Counted from the first letter of the stretch, positions 1 through 64,000 are shown. The stretch is 64,000 nt of DNA from an uncultured bacterium (GCA_964612675.1 CAZTDD010000012.1:10617-74616); one strand, 5' to 3'. Numbers and translations: made by a program. Notes: generated from the letters alone by a model not told the origin.

Positions 1-2
1 AC

Positions 3-3000
3 TGGGTAACGGCCTTTTTCGGTCTGCTGGGGACGATTTTTGCAGTTGTAATGGGAGTACGTTACCGGAATCGTTCGGATATTTTATTTTTAGCGTGGGT
101 TATCCCGAACCTCCTTTTGTACAGTACATTTCTCTGTAAGTTTCCTCGGTATTTGATCACGATTCTGCCGTTTTATTTACTTTTCGGTGCGCGTGTACTC
201 GTGGCGATGGCATCGGTTCGTCCGGCCTTTTATTCGCCTGCGCTGGCGCGCTGGCCGATGTGGGCGATTCGTGGAGTCAAGCGTGTGGGCGTTGTTGGAA
301 TACCCGTGGCGGTTCTCTGTGCGGCGGTTTACGGATTCGCCTTTACGGATATTTATGAGCGCCCCCATACCCACCGTGTCGCGGCAGACTGGCTGCGGGA
401 AGACGGGGCGATCGGAAAACGCATCCTATCGCAGTCGTGGGATGAATGGCTGCCCGGCATCCCGAAGGCCGGAGACCTACAGCTCCATACCGATGGGGAT
501 CGTGTGTTGGATAAGAACCTCGGCATGCTTGCTCAAGCCGACTATGTGGTCCTTCCCTCCAAGCGAGCCTACGGCACCACGTTCCGAATACCGAAACGAT
601 TCCATTTGACCAATCGACTGTTCCGCCTTCTGTTCTCCGAGCAACTCGGATTCGAATTGGCAGCGACCATCACAAGCGAGCCGAAAATCGGTTTCGGACA
701 TTCGGCGTACAGGTACCAGTACGGTCCCGGACAAACACCCGAAGGCATTTCTCTATACAACTTACGTTGGGAACTGTCGAGCGACTTGGAGGATGAGTCG
801 TTTCGCGTATACGAACACCCGAAGGTGGTCATTTTCAAGAAAGTGAAACGGCTGAGCGCCGCGCAAATGCGCGACGCAATCATGAATCCGCCGGATTGGC
901 TGGAAAAGGTGACGTGGGAAGATATACTCACCGCTCGGGCCGGCGAGTATATCCAGGAGCCCGAGGTGAAATTCCCCGGGCTTTCGTGGTATTTCGGATT
1001 ACAGGTTCTCTCGCTTTGTGCATTTGTCCTCGTCTTTCCCGCCTGTTCATCGCTTACCGACCGTGGATATGCGTTTTCGAAAATACTCGGATTGATTCTA
1101 TTTGCATGGATTTCGTGGTTATTAGCATCCACCGGAATATTTCTGCTATCGAGGGGACAGCTGATTTGTGTTTTGCTTGCGTTGATCGGAGTCGCTTTCG
1201 CGGTGGGATACAGACAACGAAAAGCGCTGAGCTCTTTTTGGAATGAACACCGCCGTCTGATTATCGGCATGGAAATCCTATTTTTGATCTGTTGGTGGAT
1301 TTTCTTGTGTATCCGTGCTCATCATCCAGACGTCTACTGGGGCGAGAAGCCCATGGAATTCTCTTTCATCAACGCGATTTACCGAACCTCTGTTTTCCCG
1401 CCTGAAGACCCATGGATTTCCGGAAGACCGATCAATTATTACTATTACGGGTACGTAGTGTATGCCCTGCTCGGAAGACTTTTGGCGATACCACCGGAAT
1501 ATATGTTCAATCTAGGCGTGACAACGGTACCGGCGCTTCTCGGACTGTCAGTCTTCGGTTTGATTTACAATGTTTGTCGAAGCTGGAAAGCGGGGGTGTT
1601 GGGAGCGTACTTGACTCTGTTCTCCGGACACCTGATTTCGTACGGCCGGTTTATCCAAAGCTACCGCCAATGGATAGAAAAAGATCCCGCTGCAATCCCT
1701 TCTAACTTCGATCCAAACGCCGCCTATTGGGTGACCTATTTCCCGTCTATTTCGGATTGGTTTGCGTATTTCCCGTTGGCGCTGAAGACCGTGATGAATC
1801 TGTTTCTTTCTTCCCTCGGGTTGATTGAACGGATGCCGGGCGAAGCGCTGCGGTTTTTGTATATTCATCAGACAAGTTATTTTTGGAAGGCGGGCCATGA
1901 CGTCATTCGCGGCACTGCTGCATGTGAATTTCCGTGCTGGAGTTTCTATTTTGCCGATTTTCATCCTCATATAATGGTGATGCCGATCACGGTGGCTGCG
2001 CTCGGATTTGTTCTGGCGTGGCTTCTGCGAGACCGCACGGAGAAGAAGGACATAGCGAACAGCTACGGCGATTATGGTGTATTAACGTGGTTCGCGCTTC
2101 TTTTGGGGACGGTTATTTGCACAAATACATGGGATTTTCCAGCCGTCTTCCTCGTTTTCGCCATGGCATTGCTCGTTCGGTTTCTCGCTGTTTCGCCTTT
2201 TGTTGGGAAACGGATCCCAAAGGGATCGTGGATTTCACCGAAGGGCGGACAGATAGTGGCCTGGGATCTTCTGCTGCCGCTTGTTTTTGTTTTGTTCATT
2301 GCTTGGGCCGTTTATGTTCCCTTCCATAATAATTTCACGGCTCGTGTGACCGGCCTGCGATGGATGACGGAAGGAAACACGCCGCTTGTGACGCTTGTGA
2401 CGTTTTTTGGCGTGTTCTTCTTCCCCGGTGTTGTTTTTCTCCTCTGGAGGATACTGTTTCCGAACGGTTTGGGCGACCTGAGAAAGAAACGTCTTCTGTT
2501 ATTCCTCGTTTTTGCCGTGGCTGTCTTTGCTGTAGCGGAATATGTCGACAGGACGAATCCGTTGGACTATCCGCCTTCTCATACTCATCGGCACGGCTGG
2601 ACCCTGCCGTTCGATTATTCCTCCGCAGCGTTTCTGTTCATTTTCCTTGTTCCGAGTCTCTACTTTGTTCTTCGAAGCCGACGTCCTCTAACCGAACGCT
2701 ATGCTCTTCTTCTGGGCTTTATGGGATTGGGAATTCTTTTCGGCTGCGAATTTGTTTATGTGAAGGAAGGCTGGTCGGAGCCGGAGCATCGCTGGAATAC
2801 TGTCTTTAAGTTTTATTTGCAGGCGTGGATCTATCTAGCGTTATTCGGCTCGGTTGCGGCTGGGTTGTTCTGGCGGGATCTCCGAGCGAAAGTCGGTGGC
2901 GGCTGGAGATTGATTCGGCCGGTCGTGCGGTTTGGTTACGGTCTGGTGATGATTGCGTTGCTCGTGGCGTCGGTTGTATTTCCAATTGCGGGTGGATATT

Positions 3001-4412
3001 CAGTTACATTGACCGATACGCCCGATGCGCGAGGACTGATCCCGTCGTTGGATGGCCTGAGTTACATGAAAACATATAAACCGGATGAATACCGTGCGAT
3101 CCAGTTCATCAATTACGCTCTGGAAGATGTCCCTGTTGTACTGGAGGCCCACGCCTACGGGCGGGAATATCAGGAATTCGGCCGGGTCTCAATGAACACT
3201 GGATGTCCGACGATCCTTGGATGGGGAAATCATGTCCGCGAGCGTCTTCATAACGACGAAATTGCGATTCGACGCCAGGTTGTCGAAGAGATTTACGGAG
3301 CGAATTCGTCCGAGAGATTCCATCGGCTGCTGGGCGAATACGGTGTCGATTACATTTATTATGGAAAACAGGAACGTGAGGTGTCGGCGGGTGCGGAGCG
3401 GCGATGGAGCCAATGGGGGCATATTCTCGATACGGTCGCCCAATTCGATCTCGGTCCCAAACACTCGCATGCGTCGATCTATGGTGTGCGAGGAAATTTG
3501 AATGCAGTTGCCGGGGTCGCGACGGCGGAAACGCCGATGGCAAAACCGTTACTTGAGCATGAGCCCGGGAAATCGATGTTTGAAGGCGGCCGTGGATTCG
3601 CAAATGGGGAGTTCCAGGAGCCGCGCGGTTTGTGTGTCGATTCGAAGAAACGTGTCTATGTGGCGGATACGCGCAATTATCGCATTCAGGTATTTTTGCT
3701 GAATGGGGATTATATCGGTCAACTTGGCGAACGGGGTACCGATGTGGGTCAGTTTGAAGAGCCTATGGATGTCGCCGTGGATCGGGCGGATCGAGTTTAT
3801 GTTCTCGATACCTGGAACCATCGTGTCCAGGTCTTTTCCGACAAAGGCGAATATATTTCGACCATTGAGCGACAATTCTACGGTCCGCGCGGAATGGCGA
3901 TCGATCCACAGACAAACGCAATTTATGTCTGCGATTCGGGGCACCATGTCGTGAATGTCTTTGACCGAAACGGAGAATTCATACGAATCCTCGGGAATCA
4001 GACCCAGCAGGCGGGCAGCGGGGAAGGTGAATTCAAGGGGCCGGTGGGGATCGACATCGGACCGGACGGGCGTGTTGTGGTGGCGGATACGTTCAACGAC
4101 CGGATTCAGGTGTTCGACCGTTCTGGACGGTTTATTCGCACGTGGCCGGTCGGTTTCACGATGGAAGGTGAGCGGGGAATCGAGGCACATGTGGCGGTTG
4201 CGCCCGATGGTACAATCTATGTTACAGACCCACTCGGAGGCCAGGTGTTCATGTTCGGTCCGGACGGCACAAAACTAGGTGTTTCCGACCGCTCTGCAGC
4301 CGGAGAGACCTTCAGGGTTCCGATTGGAATTACGTTGAGCCCCAACGATGAACTCTTTGTCACGGATCTTGGCTGGGACAAGGTTTTGAAACTGCCACTG
4401 CCGGACCACTGA
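3..4412 (+). CDS. 5'-truncated multidomain membrane protein: end of GT-C (GT39/PMT-like) module + DUF2298 (Chlor_Arch_YYY) domain + C-terminal NHL-repeat beta-propeller
   Basis: The frame is open from position 3 (WVTAFFGLLGTIFAVV) into the ORF at 51. Motifs: RYLITILPF, ESFRVYEHPKVVIF, GEKPMEFSFINA, INYYYYGY, many TM segments, and repeated NHL units (EFQEPRGLCVDSKKRVYVADTRNYRIQVF). Confidence 0.8.
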   Translation, partial: WVTAFFGLLGTIFAVVMGVRYRNRSDILFLAWVIPNLLLYSTFLCKFPRYLITILPFYLLFGARVLVAMASVRPAFYSPALARWPMWAIRGVKRVGVVGIPVAVLCAAVYGFAFTDIYERPHTHRVAADWLREDGAIGKRILSQSWDEWLPGIPKAGDLQLHTDGDRVLDKNLGMLAQADYVVLPSKRAYGTTFRIPKRFHLTNRLFRLLFSEQLGFELAATITSEPKIGFGHSAYRYQYGPGQTPEGISLYNLRWELSSDLEDESFRVYEHPKVVIFKKVKRLSAAQMRDAIMNPPDWLEKVTWEDILTARAGEYIQEPEVKFPGLSWYFGLQVLSLCAFVLVFPACSSLTDRGYAFSKILGLILFAWISWLLASTGIFLLSRGQLICVLLALIGVAFAVGYRQRKALSSFWNEHRRLIIGMEILFLICWWIFLCIRAHHPDVYWGEKPMEFSFINAIYRTSVFPPEDPWISGRPINYYYYGYVVYALLGRLLAIPPEYMFNLGVTTVPALLGLSVFGLIYNVCRSWKAGVLGAYLTLFSGHLISYGRFIQSYRQWIEKDPAAIPSNFDPNAAYWVTYFPSISDWFAYFPLALKTVMNLFLSSLGLIERMPGEALRFLYIHQTSYFWKAGHDVIRGTAACEFPCWSFYFADFHPHIMVMPITVAALGFVLAWLLRDRTEKKDIANSYGDYGVLTWFALLLGTVICTNTWDFPAVFLVFAMALLVRFLAVSPFVGKRIPKGSWISPKGGQIVAWDLLLPLVFVLFIAWAVYVPFHNNFTARVTGLRWMTEGNTPLVTLVTFFGVFFFPGVVFLLWRILFPNGLGDLRKKRLLLFLVFAVAVFAVAEYVDRTNPLDYPPSHTHRHGWTLPFDYSSAAFLFIFLVPSLYFVLRSRRPLTERYALLLGFMGLGILFGCEFVYVKEGWSEPEHRWNTVFKFYLQAWIYLALFGSVAAGLFWRDLRAKVGGGWRLIRPVVRFGYGLVMIALLVASVVFPIAGGYSVTLTDTPDARGLIPSLDGLSYMKTYKPDEYRAIQFINYALEDVPVVLEAHAYGREYQEFGRVSMNTGCPTILGWGNHVRERLHNDEIAIRRQVVEEIYGANSSERFHRLLGEYGVDYIYYGKQEREVSAGAERRWSQWGHILDTVAQFDLGPKHSHASIYGVRGNLNAVAGVATAETPMAKPLLEHEPGKSMFEGGRGFANGEFQEPRGLCVDSKKRVYVADTRNYRIQVFLLNGDYIGQLGERGTDVGQFEEPMDVAVDRADRVYVLDTWNHRVQVFSDKGEYISTIERQFYGPRGMAIDPQTNAIYVCDSGHHVVNVFDRNGEFIRILGNQTQQAGSGEGEFKGPVGIDIGPDGRVVVADTFNDRIQVFDRSGRFIRTWPVGFTMEGERGIEAHVAVAPDGTIYVTDPLGGQVFMFGPDGTKLGVSDRSAAGETFRVPIGITLSPNDELFVTDLGWDKVLKLPLPDH

Positions 4413-4453
4413 GGAGTAGCACCGGCATCTTGCCGGTCGTGTCCGGGGTCCAA

Positions 4454-4843
4454 TCAGGACTCGCACAAAACGGCGATCGCATCGGCCTCAATGGCAGCGT
4501 TTTTAGGCAGATTCGAAGCCTCGATACAGGCGCGTGCCGGTTTCCCGGTGCCAAAATATCGCTCATAAACCGAATTCGCTTCCGCGAATTGCGAAATATC
4601 CTTGAGGTAAATCGTTATTTTCACGCAGGAGTCCAGGGATGCTCCCGCCGCTTCCAATACGATTTTCAGATTTTCGAACACACGCACACACTGCGCCTCG
4701 AAGGATTCGGTTACAAGATCTCCGGTTGACGGATCCTGCGGAATCTGCCCCGACACAAATACAAATCCATTCGCAACCACAGCGGGACTGTATGGCCCGA
4801 CGGCGGGTGGACCATTCTGCGGCACGACACATTTTCTATCCAT
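4454..4843 (-). CDS. ridA: RidA/YjgF/YER057c/UK114 family reactive-intermediate deaminase
   Basis: PPAVGPYSPAV, FVFVSGQIP, KITIYLKD, PARACIEASNLPKNAAIEADAIA. Confidence 0.92.
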   Translation of the reverse strand: MDRKCVVPQNGPPAVGPYSPAVVANGFVFVSGQIPQDPSTGDLVTESFEAQCVRVFENLKIVLEAAGASLDSCVKITIYLKDISQFAEANSVYERYFGTGKPARACIEASNLPKNAAIEADAIAVLCES

Positions 4844-4897
4844 TTTTAGTGACCTCCGAATATCATTCGATTTATACTGAGAACGGATGCACGAATT

Positions 4898-4964
4898 CGG
4901 GAGGCTCCCACCGAGCCGTAGACGTCGAAAAGAGAAGACGGCTCACCAGGAGGTTCGCCCTCCC
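4898..4964. repeat. REP-like inverted repeat, family A (left arm partial)
   Basis: Left arm gggaggctcccaccgagccg (4899-4918), 20-nt spacer, right arm cggctcaccaggaggttcgccctccc (4939-4964). The arms resemble those at 17217-17288. Confidence 0.6.
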
Positions 4965-5101
4965 CGTTTACCTTTCCCTGGTCGATTTCGCTTTCTTGCA
5001 CCTCGCGTTGATCGCACGTTTCTCCACATATTGTTCCCTGTTCCCGGGACGCTGTATGGATATCATGTAGGATTACTTTATCACAGGGGATTGAGGTTCT
5101 T

Positions 5102-6526
5102 ATGGCAGCAAAGCAACAAATTGGACTGATCGGTTTAGCGGTTATGGGGGCTAATCTGGCCCGTAACATCGAACGGAACGGCTTCTCGATTTCGGTATTC
5201 AACCGAAGGGAAGCGCCTCGCAAAGACTTCGCAGAGCGATTCGCAGCAGGCAAGAACTTTGTTGTAGCAGACAACCTGCATGAGTTTGTCGCGTCGCTGG
5301 AGAAACCCCGCAAGATCATTCTGATGGTCAAGGCGGGCGAGGGCGTCGATGCGGTTCTGGGGCAACTCAAAGAACTCCTGGAGCCCGGGGACATCGTTAT
5401 CGACGGTGGTAATTCTTTTTTCCGCGACACAGAACGCCGTGCGGCGGAATGCCAAGAGTGTGGCCTGAGGTATCTGGGCATGGGAGTGAGCGGCGGGGAA
5501 GAAGGCGCTCTTTGGGGGCCCAGTATTATGCCGGGCGGCGATGAGGACGCCTACAAGGAAATCGAGCCTGTCGTTCGGGCGATTGCGGCACAAACCGAGG
5601 ACGGGCCATGCTGTACCTACATCGGCCGGGGCGGAGCCGGTCATTTTGTCAAAATGGTTCATAACGGTATCGAATACGGCGACATGCAATTGATTGCTGA
5701 AACGTACGATATCGCGCGTCGTCTGGTAGGGCTTTCGACCGCCGACCTACGCGATCTGTTTGATCGATGGAATCAGGAGCCTCTTCAGTCGTACCTGATC
5801 GAAATTACCGCGAAAGTAGTCGACTTTCCCGACGAGGAAACCGGTCAACCATTGATCGATGTCATCCTCGATAGTGCGGGGCAGAAGGGGACGGGAAAAT
5901 GGACGTCCCAAACCGCACTCGAATACGGTATTCCCATTCCGACGATCGCCGCCGCCGTCGATGCGAGGATTCTGTCGTCCATGAAAGACGAACGTGTAGC
6001 GGCCGCCAAAATGTATCAGGTCACGAAACGACCGTGGGGCGGTCACCGTGAAGGATTTCTCGAGGCGCTGCACAGGGCGTTGTATGCCTCGAAGATTTGC
6101 TCGTATGCTCAGGGGTTTGCATTGATGCGAGCGCTGTCAAAAGAGGAAGACTACGAGCTGCGGCTGGACGAAATCGCACGGATCTGGAAAGGGGGCTGCA
6201 TTATTCGGGCGATCTTCCTGGACCGGATACGAAACGCCTATCAAAAAGACCCGAATCTGACGAACTTGCTGATGGATCCCTCGTTCAGTCGGGAATTGCT
6301 CGACTCGCACGACGCATGGAGGACCGTTGTCGCAACGGCGGTCGAGGCGGGAATCCCGGCACCGGCGATGTCGGCGTCGCTGGCCTACTTCGATTCATAC
6401 CGTTCCGCTCGGCTTCCGGCAAACCTGCTCCAGGCGCAGCGGGATTATTTCGGTGCGCATACATACGAACGAAGGGATAAAGCGGGGGTTTTTCATACGC
6501 AATGGGTAACGGAGAAGGGAGAATAG
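5102..6526 (+). CDS. gnd: NADP-dependent 6-phosphogluconate dehydrogenase (decarboxylating)
   Basis: IGLIGLAVMGANLA, GMGVSGGEEGA, GHFVKMVHNGIEYGDMQ, GQKGTGKWT, QAQRDYFGAHTY. Confidence 0.98.
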   Translation: MAAKQQIGLIGLAVMGANLARNIERNGFSISVFNRREAPRKDFAERFAAGKNFVVADNLHEFVASLEKPRKIILMVKAGEGVDAVLGQLKELLEPGDIVIDGGNSFFRDTERRAAECQECGLRYLGMGVSGGEEGALWGPSIMPGGDEDAYKEIEPVVRAIAAQTEDGPCCTYIGRGGAGHFVKMVHNGIEYGDMQLIAETYDIARRLVGLSTADLRDLFDRWNQEPLQSYLIEITAKVVDFPDEETGQPLIDVILDSAGQKGTGKWTSQTALEYGIPIPTIAAAVDARILSSMKDERVAAAKMYQVTKRPWGGHREGFLEALHRALYASKICSYAQGFALMRALSKEEDYELRLDEIARIWKGGCIIRAIFLDRIRNAYQKDPNLTNLLMDPSFSRELLDSHDAWRTVVATAVEAGIPAPAMSASLAYFDSYRSARLPANLLQAQRDYFGAHTYERRDKAGVFHTQWVTEKGE

Positions 6527-6530
6527 TGAA

Positions 6531-6568
6531 GCACGAAGGCACGAAAGCGGCACGAAAGCACGAAAAAA
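6531..6568 (+). repeat. Micro-repeat (gcacgaa) x4
   Basis: gcacgaa starts at 6531, 6539, 6550 and 6558, directly after the gnd stop. Confidence 0.7.
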
Positions 6569-6661
6569 CCGGGTAGGCTGGCGTAGCGACGTCGACGGCT
6601 TCGAACGAACAGATCGACTTCCGGAGAGCGCAATCCAATAAGAACCGAGGAAGACGAAACC

Positions 6662-8101
6662 ATGAAAACCATCCGACGACGATCTTTTCTCAAAAAATCC
6701 TCGCTCAGCCTGGCGGGTATCGGGGGTCTTGCCTCCGACGCGTATGCGGATTCACGAATTGAGAAGACGGTCATCGAAGAAACAAATGAACTTCCCGTGA
6801 TTCATGAGACGGATATTTGTGTGTTGGGAGGCAGCTGTACGGGAGTTTTTGCGGCAATCCGGGCGGCGCGGTTGAACGCGAAAGTGGCCCTTGTTGAAAA
6901 ACAGAATTCGTTCGGCGGGACAGCGACAAGTTCACTGGTAAACGTCTGGCACAGCCCAATGGATACGGAGTTCAAACAGCAGATTATCGCCGGGCTGACG
7001 CTCGAAACGATGGAACGTCTCGGGAAACGCAAGGCGGTTGACTTCGAGAATAAAAACTGGAGTAGGGGATTCACTTTCAATTCCGAGGAACTGAAAATTG
7101 AGTTGGATGAGATGGTTGTCGAGGAAGAGATAAAGCCTTTTCTTCATACATTTTTCTGTGCACCGATTCTGAAGGATGGCGAACTTGTTGCTGTGGCTGT
7201 GGAGAATAAATCGGGACGCGGTGCGATCAAAGCGAAAGTATTTATTGATGCGACCGGGGACGGCGATCTCTGCACGCGGCTTGGGCTTCCAACGTATACC
7301 ACCGATTTTCTTCAGCCGCCGACGACCTGTGCTCGATTTGAGGGCTGGAAATCCCTGGAAGGGACAAATTTGAGTAAACTGTTGCTCGAACATGGAAAGG
7401 AACATAACCTGCCGGAGGGGTTTGCATGGGGTGCATATGTCCCGGACTCGGAGGTTTATATGCTCGCGGGAACGCGGGTTTACGGTGCCGATTGTGCGAA
7501 CGCAGACGACCTGACCAGGGCGGAAATCGAAGGGCGTCGTCAGGTCCGCGCAATCATGGATATTATCCGAAAACACGCGCCTGATAGTACTATTGTCCTT
7601 CAGGCATTGCCCTCACAAATCGGCATTCGCGAAACAAGGCATATACAATGTCACTATCAACTGACCGGAGACGATGTGCTTCACGGGAAACGTTTTGACG
7701 ATGCGATCGCGAACGGGAGTTACCGTGTCGATATTCATCATCAGGAAAAACCGGGAATTACGTTTCGTTATTTGGACGGAACTGAACGTTATGTACGGCC
7801 CGGATATCCCACCGAAAAAGGACGGTGGAGAAACGAAACAGATGATAATCCGACTTTTTATCAGATTCCTTTTCGGTCGTTGGTGCCGGGGAAATACGGG
7901 AATTTGATTTTAGCGGGTCGGATGCTGGATGCCGATAAAGTTGCCTTTTCGGCGGTGCGCGTGATGGTCAATATGAACCAAACCGGCGAGGCGGCGGGCG
8001 TCGCGGCCTATTTAGCGTTGGATACGGGCAAGGATATCGATGAGCTGGACGCAAAGAAAGTCCAGAAATTACTTGTCAAAGGAGGATCGGTGATTATTTG
8101 A
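6662..8101 (+). CDS. FAD-dependent oxidoreductase (PF12831-like) with Tat-type signal
   Basis: IRRRSFLKK; DICVLGGSCTGVFAAIRAAR; FIDATGDGDL; YQIPFRSLVP; RVMVNMNQTGEAAG. Confidence 0.88.
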   Translation: MKTIRRRSFLKKSSLSLAGIGGLASDAYADSRIEKTVIEETNELPVIHETDICVLGGSCTGVFAAIRAARLNAKVALVEKQNSFGGTATSSLVNVWHSPMDTEFKQQIIAGLTLETMERLGKRKAVDFENKNWSRGFTFNSEELKIELDEMVVEEEIKPFLHTFFCAPILKDGELVAVAVENKSGRGAIKAKVFIDATGDGDLCTRLGLPTYTTDFLQPPTTCARFEGWKSLEGTNLSKLLLEHGKEHNLPEGFAWGAYVPDSEVYMLAGTRVYGADCANADDLTRAEIEGRRQVRAIMDIIRKHAPDSTIVLQALPSQIGIRETRHIQCHYQLTGDDVLHGKRFDDAIANGSYRVDIHHQEKPGITFRYLDGTERYVRPGYPTEKGRWRNETDDNPTFYQIPFRSLVPGKYGNLILAGRMLDADKVAFSAVRVMVNMNQTGEAAGVAAYLALDTGKDIDELDAKKVQKLLVKGGSVII

Positions 8102-8311
8102 AACTTGCCGAGATGATGCGTAGGCCATGGCTGCTCGTATATCGCCCAGCTGCAGGGAAGGATAGTGATCGATTATTTCTTGTGGGGTTAGCCCCTCCGC
8201 CAATGCATCAAGAATAATCGAGATATAGATGCGAGTACCTCGAACACAGGGTTTTCCACCGCATATGGTTGGATTGACAGAGATGCGTTCCATTAAGTTT
8301 CGCTGATTCAT
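8069..8311 (-). CDS. DUF433 family protein (antitoxin-like HTH), orphan, with divergent C-terminus
   Basis: ERISVNPTICGGKPCVRGTRIYISIILDALAEGLTPQEIIDHYPSL; GGAGGT SD upstream of ATG 8311; the 3' end overlaps the convergent oxidoreductase. Confidence 0.8.
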   Translation of the reverse strand: MNQRNLMERISVNPTICGGKPCVRGTRIYISIILDALAEGLTPQEIIDHYPSLQLGDIRAAMAYASSRQVSNNHRSSFDK

Positions 8312-8346
8312 GACCCCCACCTCCGATGCATTTGATTTTTAGCAGG

Positions 8347-8712
8347 TTATTCTTCCTCAAAGTAGTCCATATCGACTTTCTTCACTTCATAAGTTGCGAC
8401 TGTTGATACACCGACATCAAAGTCGATCATCAATTCAGCGAGACGCTCACCACTTACCAGTATGATTTTACTGTCGATTTTGTCAACATACTCAACAGCG
8501 TTTTTCGAAAACGTTGAAGTTGTGATGAAGACGCCCTTTTTGGCTCCCTGTCCCATTAGGGCACCGGCGAACTTTTGAATCTCTTGACGACCCACAGGGC
8601 TATCCCAGCGTTTTGCCTGAATATAGATCGAGTCGAGTCCAAGATGATCTTCCTTGATCCTACCATCAATACCTTCATCGCCAGCCCTGCCGATTGCCTC
8701 ACCGGTAAACAC
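8347..8712 (-). pseudogene. mrr: C-terminal catalytic fragment of Mrr type IV restriction endonuclease (N-terminal part missing)
   Basis: GEAIGRAGDEGIDGRIKEDHLGLDSIYIQAKRW...QKFAGAL...KGVFITTSTF...DMDYFEEE. Only 121 aa, starting 2 bp after the stop of the upstream gene. Confidence 0.8.
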
Positions 8713-8714
8713 CG

Positions 8715-10475
8715 TTAGAGAATCTTTAATTCATAGGCATCCTGCAGCTGATTTCGCGGTCCAGGTTTCTTAAGAACGGAAACCTGAAGCGTTTCTGCGG
8801 GATGCCTCCAATAGCAGACACACCGGTCGTCTATAATTCGCACAAGCGCATCCCAACCGGTGTTGTCCTTGACGTCCTTTTCCTGTATGCGAAGACAATA
8901 CGCAACGCATGCTTCCTCAATGTTCGAAAAATCGATTTCCTGCTTCTCGCCGCTATAGAGGACAACGTCAAGGAATGCTTCGTGTTTTTCTTTGCCGGTT
9001 TCGAAGGTGATTTCACGATCTCCAAAACTGGTTATAAGAAAATAAAGCCCGATTTTCATGTTTTCATCGTGAATAATAATTGGTGCGCCGGATGTGGGAT
9101 TGTCGGGCAGCTCGATCGAGTCGATATGTCCGCCCATCTCGAATCGCAACCGTAAATCTCGAGCCGAAATCGTAGCGTTTTTCACCATATCCAGATTCGG
9201 ATGCGTATCGCCATAATCGGTGGCGAATGTTACAGCGGTTAGAAGATATCGTTCCTTTTGAACGGAAGCGACAAGCGCTGAGCAGTAATCGTAACCGTCA
9301 TGCAGACACCGCATATGCAAATAACGAGGCTTTTCAGGTGTTCCCCAATAGGCGAGCACGGGTCGTTTTTGATTCCAGCAGTCCGCACGATTTGCAGATC
9401 CGAGAGTTGAGTGGCGGCCCAAGAATGTCGTTCCGATGACGGGTAGTTTTCTGCCGTCACGTGACGGGTCTCCCTGTGTGAAGGTTTCGATGACGGTCTT
9501 TTCTTTTTCGAGAGTGTTGTAGAGATGGCGATATTCTGTTGGGCAATTCAAATCGATTTTGTAACGATCCAGTCCCAGCGGAAGCGGTTCGTTTTCAAAG
9601 AATTTCACGGCACCATGTGTGCCTGCTTGAATAAATGCGAGTGTACCGGCACGCTCATTGAGCAACGTGGCGTAACAGCGGCTGTGCGGACCCGCCCACT
9701 GCCGTGTGGGGGGATGAAAATGACACGCGGCGTGTTTCCACGCCATGTCATGAATTTCACGAATCAGTCGACAGGTTTCTTTGTCCTCGGCGTCCATCAG
9801 TATTCGTGAGAGCTCGGTAATGGCAACGACGGTATATGTCGGACTATTGTACTCGTTGAACGATCCTTGGTCGGTCACATACTCATAGACTCGTTTGGCT
9901 CGTTTTTGGGCGTATTCCAATAAATCGGGTATATTGAATGTTTCGGCCGTTACCACTGTCACGTACGTTCCCATAATCGCGATATTGGTATAGCCGGGAC
10001 CGACATTCCTTCGCTCGACGGAACGTGCGGCATGGATAATGCTTTCTTTGAGCAGATTGACAACGTTGGACGGAAGGCGATCTTTGTGTTTGCGATAGGC
10101 GGCAAGAAGTTGAACCCCGCAGAAATCCGCCCAGTTCCAGTCGGGTGGCGACATTTTGTCAAGCGGTTCCTCGAGATACCACGACCAGATCCCGTAGGTC
10201 CGCGACTCGGGGTCTTGATCCTGGAGTCCGATCACTCGGACCAGGATATCTATCGCGCGCTGAAGGTATTCTTCGTCTCCGGAATCGAGCAAAGCGACGG
10301 CGTAAGTCAGCGACGTTCGTGTCGGGTGCACCGTGCCGCTTTTGAGTGTCGTATGATACCCGGCTTTCGATACCCTCGATGTCACCATTTTTTCGAGGGG
10401 ATCGTAGCGGTCTTCATATTCCTCCAAGGCCAGATTCAGCGATTTTCGTTGTTCTTTGGTCAGGTCTGCCATCAC
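8715..10475 (-). CDS. Conserved hypothetical protein, possibly heparinase II/III-like lyase fold
   Basis: 586-aa ORF with protein-like composition; motifs DWNWADF, YTNIAIMG, FNEYNSPTY, WAGPHSRCY; no signal peptide seen. Confidence 0.65.
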   Translation of the reverse strand: MMADLTKEQRKSLNLALEEYEDRYDPLEKMVTSRVSKAGYHTTLKSGTVHPTRTSLTYAVALLDSGDEEYLQRAIDILVRVIGLQDQDPESRTYGIWSWYLEEPLDKMSPPDWNWADFCGVQLLAAYRKHKDRLPSNVVNLLKESIIHAARSVERRNVGPGYTNIAIMGTYVTVVTAETFNIPDLLEYAQKRAKRVYEYVTDQGSFNEYNSPTYTVVAITELSRILMDAEDKETCRLIREIHDMAWKHAACHFHPPTRQWAGPHSRCYATLLNERAGTLAFIQAGTHGAVKFFENEPLPLGLDRYKIDLNCPTEYRHLYNTLEKEKTVIETFTQGDPSRDGRKLPVIGTTFLGRHSTLGSANRADCWNQKRPVLAYWGTPEKPRYLHMRCLHDGYDYCSALVASVQKERYLLTAVTFATDYGDTHPNLDMVKNATISARDLRLRFEMGGHIDSIELPDNPTSGAPIIIHDENMKIGLYFLITSFGDREITFETGKEKHEAFLDVVLYSGEKQEIDFSNIEEACVAYCLRIQEKDVKDNTGWDALVRIIDDRCVCYWRHPAETLQVSVLKKPGPRNQLQDAYELKIL

Positions 10476-12930
10476 CGGACTCCTTCTGTTTGGCTACAAT
10501 GGGATGAAGTATGAAGCAAACATCCGATTATCTGAAGGTCGCCAATTGATCGTACATACTCAGACTGGATATAGGTTCCTCCTGTGGTGTGGGGTCTTCG
10601 TCGCGGCGCTTCTCTCGTGTGCGGTGGCGGGAATCCGTGCGGACAGTGTCACTGGCTGGGAGATCCTGGGGCCGGGTGGGGGCGGCACGATGCTTCGTCC
10701 GACGATTAGCCCTCACGGTCCCGACGTTGCCATTGTTAGTTGCGATATGACCGGCTCCTACATCACAGTTGACGGCGGCCAAAGCTGGCGCATCTTTAAT
10801 CTTGGATCCCGGGTTGACAGCGTGGCTTTCGATCCATCGGATGACGAGACGATTTACGCGGGAACCAATGGACTCTATCGGTCCGAAGACCGCGGCATGA
10901 CGTGGCAGTTGATTTGGCCCGATCCAGAAACGATTCTTCGCAAACGGGTACGAGGCGATCATGCGGGCGTCTCTTTTGTGGCTGAAGGCGGCTATCCCGG
11001 CGGACGGGTCAAACTTATTCGCGTCGATCCCGATGACTCGAACTGCATATATGTAGGGTTTGACGGGAACCCCCAATTGTATACGAGCGAAGACGGCGGC
11101 GTGTCGTGGTCGACACTCAGGACTTTTCGCGGCCGCCGTTTTTATCGACTGTTCATCGATCCTAATTCACCGGCCAACAATAGAAATCTTTACGTATTCA
11201 CGGATATGGGGCTGACTGTCCGAATTGACGGAAAATGGGAGGAATCGTATTCCGATTTTCCCGCCGGCCCGATTCGGCATGTCGCCGGCGGGTTTCGGTA
11301 TGAAGACGGCAACCCTGTTTTTGTCGTTGTTATCCCCACGCAGGACCGGGAAGGTCGTCTGACCGGCGGAGTTTTGCGTTCCACCGACGGCGGTCGGACG
11401 TGGCTGGACGGAAACAACGGATTTCCGCGAGTGATTGATGAAAGCGGCTCGCTGCGCCTTCCACGTTTTCGTGACGTGGCCTGCAGCGAAATGTTCCCCG
11501 ATACGCTCTATATCAAAATCGGAGATGAACTACCGTACGGCCAGGCGCATGTTGTACCCGGTTTCATTTTTAATCCACCGCCTACCTGGGACAGAACATC
11601 GGGGTTCTACAAAAGCACGGACGGCGGCACGAACTGGAGTTGTTTACAAAAATGGAACTGGGATCTGGCACCATTGGCCATCGATGGCGGATGGATCAAC
11701 TCCCGGTTCGGGACGGAGTATATGCAGCTTGGGGATTTGGGCGTCTCCCCCACCAATCCTTCCATTTGCTATTCCACCGACCTGTATCGTGCGCTCAAAA
11801 CGGAGAACGGCGGAGAAAACTGGTTTCCAGTCTATTGCCGCCAATTGGAAGACGGTAGCGTAACGACACGCGGTCTCGATGTGACCACGTGCTACGGCGT
11901 TCATTTCGATCCGTTTATCAAAAACCGAATGTTTGTGACGTACACCGATATCGGACTTTTCAAAAGCGAGAATCGCGGCGAATCGTGGCGGAGTGCGCTG
12001 GATGGCGTTCCGCATGCGTGGTGGAACACAGCGTACTGGATGGTTTTCGATCCCGATGTCCGAGGCAAGATGTGGGCGGTTTGGGGAAGCGCGCACGATC
12101 TTCCGCGTCACAAGATGTTCCGTCATGGGAACGTCGATAAATGGCGGGGCGGGGTAACGGTCAGTGTCGACGGTGGCGATACGTGGCGGCCCGCCGATCC
12201 CGGTCTTCCGGACAACACTTCCTATACCCATATTCTGCTCGATCCGAAGTCACCTGAGAATCAGCGCACACTATATGCGTGCGGATTCGGAAAGGGAGTC
12301 TACAAGTCGATCGATGACGGAGAAACGTGGGAGTTGCGAAACACGGGTCTCGGTGAGAATTTGAATGTCTGGAGAATGGAAAGAAACACTCGGGGAGATT
12401 TGTATCTTGTTGTTTTCCGCGATTACCGGGGGAATCGGGAGACTGCTGGAGCAGTCTATTTTTCGGATAATGGAGCACAATCGTGGACCCTGTTGAATTT
12501 GCCGGAGCGGGTGACCGGTCCCTCGGAGATCGCTGCGCATCCGGAGAACACTGATGTTTTGTATCTTGCGGCGTGGGGTGAATCGGAATCCGGTCTTGCC
12601 GCAGACGGCGGTGTCTTTCGCTCAGAAGATGCTGGGACCAGTTGGACGCGGGTTCTCGACCGGGCGGAATATGTCTATTCGGTGACGGTGGACCCTGAAA
12701 ATCCGAAGCGTGTTTACGCCGGCACATTTGAAAGCGCAGCGTTTGCGAGTTTTGACGGCGGCGACAATTGGGAACGCGTGCGAGGGTACAATTTCAAATG
12801 GGGACATCGAGTTGTCCCGGATCCGTATGATACTCAGAAGATTTATATCACCACTTTCGGAGGCAGCGTGTGGTATGGCCCCCGGCTGGGAGTGGGCTCT
12901 TCGGTTGTTGAAGACGTTATTGAGCCGTGA
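10456..12930 (+). CDS. Secreted BNR/Asp-box beta-propeller protein (GH74/VPS10-like); true start probably downstream of 10456
   Basis: GPGGGG N-terminus and many S/T-x-D-x-G-x-T/S-W repeats (TVDGGQSW, SEDRGMTW, STDGGRTW, STDGGTNW, SIDDGETW, SFDGGDNW). Confidence 0.8.
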   Translation: MVRSAITGLLLFGYNGMKYEANIRLSEGRQLIVHTQTGYRFLLWCGVFVAALLSCAVAGIRADSVTGWEILGPGGGGTMLRPTISPHGPDVAIVSCDMTGSYITVDGGQSWRIFNLGSRVDSVAFDPSDDETIYAGTNGLYRSEDRGMTWQLIWPDPETILRKRVRGDHAGVSFVAEGGYPGGRVKLIRVDPDDSNCIYVGFDGNPQLYTSEDGGVSWSTLRTFRGRRFYRLFIDPNSPANNRNLYVFTDMGLTVRIDGKWEESYSDFPAGPIRHVAGGFRYEDGNPVFVVVIPTQDREGRLTGGVLRSTDGGRTWLDGNNGFPRVIDESGSLRLPRFRDVACSEMFPDTLYIKIGDELPYGQAHVVPGFIFNPPPTWDRTSGFYKSTDGGTNWSCLQKWNWDLAPLAIDGGWINSRFGTEYMQLGDLGVSPTNPSICYSTDLYRALKTENGGENWFPVYCRQLEDGSVTTRGLDVTTCYGVHFDPFIKNRMFVTYTDIGLFKSENRGESWRSALDGVPHAWWNTAYWMVFDPDVRGKMWAVWGSAHDLPRHKMFRHGNVDKWRGGVTVSVDGGDTWRPADPGLPDNTSYTHILLDPKSPENQRTLYACGFGKGVYKSIDDGETWELRNTGLGENLNVWRMERNTRGDLYLVVFRDYRGNRETAGAVYFSDNGAQSWTLLNLPERVTGPSEIAAHPENTDVLYLAAWGESESGLAADGGVFRSEDAGTSWTRVLDRAEYVYSVTVDPENPKRVYAGTFESAAFASFDGGDNWERVRGYNFKWGHRVVPDPYDTQKIYITTFGGSVWYGPRLGVGSSVVEDVIEP

Positions 12931-12975
12931 GCCCCGGCATGAATTCACGGTAATGAGAAGATAAGGAGATTGAAT

Positions 12976-13971
12976 ATGTGTAGATACGTCATCAATCGGC
13001 GGCGTTTCTTGCGGAAATCCTCCATAGTGGGTGCGAGCGCACTCGCGGCGCTAAGTCTCGAAGAAAAGGCACTTCTGGCCGCACAGGAGAACACTGGCTC
13101 GTCTCCACCCGAACTGGGTACGACCTGTCCGTCAGGCAAAATCGGCGACGTGACCATAGGACGCCTGATTTGCGGCGGCAACCTGATCGGTGGGTACGCC
13201 CACAGCCGCGACCTGGTGTATGTTTCCGATCTGTTGAAGGCCTATTTTACGGAAGACAGGGTTTTGGAGACGTTTCGATTGTGCGAAGAAAACGGTGTAA
13301 ATACTGTCGTGCTGTATACGGGGCCGTCTCGACACGTGGATACACACAAGATCCTCAACAGGTACTGGAACGAGTGGGGAGGCAAGATTCAATGGCTTGC
13401 TCAAATCAATCCGTCCGAGGAAGATCCGACAGCGAGCGCACAAGAAGCAATCGACAACGGTGCAATCGGCGCGTTTATTTTGGGCAACGTGGGGGATGAG
13501 TGGGTCCGCAGCGGAAAGATCGACTTGGTTGAAAAAGTAATTTCGCATATCAAGAAGAACGGCCTGATTGCGGGAGTAGCAGGACACAATATTCATGTAT
13601 CCATTCAGTGTGAGAAAGCCGGAATCGATCCCGATTTCTATATGAAAACTTTGCACAGTACCGACTACTGGTCGTCACGTCGCTCCGATCAGGAAAAAGA
13701 TGTTATCGACAATTATAGTGTGGATAATTATTGGGATAAATATCCTGAGAAGACCATTGACTTCATGAAAACGCTCAAGAAGCCGTGGATTGCCTACAAA
13801 GTACTCGCGGCAGGCGCTATTCGTCCGAACGAGGGGTTTGAATACGCATTCAATAACGGTGCGGATTTCCTTTGTGTCGGCATGTATGACTTCCAGATTC
13901 GAGAGGACGTTATTGTTGCGAGGAATGCGGTTTCGAAGAGTCAGTCGAGGGAGCGTCCGTGGATGGGCTGA
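12976..13971 (+). CDS. Tat-exported conserved protein, aldo/keto-reductase-like barrel (tentative)
   Basis: AAGGAG SD; INRRRFLRKS; GKIGDVTIGRLICGGN; PWIAYKVLAAG; YAFNNGADFLCVGM. Confidence 0.65.
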   Translation: MCRYVINRRRFLRKSSIVGASALAALSLEEKALLAAQENTGSSPPELGTTCPSGKIGDVTIGRLICGGNLIGGYAHSRDLVYVSDLLKAYFTEDRVLETFRLCEENGVNTVVLYTGPSRHVDTHKILNRYWNEWGGKIQWLAQINPSEEDPTASAQEAIDNGAIGAFILGNVGDEWVRSGKIDLVEKVISHIKKNGLIAGVAGHNIHVSIQCEKAGIDPDFYMKTLHSTDYWSSRRSDQEKDVIDNYSVDNYWDKYPEKTIDFMKTLKKPWIAYKVLAAGAIRPNEGFEYAFNNGADFLCVGMYDFQIREDVIVARNAVSKSQSRERPWMG

Positions 13972-15244
13972 GGTAGGTTTCACGGATTTTCCGTGCGAGT
14001 GTTTTTCCGATAAGTACATGACCGAGTGTGTCGTAATGACATTCGTCGATGAACCGTGATGCGAAGAATTCCCCAAGATCCGACTCGCGGACCTTGTCGC
14101 CCTGCTTGCGTAATCTCCGTATAAGCGGATCGTCCAGTTTTTCATTGACGGACCGGATGGCGTCACGACTGGTGAGTACTGGAACTGTTTCTTCGGACGC
14201 CATTGTATGAAGAATTTCAAAATAGGTTTTTTGACTTCGAAGAACCGCCTCTCCGTGGAGCGATCCTGTCGGAGTGTGATCCAGGAATCTTTCGCGTGCT
14301 TTTTCTTTCTCTTCCAAGGCTGTATAGCAAGACCCTTCAAGGTAATTACTGTAGGCAAATACGGCAACATGTCTTTCCTCTCTAGACTCATGAAGAGTTT
14401 TCAGTGCCTCGGTGAACTTTCCTTGTTCTATTTCAGCGGCCGCCTTCTCGGCTGCGTTGAATACGGTCGGGTTTTGACAAAGCAAAAGAAAGAAGGGCTG
14501 AATGTTGTTTTCATGACAAATCGAGAGGAAACGTTCCGTTTCACCTCGAAAAACTGCGGGTGGCACGCGTACTTCGACGGTATTTAGCAGCGGTGGATTA
14601 TCGCGTAGGTGTTCTAGTTTTCGCTTTCCAAGGTTCGAAGAAATTGCAAACAGAGTTTTACTCCAGTGGAGCACATCCACAAAACTGCGCAACAAGGCAA
14701 TTCGTCGAAACGATTTCGGAGAATCCGGCGGGGTGAGGACAATGTACCTGCGGTCATTGTAGCCGACTGCAAAGACTGCGATATCCGGCTTGTAGGGCAA
14801 TACCTGCTCCAGTTTTGCCCGGCATTGTACCGCTGTGTAGCCCGGTGTACCTGCGTTGATGACTTCTACGGTACTGTCTTGGCATCGCAGCTCGCTCTGC
14901 AATACGGAGCAGTAGGTCATGTCGTCCGAGACCGCCATCCCGTATGTTCGGGAATCGCCGAGGATGAGAATTCGCAGTTCGGGATGAGAGCCGACGGAGT
15001 ATTCCTGCTCACCGCGAAGTCCGGAGGAGTTTGTATGATAGGCGCGGCCGGCGATGTTGGTGGCGATGAAGGGCCTAAGTTCCCACAGAGTCTGTCGATC
15101 CCACCGGTAGTATTGCCGATCTGGAGGGCAGGGTACTGAATACTGTTGGCCGATATAGACGTCGAGAAGCAGCAGAGCGGTCACAGTAGCGAGAATGCAG
15201 AGAATCTGTTTTCTCCGGCTAAGCCGAATAGGAAATAATCTCAC
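13910..15244 (-). CDS. SGNH/GDSL hydrolase family protein with N-terminal membrane anchor
   Basis: LGDSRTYG (block I), INAGTPGY (II), VGYND (III), DECHY (V). Confidence 0.85.
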   Translation of the reverse strand: MRLFPIRLSRRKQILCILATVTALLLLDVYIGQQYSVPCPPDRQYYRWDRQTLWELRPFIATNIAGRAYHTNSSGLRGEQEYSVGSHPELRILILGDSRTYGMAVSDDMTYCSVLQSELRCQDSTVEVINAGTPGYTAVQCRAKLEQVLPYKPDIAVFAVGYNDRRYIVLTPPDSPKSFRRIALLRSFVDVLHWSKTLFAISSNLGKRKLEHLRDNPPLLNTVEVRVPPAVFRGETERFLSICHENNIQPFFLLLCQNPTVFNAAEKAAAEIEQGKFTEALKTLHESREERHVAVFAYSNYLEGSCYTALEEKEKARERFLDHTPTGSLHGEAVLRSQKTYFEILHTMASEETVPVLTSRDAIRSVNEKLDDPLIRRLRKQGDKVRESDLGEFFASRFIDECHYDTLGHVLIGKTLARKIRETYLSPSTDAPSTDSSKPHSSQQ

Positions 15245-15506
15245 AGTTTGGTTTCCGCCTGAAGATGTATGAGTTGTGCTCGTTTCTTACAGTACCATTG
15301 GACGGAGAGGAACTGGAATGTTGTTTTCCGTCCCGGTTCGACTTTTCTTGCTTTCAATGTTGTCTGAATCACCTGGATTATTGACGCTTGTGCCGTGCTG
15401 CGGTATTGTTGTCCCGCTAATCAAGTGGTTGCTGTAGCTTGGTATGGTTGAAGTTCCACCCAAAACAGAGGGGAGGAGTGGATAGACTCGATCAGGTGAT
15501 AAAGGA

Positions 15507-15833
15507 ATGCCGGTTCAATCCGTCGAAAAAGGTTCTGTATACATAGTCTCTATCTCAGACCGGTTTTCACTCGAAGACTCCCTCGAATTCGGCCGTACAA
15601 TGAAAGAAGCGGTCAAGGGGGAAAGCAAGACGATCATCGTTGTTGTAGCTGTCACGCTGATCAATAGCCACTGTCTCGGCACAATCTTCGCCGGATACCG
15701 AGAAGCGCGGCAAAAGGAGAAAACGGTGAAATTGGTATGCGACCGTCCGCACTCGATAAGCGCCCTTCGGCGTTTCGACCCATCCGGGTCGATTCCCATA
15801 TTCGAGACGGTCGAGCAAGCGTTGGTGGAATGA
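15507..15833 (+). CDS. STAS-domain protein (anti-sigma factor antagonist-like)
   Basis: 108 aa; VAVTLINSHCLGTIF aligns with the SpoIIAA phospho-Ser region; ends IFETVEQAL. Confidence 0.75.
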   Translation: MPVQSVEKGSVYIVSISDRFSLEDSLEFGRTMKEAVKGESKTIIVVVAVTLINSHCLGTIFAGYREARQKEKTVKLVCDRPHSISALRRFDPSGSIPIFETVEQALVE

Positions 15834-15930
15834 CTCCTGACGACGCCGTTTGTTTATGGTAGTGCTTGATGCACGAATCCGATCTTCAATCAGCACGAAA
15901 CCCAGAAACGGAAGATGTGAGGTTTTTTCC

Positions 15931-17190
15931 ATGATTATTCGAAGAATGTCTCCAGAATCCCCGTTCGTTCGCTTTGCCCTCTTTTTTTGTGTATTGACTC
16001 TTTTCGGGTGCTTGCCCGCAACGTCTACATTGCAGGCGGACCCTCTGCATGAAACGGATTTCATCTTCGATCCGGAGGAAGAGAGTCACGGCCATGTGCA
16101 TGCTTCATGTATCGTTGCATGTCCAAACGGCGACCTGCTTGCGGTTTGGTATGAGAATGGACCAACTCGCGATGACTATTACTACACCCTGGATGCAGAC
16201 AAAAGCGATAACGTCCGAATCGGCGCGGCGCGAAAGCGAGAGGGCGCTGCCGAATGGAACGATCCGTTTGTGATATCGGATACTTTTGGTGTTTCCGACA
16301 ACAACCCGTGTATGGTTATCGACAATGAAGATCGGCTTTGGCTTTTCCATACCGCGATGCTTGGCGCACCCCTGCATACATGGGGCGGAACAATCGTCAA
16401 GTATAAGGTCTCGTCCGACTATGACGGTCCGGGTGTGCCGCAGTGGGATCTGGAGGATATTCTGGTTGTGCACCCTAATGGGTTGGATGCTGTCGTTGCG
16501 GAGACGGCAAATGATCTGCGTCGGTTTGCAGATCGTAACAACAGTAACGAGCAGATAGCCGATGAATTGCTCCAGCGCCTTGGAAGTGTATATATGCGCC
16601 GATTCGGATGGATGACGCGTGCCCATCCGACAATCCTGTCCGATGGGACGCTGCTTCTGCCGTTTGCCAACGAGAATTTCAACGCGGCGGCGATGGCGTT
16701 CACGCGCGACGGGAAAACGTGGACATTTTCCGAGGTTGTACCGGGAGAATTAGGTATCACGCAGCCGACTGTGGCCCACTTGAGCGATGGGCGGCTTTTG
16801 GCGTTCTTCCGTGACGCAGCGGGAGTGGAAAACCGGATCCACCGTAGCATCTCTACAGACAATGGGCGGACATGGAGCCCCGCAGAAAGCACGGATTTGC
16901 CCAATCCCGGTGCTGGGATCGAACTGATTTCGCTCAAGTCCGGTGAATTGCTACTAGTATACAATGACAAGGCAGACGGTCCGCGAGACAGTCTAGCAAT
17001 CTCGATATCCGATGATGACGGCAAAACATGGAAATGGACACGGCACGTTGAAAGCATTCCAGGCGGTCGTTTCGATTATCCATCGGTTGTCCAGGCGAAT
17101 GATGGAACCCTACATCTTTCGTACAGCTACAATCTCGAAACGATTAAGCACGTTCACTTCAATGTTGAGTGGGTGAAGGATGGAGAATAG
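15931..17190 (+). CDS. Sialidase-like/BNR repeat protein, possible lipoprotein
   Basis: HVHASCIV, Asp boxes SISTDNGRTWS and SISDDDGKTWK, FDYPSVVQANDGTLHLSYSY; LFGC lipobox-like. Confidence 0.8.
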   Translation: MIIRRMSPESPFVRFALFFCVLTLFGCLPATSTLQADPLHETDFIFDPEEESHGHVHASCIVACPNGDLLAVWYENGPTRDDYYYTLDADKSDNVRIGAARKREGAAEWNDPFVISDTFGVSDNNPCMVIDNEDRLWLFHTAMLGAPLHTWGGTIVKYKVSSDYDGPGVPQWDLEDILVVHPNGLDAVVAETANDLRRFADRNNSNEQIADELLQRLGSVYMRRFGWMTRAHPTILSDGTLLLPFANENFNAAAMAFTRDGKTWTFSEVVPGELGITQPTVAHLSDGRLLAFFRDAAGVENRIHRSISTDNGRTWSPAESTDLPNPGAGIELISLKSGELLLVYNDKADGPRDSLAISISDDDGKTWKWTRHVESIPGGRFDYPSVVQANDGTLHLSYSYNLETIKHVHFNVEWVKDGE

Positions 17191-17216
17191 GACGCGAGGA
17201 CCGATATGGTCGCAAT

Positions 17217-17288
17217 GGGGAGGACGAATCTCGCGATGAGTCGACGGGATTGGAAAAGGTCCGGCTCATCGAGAGATTCACCCTCCCC
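17217..17288. repeat. REP-like inverted repeat, family A (complete), between convergent genes
   Basis: ggggaggacgaatctcgcgatgagtcg (17217-17243), 18-nt spacer, cggctcatcgagagattcaccctcccc (17262-17288). The arms match at 23/27 as reverse complements. Confidence 0.8.
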
Positions 17289-17308
17289 CCGGTTGTTATC
17301 TAAAGCTG

Positions 17309-17770
17309 TCACGGCATGACGTACGCAAGTGGGAAGCGAATGCCCTTTGTATCGCTCAGCTCACGTTTTTTGGCTTTCATGTATTTAGCGAACTTGGCAT
17401 CCAAACGAAGAATGTGTTGTGTATACCAATCCATGACCGTCCTGTTGACCCGGATAACCAAATCGGTTGCCGGACCCGAGCGGCGGCATTCTTCCTGTAA
17501 CTGGCGTATTCGGTTCCTGAATTCCCGGTGTTCGGTGCGCTGATCCGGGTATCCGGCGTAGTCCACTTGGTGCATGGTGTGCTCTTCCAACCGAAAGTGG
17601 ATGAACGAATAATCGTCCAGGTAACGCAGGAACTCAAATACCTTTTCTTGTCCTTTCTTGCGCGAACAGTCGCTGAAGAACTGATTCATTCGCTCAATCA
17701 GGCCCTGGGTGTGAAGGTCGATCTGCTGATCCCCGGTCATTAGATGCTCTTCCATTCGAACTTTCATCAT
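17309..17770 (-). CDS. Bacteriohemerythrin-family protein with atypical iron ligands
   Basis: GGAGGA SD; TGDQQIDLHTQGL, HFRLEEHTM, YAGYPDQRTEHREF, WYTQHILRLD. Confidence 0.85.
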   Translation of the reverse strand: MMKVRMEEHLMTGDQQIDLHTQGLIERMNQFFSDCSRKKGQEKVFEFLRYLDDYSFIHFRLEEHTMHQVDYAGYPDQRTEHREFRNRIRQLQEECRRSGPATDLVIRVNRTVMDWYTQHILRLDAKFAKYMKAKKRELSDTKGIRFPLAYVMP

Positions 17771-17993
17771 AATCCTCCATGATTGACACAACAGCGTGTC
17801 CTTGTGATTCTCCGGGTCTCTTGTGTCTCTGCAGTAACTATATCCAACAACCGAATTCTTCCAATCGGGTGGATTCCGATTCTCCTCCTAAGAAGAAACG
17901 CCCTTCTCCGCATCGGGGAAACCCTCATAACCACTGGCGGTGAAAGGCTTTTGCACGGCGGTTCATGGCTCGTGCAGGCAAGACAAAGCATGA

Positions 17994-18016
17994 ACTCCTA
18001 CTAAATACATAGGAGT
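17994..18016. promoter_or_regulatory. Candidate operator palindrome ACTCCTA-N9-TAGGAGT
   Basis: Perfect 7-bp inverted repeat with AT-rich spacer in the divergent hemerythrin/hmcF intergenic region. Confidence 0.35.
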
Positions 18017-18108
18017 AATCCAAATCATATGATAGAATTCAATTTGAAAGTGGGGCTTTGGAGATTCCATTTTTTCATGCTGTGTGCATTCAGAGCACTT
18101 GTCCTCAA

Positions 18109-18179
18109 CCCTGTTTCCCTTATACTCCCTGGAATGGGGAAACGGGGGTGTAAATCCAAGATTCCAGGGTTATACACCC
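18109..18179 (+). promoter_or_regulatory. Structured leader (possible H-type pseudoknot) just upstream of the hmcF-like ATG
   Basis: Stem 18109-18119/18137-18147 (11 bp, one G-U). Loop segment ccctggaat (18127-18135) is complementary to attccaggg (18161-18169). Confidence 0.4.
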
Positions 18180-19613
18180 ATGATTCCTATTCTCGATAAG
18201 GAAGAAGTTCAGAAAGCTAAGACTCAAAACAAGAAATCCGAAGTCGTCGAGGAACAGCGGCTAAACGTTCGATATCATGTCGAAAAGCCGCTGATGGAAC
18301 GTCGCGCAGAGCGTTTCCTCGAGGTTTTCGGGGCTGTCCTCAAGCATTCCAATTACGGTTTCGTTTTAGACCAGTACCTGCGGAACACCGCGAAATGTGC
18401 GCGGTGTGCGATGTCCTGCATGCTGTATGAAGCGACCGGCGACCCGTGCGACGTTCCGTGCTATCGAACGTCTCTCTTGCTCAACATCTATCGACGCCAT
18501 TTCACGTTGGCCGGCACCCTGCAAGCCCGTCTTTTGGGACAACCGGGGGTGACCGACGAAACCATTGAGGAAATGGCGGATTCGTTTTGGAACTGTACCG
18601 CTTGTAGAAAGTGTGTGCTGGAATGCCCTGCCGGTATCGACCACGGCCTCATGACTCACCTCGGTCGTTACCTGCTGAGCGAAATCGGGATTGTCCCGCG
18701 AGCCCTTGCGGTCAGTGTGCGGGAACAGCTCGAGGGAAAGACGCGCAACACGTCCGGCATCCCGCTCCCGGCCATGAAAGACAGCGTTGAGTTCCTCGAA
18801 GAGGAGATTGAAGAAGAGAAGAACGTTTCTGTGAAATTCCCCATGGATGAGGCGGGAGCGGAGTTTCTTTTCTTCGCCCCGGTCAGTGATTACATGATGG
18901 AGGCCGATACGCTCGCGGGAATTGCCTGTGTGCTCCATGTTTTGGGAACGAGCTGGACGATCGGCAGCCAGAACTACGACGGCATTAATTACGGTCTTTT
19001 TTATAACGATGCGCTGATGGATCGCATTCTGCAGCAGATTGCAGACGAGATAGAACGGCTTCAAACGAAGAAGATCCTGATCGGCGAATGCGGACACGCG
19101 TCTCGAACCGCAAAAGGTTTCGTCAACACCTACTTCGCAGGGGAAAATCCGCCGGAAGTGGTGAGCATCATCGAATACACGCACCGTGCCCTCAAGGAAG
19201 GTCGTATCAAACTCGATCCGAACGTTGTCACCGAACGAGTGACGTACCACGATCCCTGCAACATGGGTCGCCAAGGCTGGATCGTGGACCAGCCTCGCGA
19301 GATCCTCCGTTCGTTCTGTAAGGATTACGTCGAGATGACGCCGATGGGGCGTGAAAATTACTGTTGCGGCGGTGGCGGCGGAACGGTTTCTGTGGACGAG
19401 CTGCGGCCTTACCGCACGGCAATCGCAGGGAGAGTCAAGGCCGATCAAATTCGTGCGACAGGGGCGAAGACTGTCGTTGCTCCCTGTGCGAATTGTAAAA
19501 AGCAGTTGCGAGAAGTAGTGGAAGATCAAGGTTTGGATTGTGAGATTGTCGGACTCCACGACCTGATTTACAGGGCGATTATCCTGGAACCCGACAAGAA
19601 GGAAGAGAAATAG
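18180..19613 (+). CDS. HmcF/DsrK/TmcB-like (HdrD-family) Fe-S protein with CCG domain
   Basis: TAKCARCAMSC, WNCTACRKCVLECPAGID, GECGHASR, YHDPCNMGR, YCCGGGGG, APCANCKKQL. Confidence 0.88.
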   Translation: MIPILDKEEVQKAKTQNKKSEVVEEQRLNVRYHVEKPLMERRAERFLEVFGAVLKHSNYGFVLDQYLRNTAKCARCAMSCMLYEATGDPCDVPCYRTSLLLNIYRRHFTLAGTLQARLLGQPGVTDETIEEMADSFWNCTACRKCVLECPAGIDHGLMTHLGRYLLSEIGIVPRALAVSVREQLEGKTRNTSGIPLPAMKDSVEFLEEEIEEEKNVSVKFPMDEAGAEFLFFAPVSDYMMEADTLAGIACVLHVLGTSWTIGSQNYDGINYGLFYNDALMDRILQQIADEIERLQTKKILIGECGHASRTAKGFVNTYFAGENPPEVVSIIEYTHRALKEGRIKLDPNVVTERVTYHDPCNMGRQGWIVDQPREILRSFCKDYVEMTPMGRENYCCGGGGGTVSVDELRPYRTAIAGRVKADQIRATGAKTVVAPCANCKKQLREVVEDQGLDCEIVGLHDLIYRAIILEPDKKEEK

Positions 19614-19757
19614 CAGGGCAGGAAGTTCGGGAGATACAGAGGGGGTTGACATTAAAAATGTACTTTTTGCCGGACTATCAAGAGGGAGGAGCTTCCGGCG
19701 AGGTAGAATCGAAAAAAAGAAATCGAATCCGTTCATGAGAAACATGGAGGACAAGCA

Positions 19758-20471
19758 TTGGAAGCCTGGCTTGAATTTGCACGCGGTCCGTTATTTCGCT
19801 TCACATTTGGATTATGTCTTCTCGGTCTGTTGAGGAACATCGTACTTGCGGTCTGGTCGATTGGGCGAGCCTATCATAAAGCGGGCGACAAACAGCTTCC
19901 TTGGGCTTTGATCCGCCAGCGCACGATTCGTTGGCTCTTCCCGTTTCAGTTGAGCCGGAAAAACCGATTCTTCTACAGTATTTGTTCAATCCTATTTCAT
20001 ATCGGTCTGATTCTTGTACCGATTTTCCTTTTTGCGCACTTACGTCTTTGGGAAAGCGCATTCGGCATCGGCTGGCTTACACGATTCGCGCTGCCGAAAT
20101 TGTTTGCGGATATTCTTACCGTTACGACAATTATTACCGCGATGATTCTCTTTTTCGGCCGCGTTGGCAGTTCTGCGTCGCGTGTAATCAGCAGCACACA
20201 GGATATTCTGTGGCCGATTCTGCTGATGTTGCCTTTCATTTCAGGTCTTTTATGTGCCTATCCAACCTTCGATCCGCTGAATTACCATACGATGATGCTC
20301 ATTCATATTTTGAGTGCCGAATTGATTTTTGTGTTGCTTCCTTTCACCAAGATTGCGCATTGTGTTTTGGTTCCGTTTTCGCATCTTGTCTCCGAACTCG
20401 GCTGGCGGTTTCCGCGAACGGCCGGCCGCGATGTCGACATAACACTGGGTAAACAGGGACAGCCATTATGA
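19758..20471 (+). CDS. HmcE/DsrM/NarI-like diheme cytochrome b membrane subunit
   Basis: TTG start after GGAGG; His pairs in LFHIGLILVPIFLFAH and LIHILSAELIFVLLPFTKIAH. Confidence 0.85.
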   Translation: MEAWLEFARGPLFRFTFGLCLLGLLRNIVLAVWSIGRAYHKAGDKQLPWALIRQRTIRWLFPFQLSRKNRFFYSICSILFHIGLILVPIFLFAHLRLWESAFGIGWLTRFALPKLFADILTVTTIITAMILFFGRVGSSASRVISSTQDILWPILLMLPFISGLLCAYPTFDPLNYHTMMLIHILSAELIFVLLPFTKIAHCVLVPFSHLVSELGWRFPRTAGRDVDITLGKQGQPL

Positions 20472-21211
20472 TTGGAATCCTCACCGATGTGACAAAATGC
20501 ATCGGCTGTAACAAGTGTGTTTTGGCCTGCAAGACCACGTACGATTTGCCTCAGGAACTGCCTCGCCGCTGGCAGAAGCCGGACGGCCTCAGCGGACGGA
20601 ATTGGACATCCGTTGTCCGGATCGAGAACCGATTCGTCCGCAAGCAGTGCCGTCACTGTCAGGAGCCCGCATGCGCATCCGCGTGCCCCGTCGCCGCCTT
20701 GAAGAAAGAGGATACGGGAGCGGTCACGTATGACAGCGGGCGCTGTATGGGGTGCCGGTATTGTATGCTTGCTTGCCCATACGGAATCCCACGCTATGAA
20801 TGGGACAGTCCCGTACCGTATATCAGAAAATGCATTCTGTGCCATGAGCGGCTCAAAGAAGGGATACCGCCTGCGTGCACAGAGGCGTGTCCAAACGGAA
20901 CGACAATTTCGGGGACCCGGGAAGAACTGCTGGCCGAAGCGGAACGACGCATGCGTGAGAACCCCTCGCTCCAATTGTACGGCGCGGAGAATGAAATCGG
21001 GGGAACGTGCGTTTTGTATGTCTCCGATGTGGATTTGAGGCCGATGTATGACGGACGCGACCTGCGTGGCGAACCTCCGCTGCCCACACTGACTTCCGTC
21101 GCTATGACAAGCGTTCCGTTCACATTTATCGGAGTCGGAGCCGTGATGCTGGGCCTGCACTGGTTCACAAAACGTCGTGACGAGGTTCAAAACGAAGAGA
21201 AGGAATCCTAG
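20468..21211 (+). CDS. HmcB/HybA/DsrO-like 4x[4Fe-4S] protein with C-terminal TM anchor, no Tat signal
   Basis: CIGCNKCVLAC, CRHCQEPACASACP, CMGCRYCMLACP, CILC...PACTEACP; C-terminal VPFTFIGVGAVMLGLHWF; ATGA overlap with the upstream gene. Confidence 0.9.
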   Translation: MIGILTDVTKCIGCNKCVLACKTTYDLPQELPRRWQKPDGLSGRNWTSVVRIENRFVRKQCRHCQEPACASACPVAALKKEDTGAVTYDSGRCMGCRYCMLACPYGIPRYEWDSPVPYIRKCILCHERLKEGIPPACTEACPNGTTISGTREELLAEAERRMRENPSLQLYGAENEIGGTCVLYVSDVDLRPMYDGRDLRGEPPLPTLTSVAMTSVPFTFIGVGAVMLGLHWFTKRRDEVQNEEKES

Positions 21212-21220
21212 AGAGGGCTG

Positions 21221-23125
21221 ATGGACAGAGTACGCATCGTTAAATTCATCTTGTGGTCGATCGTCGGTTTGGCTTTTGCGGTTGCCGTTCACCGTTTTCT
21301 GTTTGGTCTCGGAGCGAGTACACACCTCAATGATGTCACTCCATGGGGGCTCTGGGTGGGATTCGATGTGATGGGGGGTGTCGCGCTTGCGGCGGGTGGC
21401 TTCGTGATTACGGCCGTTGTCTACATCCTCAAGAAAGATGAATTCAAATCGATTGTCCGGCCGGCTGTTCTGACCGCGTTTCTCGGCTACGTGGCTGTGG
21501 CTGTCGGGCTTATGGCCGATCTGGGTATTCCATGGCACATCTGGCATCCCGCCGTCTACTGGCAGCACCATTCGGCTCTCTTCGAGGTGGCATGGTGCGT
21601 CATGCTCTATCTGACGGTCCTTTCACTGGAATTCCTTCCGGTTCCTTTGGAATCAACCAGTTTCCTGGGAGGACTTCGTCGATTCCTCGTCAATAATCGC
21701 CTGATCCTCGTGATTCTCGGGATTATGCTATCGACACTCCATCAGTCTTCCCTCGGGACACTGTTTCTGATCATGCCGTATCGGCTTCACCCGCTTTGGT
21801 ATTCACCCATCTTACCGGTTCTGTTTTTCATTTCGGCGATCAGTCTTGGTTTGATGATGGTCACTCTCGAGTATCTTATTACGCATTTTCTTTACAGACG
21901 CGAAATTAAGGTCGATTTACTCTCGAAACTGTGCCGAAGTGCCGCCTGGGTTTTGATTGGCTTTCTGTTTGTGCGGTTTGTCGACCTGGCCGGTCGGGGT
22001 TCTCTATCGGCTTTGTTCAACGGAACATGGGAGAGTGGTTGGTTTCTCTTTGAGATTCTGGTCAGCGCGATCATCCCCATTCTTCTATTTCTATCGCCCT
22101 GGACTCGGCGTTCCATCGGCGGGCTGGCAGTGGGATCGGTTTTCGGTGTGTTTGGTTTTGTACTAAACCGGATTAATGTCGGCGGAATTTCGATGATTCG
22201 CGCCGTCGAATCCAATTATTTCCCGTCCTGGAACGAGTTTGCCATCAGTGCCGGAGTCGTTTCGGGAGCCGCTCTTGTATTTTTGTTTGCCATTGAGCAT
22301 TTCAATGTCTGGCGGGAACGTCCCGTTGACGAGGATGCTGACCCACACAGAGTTCCTCGTTTCGATCCGGTCGCCTCTGTTTGGCTGGGGGATCCCATAG
22401 GTGCCGCCTTAAAGAGAAATTCGGTTGGTTTTATTTTTGCGGCGGCGCTGGGATTCGGCTTCCTTTCATTCAATCCTATCGAGACGCAAGGACTGGAAAG
22501 GGTAGCGGCTCAGCCCGCACGAGGGCACGACACCATGGTAATCGATGCGAACCTAGATGGATTCGGGGTGAACTTCGATCACCAACGTCACAAGCGAAGC
22601 CTGGGCGGCGACAACTCATGCGCGATTTGCCATCACGCCCGCGTGCCGGGGGACGAGTATACTTCATGTAGTACATGCCATCGAAACATGTATTTAACCG
22701 CCTCGATTTTCGACCATCGACAACATGAGGTTTGGCTCGGAGGCGACGAGTCCTGTGTCGAATGTCATCCGGCGGGTTCGGTCAGGTCTGCGGAAACGGC
22801 GAAACGATGCGATAGTTGTCATAACCCCGATAGTCTGACTGTTGCCGTGCAGAATAGTCCGATCCTGATGGACGACTACGAAGCATCCAGTCACACGGAT
22901 GCTATGCACGGGCTGTGCATCACCTGTCATCGCGAGATCGCCGATCTCATCAATCGTCCCACGCATGGAGTCTGTTCAACGTGTCATCCGAATGCTCCCG
23001 CAGAGAAAGAGAATGAATGGGTGGAACGGACGCGAGCAACCGCTTCGCATCGCTGGGTGATTTCCGCCCCGCTTTTACCGGAAAATATCGACCGAGAGCG
23101 GCTGCGTCAGGCCGTAACGAAATAG
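21221..23125 (+). CDS. HmcC/HybB (NrfD family) integral membrane protein fused to a class III-like multiheme cytochrome c (6 CxxCH)
   Basis: PWGLWVGFDVMGGVALAAGGF, SALFEVAWC, LSTLHQSSLG; then CAICH, CSTCH, CVECH, CDSCH, CITCH, CSTCH with two FDHxxH motifs. Confidence 0.88.
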   Translation: MDRVRIVKFILWSIVGLAFAVAVHRFLFGLGASTHLNDVTPWGLWVGFDVMGGVALAAGGFVITAVVYILKKDEFKSIVRPAVLTAFLGYVAVAVGLMADLGIPWHIWHPAVYWQHHSALFEVAWCVMLYLTVLSLEFLPVPLESTSFLGGLRRFLVNNRLILVILGIMLSTLHQSSLGTLFLIMPYRLHPLWYSPILPVLFFISAISLGLMMVTLEYLITHFLYRREIKVDLLSKLCRSAAWVLIGFLFVRFVDLAGRGSLSALFNGTWESGWFLFEILVSAIIPILLFLSPWTRRSIGGLAVGSVFGVFGFVLNRINVGGISMIRAVESNYFPSWNEFAISAGVVSGAALVFLFAIEHFNVWRERPVDEDADPHRVPRFDPVASVWLGDPIGAALKRNSVGFIFAAALGFGFLSFNPIETQGLERVAAQPARGHDTMVIDANLDGFGVNFDHQRHKRSLGGDNSCAICHHARVPGDEYTSCSTCHRNMYLTASIFDHRQHEVWLGGDESCVECHPAGSVRSAETAKRCDSCHNPDSLTVAVQNSPILMDDYEASSHTDAMHGLCITCHREIADLINRPTHGVCSTCHPNAPAEKENEWVERTRATASHRWVISAPLLPENIDRERLRQAVTK

Positions 23126-23380
23126 CGTTTCACGATGGCGGCTGTGTCAGGCCCTAATGAAAGAGAGTTTCACGATGGCGGCTGCGTCAGGCGGTAGCGA
23201 AATAGCGTTTCACGATGGCGGCTGCGTCAGGCCGTAGCGAAATAGCGTTTCACGATGGCGGCTGCGTCAGGCGGTAACGAAATAGCGTTTCTCGACGGCG
23301 GCCGCGTCAGGCCGTAACGAAATAGTGTTTCACGATGGCGGCTGCGTCAGGCGGTAGCGAAAGAAAGTTTCTCGATAACG
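23101..23380 (+). repeat. Tandem repeat, 7 x 40 bp, no spacers
   Basis: Consensus gctgcgtcaggcSgtaRcgaaatagcgtttcacgatggcg; copies start at 23101, 23141, 23181, 23221, 23261, 23301, 23341. Confidence 0.95.
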
Positions 23381-23423
23381 AGATCGTACTCTCGTTTTCT
23401 CTAACCCCGATTGACCTTTTTCG

Positions 23424-23457
23424 CCTCTCCCCCCGGGAGAGGGTAGGGTGAGGGGGC
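23424..23457. repeat. REP/BoxC-like palindrome, family B
   Basis: cctctccccccgggagagggtagggtgagggggc; inverted copy at 43802-43835. Confidence 0.75.
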
Positions 23458-23467
23458 TTCAATCATC

Positions 23468-25285
23468 ATGTGCCAGGACACACAAAACAACGACCTCCAG
23501 GACTGGCTTCGAGTTCAAGCTCTCGATCATGTTTACAGTAATGTTGCGGTGATCGATCGCGATTACCGCGTTGTTGTCGCCAATAAGAGTTTCGAAGACA
23601 CATTTGGATCGTGGCAGGGAGCATTCTGTTACTGGTTATATAAGAACCGGCAGCAGCCCTGCGAGAAATGTCCCACGCGACAGACCTTCGAAGACGGAAA
23701 ATCCCGAGTCCGGCACGAAACCGGCGTGGATCAACACGGGAAAATCGCCTATTACGTACTCAGGACGGAACCCATCTTCGGAAAGGATGGGAATGTTGAG
23801 TACGTCATTGAACTGAGTAACGACATTATCAAGACTCAGGACGTCCATCGCGTTTATCATGTCCTTTTCGATCAGGTACCCTGTTACGTTCAAATCCTGG
23901 ATCGCGACCTGAGAGTGGTGCGGGCCAACGAACGGCAGATTGAAACGTTCGGTGAAAGCGAAGGGAAACACTGTTACGAGGTTTTCCGCAGACGATCTAC
24001 ACATTGTCATCCCTGTCCGGCGCTGCTCGCTTTTCAAGACGGAAAACCGCATACGTTCGAACAGACACGAACCACAAAAGACGGGCGGACCGTGCTGAAT
24101 GTTGTCACGGCCGCTCCGATTTCACTCGGGGACGGGGATATCACTCACGTTTTCGAAATTGCGATGGACGTTACTGCGGTTCGCAGTCTGCAGAGTCAGT
24201 TGAAGAAGGCGACCGCACTCGAGGAAAGTCTGATCGACAATTCCAATGACGGAGTCATCGCATTTGACGAAAAAGGCCGTGTAACCGTCTTCAACCCCGC
24301 CGCAGAGGCGATTCTGAAATGTCTAGCCGGAGAGGCCGTCAGTGGCGGGACGATCAAAAAAATGCTCCCGGAAGAGTTCAACGAGGTACTCGAAGGGCAG
24401 CGGTCGAGCTGTCATTTCGATGAAACGGTAGTACGTGCGAAAGACGGCGAGGAAGTGCCCGTTCGATTCAGCGGGGTTCATCTGATGAGTAGCGATGGCT
24501 CGCTGGGCAGCGCGGTTTTCTTTCAGGATCTCAGGCCTATCAAAAGCCTTGAGCTGGAAAAACTGGAAGCGGAACGATTGGCCGCCGTTGGGGAGACCGT
24601 GGCGGGACTCGCACACAGCATTAAGAACGTTCTTCAAGCCCTGGAAGGCGGCATGTATGCAGTTCGGTCCGGTTTGAAAAAGAAAGACGAAAACCGCATG
24701 GAGAAAGGATGGAATGTTATCGAGAAGAACTTTGACAAGGTAACCGGCCTGGTCAAGGATTTTCTCAGTTTCTCCAAGGGACGACTGCCGGAAGCAAGAG
24801 TAGTGAATCCGAACGATCTTGTTCACGAGGTAGTGAATCTCTATAAAGATGTCGCAGCGAAGTCCAACGTAGAACTCGTAGCCGATCTCGACGAGTCCAT
24901 CGCACCGGCCGCTCTGGACCCGAGCGGTATCCATACATGTCTCACAAACCTACTCTCGAATGCTATCGATGCGTGCCAAATGAGTGACGAAGGGCATGGG
25001 CGGGTGACGATTAGGACACAAGAGGAAGACGATGTTCTGCGATTCGAGGTGATGGACGACGGCGTCGGCATGGACCATGCAGTAATAAGCAGAGTGTTCA
25101 CTACGTTCTTTACTACAAAAGGAGGCGGGGGTACGGGGTTAGGGTTATTGACAACACGGAAAATCGTTCAGGAGCATGGAGGTTCCATTTCTCTCGATTC
25201 CGAACCGGGAGAAGGCTCGGTTTTCCGGATCGAGTTACCGCGAAAGCGGCTTCCCACGCCGGTGGGCTCGATCCCCGATAGCTGA
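23468..25285 (+). CDS. Cytoplasmic PAS-PAS-PAS sensor histidine kinase
   Basis: GLAHSIKNVL (H box), NLLSNAIDA, DDGVGM, FTTFFTTKGGGGTGLGL; two PAS domains carry C-x10-C-x2-C-P. Confidence 0.93.
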   Translation: MCQDTQNNDLQDWLRVQALDHVYSNVAVIDRDYRVVVANKSFEDTFGSWQGAFCYWLYKNRQQPCEKCPTRQTFEDGKSRVRHETGVDQHGKIAYYVLRTEPIFGKDGNVEYVIELSNDIIKTQDVHRVYHVLFDQVPCYVQILDRDLRVVRANERQIETFGESEGKHCYEVFRRRSTHCHPCPALLAFQDGKPHTFEQTRTTKDGRTVLNVVTAAPISLGDGDITHVFEIAMDVTAVRSLQSQLKKATALEESLIDNSNDGVIAFDEKGRVTVFNPAAEAILKCLAGEAVSGGTIKKMLPEEFNEVLEGQRSSCHFDETVVRAKDGEEVPVRFSGVHLMSSDGSLGSAVFFQDLRPIKSLELEKLEAERLAAVGETVAGLAHSIKNVLQALEGGMYAVRSGLKKKDENRMEKGWNVIEKNFDKVTGLVKDFLSFSKGRLPEARVVNPNDLVHEVVNLYKDVAAKSNVELVADLDESIAPAALDPSGIHTCLTNLLSNAIDACQMSDEGHGRVTIRTQEEDDVLRFEVMDDGVGMDHAVISRVFTTFFTTKGGGGTGLGLLTTRKIVQEHGGSISLDSEPGEGSVFRIELPRKRLPTPVGSIPDS

Positions 25286-25400
25286 ACTCCATGATCGAAT
25301 GCTATGAAATCCGGATGAGAAATGGTATAAAAGCTAGGGGAGGCGGGAGAGAAAAATGGCGTTGGTTCTCAGGATACGCACCCTTTAAGGAGGTTTTACG

Positions 25401-25928
25401 GTGTCCCCAAACGGGAAGAAAACTATTTTGGTCGTAGATGACGAACAAGAGGTCCGGGACTTCTTGACTATGGCGCTGGAAGACGCGGAATTCGATGTAG
25501 TCCAGGCCTCGGACGGGAACGAAGCTCTGGAGAAGATCAAGGAAAAAACACCGGATCTGATTTCACTCGATTTGGTAATGCCGAAGCATTCGGGTGCGAA
25601 ACTGTACCACGATTTGCAGAAGAACAAAGAACTGTCGAGAATCCCCGTGCTGATCGTGACGGGGCACGCCCGGGACGAACTGGGACGAACCGATTTCGAG
25701 GAACTGACCATGTCCGGGCCCGGTGTGTACCTCGAAAAACCTGTGAAGCCCAAAGAGTACGTAAATGCAATTCGCAATATCCTCCATTTGGAAGAGGAAG
25801 AACAAGCGAAACCGGAATCCGATGTCGATCAGCTCAAAGACGAACTGAAATCGCTCGTCGATGAAGCCGGGGAAGATGATCTGAAAGAAGCCATGCGCAT
25901 TCTCCGAAACAAAAGGGGGCAGCAATAG
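25401..25928 (+). CDS. Receiver-domain response regulator with acidic C-terminal extension (Rrf1-like)
   Basis: TILVVDDE, PDLISLDLVMP, YLEKP. Confidence 0.9.
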   Translation: MSPNGKKTILVVDDEQEVRDFLTMALEDAEFDVVQASDGNEALEKIKEKTPDLISLDLVMPKHSGAKLYHDLQKNKELSRIPVLIVTGHARDELGRTDFEELTMSGPGVYLEKPVKPKEYVNAIRNILHLEEEEQAKPESDVDQLKDELKSLVDEAGEDDLKEAMRILRNKRGQQ

Positions 25929-26066
25929 GTCTTTCGGACTCGATCTCAGTCGAAAGGAACAGCGGTTTCTTGAACGATGAGACCGAGCGTCACCGGAAAC
26001 ACGGTAACCTTCCGGTTGTCTCATGAGCAGCCGAGGTAGACAATAGAACATTTACATCAGCAGCGA

Positions 26067-26093
26067 CAAATGCAAAGGCATGTTAGCCGATGA
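26067..26093 (+). promoter_or_regulatory. Possible sigma28 (FliA/SigD)-type promoter
   Basis: CAAA-N15-GCCGATGA versus consensus TAAA-N15-GCCGATAA, followed by GGAGGA SD and ATG 26113. Confidence 0.4.
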
Positions 26094-26112
26094 TTCCCGT
26101 GGAGGATAGAAA

Positions 26113-26517
26113 ATGGCCGAATCGGAAGGGAAAACGATCCTCGTAATTGAAGACGAAGACGATGTGGTTCAGTTCCTTGAGATGGTACTTCAGGATGAAG
26201 GCTATCAGGTGGTCGCCGCAGCGGACGGAAACGAGGCGATGGAAAAGATCAAGGAGCAAAAACCGGATTTGATCACTCTCGACCTGATCATGCCGAGCAA
26301 GACTGGGATCGGCTTCTACAACGATCTCCGCCATTCCGATGAATACAAAGACATCCCGATTATCGTTATTACCGGTGTTGACCGCGACTCTTCCGGGATG
26401 ATCAGCTTCCGTAAATTTCTCGAAAGCCGGGCCGTGAGTAAGCCTCAAGCGTACTTGGTAAAACCGATCAACTCCGATGAACTCGTTGAGACAGTGAAAA
26501 ACGTTCTGTCCGGCTGA
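26113..26517 (+). CDS. Single-domain response regulator, paralog of 25401
   Basis: TILVIEDE, PDLITLDLIMP, YLVKP. Confidence 0.9.
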   Translation: MAESEGKTILVIEDEDDVVQFLEMVLQDEGYQVVAAADGNEAMEKIKEQKPDLITLDLIMPSKTGIGFYNDLRHSDEYKDIPIIVITGVDRDSSGMISFRKFLESRAVSKPQAYLVKPINSDELVETVKNVLSG

Positions 26518-26612
26518 ACCGGCACGGGGCTGACGTAGGTATTTACTCTCTGTGGCGCTGCTGTCTTTGTCGGGTTGAACCTCCCCCTTCATCGCGATAG
26601 CTTGTCCATATT

Positions 26613-26930
26613 ATGAAAAGTATCGACAGTTCTTTCGCCACAAAGATTCCCCCAGAGGATCTGGAAGCAGCACGGGCGAGTTTGCCCGAATCTCTCCGAC
26701 AAGTCGACACAGCAGTTCGTATACAGGCGTTTCTGCATTTAACCCGGAGTGAGAGCCAAGCAAGCGGCGGTCCTTCGACTGTTAGTGTGATTGTACCGTC
26801 GGAAGACCTGGAACCCCTCCTGGTATCCGGTTTTGTCCGGTTGGAACATCTCGTCCCTCTCCAAGATGAACGGCATCTTGTTCTTATCGAGGAGGGAGAG
26901 CTTCGCGACACGCTTCACTGCGATTATTGA
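26613..26930 (+). CDS. Hypothetical protein (105 aa), uncertain
   Basis: ATG ORF filling the gap; no recognisable motif or clear SD. Confidence 0.3.
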   Translation: MKSIDSSFATKIPPEDLEAARASLPESLRQVDTAVRIQAFLHLTRSESQASGGPSTVSVIVPSEDLEPLLVSGFVRLEHLVPLQDERHLVLIEEGELRDTLHCDY

Positions 26931-26967
26931 CAGCATCTATGTGTCGACAACAATCGGAACGTGAAGA

Positions 26968-28269
26968 CTACCAATCTTCAGTGCGCCAGCTGTCGGGTAA
27001 AACGCCGATGACGACATCCGGATTCCCGCGTTTGTTGGACGTGAACACGACTCGTGTGCCGTCCGGATTCCAACCGACATGAGGATGGGCACCCGTGCCG
27101 TAGGTCCGATGGTTCTGAGTCAGACGCCGTATTCGAGCGGTTCGTGCGCTGAAGATCGCGATGTCGCCGTGCCAATTGTCTCCGGCTACCCACCTTCCGT
27201 TTGGGGCGCCGGATGCATGCCACCAATTGTGTTTCGAAATCTTCTCGGGACTGCCACCCGGCCACCACACTCCGGGGCCGACGATCCGTGCCTGCCCGGT
27301 TGAGAGGTCGAGTACCTTCACATGGGACTCTTCAGCGTGTCCTTCCGATCGGGTTCCCGAGCAAAATGTCAGTTGGTCTCCAACCCACCAACATTCATGC
27401 GTTACCAGTTCCCCTTCGACCTGCGGATAAATCGGCCACGGCTCCCGGCCCGATAAATCGACAAGCGTCATGCGCGAATGGATTTTGCCTTCCGGGATTT
27501 CCATCGGTCGGTCGGTATGTTCCCGTGCAAACATAACGAGATCCGGTTCCGTCCAGCTTGCCTGTACATGGGTGATCAGCTCGTTCGACGCTGTCATCTC
27601 TTTGTAACTTCCCGTCAATTTGTTCATCCATACAATGTGATATCTCTTTTCCTCTCCCTCCGTTTGAAATCCAATAACAAGAGCCCTTCCAGTACTATTC
27701 TCGTTAATCCCCAGGGACCCGACCATCGTATCCGGAAGCCGTCCGACGAGGCGTTCGTTGACTTTTACCGTAGATCGTTTTTCCGAGTCGGACGCGGTAA
27801 CCTCGAAATCCCATTCATAGACAGCTTCTTCGCGAACGAAGTACAGGTGATTCGTGAATCGTCCCGCTGTCGCATGCGATATCCCGGGATCTTCAGGTCT
27901 TTGGAGCCTCACGAGTTCGCCGGTGGATTCAAGGTAACCAAATAATTCCCGCTTTCCCGTACGATTCGTGGTGAAGAAAAGCATGGAACCGTCAGGCAGC
28001 CAGGAGCGCTGATGGAAATAGAGGTTATTGTCTTCCGCCGGGGCCTTGGTCACGAAGATCAAATCCGCTCCCGAAGAACGATCTTGAATCGTCTCTCGTT
28101 CGGATTCGAAAACCTGACAACTCCAGGATTCGCCCGATATTTCATCCGCCAAGAACCCTGTTGTGAATACCGATAAACAGACCAGCCACAGTCCTGTGAT
28201 GACAACGGAACGATTGCTGGACATTTTGGTGTTTTGCTGTTTCTCATACCAACGAAATATCGACTGCAT
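26968..28269 (-). CDS. Oligogalacturonate lyase-like / TolB-like beta-propeller protein
   Basis: NLYFHQRSWLPDGSMLFF, THVQASW, THECWW, AHPHVGWNPDGTRVVFTS. Confidence 0.72.
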   Translation of the reverse strand: MQSIFRWYEKQQNTKMSSNRSVVITGLWLVCLSVFTTGFLADEISGESWSCQVFESERETIQDRSSGADLIFVTKAPAEDNNLYFHQRSWLPDGSMLFFTTNRTGKRELFGYLESTGELVRLQRPEDPGISHATAGRFTNHLYFVREEAVYEWDFEVTASDSEKRSTVKVNERLVGRLPDTMVGSLGINENSTGRALVIGFQTEGEEKRYHIVWMNKLTGSYKEMTASNELITHVQASWTEPDLVMFAREHTDRPMEIPEGKIHSRMTLVDLSGREPWPIYPQVEGELVTHECWWVGDQLTFCSGTRSEGHAEESHVKVLDLSTGQARIVGPGVWWPGGSPEKISKHNWWHASGAPNGRWVAGDNWHGDIAIFSARTARIRRLTQNHRTYGTGAHPHVGWNPDGTRVVFTSNKRGNPDVVIGVLPDSWRTEDW

Positions 28270-28308
28270 GGATTATTCCTCCAAATAGAATACTTGGTCT
28301 GCCTATGA

Positions 28309-29823
28309 TCATCCGCGATCGTACCCCTTTTTATAGTCCGCGCGGCAAATCAGCTCTGTTTCGTCCGGGTCTCTTCCGAGTTCACTCACCAGCTTCGTGT
28401 GCATGGTTTCGATCCGCTGTTTCTGCTGTGGCGACTGGGCCAGGTTATGGAACTCTCCCGGATCTTCGCTCAAGTTGTACAGTTCACGTTCCGGACCGTA
28501 CTCCTCGCTCATCTGTGTATGATAGACGTACTTATAATCGCCGGACCGCAGCATCGCAAAACCTGAAGCGATGTTGTGTGCATAATACTCGCTGATCGCA
28601 AACCCCGGCGCGGATGCCTTCGGATCGTCGAGGTAAGTAGACAACGATTGTCCGTTCCAATCTCCCGGTGTTTCGGCTCCCGCAGCTTCCACCATCGTCT
28701 GTGTAACATCCACCAGAGAACATACCTCTTTGCGGCGCGACCCATCATCCCAGCGACCCGGCCACCGGACCATCAGCGGCACTCGCGTAGCATGTTCGTA
28801 CATGCAGTTTTTCCACCACATGCCGTGGTCCCCTTTGTTCTCACCGTGGTCTGTTGTGTAGATGACAAGCGTCGATTCCGCTTCAGACGAATTGTCGAGA
28901 GCCGTCATGAGTTTTCCAATTTGATCATCAAACCAATTGACAAAAGCCCAATAGCACTCCCGCCCGAGTTTTATCTGTTCGGGGGTTGCTTCTGTGACCC
29001 CAAAATCCTGCCGAAGGTGCTTATAGTTCGTAACTTGGGTATCAAAGAAGCCTTCCGGGATGGTAGGCATTGGAATCTTGTCCTGATAGCGATCATAGTA
29101 CGACTGCGGGACGATCAACGGGAAGTGAGGGGCGAGATACCCCGCGATCAGGAAGAAAGGAGCATCCTGCTTTTTTCTTTTGGAGAGGAATTCACTGCAC
29201 GAGCGAGTCACCTCCCGGTCGTGTTCCATGACTCTTGAAGTTTTATCGACACGAAACTCTGCGGATCGTCCCTTCCAACTCTTCGAGTTTACGCTGGTGT
29301 CGTCAGGTTTTCGACGACCGCCTCGTCCTGATTTCTTGCTATCGTTTGTCCATGCCGGAAAAAGCTCCTGAAGGCCATGACGGCGCGTGGAGTCGAGATG
29401 CATTTTGCCGCTGAGGTGGCAATCGTAACCCGCTGACTTCAGACGTTCTGAGAGGGTGGGGTAGTCCTCGGAAGGCAACCAACAACTGTTGCTGTACGCC
29501 CCTACGCGTGTGCAGTATTTGCCCGAAAGAAGGCTGAGACGGGAGGGAACGCATAAAGGCGAATTTGTGTAGCAATTATTAAAGAGTACTCCCCGGTCCG
29601 CGAATCGATCCAAATTCGGTGTTTGGATTCTCGGATCGCCATAGCAGCCTGTCACGCCGGGATCGTGCTCATCGGAGATAATGAACAGAATGTTGGGGCG
29701 CGTATCGCTCGACGCCTGGGCGGATCGGATAAATGCGGGAGCGCTTAGTCCGCCGATGATTCCGCTTAACCGGCCGACAAAATCTCTTCGACTCATATCT
29801 GCGTCTTTGGATTCAACGGACAT
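28309..29823 (-). CDS. Sulfatase (choline-sulfatase-like), Tat signal
   Basis: SRRDFVG; PNILFIISDEH; LCVPSR formylglycine motif; GKMH; TTDHGENKGDHG. Confidence 0.93.
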   Translation of the reverse strand: MSVESKDADMSRRDFVGRLSGIIGGLSAPAFIRSAQASSDTRPNILFIISDEHDPGVTGCYGDPRIQTPNLDRFADRGVLFNNCYTNSPLCVPSRLSLLSGKYCTRVGAYSNSCWLPSEDYPTLSERLKSAGYDCHLSGKMHLDSTRRHGLQELFPAWTNDSKKSGRGGRRKPDDTSVNSKSWKGRSAEFRVDKTSRVMEHDREVTRSCSEFLSKRKKQDAPFFLIAGYLAPHFPLIVPQSYYDRYQDKIPMPTIPEGFFDTQVTNYKHLRQDFGVTEATPEQIKLGRECYWAFVNWFDDQIGKLMTALDNSSEAESTLVIYTTDHGENKGDHGMWWKNCMYEHATRVPLMVRWPGRWDDGSRRKEVCSLVDVTQTMVEAAGAETPGDWNGQSLSTYLDDPKASAPGFAISEYYAHNIASGFAMLRSGDYKYVYHTQMSEEYGPERELYNLSEDPGEFHNLAQSPQQKQRIETMHTKLVSELGRDPDETELICRADYKKGYDRG

Positions 29824-30084
29824 TGCTCTCTCCTTCCTTCTTGTCACGAGTTGTTTTTCGATTCTATGTCTTTTTACCGGCGCTGTCTTCAGCACTCCGA
29901 ATGAGAAACAGCTGCCTCCCCTGTCTTGATTAGAACCGAGTATCCCTTCGTCCTGCCGTAGTTATAAGGCCGTGTTTCACCTTCCAAGAGTGTGATAAGG
30001 TAGGAAGCCGTCTGAGAGATTCTCGTGTCGGATGTCTCAGCCATCCGAGGTTCACGGTACACCAATTCAGTCAGGAGTAAGGTC

Positions 30085-31389
30085 ATGGGGACAACAAGCC
30101 ATGAAGCATTCAATCGCAGGACTTTTTTGAAATCCACAGGCGTCGCGGCCGCGGCAGTCAGCGCCACAAATTACCGCGCTATGGCCGGGACCGGCCCGAA
30201 TGAGAAGATCCGCGCAGGATGTATCGGTGTCGGAGGAATGGGAACGAGCCGTCTCAAAGAACTTCTTCGGCAGGATGATGTAGACGTTGTTGCGATTTGC
30301 GATGTCGATAGTCAACATGCCGAACGCGCAGCAGCGCTTGTCGAAGAGCGGTCTCACCTGAAACCGGACCAGTATAAAGATTTCCGCAAAGTATTGGATC
30401 GGGACGATATCGATGTAGTGACGGTAACCACGCCCGACCACTGGCATGCGTTGCCTTTCGTTAATGCATGTGAAGCCGGTAAAGATATTTTCGTGGAAAA
30501 ACCGTTGTGTCACAGCTTCTTCGAAGGGAAGAAGATGCTGGAGGCGGCGAGAGAGTATAAGCGTGTGTCGCAAATGGGAAATCATATTCACGCAGGCGAG
30601 AATTATCGCAAAGTCGTTCAGATTGCCCGCTCCGGTATCCTTGGCGATATCACGCGTGTGCAGGTCTGGAAAACTTCGGGAATCAACGATCTCGGGAAGC
30701 CTGCCAACTCGAATCCTCCGTCTTCGCTGGACTATGACTTCTGGCTGGGACCGGCGCCCAAACGGCCTTATAACCCGCTCCGGAGCCATTTCGATTTCCG
30801 TTATTTCTGGGATTACTCCGGTGGAGCGTTCGCCGATTTCTGGTGCCATATCAGCGATATCGCCTACTGGGCGCTTGATCTGAAGGCCCCCCGAACCGTA
30901 AGCGCTACGGGCGGACGGCGGCTTGTGGATGATATTGCTGAGACTCCGAATACTCTTGAAGTGATCTACGACTACGATGGAATTCCTCTCGTTTTTACAT
31001 TGAATCCGACCGGGATCCCCGGATTTCTTCACATGGGCGGAATCGGCTGCATGATCCAGGGAGTTAAAGGAACCCTCGTTACGAATTACAGTTCTCACGA
31101 AGTGTATATCGACAACAAAAAGGTCGAGGATCCGGATCTTGGCAGCACTCCGGCGCTGGAACCCTCTCCGGGCCATATGCGACAGTTTCTGAACTGCGTC
31201 AAAACCCGGGAAGCGCCGGACTGTAACGTGGAATACGCTCAAAGGCTCGTGAAAGGTATGCATCTCGGCCTGATTGCCTACAAGCGAGGCGAAACAGTCA
31301 CATGGGATGACGAAAAGGAGCGTTTCATTCGCGACAGCCAGGCAAACCGGATGCTCCAGCGGCGATATCGCAGACCGTGGCGTCTGTAG
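30085..31389 (+). CDS. Gfo/Idh/MocA family oxidoreductase, Tat signal
   Basis: NRRTFLK; CIGVGGMG; TTPDHWHA; DIFVEKP; FRYFWDYSGG. Confidence 0.93.
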   Translation: MGTTSHEAFNRRTFLKSTGVAAAAVSATNYRAMAGTGPNEKIRAGCIGVGGMGTSRLKELLRQDDVDVVAICDVDSQHAERAAALVEERSHLKPDQYKDFRKVLDRDDIDVVTVTTPDHWHALPFVNACEAGKDIFVEKPLCHSFFEGKKMLEAAREYKRVSQMGNHIHAGENYRKVVQIARSGILGDITRVQVWKTSGINDLGKPANSNPPSSLDYDFWLGPAPKRPYNPLRSHFDFRYFWDYSGGAFADFWCHISDIAYWALDLKAPRTVSATGGRRLVDDIAETPNTLEVIYDYDGIPLVFTLNPTGIPGFLHMGGIGCMIQGVKGTLVTNYSSHEVYIDNKKVEDPDLGSTPALEPSPGHMRQFLNCVKTREAPDCNVEYAQRLVKGMHLGLIAYKRGETVTWDDEKERFIRDSQANRMLQRRYRRPWRL

Positions 31390-31441
31390 ATTTCCGCTGC
31401 TCTTTCAAATTTGAATGAACAAAATGGAGGTAATTTCCTCT

Positions 31442-33568
31442 ATGCGACATGGGGCATTTATTGCTGCAGTATGCTGGTCACTATTGGTTTCCACCGGCGT
31501 TTCATGTATTGCGGACGATCGCGTACCGGGAACGCCGGCTTTCTATTACGTGGCCGCCGACGGAGACGATTCGTGGTCCGGCGAGCTGAAACAACCCAAT
31601 GACGATCGGACGGACGGACCGTTCGCGACCCTCAAACAAGCCCGAGACCGCATTCGCGCTCTTAAAGCGGAGCAGGGCGGTTCACTCAGACAGCCCGTGA
31701 CTGTTTTCGTGCGGGAGGGTTTTTATTTTCTTACGGAGCCGTTGAAACTGGCACCGCAAGACTCGGGAACCCATCAATACCGTGTCACTTACGCGGCGTA
31801 TCCGGACGAAAATCCCGTGATCAGCGGTGGACGTTTGATTTCCGACTGGGAACAGCAGGGTCGGAATGGCAGCCTTGTGGCCGAGTTGCCGGAAGTGCGC
31901 GATCAAGACTGGCGTTTCTCGCAGCTCTGGACAAAGGACGGCGTTCGATTGACACGTGCTCGCCATCCGAATTCAGGTCTTCTGCAGATTGACAATGTTC
32001 CCGACTTGAATCCAAAGGACCCATACAATGTGGGTCAAAAGCGCTTCCAATACAAACCCGGCGATCTACTCGATTATCAGGACCTTGCCGATGCACAGAT
32101 CGTCTTGCTTCACTTCTGGGTCTCCGCTCGTTTGCCCGTCCAGCGCATCGACGAAGAAAACCACATGATCGAGTTGGAGTTGAAAACCAGGCGCAAAATG
32201 ACCGAGTCGGGAAAAGCCGGGAAATTGGCACCGTATTATATTGAAAATGCGCTCGAGTTGATGGATTCTCCCGGCGAGTGGTTTCTGGATTGCTCTTCCG
32301 GAAAACTTCATTTCATACCGAAAACATCGATGGGAAACGAAGGGAGCTCGCCGGAAGTAGTCGCACCCGTTCTATCAAAGCTGGTTCACATTGAGGGCCG
32401 TCCTGAATCTGGAGATTATGTCGAATATGTACATTTCGACGGTTTGACCTTTTCGCACACAGATTGGCTATTGCCCAAAGGCGAGGCTGGAGATCATCAG
32501 GCTGCGTCAATCGTTCCGGCTGCGTTGTATGCGGAAGGTGCGAAACGGTGCCGGTTCTCCGAATGCACGATCGCTCACATTGGGAATTATGGTATTGAAC
32601 TGGGACGCGGGTGTCAGGAAAATGAAATTGTCGGGTGTAGTGTACATGATTTGGGTGCCGGTGGAATTCGAGTCGGCGAGAAAACACAAAGAGGTTCAGA
32701 AAACGAGCAATGTTTTGCCAACGAGGTTGTAGATTGCGAGATTTTCGACGGCGGTCATTTCTTTTATCAAGGAATTGGTTTGTGGCTGGGCCAAACATAC
32801 GAAAACCGAATTGCACATAATCACATTCATGATTTTTACTACACCGGTATCTCTGTCGGCTGGACGTGGGGATACGGCAGTACCTTGGCAAGTGACAATC
32901 GAATTGAATACAACCATGTTCATCATATCGGCGGTCGTTCGGAAGAATACTGCGACGAACGGATAGGCCCCGGGCCGATTTTGAGCGACATGGGCGGGAT
33001 TTATACACTGGGGACGCAACCCGGGACGACGATTAGCCATAACGTGTTTCATGACATTGCAGCGCGTGCTTACGGCGGCTGGGGAATATACTTTGATGAA
33101 GGAAGCTCGTTTATCCGTGCAGAGGATAATCTAGTCTATCGAACAACGCACGGGGGATTTCATCAGCATTACGGAAAAGAGAATATCATACAAAACAATA
33201 TCTTCGCGTACGGGCGCGATCAACAGATTCAGCGAACGAGAATCGAAGATCATCTCAGTTTTGTTTTTCGGCGAAACATCGTTTTCTGGCAGGACGGCAA
33301 GCTGCTTGCAGGTCGATGGAAAGACGACCACTATGTGATGGACTCCAATCTATACTGGAAAGTGGACGAACAGGACCTTGATTTCTCCGGATCGACTTTG
33401 GAGGAATGGCGGAAGAAAGGTCAGGGCAAGCACTCCATGATTCACGATCCGAAATTCAAAAACGCGGCCGTTTCGAATTATACTTTTACCGATCGCGAAG
33501 CAATTTCTGAAATCGGTTTTGTCCCTTTTTCTCGGAAACATGTCGGACCAAGGCTTCGACATCATTGA
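31442..33568 (+). CDS. Secreted right-handed parallel beta-helix protein (pectin-lyase-like fold)
   Basis: Signal peptide; YYVAADGDDSWSG...DGPFATL; repeats such as IAHNHIHDFYYTGISVGWTWGY; DMGGIYTLG; GIYFDEGS. Confidence 0.85.
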   Translation: MRHGAFIAAVCWSLLVSTGVSCIADDRVPGTPAFYYVAADGDDSWSGELKQPNDDRTDGPFATLKQARDRIRALKAEQGGSLRQPVTVFVREGFYFLTEPLKLAPQDSGTHQYRVTYAAYPDENPVISGGRLISDWEQQGRNGSLVAELPEVRDQDWRFSQLWTKDGVRLTRARHPNSGLLQIDNVPDLNPKDPYNVGQKRFQYKPGDLLDYQDLADAQIVLLHFWVSARLPVQRIDEENHMIELELKTRRKMTESGKAGKLAPYYIENALELMDSPGEWFLDCSSGKLHFIPKTSMGNEGSSPEVVAPVLSKLVHIEGRPESGDYVEYVHFDGLTFSHTDWLLPKGEAGDHQAASIVPAALYAEGAKRCRFSECTIAHIGNYGIELGRGCQENEIVGCSVHDLGAGGIRVGEKTQRGSENEQCFANEVVDCEIFDGGHFFYQGIGLWLGQTYENRIAHNHIHDFYYTGISVGWTWGYGSTLASDNRIEYNHVHHIGGRSEEYCDERIGPGPILSDMGGIYTLGTQPGTTISHNVFHDIAARAYGGWGIYFDEGSSFIRAEDNLVYRTTHGGFHQHYGKENIIQNNIFAYGRDQQIQRTRIEDHLSFVFRRNIVFWQDGKLLAGRWKDDHYVMDSNLYWKVDEQDLDFSGSTLEEWRKKGQGKHSMIHDPKFKNAAVSNYTFTDREAISEIGFVPFSRKHVGPRLRHH

Positions 33569-33597
33569 GACACGGCCTACCGGATGGATGGATTTGA

Positions 33598-34656
33598 ATG
33601 AGCATGACGCCTCGCGAACGTTGGATTGCCGTGTTGAACGGTGACTCACCGGACCGTGTTCCCGCCGATTACTGGGGAACGGAGGAAGTGACAGCCCGGC
33701 TGTTGAAGGATCTTGCGTGTGCGACGGAGGACGATCTTTGGCGAAAACTCCGTGTGGACCGCACACATGCCGTGGCGCCTCGTTTCATCGGTCCGAAGCC
33801 GGAGCCGGGCAAAGATATCTGGGGCGTGACGTATCGTGAGCAGCGCTACGGGGAGAATCTCGGCAGCTACCGGGAAGTGGAGCACCATCCTCTCGCGGAG
33901 ATGACCGATCCGGCTGAGTTGGAAAATCATATATGGCCGGACGCCGATTGGTTCGATTACTCGGAAATCCGTCAGGATCTGGAGAAACTGGAGGAATGGC
34001 CTGTAATGGCGGGGCATTATGAGCCGCTTCTCTATTATTCCGCCCTACGCGGATTTGAGCGTATGCTCATGGATTTGTCGGTGGCGCCGGAGTTTGCCGA
34101 GCGCGTTCTGCAGAAGATATTCGATTTTTTGTATGAATATACAAAACGGATTTTCGAAGCTGCTGGAGAGCGGGGCGGTATTCTTTATACCTACGTTGCA
34201 GAAGATCTTGGCACACAGAACGGTTTGTTGATCGGCCTGGATATGATCGATCGGTTTTTGATTCCGCGAATGCGGGCCATGGTAGACCTCGCACATTCGT
34301 TCGGGATTAAGGCGTTTCATCACGATGACGGTGCGTGTCGAGAAGTTCTGCCGCGTATGGTCGACATCGGCATCGATATCCTGAACCCAATTCAATGGCG
34401 TTGTCCCGGCATGGACCGCGAAGGGTTGAAGCGTGACTTCGGCGATGCATTTGTTTTTCACGGGGGTGTCGATAACCAACACACCTTGCCTTTCGGCACA
34501 CCCGAAGACATACGGACGGAAGTCGCCGAGAACATCCGTATCCTCGGTGCGGACGGAGGGTATATCGTTGCTCCCTGTCATAATATTCAGCCAAACACAC
34601 CGACGGAGAACATCGTTGCACTATACGACGCGGTCGAAAAGTACGGTTCCCGGTGA
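33598..34656 (+). CDS. Uroporphyrinogen decarboxylase (URO-D/MtaA/CmuA) family protein
   Basis: MTPRERWIAVL, FHHDDG, DILNPIQ, FHGGVDNQHTLPFGTPE, GGYIVAPCHNIQPNTPTENI. Confidence 0.88.
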   Translation: MSMTPRERWIAVLNGDSPDRVPADYWGTEEVTARLLKDLACATEDDLWRKLRVDRTHAVAPRFIGPKPEPGKDIWGVTYREQRYGENLGSYREVEHHPLAEMTDPAELENHIWPDADWFDYSEIRQDLEKLEEWPVMAGHYEPLLYYSALRGFERMLMDLSVAPEFAERVLQKIFDFLYEYTKRIFEAAGERGGILYTYVAEDLGTQNGLLIGLDMIDRFLIPRMRAMVDLAHSFGIKAFHHDDGACREVLPRMVDIGIDILNPIQWRCPGMDREGLKRDFGDAFVFHGGVDNQHTLPFGTPEDIRTEVAENIRILGADGGYIVAPCHNIQPNTPTENIVALYDAVEKYGSR

Positions 34657-34733
34657 CGGAAACTGCCGGTTGTCTTCCTTTCGATGCTGTAGTACATTGA
34701 GACGAGGATCATCCAGGCAAAGGGGATAGGGCG

Positions 34734-35354
34734 ATGAATGGCCGGAAGAGATCGGAACGTTGCGGATTCACTCTCATCGAACTGCTGATTGTCGTGGCGA
34801 TTATCGGCATCCTTGCGGCAATCGCAGTACCAAACTTTCTCAATGCGCAGATTCGTGCGAAAGTGGCCCGCGTCGAGAACGATTTCCGCACCCTGGCGAC
34901 CGCTATTGAATCGTACTTTATGGACAACAATTCCTATCCGCCTTATCCGGACTGGGGCGGTCACACAAGTCCGTTGTATTTCAATTCACTGAGCACGCCC
35001 GTGGCCTATTTGACCAATGCGGAATCTATCGATGACCCGTTCCAGGTTAAAGTCGATCAGGACGGGCAGCCGGGATTTCGGTATGGTTACTTCGATCCAA
35101 CGTTGCCCAACGGCCCCAAACAGAAATTCTCTCGACCGGGAGCAATGACCGAATGGAAGGGAATCCAGATGCCGGGCAATTACAAGTGGTGGGTCATTTC
35201 CCGAGGCCCGGATCAAATCATGGACGGCGACAGCGGCAGCCTCAGTCCGGAATCGGGAGCCGTTGTATTTGAGCCGGGACCGAATATATTCCTCGTTTAC
35301 GATTCATCGAACGGCTGCAAGAGCCGTGGCGATATCCACAGATTTGGACCGTGA
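34734..35354 (+). CDS. Prepilin-type N-terminal cleavage/methylation protein (GspG-like pseudopilin)
   Basis: G-FTLIELLIVVAIIGILAAIAVPNF; DPF and SRGPD motifs. Confidence 0.9.
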   Translation: MNGRKRSERCGFTLIELLIVVAIIGILAAIAVPNFLNAQIRAKVARVENDFRTLATAIESYFMDNNSYPPYPDWGGHTSPLYFNSLSTPVAYLTNAESIDDPFQVKVDQDGQPGFRYGYFDPTLPNGPKQKFSRPGAMTEWKGIQMPGNYKWWVISRGPDQIMDGDSGSLSPESGAVVFEPGPNIFLVYDSSNGCKSRGDIHRFGP

Positions 35355-35419
35355 GAAGATCCTGCGCCTCAGGGGGCGGGAAAATCAATTCATTGCAAAA
35401 AAGGTAAGGAGGCCTGTCA

Positions 35420-36172
35420 ATGAAAAAACAATATGTTGTCTGGACGCTCGTTCTTCTGTTGGCGGTTTGTGTCGTCAGCGTACCCCGAGCGGCTCATGGC
35501 GCGGATGAAGGTCCGGTCAAGGCTCTCTTGATTGGGATGGAGCCTCATGGAGAACCGGGGATTCTGGACGAGACATTGGAGAACATTAAGGCCAATTATC
35601 CCTCGGTTGATATTACGGCCGTGGAAAAGGACAACCTGGAAGCCATGAGATATGAGAACCTCAAGAAGTTTGACGTCCTCTGTCTCGAACAAATGCAGGT
35701 GGAAGATGGCAACCCGCCGGATACCGTGAAGGACGGGATTCTCCAGTTCCTGAAGGAAGGCGGCGGGCTGGTCGTTATTCATTTCGCCGTTGCCAATTGC
35801 CAGAAATGGAGAGACTCGATTGATATATTCGGAGCGATGTGGGTAAGCGGAAAATCGACGCACGGCCCCTACCACGAATTCCGGGTGGACGTGATCGACG
35901 AGGCTCATCCCATCGTGGACGGAGTCCGCCCCTTTATTACGAACGACGAACTCTATTTCAACTTGTTGATGCGTCCGGATATGCATGTCATTATGGCCGC
36001 CGATGAAGAGCGATTCGGCCATACCGTTGCGGAGCCCATGCTTTGCACGCATTATGTCCATAACGCCCGGTGTGTTTATTTCGCACTTGGACACGATCGA
36101 AAATCCTGCAGTCCGCCGGAATACAAGAAGATCCTTGTCCAGTCCATCGAATGGGCTGCTTGCAGACGATAG
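35420..36172 (+). CDS. ThuA-domain protein (secreted)
   Basis: Signal peptide; GGGLVVIHFA; HPIVDGV..F...DELY; VYFALGHD. Confidence 0.85.
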   Translation: MKKQYVVWTLVLLLAVCVVSVPRAAHGADEGPVKALLIGMEPHGEPGILDETLENIKANYPSVDITAVEKDNLEAMRYENLKKFDVLCLEQMQVEDGNPPDTVKDGILQFLKEGGGLVVIHFAVANCQKWRDSIDIFGAMWVSGKSTHGPYHEFRVDVIDEAHPIVDGVRPFITNDELYFNLLMRPDMHVIMAADEERFGHTVAEPMLCTHYVHNARCVYFALGHDRKSCSPPEYKKILVQSIEWAACRR

Positions 36173-36435
36173 ATGTATGGGAAGCCGATGTGCGGAAACG
36201 GCTTGGTATGCGGGCATTGTTCCCGTCATGTCCGGGCCGTTTCTTCGTATGGCTGCGTGTACTTTCAGGGGCGCTGGGGGCTCGGAGGTGGAGCGACACT
36301 GTGAAGTGAAGGCGGCCTCGACGGGTAGCCTGCAGGCGTGACCTGTGGAGAAATACTGTTGGCGTGAAGACCGCCGGGGAGAGAGGCGGTCCAAGAATGT
36401 GCTGTACCGGAAACGCGCCGAAGGGACGTTGAAGC

Positions 36436-38664
36436 GTGAGCGGTGTACCCCATACGGCAAACGGCGTCCAAAGACTGCACCATTATGTCTGGGGGCTGGC
36501 TGGGATATGGACCATTGTGTTTGCCGCTTCCATGACATGGAACTGGATTCAACAGGAAACGGAGGCGCTGGAAGCGGCGAGAATCCAGGCACGCTCCGCA
36601 TTCGAGCGAGATGTGATATACCGCCGATGGAATGCGGAACACGGTGGAGTCTATGCTCCGGTGACGCCGGAGACTCCTCCGAATCCCTACCTGAACGAAG
36701 ACGAACGCGACATCCTGACTCCCTCCGGACGAATGCTCACACTGATCAATCCTGCTTACATGACACGGCAGGTGTATGAAATGAGCCTTCAGTACGGCGT
36801 TATCGCTCACATCACCAGCCTGAATCCGATTCGACCCGGCAACGAGCCTGACCCCTGGGAGACCAGTGCTCTCGAATCCTTCGAACATGGAAGCCTCGAA
36901 GAAAGCACGATCGAAAGAATGGGCGGAGAAGAGTATCTTCGGTTCATGCGTCCGTTCTTCACCGAGGAGAGCTGCCTGCCTTGTCACGCCGAACAAGGCT
37001 ACAACGTCGGCGATGTCCGAGGCGGGCTGAGTGTCTCGATACCTCTGGAGCCATTCCGCGCAGTCGTTCGACCACATCTCGTAATCCTCTCGGCTTCTCA
37101 TTTCGCTTTATGGGCGATGGGGATCGTCGGTCTGTTTTTCGGGGCAAGGCGCATCGAAGAGACCATCCGTGAGCGGGAACGATCATTCGAAGCTCAGGCA
37201 CGCCTGGCGGCGATTGTTGAATCTTCGGAAGACGCGATCATCGGAAAAACACTGGACGGCACCATCGTCAGCTGGAACAACGGAGCCGAGCGGATGTATG
37301 GCTATTCCGCAGAGGAAGCTGTCGGCCAGTCGGTTCGAATCATCGTTCCTCCCGACCATCGCGATGAAGTGCCGCAAATTCTCGACCGGATCAGTCGTGG
37401 CGAACATGTCGATCGTTACGAGACCGTTCGTGTCAGAAAGGACGGCGAACGCCTTCATGTTGCTGTGGCTATTTCACCGATCAAAGACTCTGCCGGACGA
37501 ATTATCGGTGCGTCCACGATCGCAAGAGACATCACTGGTAAGAAACGAACAGAAGAGGAACTTAGACGATTTCGGCTGGCTCTCGACGTATCGAGAGATA
37601 ACGTTTTTCTTATCGATCCGATACAGATGCGGTTTGTCGATGCAAACCGTACCGCTTTTTCCGACCTGGAATTCACCCGGGAAGAACTTCTTTCGATGGG
37701 GCCTCAAGACATTAAACCTTACCATACCCATGAACGACTCCAGGAAGAGTTTGAAGAAGTCATCCGAAAAAACATTACGGGTGTGATTGAGACTGTGCAT
37801 CGGAGAAAAGACGGATCGGAATTTCCCGTCGAGGTCTTTTTGCGTACCTTAAAATCGGAGAATCGCGACCTCATCGTTGCTGTAGCCCGCGATATAACGG
37901 AACGTAAGCATGCCGAACAGGAACGGTTGCAGTACTCCCAGCGGCTTGAGGAAAAGGTTGAAGAACGAACGCGTGAATTGCGGGAAACGCAGGAACAGTT
38001 GATTCGAAAAGAACGCCTTGCAGTACTCGGACAGCTGGCGGGCGGTGTGGGGCATGAACTCCGCAATCCGCTCGGGGTTATTTCCAACGCGGTGTATTTC
38101 CTTAAGATGACTTTGCCGGAGGCTGGAGAAAGCATAAACGAATACCTGGGGATCATCACAGCGGAAATCGCGAACGCGGAACGAATTGTCTCCGACCTCA
38201 TGGATCTGTCAAGAACACGTACCCGGGAGCGGCATCCCCAGTCCGTTTCTATGCTGATCGACCAGGTCATCGACAAACTGCCGCCTCCGGAGGGGATAAC
38301 GTTGAATCTGGCGATACCTTCCGATTTGCCTCCTGTTTTCGTAGATTCCGGGAGTATGGGGCAAGTTCTATTCAATCTGATTACAAATGCTTACCAGGCG
38401 ATGACCGACGGCGGACAGCTGGCGATTGAGGCTTCCTATGAGAACGAAAACGTTCGCATTGCGATCTCCGATTCGGGATGTGGCATCTCGCAGGAGAACT
38501 TGAAGAAGGTCTTTGAACCCCTGTACACCACCAAGTCCAAGGGGATCGGGCTGGGATTGGCCGTAACGAAAAACCTGGTGCAGTCAAACGGCGGACGAAT
38601 CGAAGTCGTAAGCCGCAAGGGAGAGGGCAGCACGTTTACCCTCATTCTGCCTGCATCGGAGTAA
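36436..38664 (+). CDS. Membrane histidine kinase: periplasmic DUF3365 heme-c domain, 2 PAS, HisKA, HATPase
   Basis: HITSLNPIRPGNEPDPWE, SCLPCH, GDVRGGLSV; GHELRNPL; NLITNAYQAM; GIGLGL. Confidence 0.92.
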   Translation: MSGVPHTANGVQRLHHYVWGLAGIWTIVFAASMTWNWIQQETEALEAARIQARSAFERDVIYRRWNAEHGGVYAPVTPETPPNPYLNEDERDILTPSGRMLTLINPAYMTRQVYEMSLQYGVIAHITSLNPIRPGNEPDPWETSALESFEHGSLEESTIERMGGEEYLRFMRPFFTEESCLPCHAEQGYNVGDVRGGLSVSIPLEPFRAVVRPHLVILSASHFALWAMGIVGLFFGARRIEETIRERERSFEAQARLAAIVESSEDAIIGKTLDGTIVSWNNGAERMYGYSAEEAVGQSVRIIVPPDHRDEVPQILDRISRGEHVDRYETVRVRKDGERLHVAVAISPIKDSAGRIIGASTIARDITGKKRTEEELRRFRLALDVSRDNVFLIDPIQMRFVDANRTAFSDLEFTREELLSMGPQDIKPYHTHERLQEEFEEVIRKNITGVIETVHRRKDGSEFPVEVFLRTLKSENRDLIVAVARDITERKHAEQERLQYSQRLEEKVEERTRELRETQEQLIRKERLAVLGQLAGGVGHELRNPLGVISNAVYFLKMTLPEAGESINEYLGIITAEIANAERIVSDLMDLSRTRTRERHPQSVSMLIDQVIDKLPPPEGITLNLAIPSDLPPVFVDSGSMGQVLFNLITNAYQAMTDGGQLAIEASYENENVRIAISDSGCGISQENLKKVFEPLYTTKSKGIGLGLAVTKNLVQSNGGRIEVVSRKGEGSTFTLILPASE

Positions 38665-38693
38665 TTGATCAGTGAGGTTAAAAACTAGAGAAC

Positions 38694-39431
38694 ATGCTTA
38701 GAATTCTTGTTGTGGACGATAATCGCACGATGGCGAATTCGATTGTAGACATCCTCCGGGCGAAGGGATACGATGCGTTCGCTTCCTATTCAGGGGCCGA
38801 TGCCTTGGAGCGTCTGTGGGTGTCTGAGTTCGATTGTATTCTGAGTGATATTAAGATGCCGAATATAACCGGCGTCGATCTCTTTAAGAGAATCAAGGAG
38901 CAGGGGCTTGACATCCCCGTTGTCCTTATGACCGGCGGAGAATGCGACGATTTGATCGAGGAAGGCGTCAATGAGGGCGTTGTGGGTGTACTCGATAAGC
39001 CGCTGAACTTCGACGCCTTGTTCAGTTTTTTTTCTTACCTTCGCAGAGTTTCGTCTGTCGTCATCATCGATGACGATCCACAATTCTGTCGCACCCTTGG
39101 GGATGTGTTGCGCGCCTATGACTTTGATGTGATCGAAATCACCGATCCTGCAAGTATTCTTGACGAACTGAATGATGACACACACCTCGTGTTACTGGAC
39201 ATGAAACTGACTTCAACAACCGGCCTGGAGGTTCTTCGGGAAATTCGAGAACACCATCCCCGCCTTCCCGTTGTTCTCGCTACAGGTTACCCGGAAGAAA
39301 TGGTCTCGTTCGTTGACGCTGCCGAACAACTCGGCGTGCACGCCTACTTCGAGAAACCTTTTTCCATCGACGATTTCGTGGGTATTTTGAAAGATATCCG
39401 CCGGCAGGAGATGTGCAACAGTCTGATGTAG
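38694..39431 (+). CDS. Tandem REC-REC response regulator, no output domain
   Basis: ILVVDD...LSDIKMP...LDKP and VIIDDD...LLDMKL...FEKP. Confidence 0.9.
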   Translation: MLRILVVDDNRTMANSIVDILRAKGYDAFASYSGADALERLWVSEFDCILSDIKMPNITGVDLFKRIKEQGLDIPVVLMTGGECDDLIEEGVNEGVVGVLDKPLNFDALFSFFSYLRRVSSVVIIDDDPQFCRTLGDVLRAYDFDVIEITDPASILDELNDDTHLVLLDMKLTSTTGLEVLREIREHHPRLPVVLATGYPEEMVSFVDAAEQLGVHAYFEKPFSIDDFVGILKDIRRQEMCNSLM

Positions 39432-39458
39432 TGCATTCCTCCCGATAGACCGAGGTCA

Positions 39459-42400
39459 GTGATGAACACAGAACTAGGCATCCTGATCGTTGATGACGAT
39501 CCCATGTTCCGGAAGACATTCACGGACATCTTCACGATGAAAGGCTACCGGGCTCGCTCGACTGCGACCGGTCGTGGAGCGCTCGAAGCGGTCGAAAATG
39601 AACCGCCTGCAGTCGCACTCATCGACCTCAAACTTGGAGATATGTCCGGCCTGGACGTGATTCGGGAACTGAAGACCATTTCTCCTGCGACGGAGTGTAT
39701 TGTTCTTACCGGCCACGCCTCTCAGGCTTCGGCGATTGAAGCGATCAACATCGGTGCCTTCAGCTATGTTCAGAAACCCTGTGATGTCGAGCAGCTACTG
39801 ATCGCGGTTCGCCGTGCTGTAGAAAAACAGGAAAGTGTTAAAGCGCTTCGCGAGAGCGAACAGCGGTACCGCAATCTCTTCGAGGCGTCTCCGATCTCGG
39901 TCTGGCGGGAAGACTTATCGGAGATGAAGAAGTATCTGGATTCTCTTCGCAAAGGAGGCGTCCGGGATTTCAACGCCTATTTTCGGCGACACCCCGAAAA
40001 GATAGCGTACTGCTTTTCGTTGGTAAGAGTCGTCGATGTCAACCAAAGTACTCTTGCTTTATTCAATGCCGGCGACAAAGAGGAAATAAAGAAAAACATG
40101 TCGCATATCCTCGGTGAGGAATCCATCGATTCCTTTCGGGAAGGACTGATCGCACTAGCCGAAGGCAAAACCCGTTTCGATTACGAGGGGGTTAATTATA
40201 CCCTCACCGGAGAGAAGAAGGATGTTGTGCTGCAATTTGCGGTTGTCCCCGGCCACGAAGCCAGTCTTTCCGAAGTGCTTATATCCATCAACGACATTAC
40301 GGAGCGGAAGAGAGCGGAAGAGGCCTTATCTCGTCAACTCGAAGTCAATCGGGCTGTGGCCGAACTCGCACGCTCTGTCATCGCAGCGCACTCCATCGAG
40401 GATATTTCCGAACTCGTCTTAGAGCATGCGAAAAGGTTGACGCGTAGTCAGTACGGTTATGTCGGGTACATCGACCCATCCACCGGCTATCTGGTGTCTC
40501 CGACGCTGACGCGCGATATCTGGGACGAGTGCCAGGTCTCGGACAAGACATTTGTCTTCGAGGAATTTACGGGGCTATGGGGATGGGTTTTGAACAATCG
40601 AGAGCCTCTCCTGACGAATGATGCCACAAGCGACCCTCGCTCCACCGGTATTCCTACCGGACATATGCCTATCCACCGTTTTCTCTCTGTTCCCGCGACT
40701 TTAGGAGGATCTCTTGTCGGGCAGATCGCCCTGGCGAACCCCGAGCGGGACTACACGGAGGAGGATCGGGACGTCGCCGAACGGCTCGCATCCCTTTATG
40801 CTCTTGTCATCCAGCGTGAGCGCGCCGAAGAGGCGTTGCGAACGGCTCGCGACGAGCTCGAGATTCGGGTGGCCGAACGGACCGCGAGTCTACAGCAGGC
40901 CAACAAGAAACTTCAAGAAGAAATCAACGAACGCATTAAGGCCGAGAACGCGCTTCGTGAGAACATCAATTTGTTGAACTCGATCAGCCACGCTCAGTCG
41001 CAATTCATCTCACACGTCGATTCGGGCGAGATGTTCCAGGGACTGCTGGAACGCTTGGTGGACATCACCGATAGCCGATCGGGGTTTATCGGCGAGGTTT
41101 TCTATCTGCCTAGCGATAAGCCGTACATGACAACTCATGCTGTTCTGGATTCTGTGCCGAACCGCGATCCCTGGGTCGACAATCGGGACGGTGTCGAACA
41201 GAGCAGTGCATCCGACTATGTTGACTGCTACTTCCAGGAGATCGTGCAGAATCAAAAACCCATCATCTCCAACGACCCTGCGTCGGATTCCCGGTGGGCC
41301 GGACCGACAAGATTTCAAGCTCCTCCGCAGTCGCTTATTGGATTGCCGCTTCTAATCGGTCAGGAAGTTGTCGGAATCATCGGACTGGCGGACAGGCCGA
41401 TCGGATACGATGAAAAGATCCTGCATTATCTTCGCCCGTTTCTTACCACATGTGCCAATTTGATAAAAGCGTATAAAAACGATCAGCAGCGCCGCCGGGC
41501 CGAGGAGGCTTTACGGAATATGGCGGAGGGGGTTTCTGCGGTTACCGGTGAGGCTTTCTTGAATTCTCTCGTTGACTATCTGGCGGAGACTCTTCATGTC
41601 GATTATGCCTTTGTTGCAGAGCTGCCGTTTGCCACGGCGGACCGCGTGGATATCATCGCCGCACGCGGACATGAATTGATCGAAGATCACCCCACTTACG
41701 CGCTTCAGAATATGCCTTGCCAGAATGTCGTTGGAAAGCAGCTCTGCTGCTTCTCCTACGGTGTACAGGATCTTTTCCCTCATCATCCATTGCTTCAGCA
41801 ACTGGGTGTCGACAGTTATATCGGAACGCCCCTTTTCGATTCGTCCGGTCGGTCGCGGGGATTGATCGCGGTGATGCATCGGAAGCCTCTGATGGATGTG
41901 GCGATCGCGAAATCGATGCTGCGTGTGTTCGCCACTCGCGCCTCCGCGGAGCTGGAACGAAAGCGGGCACAGGAGGCCTTGGAGGCGGAACGACAACGGC
42001 TGTTCGCCCTTCTCGATACTCTTCCGGCCTTTGTTTATCTTCAGGCCCCGGATTATTCCATTCGTTTTGCCAACCGCTATTTCAGAGACCTTTTCGGAGA
42101 ACCCGACGGTCGTCCGTGTTATGAAATCCTTTATGGTCGCGAAAGCCCCTGTGAGGGGTGTCCCACGTTTCGTGTGTTCGAAACCGGAATGCCTGGAAGG
42201 GTTGAGTTCTCGACAATCCGGGGACGAGCGTACGAAATCTACGATTATCCGTTTCAAGATATTGACGGCTCCGACCTTGTCCTCGAGCTTGGAATCGATA
42301 TTACGGAGCGAAAGCGACTCGAAAACGAAGTGCTGGAAATCGGTGAGCGGGAGCGTCGCCGATTCGGACAAGACCTGCACGACGGGTTGGGGCAGCACCT

Positions 42401-42974
42401 GACCGGCATAGCCCTCATGAGCAAGGTGCTCGAGAAGAAACTGACTGCCAAGTCGATGCCGGAAGCGGAAGATGTCGGCAAAGTCGCAAAACAGATCCAG
42501 CAAACCATCAATCAGGCTCGGGTCTTGGCTCGCGGTCTCTCGCCGGTATCTCTCGAAGCCGACGGCTTCATGTCCGCCGTACAGGAATTGTCGACCAATG
42601 TCGATCAGCTGTACGGTGTCTCTTGTCTGTTCCGTTGCGATGAACCTATTCTTATTGGGGATAATGCGATGGCTATGCATCTGTATCGTATTGTCCAGGA
42701 GGCGGTAAACAACGCCGTAAAACACGGGAAAGCTAACGAAATCCACATCAATTTGGCGTGCATTTCGGACAACCGCGTCGACCTCTCTATCGAAGATGAT
42801 GGTGTCGGCCTGTCAGAGGATTTTGCGAACGCCAAAGGGATGGGATTGAATATCATGAATTACCGAGCGGCGATGATCGGTGCTACATTGGAGATAGCGC
42901 CGCGCGATGGCTCGGGAACCGTCGTCCGCTGTTCGTTCACTCTTCCGCCGGACGGTCGGGACGAAACAGGATAG
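39459..42974 (+). CDS. REC-PAS-GAF(x3)-PAS-HisKA_3 hybrid histidine kinase
   Basis: N-terminal ILIVDDD/IDLKLGD; several GAF segments; ERRRFGQDLHDGLGQHL; QEAVNNAVKHG; DDGVG; GMGLNIM. Confidence 0.9.
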   Translation: MMNTELGILIVDDDPMFRKTFTDIFTMKGYRARSTATGRGALEAVENEPPAVALIDLKLGDMSGLDVIRELKTISPATECIVLTGHASQASAIEAINIGAFSYVQKPCDVEQLLIAVRRAVEKQESVKALRESEQRYRNLFEASPISVWREDLSEMKKYLDSLRKGGVRDFNAYFRRHPEKIAYCFSLVRVVDVNQSTLALFNAGDKEEIKKNMSHILGEESIDSFREGLIALAEGKTRFDYEGVNYTLTGEKKDVVLQFAVVPGHEASLSEVLISINDITERKRAEEALSRQLEVNRAVAELARSVIAAHSIEDISELVLEHAKRLTRSQYGYVGYIDPSTGYLVSPTLTRDIWDECQVSDKTFVFEEFTGLWGWVLNNREPLLTNDATSDPRSTGIPTGHMPIHRFLSVPATLGGSLVGQIALANPERDYTEEDRDVAERLASLYALVIQRERAEEALRTARDELEIRVAERTASLQQANKKLQEEINERIKAENALRENINLLNSISHAQSQFISHVDSGEMFQGLLERLVDITDSRSGFIGEVFYLPSDKPYMTTHAVLDSVPNRDPWVDNRDGVEQSSASDYVDCYFQEIVQNQKPIISNDPASDSRWAGPTRFQAPPQSLIGLPLLIGQEVVGIIGLADRPIGYDEKILHYLRPFLTTCANLIKAYKNDQQRRRAEEALRNMAEGVSAVTGEAFLNSLVDYLAETLHVDYAFVAELPFATADRVDIIAARGHELIEDHPTYALQNMPCQNVVGKQLCCFSYGVQDLFPHHPLLQQLGVDSYIGTPLFDSSGRSRGLIAVMHRKPLMDVAIAKSMLRVFATRASAELERKRAQEALEAERQRLFALLDTLPAFVYLQAPDYSIRFANRYFRDLFGEPDGRPCYEILYGRESPCEGCPTFRVFETGMPGRVEFSTIRGRAYEIYDYPFQDIDGSDLVLELGIDITERKRLENEVLEIGERERRRFGQDLHDGLGQHLTGIALMSKVLEKKLTAKSMPEAEDVGKVAKQIQQTINQARVLARGLSPVSLEADGFMSAVQELSTNVDQLYGVSCLFRCDEPILIGDNAMAMHLYRIVQEAVNNAVKHGKANEIHINLACISDNRVDLSIEDDGVGLSEDFANAKGMGLNIMNYRAAMIGATLEIAPRDGSGTVVRCSFTLPPDGRDETG

Positions 42975-42977
42975 GCT

Positions 42978-43664
42978 ATGGCTGCACGAAACCGTTCGTA
43001 TTCTCCAAAAAACAAAGCGCGAATCCTGCTTATCGATGATCATCCCTTGATGCGTCAGGGACTCTCCCAGCTGATCGATCAGGAAGACGACCTGACTGTG
43101 TGTGGAGAGGCCGAAGACGCACACCAGGCGCTTGAACTCGCATCTGAAGTCAATGCCGACATCGCCATTGTCGATCTGTCGCTCAAGGGAACCAGCGGCA
43201 TTGAACTGATCAAGAATCTCAAGGCCATGTATCCCGAACTGCTTGTGTTGGTCTTGTCTATGCATGATGAATCCGTTTACGCCGAACGCGCTCTCCGGGC
43301 GGGAGCAAAAGGATACATCATGAAACAGGAAGCCCCCGAAAATGTTGTGACTGCTGTTCGGAGGGTTCTGGACGGAGAAATCTTCTTAAGCGAAAACGCT
43401 TCCGCTCAATTGCTCAATAAGTTGATTCAAGGCGGCCAGGAGATGTCGAAGTCTCCCGTCGAATCCCTCAGCGATCGCGAACTCGAGGTGTTCCGTTTGA
43501 TTGGGCAAGGTTTTGGAACACGAGAGATCGCCGATCAACTGCACCTCAGCATCAAGACTATCGAAACCTACCGTGCGCACCTCAAAGGAAAACTCAATCT
43601 CAAGAAGTCCACAGAACTCGTAAAATACGCCGTCCAATGGGTTGAATCCGAGGCACAGAGCTAA
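42978..43664 (+). CDS. NarL/LuxR family response regulator
   Basis: ILLIDDHPLMRQG; IVDLSL; LSDRELEVFRLIGQG; LSIKTIETYR. Confidence 0.95.
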   Translation: MAARNRSYSPKNKARILLIDDHPLMRQGLSQLIDQEDDLTVCGEAEDAHQALELASEVNADIAIVDLSLKGTSGIELIKNLKAMYPELLVLVLSMHDESVYAERALRAGAKGYIMKQEAPENVVTAVRRVLDGEIFLSENASAQLLNKLIQGGQEMSKSPVESLSDRELEVFRLIGQGFGTREIADQLHLSIKTIETYRAHLKGKLNLKKSTELVKYAVQWVESEAQS

Positions 43665-43673
43665 CCGAATTTA

Positions 43674-43709
43674 GACTGGTGCCTTAGATTGGACTGGAGC
43701 CTTAGATTG
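43674..43709 (+). repeat. Tandem 18-bp direct repeat
   Basis: gactggtgccttagattg followed by gactggagccttagattg (1 mismatch). Confidence 0.75.
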
Positions 43710-43801
43710 ATCCGTCCGGTGGCCACCGTGAAATCGGTCGATAGATACAGATAATGACAGGGGTCTGTCACACATAGGAGCGTCAGCGGATAATGCAACG
43801 T

Positions 43802-43835
43802 GCCCTCACCCCGGCCCTCTCCCAGAGGGAGAGGG
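43802..43835. repeat. REP/BoxC-like palindrome, family B (inverted copy)
   Basis: gccctcaccccggccctctcccagagggagaggg; its reverse complement aligns with 23424-23457. Confidence 0.75.
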
Positions 43836-44029
43836 AGAAGAACTCTCCCGACTTTTTGCGACCCCGTCAAGACTGGGGAGGATTCGGGTGGGGTTGATAA
43901 GTTTAGTTTTTTCAATTCTCTATGTGCCCCCTCAATCTCGGGGATGAAGTGCTTTTTTGAACACTTTGCCTATTATGACACAGCCTCTCCGCTTGGGGGC
44001 GGGAATGCAAGTGTAAAGGAGAAAGAACC

Positions 44030-45247
44030 ATGCGATCTCGTGGAGTTCTTTGTTTTTGCGTGGCCGTTCTACTGGCTGGTTGTGTGAGTCCTCCCAGTGG
44101 AGAGCGTGCGAAAAGCGCCGATCTCCCGTGGGATATGGATTTGCTAACAGAGCCGCCTCAGTCCTATCCCGCCGAAGGTTTCTCAGAGCGCGGCGTACGT
44201 GCATTGTTCTACGAAGGGCTCGACTGGAAGGGAAACTCAACTCGAACCTTTGCGTGGTATGGTGTGCCGGAGGCTGCCGACGGAGAAGACAAATTCCCGG
44301 CAATGGTTCTCGTTCATGGTGGCGGAGGGACCGCTTTCGCGGATTGGGTTCGTTTGTGGACGGGGCGCGGATATGCCGCGATCGCGATGGATACCTGCGG
44401 CTCTATGCCGCGCGGGACTTACGGGAATTGGGAGCGCCATGAATTCGCCGGTCCACGGGGATGGGGCGGGTTTAACCAACTGGATCTACCCATTCGCGAC
44501 CAGTGGACGTATCACGCTGTTGCCGATGTCATTCTCGCTCACTCGTTGATTCGTTCCTTTCCAGAAATCGATGCTGATCGGATCGGTGTTACCGGTATTT
44601 CATGGGGCGGCTTTTTGACCTGTATCGTCGCCGGTGTCGATCAGCGTTTCCGTTTCGCCGCACCTGTGTATGGTTGCGGTCACTACGAATTGAGTGCATT
44701 CAGAAGAGTACTCGATAGAATGGAGGATGCGAAGGCTGCAAGGTGGTTACATCTCTGGGATCCTTCGAGATTTCTTCCCCGATCTTCGATGCCGTTCTTG
44801 TGGGTGACAGGGACGAATGATTTTGCCTATCCTCTCGATGCGCTACAGGAATCCTACCGGCTGCCGTCAAGTCGGCAGAACCTCTCGGTCCGGATTCGAA
44901 TGCCTCACGCACATGGCGGGCCTGGAGAGAACCCCGACGAGATTCACGCGTTTGCCGATTTCCATTTAAACGACGGATTACCTCTTCCCCGATTCGTTTC
45001 ACAGGAACGCGAAGAAAGCGTCTTGTGTGCGACGTTCGATAGTGAAGTCCCCATTATTGGGGCTGAATTGCTATTCACCCGCGATACCGGCGAAGTCAAC
45101 CAACGACTGTGGGAATCGATACCGGCTCGCCTGGAGCCGGAAAAAGGAGAAGTCGGTGCGGTAATCCCCGAAGGGACAACGATGTGCTTTTTCAACCTGA
45201 CCGATTCTCGCGGTTTGATTGTGAGCTCAGAGCACGTCACTCTGTAG
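44030..45247 (+). CDS. Alpha/beta hydrolase lipoprotein (acetyl xylan esterase-like)
   Basis: LAGC lipobox; VLVHGGGG; GVTGISWGG nucleophile elbow. Confidence 0.85.
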   Translation: MRSRGVLCFCVAVLLAGCVSPPSGERAKSADLPWDMDLLTEPPQSYPAEGFSERGVRALFYEGLDWKGNSTRTFAWYGVPEAADGEDKFPAMVLVHGGGGTAFADWVRLWTGRGYAAIAMDTCGSMPRGTYGNWERHEFAGPRGWGGFNQLDLPIRDQWTYHAVADVILAHSLIRSFPEIDADRIGVTGISWGGFLTCIVAGVDQRFRFAAPVYGCGHYELSAFRRVLDRMEDAKAARWLHLWDPSRFLPRSSMPFLWVTGTNDFAYPLDALQESYRLPSSRQNLSVRIRMPHAHGGPGENPDEIHAFADFHLNDGLPLPRFVSQEREESVLCATFDSEVPIIGAELLFTRDTGEVNQRLWESIPARLEPEKGEVGAVIPEGTTMCFFNLTDSRGLIVSSEHVTL

Positions 45248-45379
45248 GGCTATCCGCATCAACCCGACGGTCCCTTTCTATGCCCGGATTTCCGTGCAAG
45301 CATTCTCATCAGTCCGAGTCACCGTAGACCGGAGAACGGACACAAATGCGTTGATTGAAAATCCCGGAGGAAAGCCACC

Positions 45380-46663
45380 ATGTCTGGAAAAATCAACAGA
45401 CGAAAATTCTTGTCGAACACAACCGCTGCTACCGCCGGAGGCGTTGTGGGATTCCATTTCTTTCCCGCGCGTGTCTTTGGCCGTGGGGGGACGGCTCCCA
45501 GCGAGAGAATCGTCATCGGCAACATCGCCGTCGGCGGACGAGGGCGTGGATTTCTTAAACCGGATATGACCGCCGCGATTTGCGATGTCGATTCAAATCA
45601 TCTTCAGGCTGCGGGCAAGCTGATTGAGGAACGCGGCGGCAAAGCGGATTTGTACAAGGACTACCGCGATCTGCTAGATAGGAAGGACCTGGATGCGGTA
45701 GTGATCGCCTCGCCGGACCATTGGCACGGTCTAATGATGATCCACGCATGCGAGGCCGGAAAGGATGTCTACTGCGAAAAGCCCGCCTGCAAGTTCATTG
45801 AAGAAGGCCGTGAAATGGTCAAGGCGGCGAAACGTTACGCTCGGGTTGTTCAGGTCGGTTCGCAGGGCCGCTCCACCCATGCCGCCAATCGTGCATGCAC
45901 CTACATCCGTAACGGAAACATCGGGACCGTTCGAAAAATAACCTGTTGGCATTACGAGAATCCGGTCGGTGATTGGACGCCGGATTCCGAACCGCCTCCC
46001 GAGCTGGATTGGGATATGTGGCTTGGGCCCGCCCGATGGATGGACTACAACCCAAAGAAGGTCCACTTCAATTTCCGCTGGCTGCTGGATTTCGGCGGCG
46101 GTCAGATCCGCGACCGAGGCGCTCATGTCATGAGTGTCGCATTCTGGATCATGCAGAGCGACCACACCGGCCCTGTCAGTGTCGAGGCCACCGGAGAAGC
46201 TCCGCACGAGGGGATTTGGAATTGCCCGACCAAGATGGAAGTGAAATACGAGTTCAAAGATCCGGATTGGACGATGACCTGGACCCAGCCGGGAGAGAAA
46301 TTGCTCGATGCTGCGTTCGGCGCGAAGTACTGGGGCGACAACGATACGTTGATCGTGACCGGCGGCGACGGCGGCTGCGGGACCGAAGACAAGGCGATGA
46401 ACTATCAGCCTCCCGCGGACGGTGAGCATGTCTATACAAACACCGGTCACTTCCTCGATTGGCTTGAATGTGTCAAGACACGCAAAGAACCGATCATGCC
46501 CATTGAGGCGGGGCATCGTGTCGCGACGCTCTGTATCCTCGGCAATATCTCATTCGTTCTCGGGCGCAAATTGGAGTGGGACCCGGTCAACGAGCAAGTG
46601 AAAAACGACGAAGAAGCGAACCGTATGATCCGTATGGCGGGACGCGGCCCGTGGCATCTGTGA
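45380..46663 (+). CDS. Gfo/Idh/MocA family oxidoreductase, Tat signal
   Basis: NRRKFLS; IAVGGRG; ASPDHWH; DVYCEKP; FRWLLDFGGG. Confidence 0.93.
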   Translation: MSGKINRRKFLSNTTAATAGGVVGFHFFPARVFGRGGTAPSERIVIGNIAVGGRGRGFLKPDMTAAICDVDSNHLQAAGKLIEERGGKADLYKDYRDLLDRKDLDAVVIASPDHWHGLMMIHACEAGKDVYCEKPACKFIEEGREMVKAAKRYARVVQVGSQGRSTHAANRACTYIRNGNIGTVRKITCWHYENPVGDWTPDSEPPPELDWDMWLGPARWMDYNPKKVHFNFRWLLDFGGGQIRDRGAHVMSVAFWIMQSDHTGPVSVEATGEAPHEGIWNCPTKMEVKYEFKDPDWTMTWTQPGEKLLDAAFGAKYWGDNDTLIVTGGDGGCGTEDKAMNYQPPADGEHVYTNTGHFLDWLECVKTRKEPIMPIEAGHRVATLCILGNISFVLGRKLEWDPVNEQVKNDEEANRMIRMAGRGPWHL

Positions 46664-46682
46664 ATCAAAGGAGGACGAAACG

Positions 46683-47759
46683 ATGACAAAGCAACAAATC
46701 TCTCCCAATCGGGCTGCGCAAGCGGTAACGGCAGCTGCGGCTCTAACAACAGCGTGCGCCACAATGCGACTGAGTGAAACCGAGCAGGATTTTCTGACTC
46801 GTTTGCAGAATGAAAACCCGGACGTTCGCTACGCGGCGCTTATCGAGGCTGACAAGATGAGTCCGAGTGTCGTTCCCGAACTGGCTATACTCCTTCATGC
46901 AGAAGACAGAGGCGTAGCAAAGTCGGCCGGTGAGGCACTTCGATGCCATGTTCACGATGCCGCGAAGGATTTTGATAGTGAAAAACGAATCGCTGTGATG
47001 AACCAGTTATTGCTGCTGATCGGTGAGGAGCAGCCACGGCAAGTGCGTGTCGAATCGATACGCCATCTATCCACTGTGGGTGACGAGCAGGCCGTTCCTC
47101 TCGTTGCCCCGCTTCTCACAGATCCAGGGCTGTGCGAAGAGGCGGTCTATTGTCTGGAAAGAATCCCGGGCCAGGTGTCCTCCGATGCTCTGATCCAGGC
47201 GATGAAGGCGGAGACCGGCGATTTCAAAACTCGTCTGATTGCCGCTCTCGGTCATCGTAAGGATGAGGCCGCCGTTCGACCGCTCATGTGGGCCATGAGC
47301 TCAGGCAATCCCGAGGTCTCTATACCTGCAATGAAAGCGCTTGCCCGGATCGGCAAGCGAGAGGATGTGGGCGGGGTCAGCCTGCCTGACTTTAATTCGT
47401 TGTCGGATCGTCACAAAAGGGCCTTTGCGGACAGTTGGGTACGTTTTCTCGAAGCGCAGATTGACCAAGGAAACCTCGATGAAGCCGAGCAAACCTATAT
47501 GTGGATGATGGCGAATTCGGAAGGAGACCATATCAAGTGCGCTGCGATCGTCGGGCTTGGCAGGCTCAATAGCGCGGATGCGGTCAAGGCCATCATGCAA
47601 GGGTTGCGCTCCGACTCATACATCGTACGAGCGACAGCAGAGAAGGTGTTGATTTCGATGGAGAGCGATATTGTCGATCGCCAGTTGAGAGACATGTTGC
47701 CCAGATTGCAGGGAGATGAAAAGGATCTAATTCAGTCGATCCTCAGTGCCCGCTCGTAG
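46683..47759 (+). CDS. HEAT-repeat protein
   Basis: Repeats VRYAAL, VRVESIRHL, EEAVYCLERI, IAALGHR, AAIVGLGRL. Confidence 0.82.
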   Translation: MTKQQISPNRAAQAVTAAAALTTACATMRLSETEQDFLTRLQNENPDVRYAALIEADKMSPSVVPELAILLHAEDRGVAKSAGEALRCHVHDAAKDFDSEKRIAVMNQLLLLIGEEQPRQVRVESIRHLSTVGDEQAVPLVAPLLTDPGLCEEAVYCLERIPGQVSSDALIQAMKAETGDFKTRLIAALGHRKDEAAVRPLMWAMSSGNPEVSIPAMKALARIGKREDVGGVSLPDFNSLSDRHKRAFADSWVRFLEAQIDQGNLDEAEQTYMWMMANSEGDHIKCAAIVGLGRLNSADAVKAIMQGLRSDSYIVRATAEKVLISMESDIVDRQLRDMLPRLQGDEKDLIQSILSARS

Positions 47760-47836
47760 ATTTGCTTATCTGGGCGGTGAACACGACTTCATCTTCCCTT
47801 CAAACCCATTTGGCTCGCGCTGAGATTACGTTTCGC

Positions 47837-47869
47837 TCGCCCTGGAGTTGGACTTCAGGGCGAAATTTT
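47837..47869. terminator. Probable bidirectional intrinsic terminator
   Basis: tcgccctggagt-tgg-acttcagggcga (12 bp, one G-U) followed by aatttt; lies between convergent genes. Confidence 0.6.
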
Positions 47870-47898
47870 GGAGTGCGGCGGCTCCGACGCCGCTTGGG
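47867..47898. repeat. REP-like palindrome, family C
   Basis: tttggagtgcggcggctccgacgccgcttggg, with core gcggcg/cgccgc stem. Confidence 0.45.
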
Positions 47899-47935
47899 AT
47901 ATGAAAGTGTTGCATGGTTGGCCAGACAGCGGTCG

Positions 47936-50869
47936 CTACTTCTGTACTTCCATATGTAGCTCGTCTCCAAGCAGGCCTTCAAGAAAGGGAGTGCCTTTTA
48001 AGGCTTCGCGCAGAAGCTGGTCTTCGCTTAATTGGGCAACGACCTGTTGTCTGTCCAGTTCGATCGCCTTCTTCAAGTCCGATAGGATTGATTCTTCGCT
48101 ATAGTTTCCAACCCTGGCTTTCAACGTTGCAATATTGTACCAGGCTGACCAGTCGTGTGGTTCGTCCTTCGCGACACGTTGCATTGCCTCCAACGCTTCC
48201 TCGTTTCTGCCAATGTGGCTGAGCAGAAGCACGAGGTTCCGGCGCGTCGTGTTGTCCATATCCTCTTTCGCCAGCATCTCTCGGTAGACTTCGATGGCTT
48301 CATTCACTCGATTCAGTTTGACAAGATTCGAGGCGATCTGCTCTTTCAGCAGCCGGCTCTCTTGGGGTGTCATCTTTTGGTATCCGGTACTTGCCGCTCG
48401 TATCAACGAATCGAGTGCTTGTTGCGGTTTATTCTCCTGACTCAGCTGGACACCGAGATTGAAGTATACCTTGAACAGATTTTCCTGCGTTTGCGGATCC
48501 GGACTCCACGGAAGACCCTTTTCATCCCACGTTTTGTACGTGTAGTGATCGTAGGCTTGTTTAGCGTGCTCCAAATCGCCCATGTTGTAGTAAGCGTGTC
48601 CGAGGTATTGTAGGACCTCGGTCTTCGTCGGGTCCGCCACAAGCGCTTGTTCAAATGATCTCCGTGCCTTTTCGTATTGATGTTCGCGCAGGTAGCCAAG
48701 GCCGTGATTATAATGTGCATACACTTGCTCGTAGTCGATATCGAGGACGCGGTCGTAGGATCTCTCTGAATGAGTGAACGCCGCTCTTTTGTCGTACAAG
48801 ACCCCCAAGTTGTTGTGAGCCCATTTGTAGATCGGGTTCAGGTAAACGTCCGTTTGGAGGACGCGTATCCCCAAATCTACGACCTCCATCCTCTCCTTTT
48901 CGTCGAGACCGTGTTGCGCAAGTTGCTGCTGAACAATCTGATCCGCCTGCTGGCGAAGCAATTTCTCTTGCTCGGGGGTCACTTCGCCGGATGCGAGGAT
49001 CTCGTTGACCTGGTTTTCCACACCTCGACGGATATCCTCCATTTTTTGGAACGCGTCGATGCAGTAACGTCCCAAGATATAGAAGATTTCCATCTGGTAG
49101 GGCCAGATTTCCATTGCCTTATCAAAATGATTGAACATCTCGCCGAACTGGTCGTATTCTCTCTTCGTCATTCCTACCCGCAAATGCGACTCTCCGATCA
49201 GTTGACGCACATTCAAAGAACCAATGATCAGGACTATGACGAGTAACACAGGCCATCGAACGGTCGATGAGAGGCGTGTGAGAAAATGTGGACCGCTTTT
49301 CTGTCTTGGTTTGCAAACAGTCCCCTCTCCTTGTGTCCACTGATAGATGAGCACCGATGAACCCGCAATGAACCAGAACAGAAACAAAGACGCTGGAATC
49401 ACGAAGGTGTGACCGAAGTTACAGCTTATTAAGGCTATGATCATTCCCCCAATTGCACCTACCTGGAAGTAGAACAAGAACCGACGTTCCTCCAATGAAA
49501 AAGGCTGATTTGGAGGTCCCACGGATACCTTCTTGCGATTTGTCCAGTCTAAGACCGGTAGGGAACGAAAAGCGCACCACAACGCTGTTACCCACATCCA
49601 AATCCACCCCAGCATGCCGAAAAAGCCATGCTCCGCGGAGTGGTAGAGGAAATCGTTGTGTACCTTTCGGGCGAGTGTTTCTTTCCCCAGAATCTTCCGC
49701 TCCAGTTGGCTCTCGTAATAAGGATGGATCACTTTGAAATTCCCGGGGCCGATGCCGGTGAAGACGTTATCGTGTGTAGTCTTGAGCGCGCTACTCATGC
49801 ATTCCAGACGGAAGATCATCGGAGGAACACCGTCTGGTAAGTGGTCTCCGTCAAAGTCCGCCCAAGTGATCAGCTGGGCGACACGGCTCCTTAAGGGGTT
49901 GTCTACCGAGGCGGTTAGTGCGGAGACCAGGGCGACACCAAGGATCAAAGCAAAGACCAGCCGCCGGAACCAAAAGCGCATCTCTTTGAGTGTCACTTTT
50001 CTGCGGGCTGTGTTGAGCAAGCCGGTATCGTGAAGCCATGGCAGCACCCGGTACGAAATCAGTATCAGCACCATCACAGGGAAGCCGACCAGGAAACCCA
50101 TATAACTTGCGTTACAGTCGATGTAGAGAATCGCGATCATCGATAAGCACGCGATACCCGAAAACATCACCATCCACGCGGGATTCCCCCACGACCAGAT
50201 CAGCAAGGTGATCGCCAATGGAAAAGTCAGGTTCAGGAACTCGCCTGCGTAGTTCTCATTCCCCATAAATGAGACCGGCTTCCGTGTAAATCCGGTCAAA
50301 TTCGGCCCCTCGACGGCTCTCCAGAGCGGTTCCCAGTCGAACCATTGCGCAAGTGCATAGAGAACCACCAACAGGACGGTGATGTTCATCACGATACAGA
50401 CAAGCCGTATATCGTCCGGTCGCCGGATAAACGCGCCGATCAGCACCATGAAAACCAATGCAGCCCCGTAGAGTAGAAGCGTCTCCCACGCTTCCGCCAT
50501 GTTGACCGCCACGAAGGTTGTCAGCACCATGATCAGGAAGAAATACGCGGCAGGCAGAAGCATCGGGGAATGCGGGCGCCGCAACCGGCCCTTTACCGCC
50601 CACCACGAAGCAAGGATGATCAGCACCATGTATTCCAACGAGAGAGCTTTCGTGGTGTTATAGTGATGCCACGTACCCGTATAGAAGATTAAAGGAATGT
50701 AAAGAATCGCCGTGAATAGCATCAAGCGGCCTGTGAGATAAGCAAGGCGATCCCAGGTGGCGCGAAGCGGCCCGTCGGAAGCTGTGCTCAGATAGGTTCC
50801 CAGGCCGACCAGCGGAAATACCAGAAGCCAGTGAGGAAATGTATAGAAGACGCTTAGTAAGTCGTGCAC
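47936..50869 (-). CDS. O-antigen ligase/Wzy_C-like membrane protein with C-terminal TPRs
   Basis: SFMGNENYAG, FRLECM...TGIGPGNF, VHNDFL..SAEHGFFG; TPR units (WAHNNLGVLY, YAHYNHGLGY). Confidence 0.85.
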   Translation of the reverse strand: MHDLLSVFYTFPHWLLVFPLVGLGTYLSTASDGPLRATWDRLAYLTGRLMLFTAILYIPLIFYTGTWHHYNTTKALSLEYMVLIILASWWAVKGRLRRPHSPMLLPAAYFFLIMVLTTFVAVNMAEAWETLLLYGAALVFMVLIGAFIRRPDDIRLVCIVMNITVLLVVLYALAQWFDWEPLWRAVEGPNLTGFTRKPVSFMGNENYAGEFLNLTFPLAITLLIWSWGNPAWMVMFSGIACLSMIAILYIDCNASYMGFLVGFPVMVLILISYRVLPWLHDTGLLNTARRKVTLKEMRFWFRRLVFALILGVALVSALTASVDNPLRSRVAQLITWADFDGDHLPDGVPPMIFRLECMSSALKTTHDNVFTGIGPGNFKVIHPYYESQLERKILGKETLARKVHNDFLYHSAEHGFFGMLGWIWMWVTALWCAFRSLPVLDWTNRKKVSVGPPNQPFSLEERRFLFYFQVGAIGGMIIALISCNFGHTFVIPASLFLFWFIAGSSVLIYQWTQGEGTVCKPRQKSGPHFLTRLSSTVRWPVLLVIVLIIGSLNVRQLIGESHLRVGMTKREYDQFGEMFNHFDKAMEIWPYQMEIFYILGRYCIDAFQKMEDIRRGVENQVNEILASGEVTPEQEKLLRQQADQIVQQQLAQHGLDEKERMEVVDLGIRVLQTDVYLNPIYKWAHNNLGVLYDKRAAFTHSERSYDRVLDIDYEQVYAHYNHGLGYLREHQYEKARRSFEQALVADPTKTEVLQYLGHAYYNMGDLEHAKQAYDHYTYKTWDEKGLPWSPDPQTQENLFKVYFNLGVQLSQENKPQQALDSLIRAASTGYQKMTPQESRLLKEQIASNLVKLNRVNEAIEVYREMLAKEDMDNTTRRNLVLLLSHIGRNEEALEAMQRVAKDEPHDWSAWYNIATLKARVGNYSEESILSDLKKAIELDRQQVVAQLSEDQLLREALKGTPFLEGLLGDELHMEVQK

Positions 50870-51013
50870 TTGGTCGTATCCAATTCGGTAAAACCGTCAA
50901 TCTGCATGCCAAAGTGACGGTAGTCTCAAATCAGGTTTTTATACTAACGTAACGGTATCGTTCATCATAGAGCCAATCGAGTAAAATAACGAGCCGATTC
51001 AGGGACAGTAACC

Positions 51014-51457
51014 ATGACAGATCAATACCTTGTGATTCACGGACCGAATCTGGACCTTTTGGGCCGTCGAGAACCGGAAACATACGGCACAGTGACTCTG
51101 AATGAGATCGATCGAATGCTGCACGAACTAGCGTCCGAGCTCGGGATTACCGTAACCACTGTCCAGCACAGCGGGGAAGGCGAGATTGTGCAGGCTATCG
51201 GAGAATCGCTTGGTAAGTATCGGGGAGTCCTGATCAATCCGGCAGCGTATACTCATACCTCTGTGGCCATCCGCGATGCTGTCGCCGCGGTCGGTCTTCC
51301 GGTAGTGGAAGTACATCTTTCCAACGTCTACCGCCGAGAGGAATTCCGCCATCATTCCTATATCGCGCCGGTCGCTGTGGGGCAAATCTCTGGATTCGGG
51401 CCGCAGAGTTATCTGCTTGGACTCCGTGCGTTGGTTCAGATATGTACGTCCTCGTAG
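51014..51457 (+). CDS. aroQ: Type II 3-dehydroquinate dehydratase
   Basis: [51 protein letters not shown]. Confidence 0.97.
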
Positions 51458-53181
51458 TTCTCGGCGCATCTCTTCCTTTTCTATTGGCGGAACTTCCGCC
51501 CTCTTTTGCTGTCTTTCTTTACGTGGCGCTCGGCCTTGCCCTGGTTTACGAGACAATGCAACCTGCTGGATCCGAGATGTATGAAACTCTCGCAGGTCCT
51601 ACTAAGATCGTCGCGCTCTCTTTGATCGTTGGGGGCGCAGTCGGTTTGCTGTTATCGTATAACGAGCCGGTTCGCTGGAGTGCTTCGCTCCTGTTGTTTT
51701 CGGGGATCTATCTGTTCTTTGGATATCGTCGCGGTAGGCGGAACAGCCCCTGGGTTCTGACGGGACCGGCTTTGGCTGTGACCGTCTTACTTCTGATATT
51801 CGGTGCAGCGGACGTATCGTGGTCGGAGCCTTTCTTAAGCTCCGGCTGGATGGTGGTGACCGCTCTGCTTCCCGCGGCGTTGACCTGGAGTCTTCTCGTC
51901 GCTTCACGCAATCAATCTGTATCTCTCTGGTTCTTGTCGGGGGTCGCGTACATCTTTCTCCTGTTCGTTTTTGCGGATTGGATGGCCTTGAGCGCCTTCT
52001 GTCTTGTTTTGCTGCTGGGCCTCTGGGCCGTTCGTCAGGATCCTGACGTTCCATTCGTTTTTAACGGGGCTGGTTTGCTAGTCTGGCTCATTCTTTGTTT
52101 TTTCGGTCTTCTACCGCTTGTCTCCCGCACTGGTTGGCTGCCGTTTTCGCTTCGGTCGGCAGGTGCCTCATTTCTCTTGTCTGTCCAGTCCGGCTTCGAG
52201 TCCATTCTCGGTCCGAATGTCTGGCTTCGGCTATGGTCTATTCCCAGGGAAATCCCTCGGGTTGAGCTGGGAAAAGGTGCGTGGTGGATGAATCTGGTTC
52301 AAGCCCAGCAGGTCACTCTGGGTTGGCTGGGATTCTTGGTAGCGGTGGTTCTAATTGCTGTTCTCTTTTTGGTCTCAATCGCTTCCCGCCGTTCCCGGGA
52401 TCTGTCTCATCCGACGTTATGGCGCGTTCTCGGCGTCGGCGCCTGGCTCGCCGTCGGTTTCCTTACGCCGTTCTGGCTGATTTCGCCGGTGTGCTGGTTC
52501 CTTCTGGGAGGCATTTTGGCACTCAAAGAGGCGACTCCGACAGAAGAGCGTGAAATCCGGCCCGACGATCAGTTTTCTATGCTGTCTGCATATCTTCCGG
52601 CGATCATGGCCGCGCTGTTGGTCATCCCCATCGTTCAGCTGAGCCGTGAGTGGCGTGCGGAATCGTTGCATGAAGAGCATGACCGTCCCGTGCACGCTGC
52701 GAAATGGGCTCCGTGGCGGGCGGACATCGTAGAATCGGCTCTCGGCAAGCAACTCGGTCAGCCGATTGAACAGCGGGACAGCGCGATGATCGATTATTTG
52801 CTGTCACTCCTCAAACAATCAAGCAGAAGAGGATCCGCGTACCGGGCCGAGTCGAGTTTGAACAGCGCAGGTGGATCGCCCGCATTGGTTTCGTTGGGAT
52901 GGGCCGTTCGGTCTTCGCCTCACGATTTAAAGACACGGAGAGAGTATGCAGACGCTCTCCGAGCCTCTGGCTTGCTCGAACAGGCGCGGCAGCAGTATGA
53001 GATCTGCGCCGATCTTGCTCCTCTCGATCCATCGCTGAGAATCGCGATCGCCTCGCTCTGGGAATTGCTTCGCGACGAAGAGATGGCTTTGATTGAGTAT
53101 CGAAAGGCTCTTACTCTGGATCCTTCATCCGATATTGCCCGCCTCAAGGTGAAGGAATTGTCGGACCGAGCGGCGCTGTAG
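51442..53181 (+). CDS. Polytopic membrane protein with C-terminal TPRs (possibly a degenerate O-antigen-ligase-like protein)
   Basis: Many TM segments; C-terminal TPR-like [18 protein letters not shown] and YRKALTLDP. Confidence 0.7.
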
Positions 53182-54703
53182 AAGAAAGCCGAATCACAAC
53201 ACTCTCATATTCCTGTGGCATGAAACGGTACGAAAACGCAATCGGGTTGCTTGTCGCACCGGGCGGCCACACCATAATGTCCGGCAGCAGTGGATAAAGT
53301 TGACGACGCGAGCGAAACACGACCTCCGTGTCGAATCGGCTTTGAATGGCCTGGATCTCTCTTCCAATCGGACCGTAGACAGTATGCAACGCGACGAGGT
53401 CGCCCGATTCGAGGCGATCCAGGAATCCTGCATGATAGCCGTAAACCGGACGTCCCGACCAGAAAGACATTTTTACCGAAGGCACATCCGAGCGATACCA
53501 TTCATTGGAGTAAACACGGACGTTGCCCGGCTGCTCGCTAACGAAGAATGCGGCGTCTGTGATATCCCCGAAAGCGTTTCGCTGCAACCCAACAACAAGC
53601 ACTGACAGAATCGCAGGCCAGATCAATACCACGCACACAATCCCCACCCGAATTGAAGCTAAGAAGAGGCGCTCTTCGAGAATCCGCCGGATTCCATAGC
53701 CACCCAAAAGACAGAACAGGGGAAGAAGCGGCAAGAAATAGCGGAACTGGAAGGATTGGAATCCTGTCTGCACGAGCAGCCAGATTGGTAATAGGAATAA
53801 TATGAGGGAACGGATCAGTCCCCAGGGTCCCCAATGGCCTTTCATCCTGACAATCATGTACAGCAGCAGACAGGCCAAGGGATATCCTATAGCCCATGGT
53901 AGATAGAGAACGTATCCTTCGAGATGGTTGAAATACGATAAACCCGTGACCAAGAGTCCGTGACTTGCTCTTTCAGTGAACTGTCCGACGTGGCCGAAGC
54001 CACGGTAAATCAGCCATCCCGCCAATGCCACCCAGGGAAGGAGCACGACCGGCAACGGCCAGCGGCCGACCGAGACGTTCTCTTCTGTTTCATTTTGTTC
54101 CTCTTTCTTCCGGTATTTGATCTGCCATCGAAGAAGCGGGAAGACCAGCAAGACGAACACCAGTCCGTGATATCGAGTCAACGTGGCAATTCCGGCCCAA
54201 AAAAAAGTGCCCCGCAACGCGCGACCGCTGGTTTCCCTGCGGGTTATGATCGCTTCGATGTAGTACAGAAGAGCAACGGTGAAGAAGAACACAAAGAGCG
54301 AGTCGGTCATGACTCTCAGTCCCCACCGGTTCTGCAGCGGAGCCAGGACCCAAAGCAGCCCCGCCCAAAGACCTGCTTGCTCATCTCCCAACCGCCGAGC
54401 GATCAAAAACAGAACAATTGGGACGAGCGAGGATGCAAAGATCGACACTAAACGCCCGGAGACCAGCAGGTTACCAACCGCGAGATTCAGCAATTGCGTT
54501 GCGACCGTAAACAAGGGAGGGAAGAATACAACAGGGCTTTCCCAAAGTTGAAGCTGGATGATTCCGTCCGTATACTCGCCCCGGTTCCAACCGATCAGCG
54601 CGAGCTTGACTGCCAGGCTTGCCGTCACCAACCCCGCAAGCTGCCACGGGATCGTTCGAGTGTTCTGACACTGTTCGCTCATTCGCTTGTTTCTGTAAAC
54701 CAA
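53144..54703 (-). CDS. GT-C glycosyltransferase (family 39, ArnT/PMT-like)
   Basis: EYTDG, FPPLF, GRLVSIFAS, VMTDSLF, LTRYHG, FRYFLPLLP. Confidence 0.85.
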   Translation of the reverse strand: MVYRNKRMSEQCQNTRTIPWQLAGLVTASLAVKLALIGWNRGEYTDGIIQLQLWESPVVFFPPLFTVATQLLNLAVGNLLVSGRLVSIFASSLVPIVLFLIARRLGDEQAGLWAGLLWVLAPLQNRWGLRVMTDSLFVFFFTVALLYYIEAIITRRETSGRALRGTFFWAGIATLTRYHGLVFVLLVFPLLRWQIKYRKKEEQNETEENVSVGRWPLPVVLLPWVALAGWLIYRGFGHVGQFTERASHGLLVTGLSYFNHLEGYVLYLPWAIGYPLACLLLYMIVRMKGHWGPWGLIRSLILFLLPIWLLVQTGFQSFQFRYFLPLLPLFCLLGGYGIRRILEERLFLASIRVGIVCVVLIWPAILSVLVVGLQRNAFGDITDAAFFVSEQPGNVRVYSNEWYRSDVPSVKMSFWSGRPVYGYHAGFLDRLESGDLVALHTVYGPIGREIQAIQSRFDTEVVFRSRRQLYPLLPDIMVWPPGATSNPIAFSYRFMPQEYESVVIRLSSTAPLGPTIPSP

Positions 54704-54816
54704 ATTATCGATTCACTTCTTCGGAGAATGCCCAACGAAATCACCATCGTCAAGCATCACCTGACAGAATAGGCTCAGAAGGCGATAATCGATGAGAATC
54801 GACACATGGTGAACTG

Positions 54817-55812
54817 ATGTTGCGTTTCGACGCCTGGCAACGATACACGCAGGTTTCCGAGATCCTCCGCGAGGTATTTCCGGGGCGTCCGAGATCCCTC
54901 CTCGACGTTGGCGGGGGTACCGGTCAGTCACTGGGCCTGCCGGAGGATTGGACACAGATCAGCGTGGATGTGCATCCTGCGGGCACTCCAGATTTCGTTC
55001 AGGGGTCCGCGGATCGACTTCCTTTTGCAGATGCCGGAGTCGACATTGTCATTTCTCTGGACACTCTTGAGCATCTCCCCGGGGATCGCCGCGACTCGGC
55101 TGTCACCGAGATGATGCGTGTCGCTTCCGAGGCCATCCTCATCGCCGGTCCCTTTCGAAGTGATGGCGTCGTCGCAGCCGAGCGTTCCATCGATAACCTC
55201 CACCGCAATCTGGCCGGTCGGCCTCATCCCTGGCTTGCAGAGCACCTGCAGGCCCCTTTGCCGGATCTCGCTCATACACAGGATCTTCTGAAAAGCCAGG
55301 ATTGCACTGTGTACAAGACTCCGTGCGGATATCTGCCTGTCTGGCTTTTCCTCATGACAGTGGGAGAGATCTTGGAAGCGCGGCCGAATTCGATGGAATT
55401 GGCGGACACTTTGGATGGGATCTATCGCGAGAGGATCTATCCGTTCGATCAGCTCGAACCTGCCTATCGTTCTATCCTGCTGGGGGTGAAGAGCGGAGTC
55501 GACTCTGCCGAAATGCTACCTCCCAGGGGCGATCCTGCGCTCGTTGCGAACGGGCTCTGCGAGGCGATCTCCGAAGCGGCCCCGGTTCTCGGTTACTCAA
55601 TTGTTGGGGGCGAGGGCTCCCCGAGCCCCGATTGTGTCGGTTCATCGCCTTACACGAGACGGCTCGAACAAGCTATCGAATCCTGGGAAGTTGCGTGCGG
55701 CGAAGCTATGGCTTTGGCCGAAAAGGGGCATCGACGAATGGCGGAGCTCGAACGGAGAAGATCGTTCCGCGTCTATCGCCGATTCATGGCCTTCTTTGGC
55801 CGGTCAGTATGA
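54817..55812 (+). CDS. Class I SAM-dependent methyltransferase with C-terminal coiled-coil-like tail
   Basis: LLDVGGGTG, GSADRLPFADAGVDIVISLDTLEH. Confidence 0.88.
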   Translation: MLRFDAWQRYTQVSEILREVFPGRPRSLLDVGGGTGQSLGLPEDWTQISVDVHPAGTPDFVQGSADRLPFADAGVDIVISLDTLEHLPGDRRDSAVTEMMRVASEAILIAGPFRSDGVVAAERSIDNLHRNLAGRPHPWLAEHLQAPLPDLAHTQDLLKSQDCTVYKTPCGYLPVWLFLMTVGEILEARPNSMELADTLDGIYRERIYPFDQLEPAYRSILLGVKSGVDSAEMLPPRGDPALVANGLCEAISEAAPVLGYSIVGGEGSPSPDCVGSSPYTRRLEQAIESWEVACGEAMALAEKGHRRMAELERRRSFRVYRRFMAFFGRSV

Positions 55813-56945
55813 TTCAACCTACCGCCGGTCCTGTCCATGGCGTATCCTCTATCCCTGGTATGACCGAATTGCCTTATATCGAAAGACAGAATCTCTTACG
55901 GCAACGTTTGGAACGTGAAGGATTGACGCATTTTCTGGTCAGCTCGCTCCCCAACGTTCGCTACCTGTGTGGATTCTCCGGTACTCATGCTTTGCTGCTG
56001 ATCGGCCTGGAGAGAAACGTGATCGTTTCCGACGGGCGGTACGCAGAGCAGATTCAAAGCGAAGTCGTCGGGGCTGAACTGGAACTGCAGGGACGGCGAA
56101 AAGACAGCGAAACGATTGGCGACGTGTTGTCGAACGCCTCAGGGCTCAAACTCGGATTCGAAGGCCAGCACACTTCGGTGGAGCGGCACAAAAACCTTGT
56201 CGGTCTTTCCAGCGATCATGAATGGATTTCGCGTGTCAATTGGGTGGAGGATCTACGTATAAGGAAGGACGCATCGGAAGTCGCTCTGCTGTGCGAATCT
56301 CTGCAACTTGCGGAAGCCGCATTCGAGGAAGTACTGCCGGAAATTCGGGCGGGTATGACCGAAAGAGAACTCGCCCATCGCTTGGAAGACCTCATGTGGC
56401 AAGCGGGTGCGGAAAAGGAGTCTTTCGAAACGCTGGTATTGTTCGGATCTCGCAGCTCTCTACCCCATGGTAAACCCAGCGATTTTAAGTTGGTTGAAGG
56501 AATGCCTGTGTTGATGGACTTCGGATGCCTCTGGAAGGGGTACTGTTCCGACATCACGAGGACAGTCTTTCTGGGAGACCCGGGGGCGGAATTCCGTGAC
56601 GCTTACCGTGTGGTCCGCGATGCCAATCTGGCCGCCTGCGAAGCCATCCATGCGGGACTGACCTGTCGAGACGCCGATGCAGCGGCTCGGTCTGTTATCG
56701 ACAATGCCGGTCGCGGCGACTTATTCATCCACAGTCTGGGGCACGGAGTCGGCCTTGAGGTCCATGAAATGCCTCGTCTCGCTCCGACTGAAGAAGGTCT
56801 CCTCGAACAAGGAATGGTTGTTACGATAGAACCCGGGATCTACGTACCGGACTGGGGCGGTATTCGAATCGAAAACATGGTTGTAATAACTGATGATAGC
56901 TGCGATGTTCTCAATAGAACATCAACTGAAATGACTTTATTATAG
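55809..56945 (+). CDS. Xaa-Pro aminopeptidase (M24B, YqhT/PapA-like)
   Basis: ATGA overlap with the upstream stop; RSSLPHG, DFG...YCSDITRT, HSLGHGVGLEVHE, TIEPGIY, GIRIEN. Confidence 0.93.
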   Translation: MIQPTAGPVHGVSSIPGMTELPYIERQNLLRQRLEREGLTHFLVSSLPNVRYLCGFSGTHALLLIGLERNVIVSDGRYAEQIQSEVVGAELELQGRRKDSETIGDVLSNASGLKLGFEGQHTSVERHKNLVGLSSDHEWISRVNWVEDLRIRKDASEVALLCESLQLAEAAFEEVLPEIRAGMTERELAHRLEDLMWQAGAEKESFETLVLFGSRSSLPHGKPSDFKLVEGMPVLMDFGCLWKGYCSDITRTVFLGDPGAEFRDAYRVVRDANLAACEAIHAGLTCRDADAAARSVIDNAGRGDLFIHSLGHGVGLEVHEMPRLAPTEEGLLEQGMVVTIEPGIYVPDWGGIRIENMVVITDDSCDVLNRTSTEMTLL

Positions 56946-57005
56946 TTTTATGAAGTGGTTATGGCTCTCTTTTTATGTGTCGATCACGCCAATCTGGAGG
57001 TTTGA

Positions 57006-57941
57006 ATGAAAGGTCGAAAATGTCTGGTTACAGGTGGTGCGGGGTTTATCGGCTCCCATATTGTCGATGCGTTGATTGCTGAAGGCTGCTCGGTAGCGGT
57101 GATTGACAATCTTTCATCCGGTCGGCGCGAGAATCTGAATTCCGAAGCCCGACTCTACGAGGTCGATATTCTCGATTCTATGGACGAGGTCTTCGAAAAG
57201 GAACGCCCCGAGGTGCTTTTCCATCTCGCCGCGCAAATCAGCGTATCTCGCTCGACACGTGAGCCGGATTTCGACGCTCGTACCAACGTGGAGGGCAGCA
57301 TAAATGTCCTCCAACAGTGTGTCCGAGGCGGTGTTGCGCGTGTAGTCTATGCGTCCTCCGCTGCTGTGTATGGTGAGCCTCCCGAGCTGCCGCTCCGTGA
57401 GGACCAGGTTGTATATCCTTTATCTCCCTATGGAATCAGCAAATATGTTGTCGAGTACTATCTCTACTATTATCGGAAATCGGCCGACCTGGATTACGTT
57501 GCTCTCCGATTTGCGAACGTCTACGGTCCGCGGCAGGATCCCCACGGGGAGGCCGGTGTGGTAGCCATTTACAGTGAGAGGTTTCTCGGGGGCGAGGAGG
57601 CGGTCATCTTCGGTGACGGCCGTCAGACAAGAGATTTTGTGTATGTTGAGGATCTTGCACAGGCGAATCTTCTCGCCGCCGACGCAGAGATACCCGATGA
57701 CGTCCTGCCCGTCTTCAACGTCAGTTCCGGTCGGCAAACCGAGATCAATGAGGTTTTCAAACTGGTTCGAGACTACAGCGGAAGTGCTCAAGAACCGATC
57801 CACCGGCCTCCGCGCGCGGGCGATGTGTATCATTCGTATCTGGCCAACGATTTAGCTCGGAGGTATCTTGGTTGGAGTCCCCAGACTGGTATCGAACAAG
57901 GATTGCGGCAAACGGTCGAGTTTTTCAAGTCTCGCAGTTGA
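57006..57941 (+). CDS. NAD-dependent epimerase/dehydratase (GalE-like extended SDR)
   Basis: LVTGGAGFIGSH, HLAAQ, SSAAVYG, YGISK, NVYGPRQ, QTRDFVYV. Confidence 0.95.
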   Translation: MKGRKCLVTGGAGFIGSHIVDALIAEGCSVAVIDNLSSGRRENLNSEARLYEVDILDSMDEVFEKERPEVLFHLAAQISVSRSTREPDFDARTNVEGSINVLQQCVRGGVARVVYASSAAVYGEPPELPLREDQVVYPLSPYGISKYVVEYYLYYYRKSADLDYVALRFANVYGPRQDPHGEAGVVAIYSERFLGGEEAVIFGDGRQTRDFVYVEDLAQANLLAADAEIPDDVLPVFNVSSGRQTEINEVFKLVRDYSGSAQEPIHRPPRAGDVYHSYLANDLARRYLGWSPQTGIEQGLRQTVEFFKSRS

Positions 57942-57958
57942 CGTTGTGAAGCCGAACC

Positions 57959-57991
57959 GAGGGGCGCAGCGTCTCCCTGTGCCCTCTTTTT
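57959..57991 (+). terminator. Intrinsic terminator
   Basis: gaggggcgcag-cgtctcc-ctgtgccctc followed by ttttt, after the epimerase stop. Confidence 0.65.
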
Positions 57992-58349
57992 GGCCATTCT
58001 TCAACTTCTTCAGTGGAATAAGCTTAACACACCCGTTTCTGCGGGATATACTCTCTATGCTGGTTGATTATTCGCTTGCATTGCGTAAGGATCAACGACA
58101 TTCTATGTTTCGCAAGAAATGTCTCAGGATCAACAGCAGGGGCTAGTTGCTTAAAGAACAGAAAACAACATCTTGAACCCGTTCGGCGGCTGCCGAACGA
58201 TCAATGCGTTACAGAAAACACCAAATTGGGCAAGTCCGGTACGTTGAGTCATTCTCCGAAACGTATTAACACACTGAACTTCAATGACTTGCTGAACCAC
58301 ACCTCCGTGACTACTCCAGTTTCGGAGCAAGCCCGAGGAGGAGATCGGT

Positions 58350-58832
58350 ATGACCTATGACGAAACCACGGACGTAGCAGCGAGCCGAGGTGACATCCAT
58401 CAGTACGTGAGTTTTCTTCTTAGCGAAGAAGAGTACGGTATCGATATTCTCAGAGTCCAAGAGATCATTCGATTTGCCGAATTGACTCGCATCCCCCAAT
58501 CGCCACCGTTCATCGAGGGCGTGCTGAACTTACGCGGCAAAGTCGTCCCCGTGATGGATCTCCGAACTCGATTCTCGTTACCCAAGGGCGAACGCGACCG
58601 AAGTACACGGATTATCGTAGTGGATGTATTCAACAAGGTGATGGGAATGATCGTGGATGCCGTCTCCGAAGTGCTTCAGATTGAAGAAGAACAGATCGCC
58701 CCGCCTCCCCCGATGGGAGCTTCGATTGACTCGGAATACATACGGGGTATGGCCAAAATCGATGACCGGCTCATGATTCTGCTTGACGTCGATAAGATAC
58801 TCAGTACTGAGGAACTTGCGTCTCTTGAGTAA
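58350..58832 (+). CDS. cheW: Chemotaxis coupling protein CheW
   Basis: EEYGIDILRVQEI, GVLNLRGKVVPVMDLR, GMIVDAVSEV. Confidence 0.96.
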   Translation: MTYDETTDVAASRGDIHQYVSFLLSEEEYGIDILRVQEIIRFAELTRIPQSPPFIEGVLNLRGKVVPVMDLRTRFSLPKGERDRSTRIIVVDVFNKVMGMIVDAVSEVLQIEEEQIAPPPPMGASIDSEYIRGMAKIDDRLMILLDVDKILSTEELASLE

Positions 58833-58910
58833 ATCTCGATCCAAGATAAATCAGTATTATCCAGCAGTCCTCATGACGGACTGTCTTCATGTGAGGAAGG
58901 ATCTCCTGTA

Positions 58911-59780
58911 GTGGCTTTGACGCACCAGAACCGACAAATGAGCCAGGGGGAATTCAAAAAGTTCCGCGATTTGATTTATCGTGAGTGCCGGATTTCGCTC
59001 GGCCCCCACAAGAAGATGCTGGTAATGAATCGCTTCGCAAAGCGTCTTCGGGAGCTCAATCTCAACTCGTACGGCGAATACTACGATTACGTTACGTCAC
59101 CTGAAGGGCGCAAAAAAGAACTGGCGAAGATGGTGGACGCAATAACAACGAACACCACTCAGTTCTTCCGCGAGGCAAAGCAGTTTGAGTTCATGAATCA
59201 GGTTGTTTGGCCGGAGTTTCTCGGCGAACCGCAGCGATTCTCCTCGAACACGATGCGCATGATGCGCATATGGAGCAGCGCTTGCTCGACAGGCGAGGAA
59301 CCGTACACCATCGCCATATCCGCAAAAGAGGCTCTCGCACGGATGCCGGGACATCAGGTTCGCATCCTGGCGACGGACATTAGCGACTCAGCGCTCGACA
59401 CCGCCCGGCAGGGTGTTTATGCCGATGACAAAGTGCGCAATATCCAGAAGCAGCTGCTGTATCGGTACTTCCTGAAGGGGAACGATCGGGTGAAGGTCAA
59501 GCCTGAACTGCAGCAAATGGTCGAATTCAGGAAACTGAATCTGAATGACCCTTTCCATCTAAAACTGCGAGACTTCCACATCGTTTTCTGTCGGAATGTG
59601 ATCATTTATTTCGATCGTCAGACCCAAGAGGAACTCATGAGGAAATATTTCCAGGTGCTTCGTCCAGGAGGCTACCTGTTTCTCGGCCATTCGGAGACCC
59701 TGCATGGAATGGGAACCGAATTCGATTTCGTTATGGCCTCCGTGTACCGGAAGCCCACGCAGGCAACAGAGCGGAGATAG
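58911..59780 (+). CDS. cheR: Chemotaxis methyltransferase CheR
   Basis: TTNTTQFFRE, WSSACSTGEEPYT, ATDIS, FCRNVIIYFD, LFLGHSE. Confidence 0.96.
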   Translation: MALTHQNRQMSQGEFKKFRDLIYRECRISLGPHKKMLVMNRFAKRLRELNLNSYGEYYDYVTSPEGRKKELAKMVDAITTNTTQFFREAKQFEFMNQVVWPEFLGEPQRFSSNTMRMMRIWSSACSTGEEPYTIAISAKEALARMPGHQVRILATDISDSALDTARQGVYADDKVRNIQKQLLYRYFLKGNDRVKVKPELQQMVEFRKLNLNDPFHLKLRDFHIVFCRNVIIYFDRQTQEELMRKYFQVLRPGGYLFLGHSETLHGMGTEFDFVMASVYRKPTQATERR

Positions 59781-59792
59781 AGAGGGAAGATA

Positions 59793-61886
59793 ATGGAATT
59801 CGACAGTAACCAGTACATCGATTTGTTCTACCAGGATGCAGAAGAACATCTTGAGATTATGAACGAGGCCCTTCTGAATCTTGAACAGGACCGGACCAAT
59901 CGTGAACCTCTTCAGGAGTTATTCAGAGCCGCGCATACGATGAAATCCTCGTCGGCGATGGTCGGCTTCATGCATATCAGCGAGTTCACGCATACCATGG
60001 AAGATGTGCTGTCTCAGCTCCGCGACGGTAAAGTTCCTGTGACCGAGAACGTTACAGACATTCTGTTCCAGTGCTTCGATCTCCTCAGAGAGATGATGGC
60101 GAGTTTGGGCGATGGGACGACGGAAGGCAAAAAGAACGAGATCAAGAAACTGACAACTTCGACGGTGTCGAATCTACAGGCCATTATGGGGATGTCGAGC
60201 CCGGTCGAGTCGCAGTCAGAAGAAAAACCGCGGGCGCCGCGGATTAAGCTGTCCGACACGGATCGCAGCCGTATCGAGGAATCCCGTCTTGCCGGGCAGA
60301 GAATATTTGAGGTTGAAGTCATTTTTGACGACGATATCCCCATGGCCGCAACCCGTGCTTTTTTGATATGCAACAATGTGAGGTCGTTGGGAGAAATCAT
60401 CGTCTGTGATCCCGATGTGGAGAACGATGAAGAGGTAGAAGTTGATGCAGGCTTTTCATTTATACTCGCCAGTCAAGCTGCCGCGGAGGAAATCCAGGAG
60501 AAAGCGTCAATCGGTCAGGTACGGGACGTGGTGGTTCGCGATGTGACCGATGCCGAGCAATTCGAGTGGCCCGAGCAACAGCAAGCGGAGGAGCAGGTGC
60601 AACCGGCGGCGTCCGAGAATGGCGGTTCCCCCGCGCAACCGGATGCAGAGAATGACGCAAAGACCTCGTTTGATCGAAGAGAGGATCGTTCGAGGAGCCG
60701 TACCGTCCGTGTCGACATCGGCAAACTGGACCGACTTCTCGATTTAGCCGGAGAATTGGTCATCAACCGTGGTAGAGCGTTGGAACTAGGTCAGAACCTT
60801 GTGCTGAAAAGCGGAAATACAGGTGACGAAAGCTCGCTGCTCGACAGCATCGTGCAGCAAGGTATGATCATTACCCAACTTCAAGAAGCCATCATGGAAT
60901 CCCGTATGGTGCCGATCGGTCAGGTTTTTGCCCGATTCCGGCGCGTGGTGCGGGATCTCTCTCACGGTCGAGGGAAACAGGTCAATCTTGTCGTAGAGGG
61001 GGAAGAAACCGAACTGGATAAGAAGATTGTCGACGTAATCGGCGATCCTCTTACTCATATGATCCGAAACTCGGTGGACCACGGTATCGAGGCCCCAAGC
61101 GATCGGCTCGAAGCGGGGAAGCCTGAGACCGGAACCCTGCGGCTTGCCGCCTCTCACGAGGGCAATTCCATTATCATACAAGTTCAAGACGATGGTCGTG
61201 GCTTGGATCTGGAGCGGATTAAGCAGAAAGCAATCGATCGCGGCCTGTACACCGAGGAATCGGCCGCTCAGCTGTCGCCCCGTGAACTCACTCAGGTCAT
61301 CTTCCAGGCCGGTTTCTCGACCGCCAAAGAGGTGACCGATATCTCTGGACGCGGTGTCGGCATGGACGTTGTGCGCCGGACCATCGATGAACTGGGCGGC
61401 ACCGTCGAAATCGACACCGAAGTCGGGAAGGGCTCGACATTCACGATTCGACTTCCCCTGACTCTAGCGATCATTCAAGCTTTGTTGATCGAGACGGGGA
61501 GTGAGCTTTTCGCGCTTCCCATCGCCAATGTGACGGAGACTCTTCGGGTTACCAACGATGACATCTTCACCGTTGAGGGGAGGGGAGAGGTGATTCGTCT
61601 CCGCGAATCCGTGGTTCCCGTCCTCCGTTTGGACAGGGTGCTCGACTCGCCGAACCAAGGGCAATCCGAGAACGGACGCATCTATATCGCGATAGTTCGT
61701 CATGGAACTCAGGAGGTCGGTCTCATTGTGGACCGAATGGTCAGCGAGCAGGAAGTGGTCATCAAATCGCTTGGTGGACAAGGGCAAAAAGCCAATTTCA
61801 TCGCAGGTGCTTCTATATTGGGTAATGGGAAGGTTATTCTGATTCTGGACGTGGCGTCTCTCGTCCAAGAAACTTTGGGAGTCTGA
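59793..61886 (+). CDS. cheA: Chemotaxis histidine kinase CheA (P1-P2-P3-P4-P5)
   Basis: FRAAHTMKSS, LDRLLDLAGELVI, HMIRNSVDHGIE, SGRGVGMDVV, LPLTLAII. Confidence 0.97.
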   Translation: MEFDSNQYIDLFYQDAEEHLEIMNEALLNLEQDRTNREPLQELFRAAHTMKSSSAMVGFMHISEFTHTMEDVLSQLRDGKVPVTENVTDILFQCFDLLREMMASLGDGTTEGKKNEIKKLTTSTVSNLQAIMGMSSPVESQSEEKPRAPRIKLSDTDRSRIEESRLAGQRIFEVEVIFDDDIPMAATRAFLICNNVRSLGEIIVCDPDVENDEEVEVDAGFSFILASQAAAEEIQEKASIGQVRDVVVRDVTDAEQFEWPEQQQAEEQVQPAASENGGSPAQPDAENDAKTSFDRREDRSRSRTVRVDIGKLDRLLDLAGELVINRGRALELGQNLVLKSGNTGDESSLLDSIVQQGMIITQLQEAIMESRMVPIGQVFARFRRVVRDLSHGRGKQVNLVVEGEETELDKKIVDVIGDPLTHMIRNSVDHGIEAPSDRLEAGKPETGTLRLAASHEGNSIIIQVQDDGRGLDLERIKQKAIDRGLYTEESAAQLSPRELTQVIFQAGFSTAKEVTDISGRGVGMDVVRRTIDELGGTVEIDTEVGKGSTFTIRLPLTLAIIQALLIETGSELFALPIANVTETLRVTNDDIFTVEGRGEVIRLRESVVPVLRLDRVLDSPNQGQSENGRIYIAIVRHGTQEVGLIVDRMVSEQEVVIKSLGGQGQKANFIAGASILGNGKVILILDVASLVQETLGV

Positions 61887-62476
61887 TGGACCGAACCACT
61901 CTGGAAAACATACAGTCGATTTTTGAAGAAAGCGCTGCACAGGCCGGCGAAACGATGGGAATGATGATCGGCCAAAAACTGGAGATCCGTGTGAATCGCG
62001 TCGTCGAAGTCCCGTTTCAGGATCTCTATGAAGGGCTATATCCGCCGGACACGCCGCTCGCAATGATTGTTGTCCGAATCACCGGGCAAAACAGCGGATA
62101 CATTCTCTTCCTGATGTTCGAAGAAAACGCAAAGAAACTAAACGAGCTGCTGTGGAATGAGATATCTTTCGAAGATGGCGTAGTCAATCTGTCGAATATC
62201 TCCGCGTTGAAAGAACTGGCCAATGTCGTCGGCAGCTGTTTCTTGAACACATTGGCCAATCGTGTGGGCATCGAATTGCGACCCACGGAGCCTATCGCAT
62301 TGTACGATATGCTCGCTGCTGTTTTGGAGGGACTGATCGTGGAGCAGAGCCTTGTCTCGGATAAGGCCATCCTGATCGACACCAATATGGCTGAACAGCA
62401 AAGGGGGATCGGTGTCCATTTCCTCTTTTTGCCGTCTCCCGGATTGGTGGATTCCATTGCCAATGGGTTGAACTAA
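61886..62476 (+). CDS. cheC: Chemotaxis phosphatase CheC
   Basis: SALKELANVVGSCFLNTLA; position in the che operon. Confidence 0.88.
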   Translation: MDRTTLENIQSIFEESAAQAGETMGMMIGQKLEIRVNRVVEVPFQDLYEGLYPPDTPLAMIVVRITGQNSGYILFLMFEENAKKLNELLWNEISFEDGVVNLSNISALKELANVVGSCFLNTLANRVGIELRPTEPIALYDMLAAVLEGLIVEQSLVSDKAILIDTNMAEQQRGIGVHFLFLPSPGLVDSIANGLN

Positions 62477-62964
62477 TGACGTCCGATGTCCTTCCCCAGA
62501 AAAACCTGGGTATCGGTGAGATCTACGTAACCACAGATGCGGAGATTATCTCGACCGTGCTCGGGTCGTGTGTGAGTGTCTGTCTGTATGACGCAAAGAA
62601 CAATGTGTCCGGCATGAATCACCATATGCTTCCAACAGTCCCTCCTTCGTCGAAAGCCCGCGATGACCAGGAGGGGAAATATGGTGAGACGGCGTTGCCC
62701 GAATTGCTAAGACGAATGAGACAGCGCGGGATGAACCCCGGATCGACAACGGCAAAGATCTTTGGGGGCGCCAAAATGCTGTCTCAATTGTCGTTTGGAC
62801 TTATCAGTGAGCGAAATGTTACTGTGGCTCGCGATATCCTTCGCCAGCACGGAATACGGATTGTGGCCGAGGACGTCGGCGGCGAGCGCGGACGGAAAAT
62901 CCTCTTCAAAACGGATTCCGGAAAAGTCCTGGTCAAGGAGGTGGCCAAACGTGAATTTCTTTGA
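62476..62964 (+). CDS. cheD: Chemoreceptor glutamine deamidase CheD
   Basis: TVLGSCVSVCLYD, GMNHHMLP, KYG, AKIFGGA, AEDVGG. Confidence 0.95.
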   Translation: MTSDVLPQKNLGIGEIYVTTDAEIISTVLGSCVSVCLYDAKNNVSGMNHHMLPTVPPSSKARDDQEGKYGETALPELLRRMRQRGMNPGSTTAKIFGGAKMLSQLSFGLISERNVTVARDILRQHGIRIVAEDVGGERGRKILFKTDSGKVLVKEVAKREFL

Positions 62965-63236
62965 TACCGGTTTCAATTGCGAGGAGGCGCCCTCGGAAGA
63001 TATGCTTTTTGCCGTGCTGTTCACGTTCCTATGCGCCCCCTTTGCGGATCTTGCGACCGCTATCGCGAGTTCTCAGCCGGCCGTGTCGGCGATAGGAATG
63101 AGGAAGGAGCCGCTGGTCCAGGAGTCCAACTCCTGGACCGGCAACTTCTTTCTCACGAGAAGGAAAGAACCGACAGGCGATCGGTTACGTTTCGCACGTT
63201 GCTTCGCCAAACTCGATCGTATTCGGCTTGGTTGTT

Positions 63237-63593
63237 ATGGCTAAGATTCTGGTAGTCGATGATTCTTACTTTATGCGAATCGCCCTCCGTGGAATCCTGA
63301 AGTCGGAAAATCACACTGTGATTGAAGCCGAAGATGGGGACCAGGCGGTCGAAATGTACCGACAGGAAGAACCGGATCTGGTCACTATGGATATTACCAT
63401 GCCGAATAAGGACGGAATCGAGGCTGCCCATGAAATCCTGGCCGAGTATCCGTCTGCAAAGATCGTCATGGTCAGCGCTCTGGACCAGGAGACCCTGGTC
63501 AAGAAAGTGTTACAAGCAGGTGTTTCTGAGTTCCTTGTGAAGCCCTTTAAGCCGGAACAAGTCCTGGGTGTCGTTGACCGGCTTCTGGGGTGA
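63237..63593 (+). CDS. cheY: Chemotaxis response regulator CheY
   Basis: KILVVDDSYFMR, VTMDITMP..DG, MVSAL, FLVKPF. Confidence 0.93.
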   Translation: MAKILVVDDSYFMRIALRGILKSENHTVIEAEDGDQAVEMYRQEEPDLVTMDITMPNKDGIEAAHEILAEYPSAKIVMVSALDQETLVKKVLQAGVSEFLVKPFKPEQVLGVVDRLLG

Positions 63594-63770
63594 CGATTGA
63601 GCGAGATACGTTTGTTTCGCGGAAATCTCTCCTCTGGGAGAATCTTCCTCCAAGAAGATCCTTTTAGAGGATCGGTTCTCGCTCACTGAGGGATTGGACT
63701 TATGCGGTCGGCTTACGAAAGCCCAGGTCGCAGAAATACGTGGAAAAGAAAGGCCTTTGACTGAGTTGCG

Positions 63771-64000
63771 ATGGTTCAGAAGAATACAATTCGTGTCTTG
63801 ATTGTGGATGATTCCGTCATGGTTCGGAAGATTCTGTCCGATCTGCTCGGGCAGGATCCCAGCATCGAAGTGGTAGGAACAGCTTCGGACGGCGCTTTCG
63901 CCCTGCATAAAGTGAAGACGTTGCAGCCTGATGTCGTCACATTGGACGTGGAAATGCCGAAAAAGAGCGGGCTTGAGCTCTTGCCGGAATTGATGGCTGC
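63771..64000 (+). CDS. cheB: Chemotaxis methylesterase/response regulator CheB, 3'-truncated by window edge
   Basis: Read manually: MVQKNTIRVLIVDDSVMVRKILSDLLGQDPSIEVVGTASDG...PDVVTLDVEMP. Confidence 0.9.
   Translation, partial: MVQKNTIRVLIVDDSVMVRKILSDLLGQDPSIEVVGTASDGAFALHKVKTLQPDVVTLDVEMPKKSGLELLPELMA

Follow-up and report, generated by a model that had tools for sequence, protein, structure and literature searches.

A widespread four-gene redox cassette with an NrfD-hexaheme cytochrome fusion, a putative branch of the Hmc/Tmc/DsrMKJOP superfamily

Four genes of an uncultured bacterium encode relatives of Hmc and DsrMKJOP subunits, and one of them joins an NrfD-type membrane protein to a six-heme cytochrome. 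Does this cassette belong to a known transmembrane complex or to a system of its own, and what would it connect? The initial annotation read it as a compact, undescribed conduit between periplasmic heme, quinone and a cytoplasmic thiol/disulfide. This general reading fits the evidence presented here, and no paper describing the complex was found in the literature.

The cassette and its predicted subunits

The window, i.e. the whole stretch of DNA analysed, is 64,000 nt long. Positions 18180-23125 hold four closely spaced genes, g1-g2-g3-g4, on the plus strand, and they are of the types named previously: HdrD-like CCG protein, NarI-like diheme cytochrome b, 4x[4Fe-4S] protein and NrfD-like protein. 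Genes g2 and g3 overlap by 4 nt, and a 9-nt gap separates g3 from g4, which lies in the identical reading frame. The features are as follows:

18180..19613, + strand: g1, putative CCG iron-sulfur protein, 477 aa (Pfam CCG E 7.6e-13, and Fer4 dicluster)
19758..20471, + strand: g2, predicted diheme cytochrome b, 237 aa (Nitrate_red_gam E 6.6e-7)
20468..21211, + strand: g3, predicted 4x[4Fe-4S] protein, 247 aa (Fer4_11 E 4.8e-23)
21221..23125, + strand: g4, NrfD-hexaheme fusion, 634 aa (NrfD E 3.9e-18, Cytochrom_CIII E 2.9e-11, Cytochrome_C7)
21221..22309, + strand: g4 N-terminal 10-helix module (NrfD E 3.9e-18)
22424..22480, + strand: g4 11th transmembrane helix, residues 402-420 (hydropathy and positive-inside count)
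22553..22990, + strand: g4 periplasmic hexaheme cytochrome c domain (Cytochrom_CIII E 2.9e-11)
23468..25285, + strand: Cys-rich cytoplasmic PAS histidine kinase (PAS_4, PAS_9, PAS, HATPase_c)
25401..25928, + strand: first single-domain (CheY-like) response regulator (Response_reg E 2.8e-22)
26113..26517, + strand: second single-domain (CheY-like) response regulator (Response_reg E 4.8e-22)

Neighbouring genes in the window encode a sialidase-like BNR protein, an esterase of the GDSL type, a sulfatase and GH141, which bears out the glycan-catabolic setting noted earlier; there are also Tat-signal GFO/IDH/MocA oxidoreductases and numerous two-component regulators. Of the scanned window ORFs of at least 200 aa, none belongs to dsrAB/dsrC, to a hydrogenase or formate dehydrogenase, or to the ccm genes; the annotation had already described the first three groups as missing. 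The window contains no second multiheme cytochrome, g4 being its only ORF with more than one CxxCH motif. The annotation had overlooked the missing Tat signal of g3, the downstream kinase and regulators, and expression data that already existed.

The g1 product is a cytoplasmic DsrK/HmcF/TmcB-like CCG protein and the putative thiol/disulfide catalytic subunit. Two of its motifs are of the ferredoxin [4Fe-4S] type, and a single CCG site would take up a non-cubane cluster. Each of 14 cysteines is conserved in at least 95% of 66 orthologs: C73/76/80/94, C139/142/145/149, C304, C360, C395-C396 and C436/C439. No signal peptide was found in g1. Translation starts at ATG 18180, as in the orthologs, and not at GTG 18084. 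NCBIfam scores are 298 bits for DsrK (cut-off 400), 222 for HmcF (cut-off 750) and 216 for TmcB (cut-off 735). In a phylogeny of the CCG subunit, g1 falls in a clade of its own, with canonical DsrK and another DsrK-like group both outside it; true DsrK is about 32% identical to g1.

The g2 protein appears to be a five-helix diheme cytochrome b of the NarI/HmcE/TmcC/DsrM type, which would anchor g1 and wire electrons through the membrane. At least 95% of 74 orthologs retain each of its heme ligands H81, H94, H183 and H201, the charge distribution places the N-terminus outside and the C-terminus inside, and both HmcE (cut-off 275) and TmcC score 113 bits.

Judged from its sequence, g3 is a HybA/HmcB-type 4x[4Fe-4S] protein with a C-terminal transmembrane tail anchor followed by RR (HmcB 213 bits, cut-off 420; HybA 180 bits). 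Its 16 cysteines, arranged in four cluster motifs, and R236-R237 each recur in at least 95% of orthologs. E. coli HybA is 35% identical; the alignment pairs g3 residue 2 with HybA residue 38 and also matches the RR of the tail. Similarly, profile matches begin at positions 37-45 of families that have their own signal peptide. The start is consistent, with 0-3 residues ahead of the window's start in 43 of 54 orthologs, and nearly all of the best 120 homologs are 246-261 aa long. An N-terminal Tat signal is absent in every ortholog examined, and no Tat-signal partner gene is conserved near the cassette in 80 neighbourhoods. Note that the canonical DsrO in the genome of a relative, L001, has a Tat-like signal. 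Our model would require g3 to be periplasmic, a location for which it carries no export signal to account. HybA-like proteins without a signal can hitch-hike on a Tat partner (PMC10924467).

The N-terminal module of g4 is most readily assigned to the NrfD/PsrC family of quinone-interacting membrane subunits, of the HybB/HmcC/QrcD type. HmcC scores 298 bits (cut-off 550), HybB 260 and QrcD 119; E. coli HybB is 31% identical over g4 residues 23-348, and the top structural matches of the membrane part are ActC/ActF of alternative complex III and PsrC. AF2 places the ten helices at residues 2-28, 44-70, 73-101, 119-138, 148-184, 198-225, 231-259, 270-291, 299-321 and 337-360. A ladder of D49, Y68, Y90, D100, E122, Y130, E137, E144 and H174 occurs without exception across 66 family members, and its Asp/Glu/Tyr/His residues are identical in the E. 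coli HybB alignment. QrcD is electrogenic, and its proton path is conserved in HybB and HmcC (Duarte et al., PMC6303296).

Beyond this module, the order that the initial annotation had recognised was confirmed: NrfD, an extra helix, then six CxxCH motifs with an internal duplication. The extra helix, VGFIFAAALGFGFLSF (residues 403-418; AF2 helix 392-414), is conserved in the family and brings the polypeptide, which leaves helix 10 on the cytoplasmic side, back to the periplasm. With about 22 Lys/Arg in cytoplasmic loops and 5 in periplasmic loops, g4 has 11 helices, its N-terminus inside and its heme domain outside. The CxxCH motifs, which are invariant, start at C467, C483, C512, C530, C566 and C585, and the repeat consists of FDHQRHKRSLGGDNSCAICH (452-471) and FDHRQHEVWLGGDESCVECH (497-516). 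Six additional histidines are conserved (H454, H457, H472, H499, H502, H563), a pattern that would fit bis-His ligation of the hemes. The domain is laid out as a c3/c7-like two-heme unit followed by a four-heme unit, and its match to the 16-heme cytochrome 1z1n is only remote (E 2.3e-5). The hexaheme family comprises only 342 clusters among 1.84 billion representatives. In near-full-length clusters (about 600-670 aa) the match falls at the C-terminal end; the remaining, shorter ones are probably partial genes.

Distribution and regulation of the cassette

The fusion architecture (~620 aa) and the same gene order are found in at least 591 species-level genomes from Zixibacteria, Ignavibacteria, Acidobacteriota, Planctomycetota, Myxococcota and other phyla. 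All of the best 120 g4 homologs are 604-641 aa long with both NrfD and cytochrome domains, and the architecture with invariant heme motifs is kept in 120/120 best matches and 80/80 fetched loci, well beyond chance. Of 80 species-level genomes, which represent at least 8 phyla, about 65-79 retain the order g1-g2-g3-g4. The cassette is a large family with generic annotation and is not unique to the source genome. In NCBI and JGI annotations g4 goes by the name 'Ni/Fe-hydrogenase cytochrome b subunit', and such mislabelling is routine. Five of about 75 informative loci have g2-g3-g4 and lack g1, and two have g4 without other cassette genes, so the four proteins do not necessarily form one obligate complex.

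In about 16 of the 80 loci another DsrK-like gene lies no more than 8 kb from the cassette, and three of these loci were scored. The cassette of L001 adjoins canonical dsrMKJOP, accompanied by genes resembling dsrN and dsrD; L085 and L048 have a non-canonical DsrMK-like pair nearby, and L085 also a Qmo-like gene. As these genomes carry such genes in addition to the cassette, the latter is a distinct paralog.

The conserved unit reaches downstream through the kinase and two CheY-like regulators, to position 26517. In 46 of about 80 loci, kinase orthologs follow g4 on the same strand, the median distance being 395 nt, and their PAS domains have conserved C-x10-12-C-x2-CP motifs; 94 same-strand copies of CheY-like regulators occur downstream of g4 across loci. 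The two regulators best match DVU0259_DivK (88 bits for 25401..25928 and 105 bits for 26113..26517, cut-off 160). It is probable that the kinase is a redox or oxygen sensor for the cassette, and together with the regulators it probably puts the cassette under redox or oxygen control.

Expression data, another of the suggested checks, were found for the acidobacterial MAG CO124, in which four consecutive genes, paired with the cassette by order, length and annotation rather than sequence, have transcript levels near zero when oxic and are expressed when conditions are anoxic and sulfate-reducing; log2FC values lie between -4.1 and -5.9, with adjusted p from 1.6e-4 to 1.8e-12 (PMC10564751, Supplementary Data 2). 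Dyksma & Pester list them under 'NiFe hydrogenase group 2 - Hyb'. According to the same table, accessory proteins were not identified for the other hydB-labelled CO124 gene, which has a separate Hyb heading (PMC10564751).

Relation to known complexes

None of g1-g4 meets the NCBIfam equivalog cut-offs for Dsr, Hmc or Tmc, whereas the true DsrM, DsrK and DsrP of L001 pass with 470, 732 and 450 bits. Profile scores therefore point to a distinct, unnamed four-polypeptide branch of the Hmc/Tmc/DsrMKJOP superfamily, and function can be transferred at the superfamily level only.

HmcB, HmcC and HmcE of HmcABCDEF (Desulfovibrio vulgaris DVU0531-0536) are the best or joint-best matches of g3, g4 and g2. 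However, Hmc has a separate 16-heme HmcA, while six hemes are fused to NrfD through the extra helix here; HmcD is missing from the cassette, the order A-F becomes F-E-B-C(A), the FeS subunit has no signal peptide and scores are well under equivalog level. The cassette also occurs in many non-Desulfobacterota phyla and is tied to the Cys-PAS kinase and CheY-like regulators. DsrMKJOP has the same general plan, with cytochrome b and a CCG protein on the cytoplasmic side and FeS, NrfD and c-type cytochrome on the periplasmic side, and DsrK is the top single match of g1. Its NrfD subunit is of the DsrP type, in contrast to the HybB/HmcC type of g4, and in place of the triheme DsrJ with His/Cys ligation there is a fused, presumably bis-His hexaheme domain; dsrAB and dsrC are not in the window.

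TmcB/TmcC of TmcABCD (D. vulgaris DVU0263-0266) match g1/g2 about equally to HmcF/HmcE. DVU0259, whose family is the best match of the CheY-like regulators, is four locus tags from tmcA, and we take it to be co-transcribed with tmc. Tmc lacks the FeS/NrfD pair that the cassette has, and uses a separate tetraheme TmcA and a Trp-rich TmcD. HybA/HybB of E. coli Hyd-2 and QrcCD share with g3-g4 the 10-helix topology, RR tail anchor and acidic/Tyr/His ladder; the cassette differs from them by lacking a hydrogenase partner and a Tat signal on the FeS protein and by adding the fused cytochrome and the CCG/cytochrome b pair. NhcABCD/OhcABC and alternative complex III, whose ActC and ActF are the nearest solved structures to the g4 membrane part, likewise join an NrfD-type subunit to a 4-cluster FeS protein and a multiheme cytochrome in the periplasm, but their cytochrome is a separate polypeptide and they have no cytoplasmic CCG module.

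Proposed electron route and its alternatives

We favour, at a probability of roughly 0.7, a complex of g1-g4 that connects menaquinone with periplasmic cytochromes on one side and with a disulfide or trisulfide in the cytoplasm on the other. The hexaheme domain would exchange electrons with periplasmic carriers. By homology, electrons would pass through the four [4Fe-4S] clusters of g3 to a site for menaquinone close to the periplasmic side of g4, and the NrfD module would draw protons from the cytoplasm through its ladder, so the quinone step would be electrogenic, as in QrcD. As in DsrMK, HmcEF and TmcBC, g2 would re-oxidise menaquinol and pass electrons over its two b hemes across the membrane to g1, which would reduce a disulfide or trisulfide, probably the DsrC trisulfide in relatives with dsr genes. 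The chain is probably reversible. We infer its partners, direction, quinone coupling and disulfide substrate, and the route of g3 to the periplasm.

An alternative that we consider unlikely is that the operon encodes two separate quinone-linked modules connected through the quinone pool only: g3 and g4 as a Qrc/ACIII/NrfCD-like cytochrome c:menaquinone oxidoreductase, g1 and g2 as a DsrMK-like menaquinol:disulfide oxidoreductase. The loci lacking g1 and those with g4 alone speak for it. DsrMK functions without DsrJOP in Gram-positive sulfate reducers. The Melioribacter genome paper reads an NrfCD-like pair, possibly a g3-g4 counterpart, as a stand-alone quinol:cytochrome reductase. Against this, the genes are contiguous, constant in order, often overlapping in many phyla and co-expressed; such contiguity resembles Hmc and DsrMKJOP, which according to the cited literature purify as single complexes, and loci without g1 still hold g2 beside g3-g4.

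Somewhat less probable again is a g3 that faces the cytoplasm as an electron entry/exit module beside g1/g2, with the hexaheme domain feeding the NrfD quinone site directly, unlike in Hmc. Such an arrangement would accommodate the missing signal peptide, set against the Tat-like signal on DsrO of L001, as well as the lack of a conserved Tat partner and the orphan g4 copies without g3. On the other hand, g3 corresponds to HybA less its signal peptide, with a tail anchor and an RR that marks the tail's cytoplasmic end; the 11th helix of g4 is needed only in the usual NrfD orientation, with the FeS-docking face periplasmic, and hitch-hiking of signal-less HybA-like proteins is on record (PMC10924467).

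That g3 and g4 are the HybA/HybB membrane module of a group-2-type periplasmic [NiFe] hydrogenase is very improbable. HybB and HybA are the second-best NCBIfam matches, and the identities to the E. coli proteins are appreciable (31% and 35%), but the scores are under the equivalog cut-offs, no hydrogenase occurs among the conserved families of the 80 neighbourhoods, in the window or in annotated loci, and Hyd-2 has neither a hexaheme domain nor a CCG/NarI pair. The CO124 table, too, lists no accessory proteins for the other hydB-labelled gene (PMC10564751). Slightly more doubtful still is a canonical DsrMKJOP or Hmc of the organism with shuffled gene order. DsrK, HmcE, HmcB and HmcC are the top matches and dsr genes adjoin the cassette in some relatives, but DsrJ, the 16-heme HmcA and HmcD are all absent and the scores (298/400, 113/275, 213/420 and 298/550) are far under the cut-offs, whereas DsrM, DsrK and DsrP of L001 pass theirs. 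Grouping within canonical HmcBCEF/DsrMKOP, named at the outset, alongside a full Dsr pathway in the genome, as an outcome that would speak against a new system, was thus not observed. A lost stop codon or frameshift, the other such outcome, was ruled out as the origin of the fusion by its occurrence in hundreds of genomes with an invariant linker helix and heme motifs and by the uniform length of the best 120 matches.

Returning to the four-subunit conduit, the second DsrK-like gene near the cassette suggests that, in the lineages that have it if not elsewhere, the conduit is likely connected with DsrC-type chemistry.

Composition of the four-gene cassette

The cassette of membrane electron-transfer genes is tightly packed on the forward strand at 18180-23125, with spacings of 144 nt, −4 nt (an overlap) and 9 nt:

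18180-19613 (+): g1, 477 aa, iron-sulfur protein with a two-cluster ferredoxin and a CCG domain (Pfam E 7.6e-13)
19758-20471 (+): g2, 237 aa, NarI-type cytochrome b
20468-21211 (+): g3, 247 aa, four-cluster ferredoxin
21221-23125 (+): g4, 634 aa, NrfD protein (E 3.9e-18) fused to class III cytochrome c domains (E 2.9e-11)

The g1 product is a CCG protein: PF02754 scores 48.8 bits (cut-off 20.6), and the CXnCCGXmCXXC motif is accompanied by an N-terminal two-cluster ferredoxin. The CCG set (C360, C395-C396, C436 and C439) and the eight ferredoxin-type cysteines are kept in 66 orthologs. g4 falls into the HybB/HmcC/QrcD subgroup of the NrfD/PsrC family (PF03916, 66.6 bits against 25.8). This subgroup is defined by ten helices, arranged as two four-helix bundles plus two, and by an adjacent four-cluster FeS partner; g4 has the ten helices and g3 lies directly upstream. 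The C-terminal part of g4 is a class III (c3/c7) cytochrome (PF02085, 44 bits against 22.9; PF14522, 28.4 against 24.8). In its F-x-H-x2-H...CxxCH pattern the CxxCH motifs and six additional histidines are conserved, from which bis-His heme ligation is predicted. Each predicted ligand is at least 95% conserved when 54-74 orthologs are aligned. These are C304, the CCG set and the eight ferredoxin cysteines in g1, H81, H94, H183 and H201 in g2, 16 cysteines in g3, and the six CxxCH motifs with six further histidines in g4. The reading frames of g3 and g4 are in phase, and the topology of a joined g3-g4 chain would be compatible.

The features of g4 quoted in the initial annotation, namely one extra helix, six CxxCH motifs and an internal repeat, were all found in the sequence; its observation was correct and its general interpretation sound. 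A sequence search of the PDB gave no solved structure close to any of the four subunits; a remote HmcA-like match and one 'iron-sulfur-binding reductase' were the only matches.

Relation to Hmc, Tmc, Dsr and hydrogenase complexes

None of the four proteins reaches an NCBIfam equivalog cut-off, i.e. the curated score for canonical Dsr, Hmc, Tmc and Hyb subunits. The best models for g1 are DsrK (298 bits, cut-off 400), HmcF (222 of 750) and TmcB (216). g2 scores 113 bits with both HmcE (cut-off 275) and TmcC, g3 213 with HmcB (cut-off 420) and 180 with HybA, and g4 298 with HmcC (cut-off 550) and 260 with HybB. One relative locus, L001, serves as a control. There a complete, canonical dsrMKJOP immediately precedes the cassette, together with dsrD- and dsrN-like genes, and the DsrM (470 bits), DsrK (732) and DsrP (450) of this locus all pass. 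The models are therefore discriminating, and an assignment of the cassette to canonical Dsr or Hmc was rejected.

Gene content differs as well. Hmc has a separate 16-heme HmcA, while the cassette carries six CxxCH motifs on the NrfD subunit; the HmcA model gives 30 bits against a cut-off of 400, and the window has no multiheme ORF other than g4. The small hydrophobic HmcD is missing too, and the Hmc order A-B-C-D-E-F is replaced by F-E-B-C. No ORF lies between any of the four genes. In comparison with DsrMKJOP, g2 has no DsrM match and g4 matches HmcC and HybB rather than DsrP. A gene for the triheme DsrJ is also lacking, and in its stead the cassette has the fused hexaheme domain with six conserved distal histidines.

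The initial annotation had proposed a phylogeny of the CCG subunit. A neighbour-joining tree of the CCG proteins from the loci has three well-separated groups: g1 of the cassettes (window included), canonical DsrK, and a third DsrK-like group. g1 thus forms its own group apart from canonical DsrK. The tree covers CCG proteins of the loci and no HmcF or TmcB references; how g1 relates to HmcF and TmcB is judged from its low scores with their models. Members of the third group reach 337-340 bits with the DsrK model, under its cut-off of 400. They have a weak DsrM-like protein as partner and adjoin the cassette in Planctomycetota and Ignavibacteria/Bacteroidota. Two such non-canonical DsrMK-like pairs stand beside the cassette and regulators:

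L085, 152-4227: Planctomycetota MAG
L048, 12003-14637: MAG labelled Bacteroidetes

In the Planctomycetota locus Qmo-like genes accompany the pair (QmoC 251 of 300), and relatives of the pair from Ignavibacteria MAGs fall into the same clade of the CCG tree. A second DsrK-like gene occurs near the cassette in about 16 of the 80 relatives. By tblastn with a DsrC query sequence, dsrC was matched in only one of the loci (L022), where it adjoins the cassette. In the 64-kb window dsrAB and dsrC are absent, as judged from domain scans and, for dsrC, from tblastn with the same query. The cassette is a new, compact version of the Hmc/Tmc/Dsr type and not a new type of system.

Public names point in another direction. 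Homologs of g4 are called 'Ni/Fe-hydrogenase cytochrome b subunit' or 'HybB-like protein' at NCBI and JGI, and those of g3 'formate dehydrogenase iron-sulfur subunit'. Through such names, hydrogenases may be wrongly reported in MAG studies; we found one case, a paper that counted the fusion as a component of Hyb hydrogenase. It is likely that the names of g3 and g4 mislead metabolic reconstructions. Genes for the large or small subunit of [NiFe] hydrogenase are present neither in the window nor in the annotated relative loci, and with no such genes adjacent the reading of the cassette as a Hyd-2 anchor was rejected. Among the gene families that the 80 loci have in common there is likewise no hydrogenase.

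Distribution, neighbourhood and expression

The cassette is not rare; it represents a large family with generic or wrong annotation. A search of 5.8 billion proteins with g4 returned thousands of relatives, the best 120 of which are 604-641 aa long and all combine NrfD and cytochrome domains. Scanning one genome per GTDB species confirmed g4 relatives in at least 591 species. With the architecture shared this widely, a lost stop or frameshift as the origin of the fusion was rejected. The best 80 of the at least 591 relatives come from Zixibacteria, Ignavibacteria and other Bacteroidota-Chlorobi lineages, Acidobacteriota (including Bryobacterales), Planctomycetota, Myxococcota/Anaeromyxobacter, Kryptonia, Kapabacteria, LCP-89 and Electryoneota. 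Carriers among the at least 591 species inhabit soils, sediments, aquifers and peat; a cluster look-up for cultured carriers gave MAG labels only. The closest g4 relatives (80-65% identity) belong to unclassified MAGs and one MAG labelled Omnitrophota; there too the cassette is on its own, close to GH38 and a GntP permease.

When the window proteins were compared with the 80 loci by tblastn, the order g1-g2-g3-g4 was found in nearly all loci with enough flanking DNA, at identities of about 60% (g1), 48% (g2), 57% (g3) and 50% (g4). Five loci lack g1 (L034, L049, L064, L076 and L082), and in L066 and L070 g4 is an orphan NrfD-hexaheme gene amid unrelated genes. The g2 protein of L034 terminates in a poly-Glu tail.

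Clustering of all ORFs of the 80 loci shows that the conserved unit extends beyond the four genes. Downstream of g4, on the same strand, 46 loci have a soluble histidine kinase with the motif C-x10-12-C-x2-CP in its PAS domains (median distance 395 nt). It is followed by one to three single-domain response regulators, 94 copies in all. The copies in the window are:

23468-25285: histidine kinase, downstream of g4
25401-25928: response regulator
26113-26517: response regulator

The best model for both window regulators is the DVU0259 family (88 and 105 bits, under the cut-off of 160). In Desulfovibrio vulgaris, DVU0259 lies four locus tags from tmcA (DVU0263) and is co-transcribed with tmc. Frequent neighbours upstream of g1 are a sigma-54 activator whose PAS domain bears Cys (27 loci, e.g. 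L019 2781-4142) and a protein of 267 aa that has a NifX/FeMo-cofactor-type domain (22 loci, e.g. L035 4167-4967); both are absent from the window. Here the upstream neighbour, divergent from g1, is a bacteriohemerythrin of the O2/NO-binding type (17309-17791, −), which is not among the gene families conserved in the 80 loci. A promoter and terminator scan of 17200-27000 gave nothing above chance, and no sigma-54 −24/−12 element was found by eye upstream of g1.

The wider neighbourhood encodes a GDSL esterase, BNR/sialidase-like proteins, a sulfatase, GH141, an oligogalacturonate-lyase-like protein, GFO/IDH/MocA oxidoreductases, a prepilin-type protein, many two-component systems and chemotaxis genes. 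Such a gene set is in keeping with a glycan degrader of the Planctomycetes-Verrucomicrobia kind. The scans agree with the earlier description of glycan-catabolic neighbours without dsr, hydrogenase or formate dehydrogenase genes; other multiheme cytochromes and ccm genes were also not found in the 64-kb window. Periplasmic sugar dehydrogenases of the GFO/IDH/MocA sort need an electron acceptor. Linking the two window members (30025-31389, with a Tat signal, and 45380-46663) to the nearby cytochrome complex would be pure speculation.

A dense regulatory block at 36436-43664 contains a histidine kinase with a Tll0287-like sensor domain and a single CxxCH, possibly a heme-c sensor, as well as a double-receiver regulator, a 1171-aa hybrid kinase (receiver, GAF, PAS) and a LuxR-type response regulator. 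At 51-4412 there is a 1453-aa ORF with a DUF2298 membrane domain and NHL/beta-propeller repeats. No Rfam family reached its gathering score in the window (1-64000).

Full-text literature search found no characterised member of the family and no description of the fusion or of the four-gene complex. It covered the NrfD review, Qrc, Tat tail-anchored proteins, Melioribacter, MBNT15, cable bacteria, syntrophic sulfate reducers, Desulfuromonadia cytochromes, peatland Acidobacteria, Zixibacteria RBG-1, Thermonerobacter and Antarctic dark-matter phyla. The sole functional datum that we found for the cassette is expression in the sulfate-reducing acidobacterial MAG CO124 (Dyksma & Pester 2023, Supplementary Data 2; PMC10564751). 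Four consecutive genes on one contig, numbered 670-673 and including 671 (hypothetical, 765 nt), 672 (hypothetical, 753 nt) and 673 ('Cytochrome c7/c3/Class III; NrfD', 1842 nt), have RPKM values of 0-1.2 in four oxic and 1-7.6 in four anoxic sulfate-reducing replicates. The log2 fold changes are −5.9, −5.4, −5.3 and −4.1 (adjusted p 1.6e-7, 1.6e-4, 1.7e-4 and 1.8e-12). These genes match the cassette by order, sizes and annotation, not by sequence; the corresponding genes of L001 are 1410, 777, 753 and 1845 nt long. The dataset is also an example of the complex being filed under a wrong name.

Topology, placement of g3 and possible function

From hydropathy and the positive-inside rule, g4 is predicted to have eleven helices and a cytoplasmic N-terminus, with about 22 Lys/Arg in cytoplasmic loops versus 5 in periplasmic ones. 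The heme domain is thereby placed outside, in keeping with the requirement of c-type heme attachment. An AlphaFold2 model (66 sequences, mean pLDDT 74.7, pTM 0.67) has the same eleven helices, ten of them before the extra one. Among solved structures, Foldseek places g4 closest to two 10-helix subunits of alternative complex III, ActC and ActF, and to PsrC. Their FeS partner binds on the periplasmic side, and the 10-helix form has both termini in the cytoplasm. Therefore the 11th helix is needed to bring the C-terminal cytochrome back to the periplasm beside the FeS subunit. The hexaheme domain forms a small separate family (342 clusters among 1.84 billion representatives). Its near-full-length clusters of about 600-670 aa match at the C-terminal end, and the shorter ones look like fragments. 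g2 follows the NarI pattern by charge and hydropathy, with the N-terminus out and the C-terminus in, an orientation that suits a cytoplasmic partner such as g1.

g3 has no export signal. Its N-terminus is MIGILTDVTKCIGCNKC, with the first cluster cysteine ten residues in, and its matches begin at profile positions 37-45 of HmcB, HybA, DsrO, NrfC and TtrB, families that carry their own Tat signal. Residue 2 of g3 aligns with residue 38 of E. coli HybA, just beyond the signal peptide; at the other end the anchor helix and Arg-Arg of g3 align with those of HybA. The orthologs have the same short N-terminus and tail (R236-R237 conserved to at least 95%), and neither g3 nor its orthologs have a Tat signal. 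A Tat-like leader (MKIPRKTFIKFAAL) is present on the canonical DsrO of L001. Palmer and colleagues (PMC10924467) described HybA-like proteins without a signal, presumed hitch-hikers on a Tat-signal [FeFe] hydrogenase from an adjacent gene. No conserved Tat-signal protein was found near the cassette in the 80 neighbourhoods. Three possibilities remain: a partner encoded elsewhere, an unknown route, or a cytoplasmic g3. The missing signal would be accounted for if g3 faced the cytoplasm, but neither the conserved charges of the tail nor the reasoning on helix 11 fits such a placement, and because of this conflict we regard a cytoplasmic g3 as improbable.

g4 is 31% identical to E. coli HybB. All members of the fused family have D49, Y68, Y90, D100, E122, Y130, E137, E144 and H174, and HybB has the identical residues. 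Duarte et al. (PMC6303296) demonstrated for QrcABCD that the protons for menaquinone reduction come from the cytoplasm; they identified D70, Y88, Y110, D120, E142, Y150, E157, E164 and H199 of QrcD and reported them as conserved in HybB and HmcC. The g4 series tracks that of QrcD at a near-constant offset of about 20; the mapping between the two is inferred from this spacing rather than from an alignment with QrcD. Given the shared residue series, the g3/g4 pair would be expected to act as an electrogenic cytochrome c:menaquinone module. The g2/g1 pair may form a menaquinol:disulfide module of the DsrMK type. Both together would make a redox loop, also able to run backwards.

In a more novel reading, the cassette would be a self-contained respiratory module, phylogenetically widespread, that anaerobes which do not reduce sulfate (this glycan degrader among them) use together with some cytoplasmic disulfide substrate distinct from DsrC, and g3 would reach the periplasm with neither its own Tat signal nor a linked Tat partner. 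We put this tentative reading at roughly one chance in four. If it is true, it would point to a new way of targeting or hitch-hiking for g3, or else to an inverted architecture that faces the cytoplasm. A signal-less yet HybA-like g3 poses a concrete question for Tat biology.

Complexes of the Hmc, Tmc and Dsr types are central to anaerobic sulfur respiration, and their direction of electron flow, energy coupling and structures are still debated. The cassette family is a minimal version with four polypeptides and a covalently attached cytochrome, and thereby a tractable model for structure and mechanism as well as an item missing from metabolic reconstructions. Of greatest interest are the cytoplasmic substrate outside dsr carriers, the physiological direction, and how g3 is placed without a signal.
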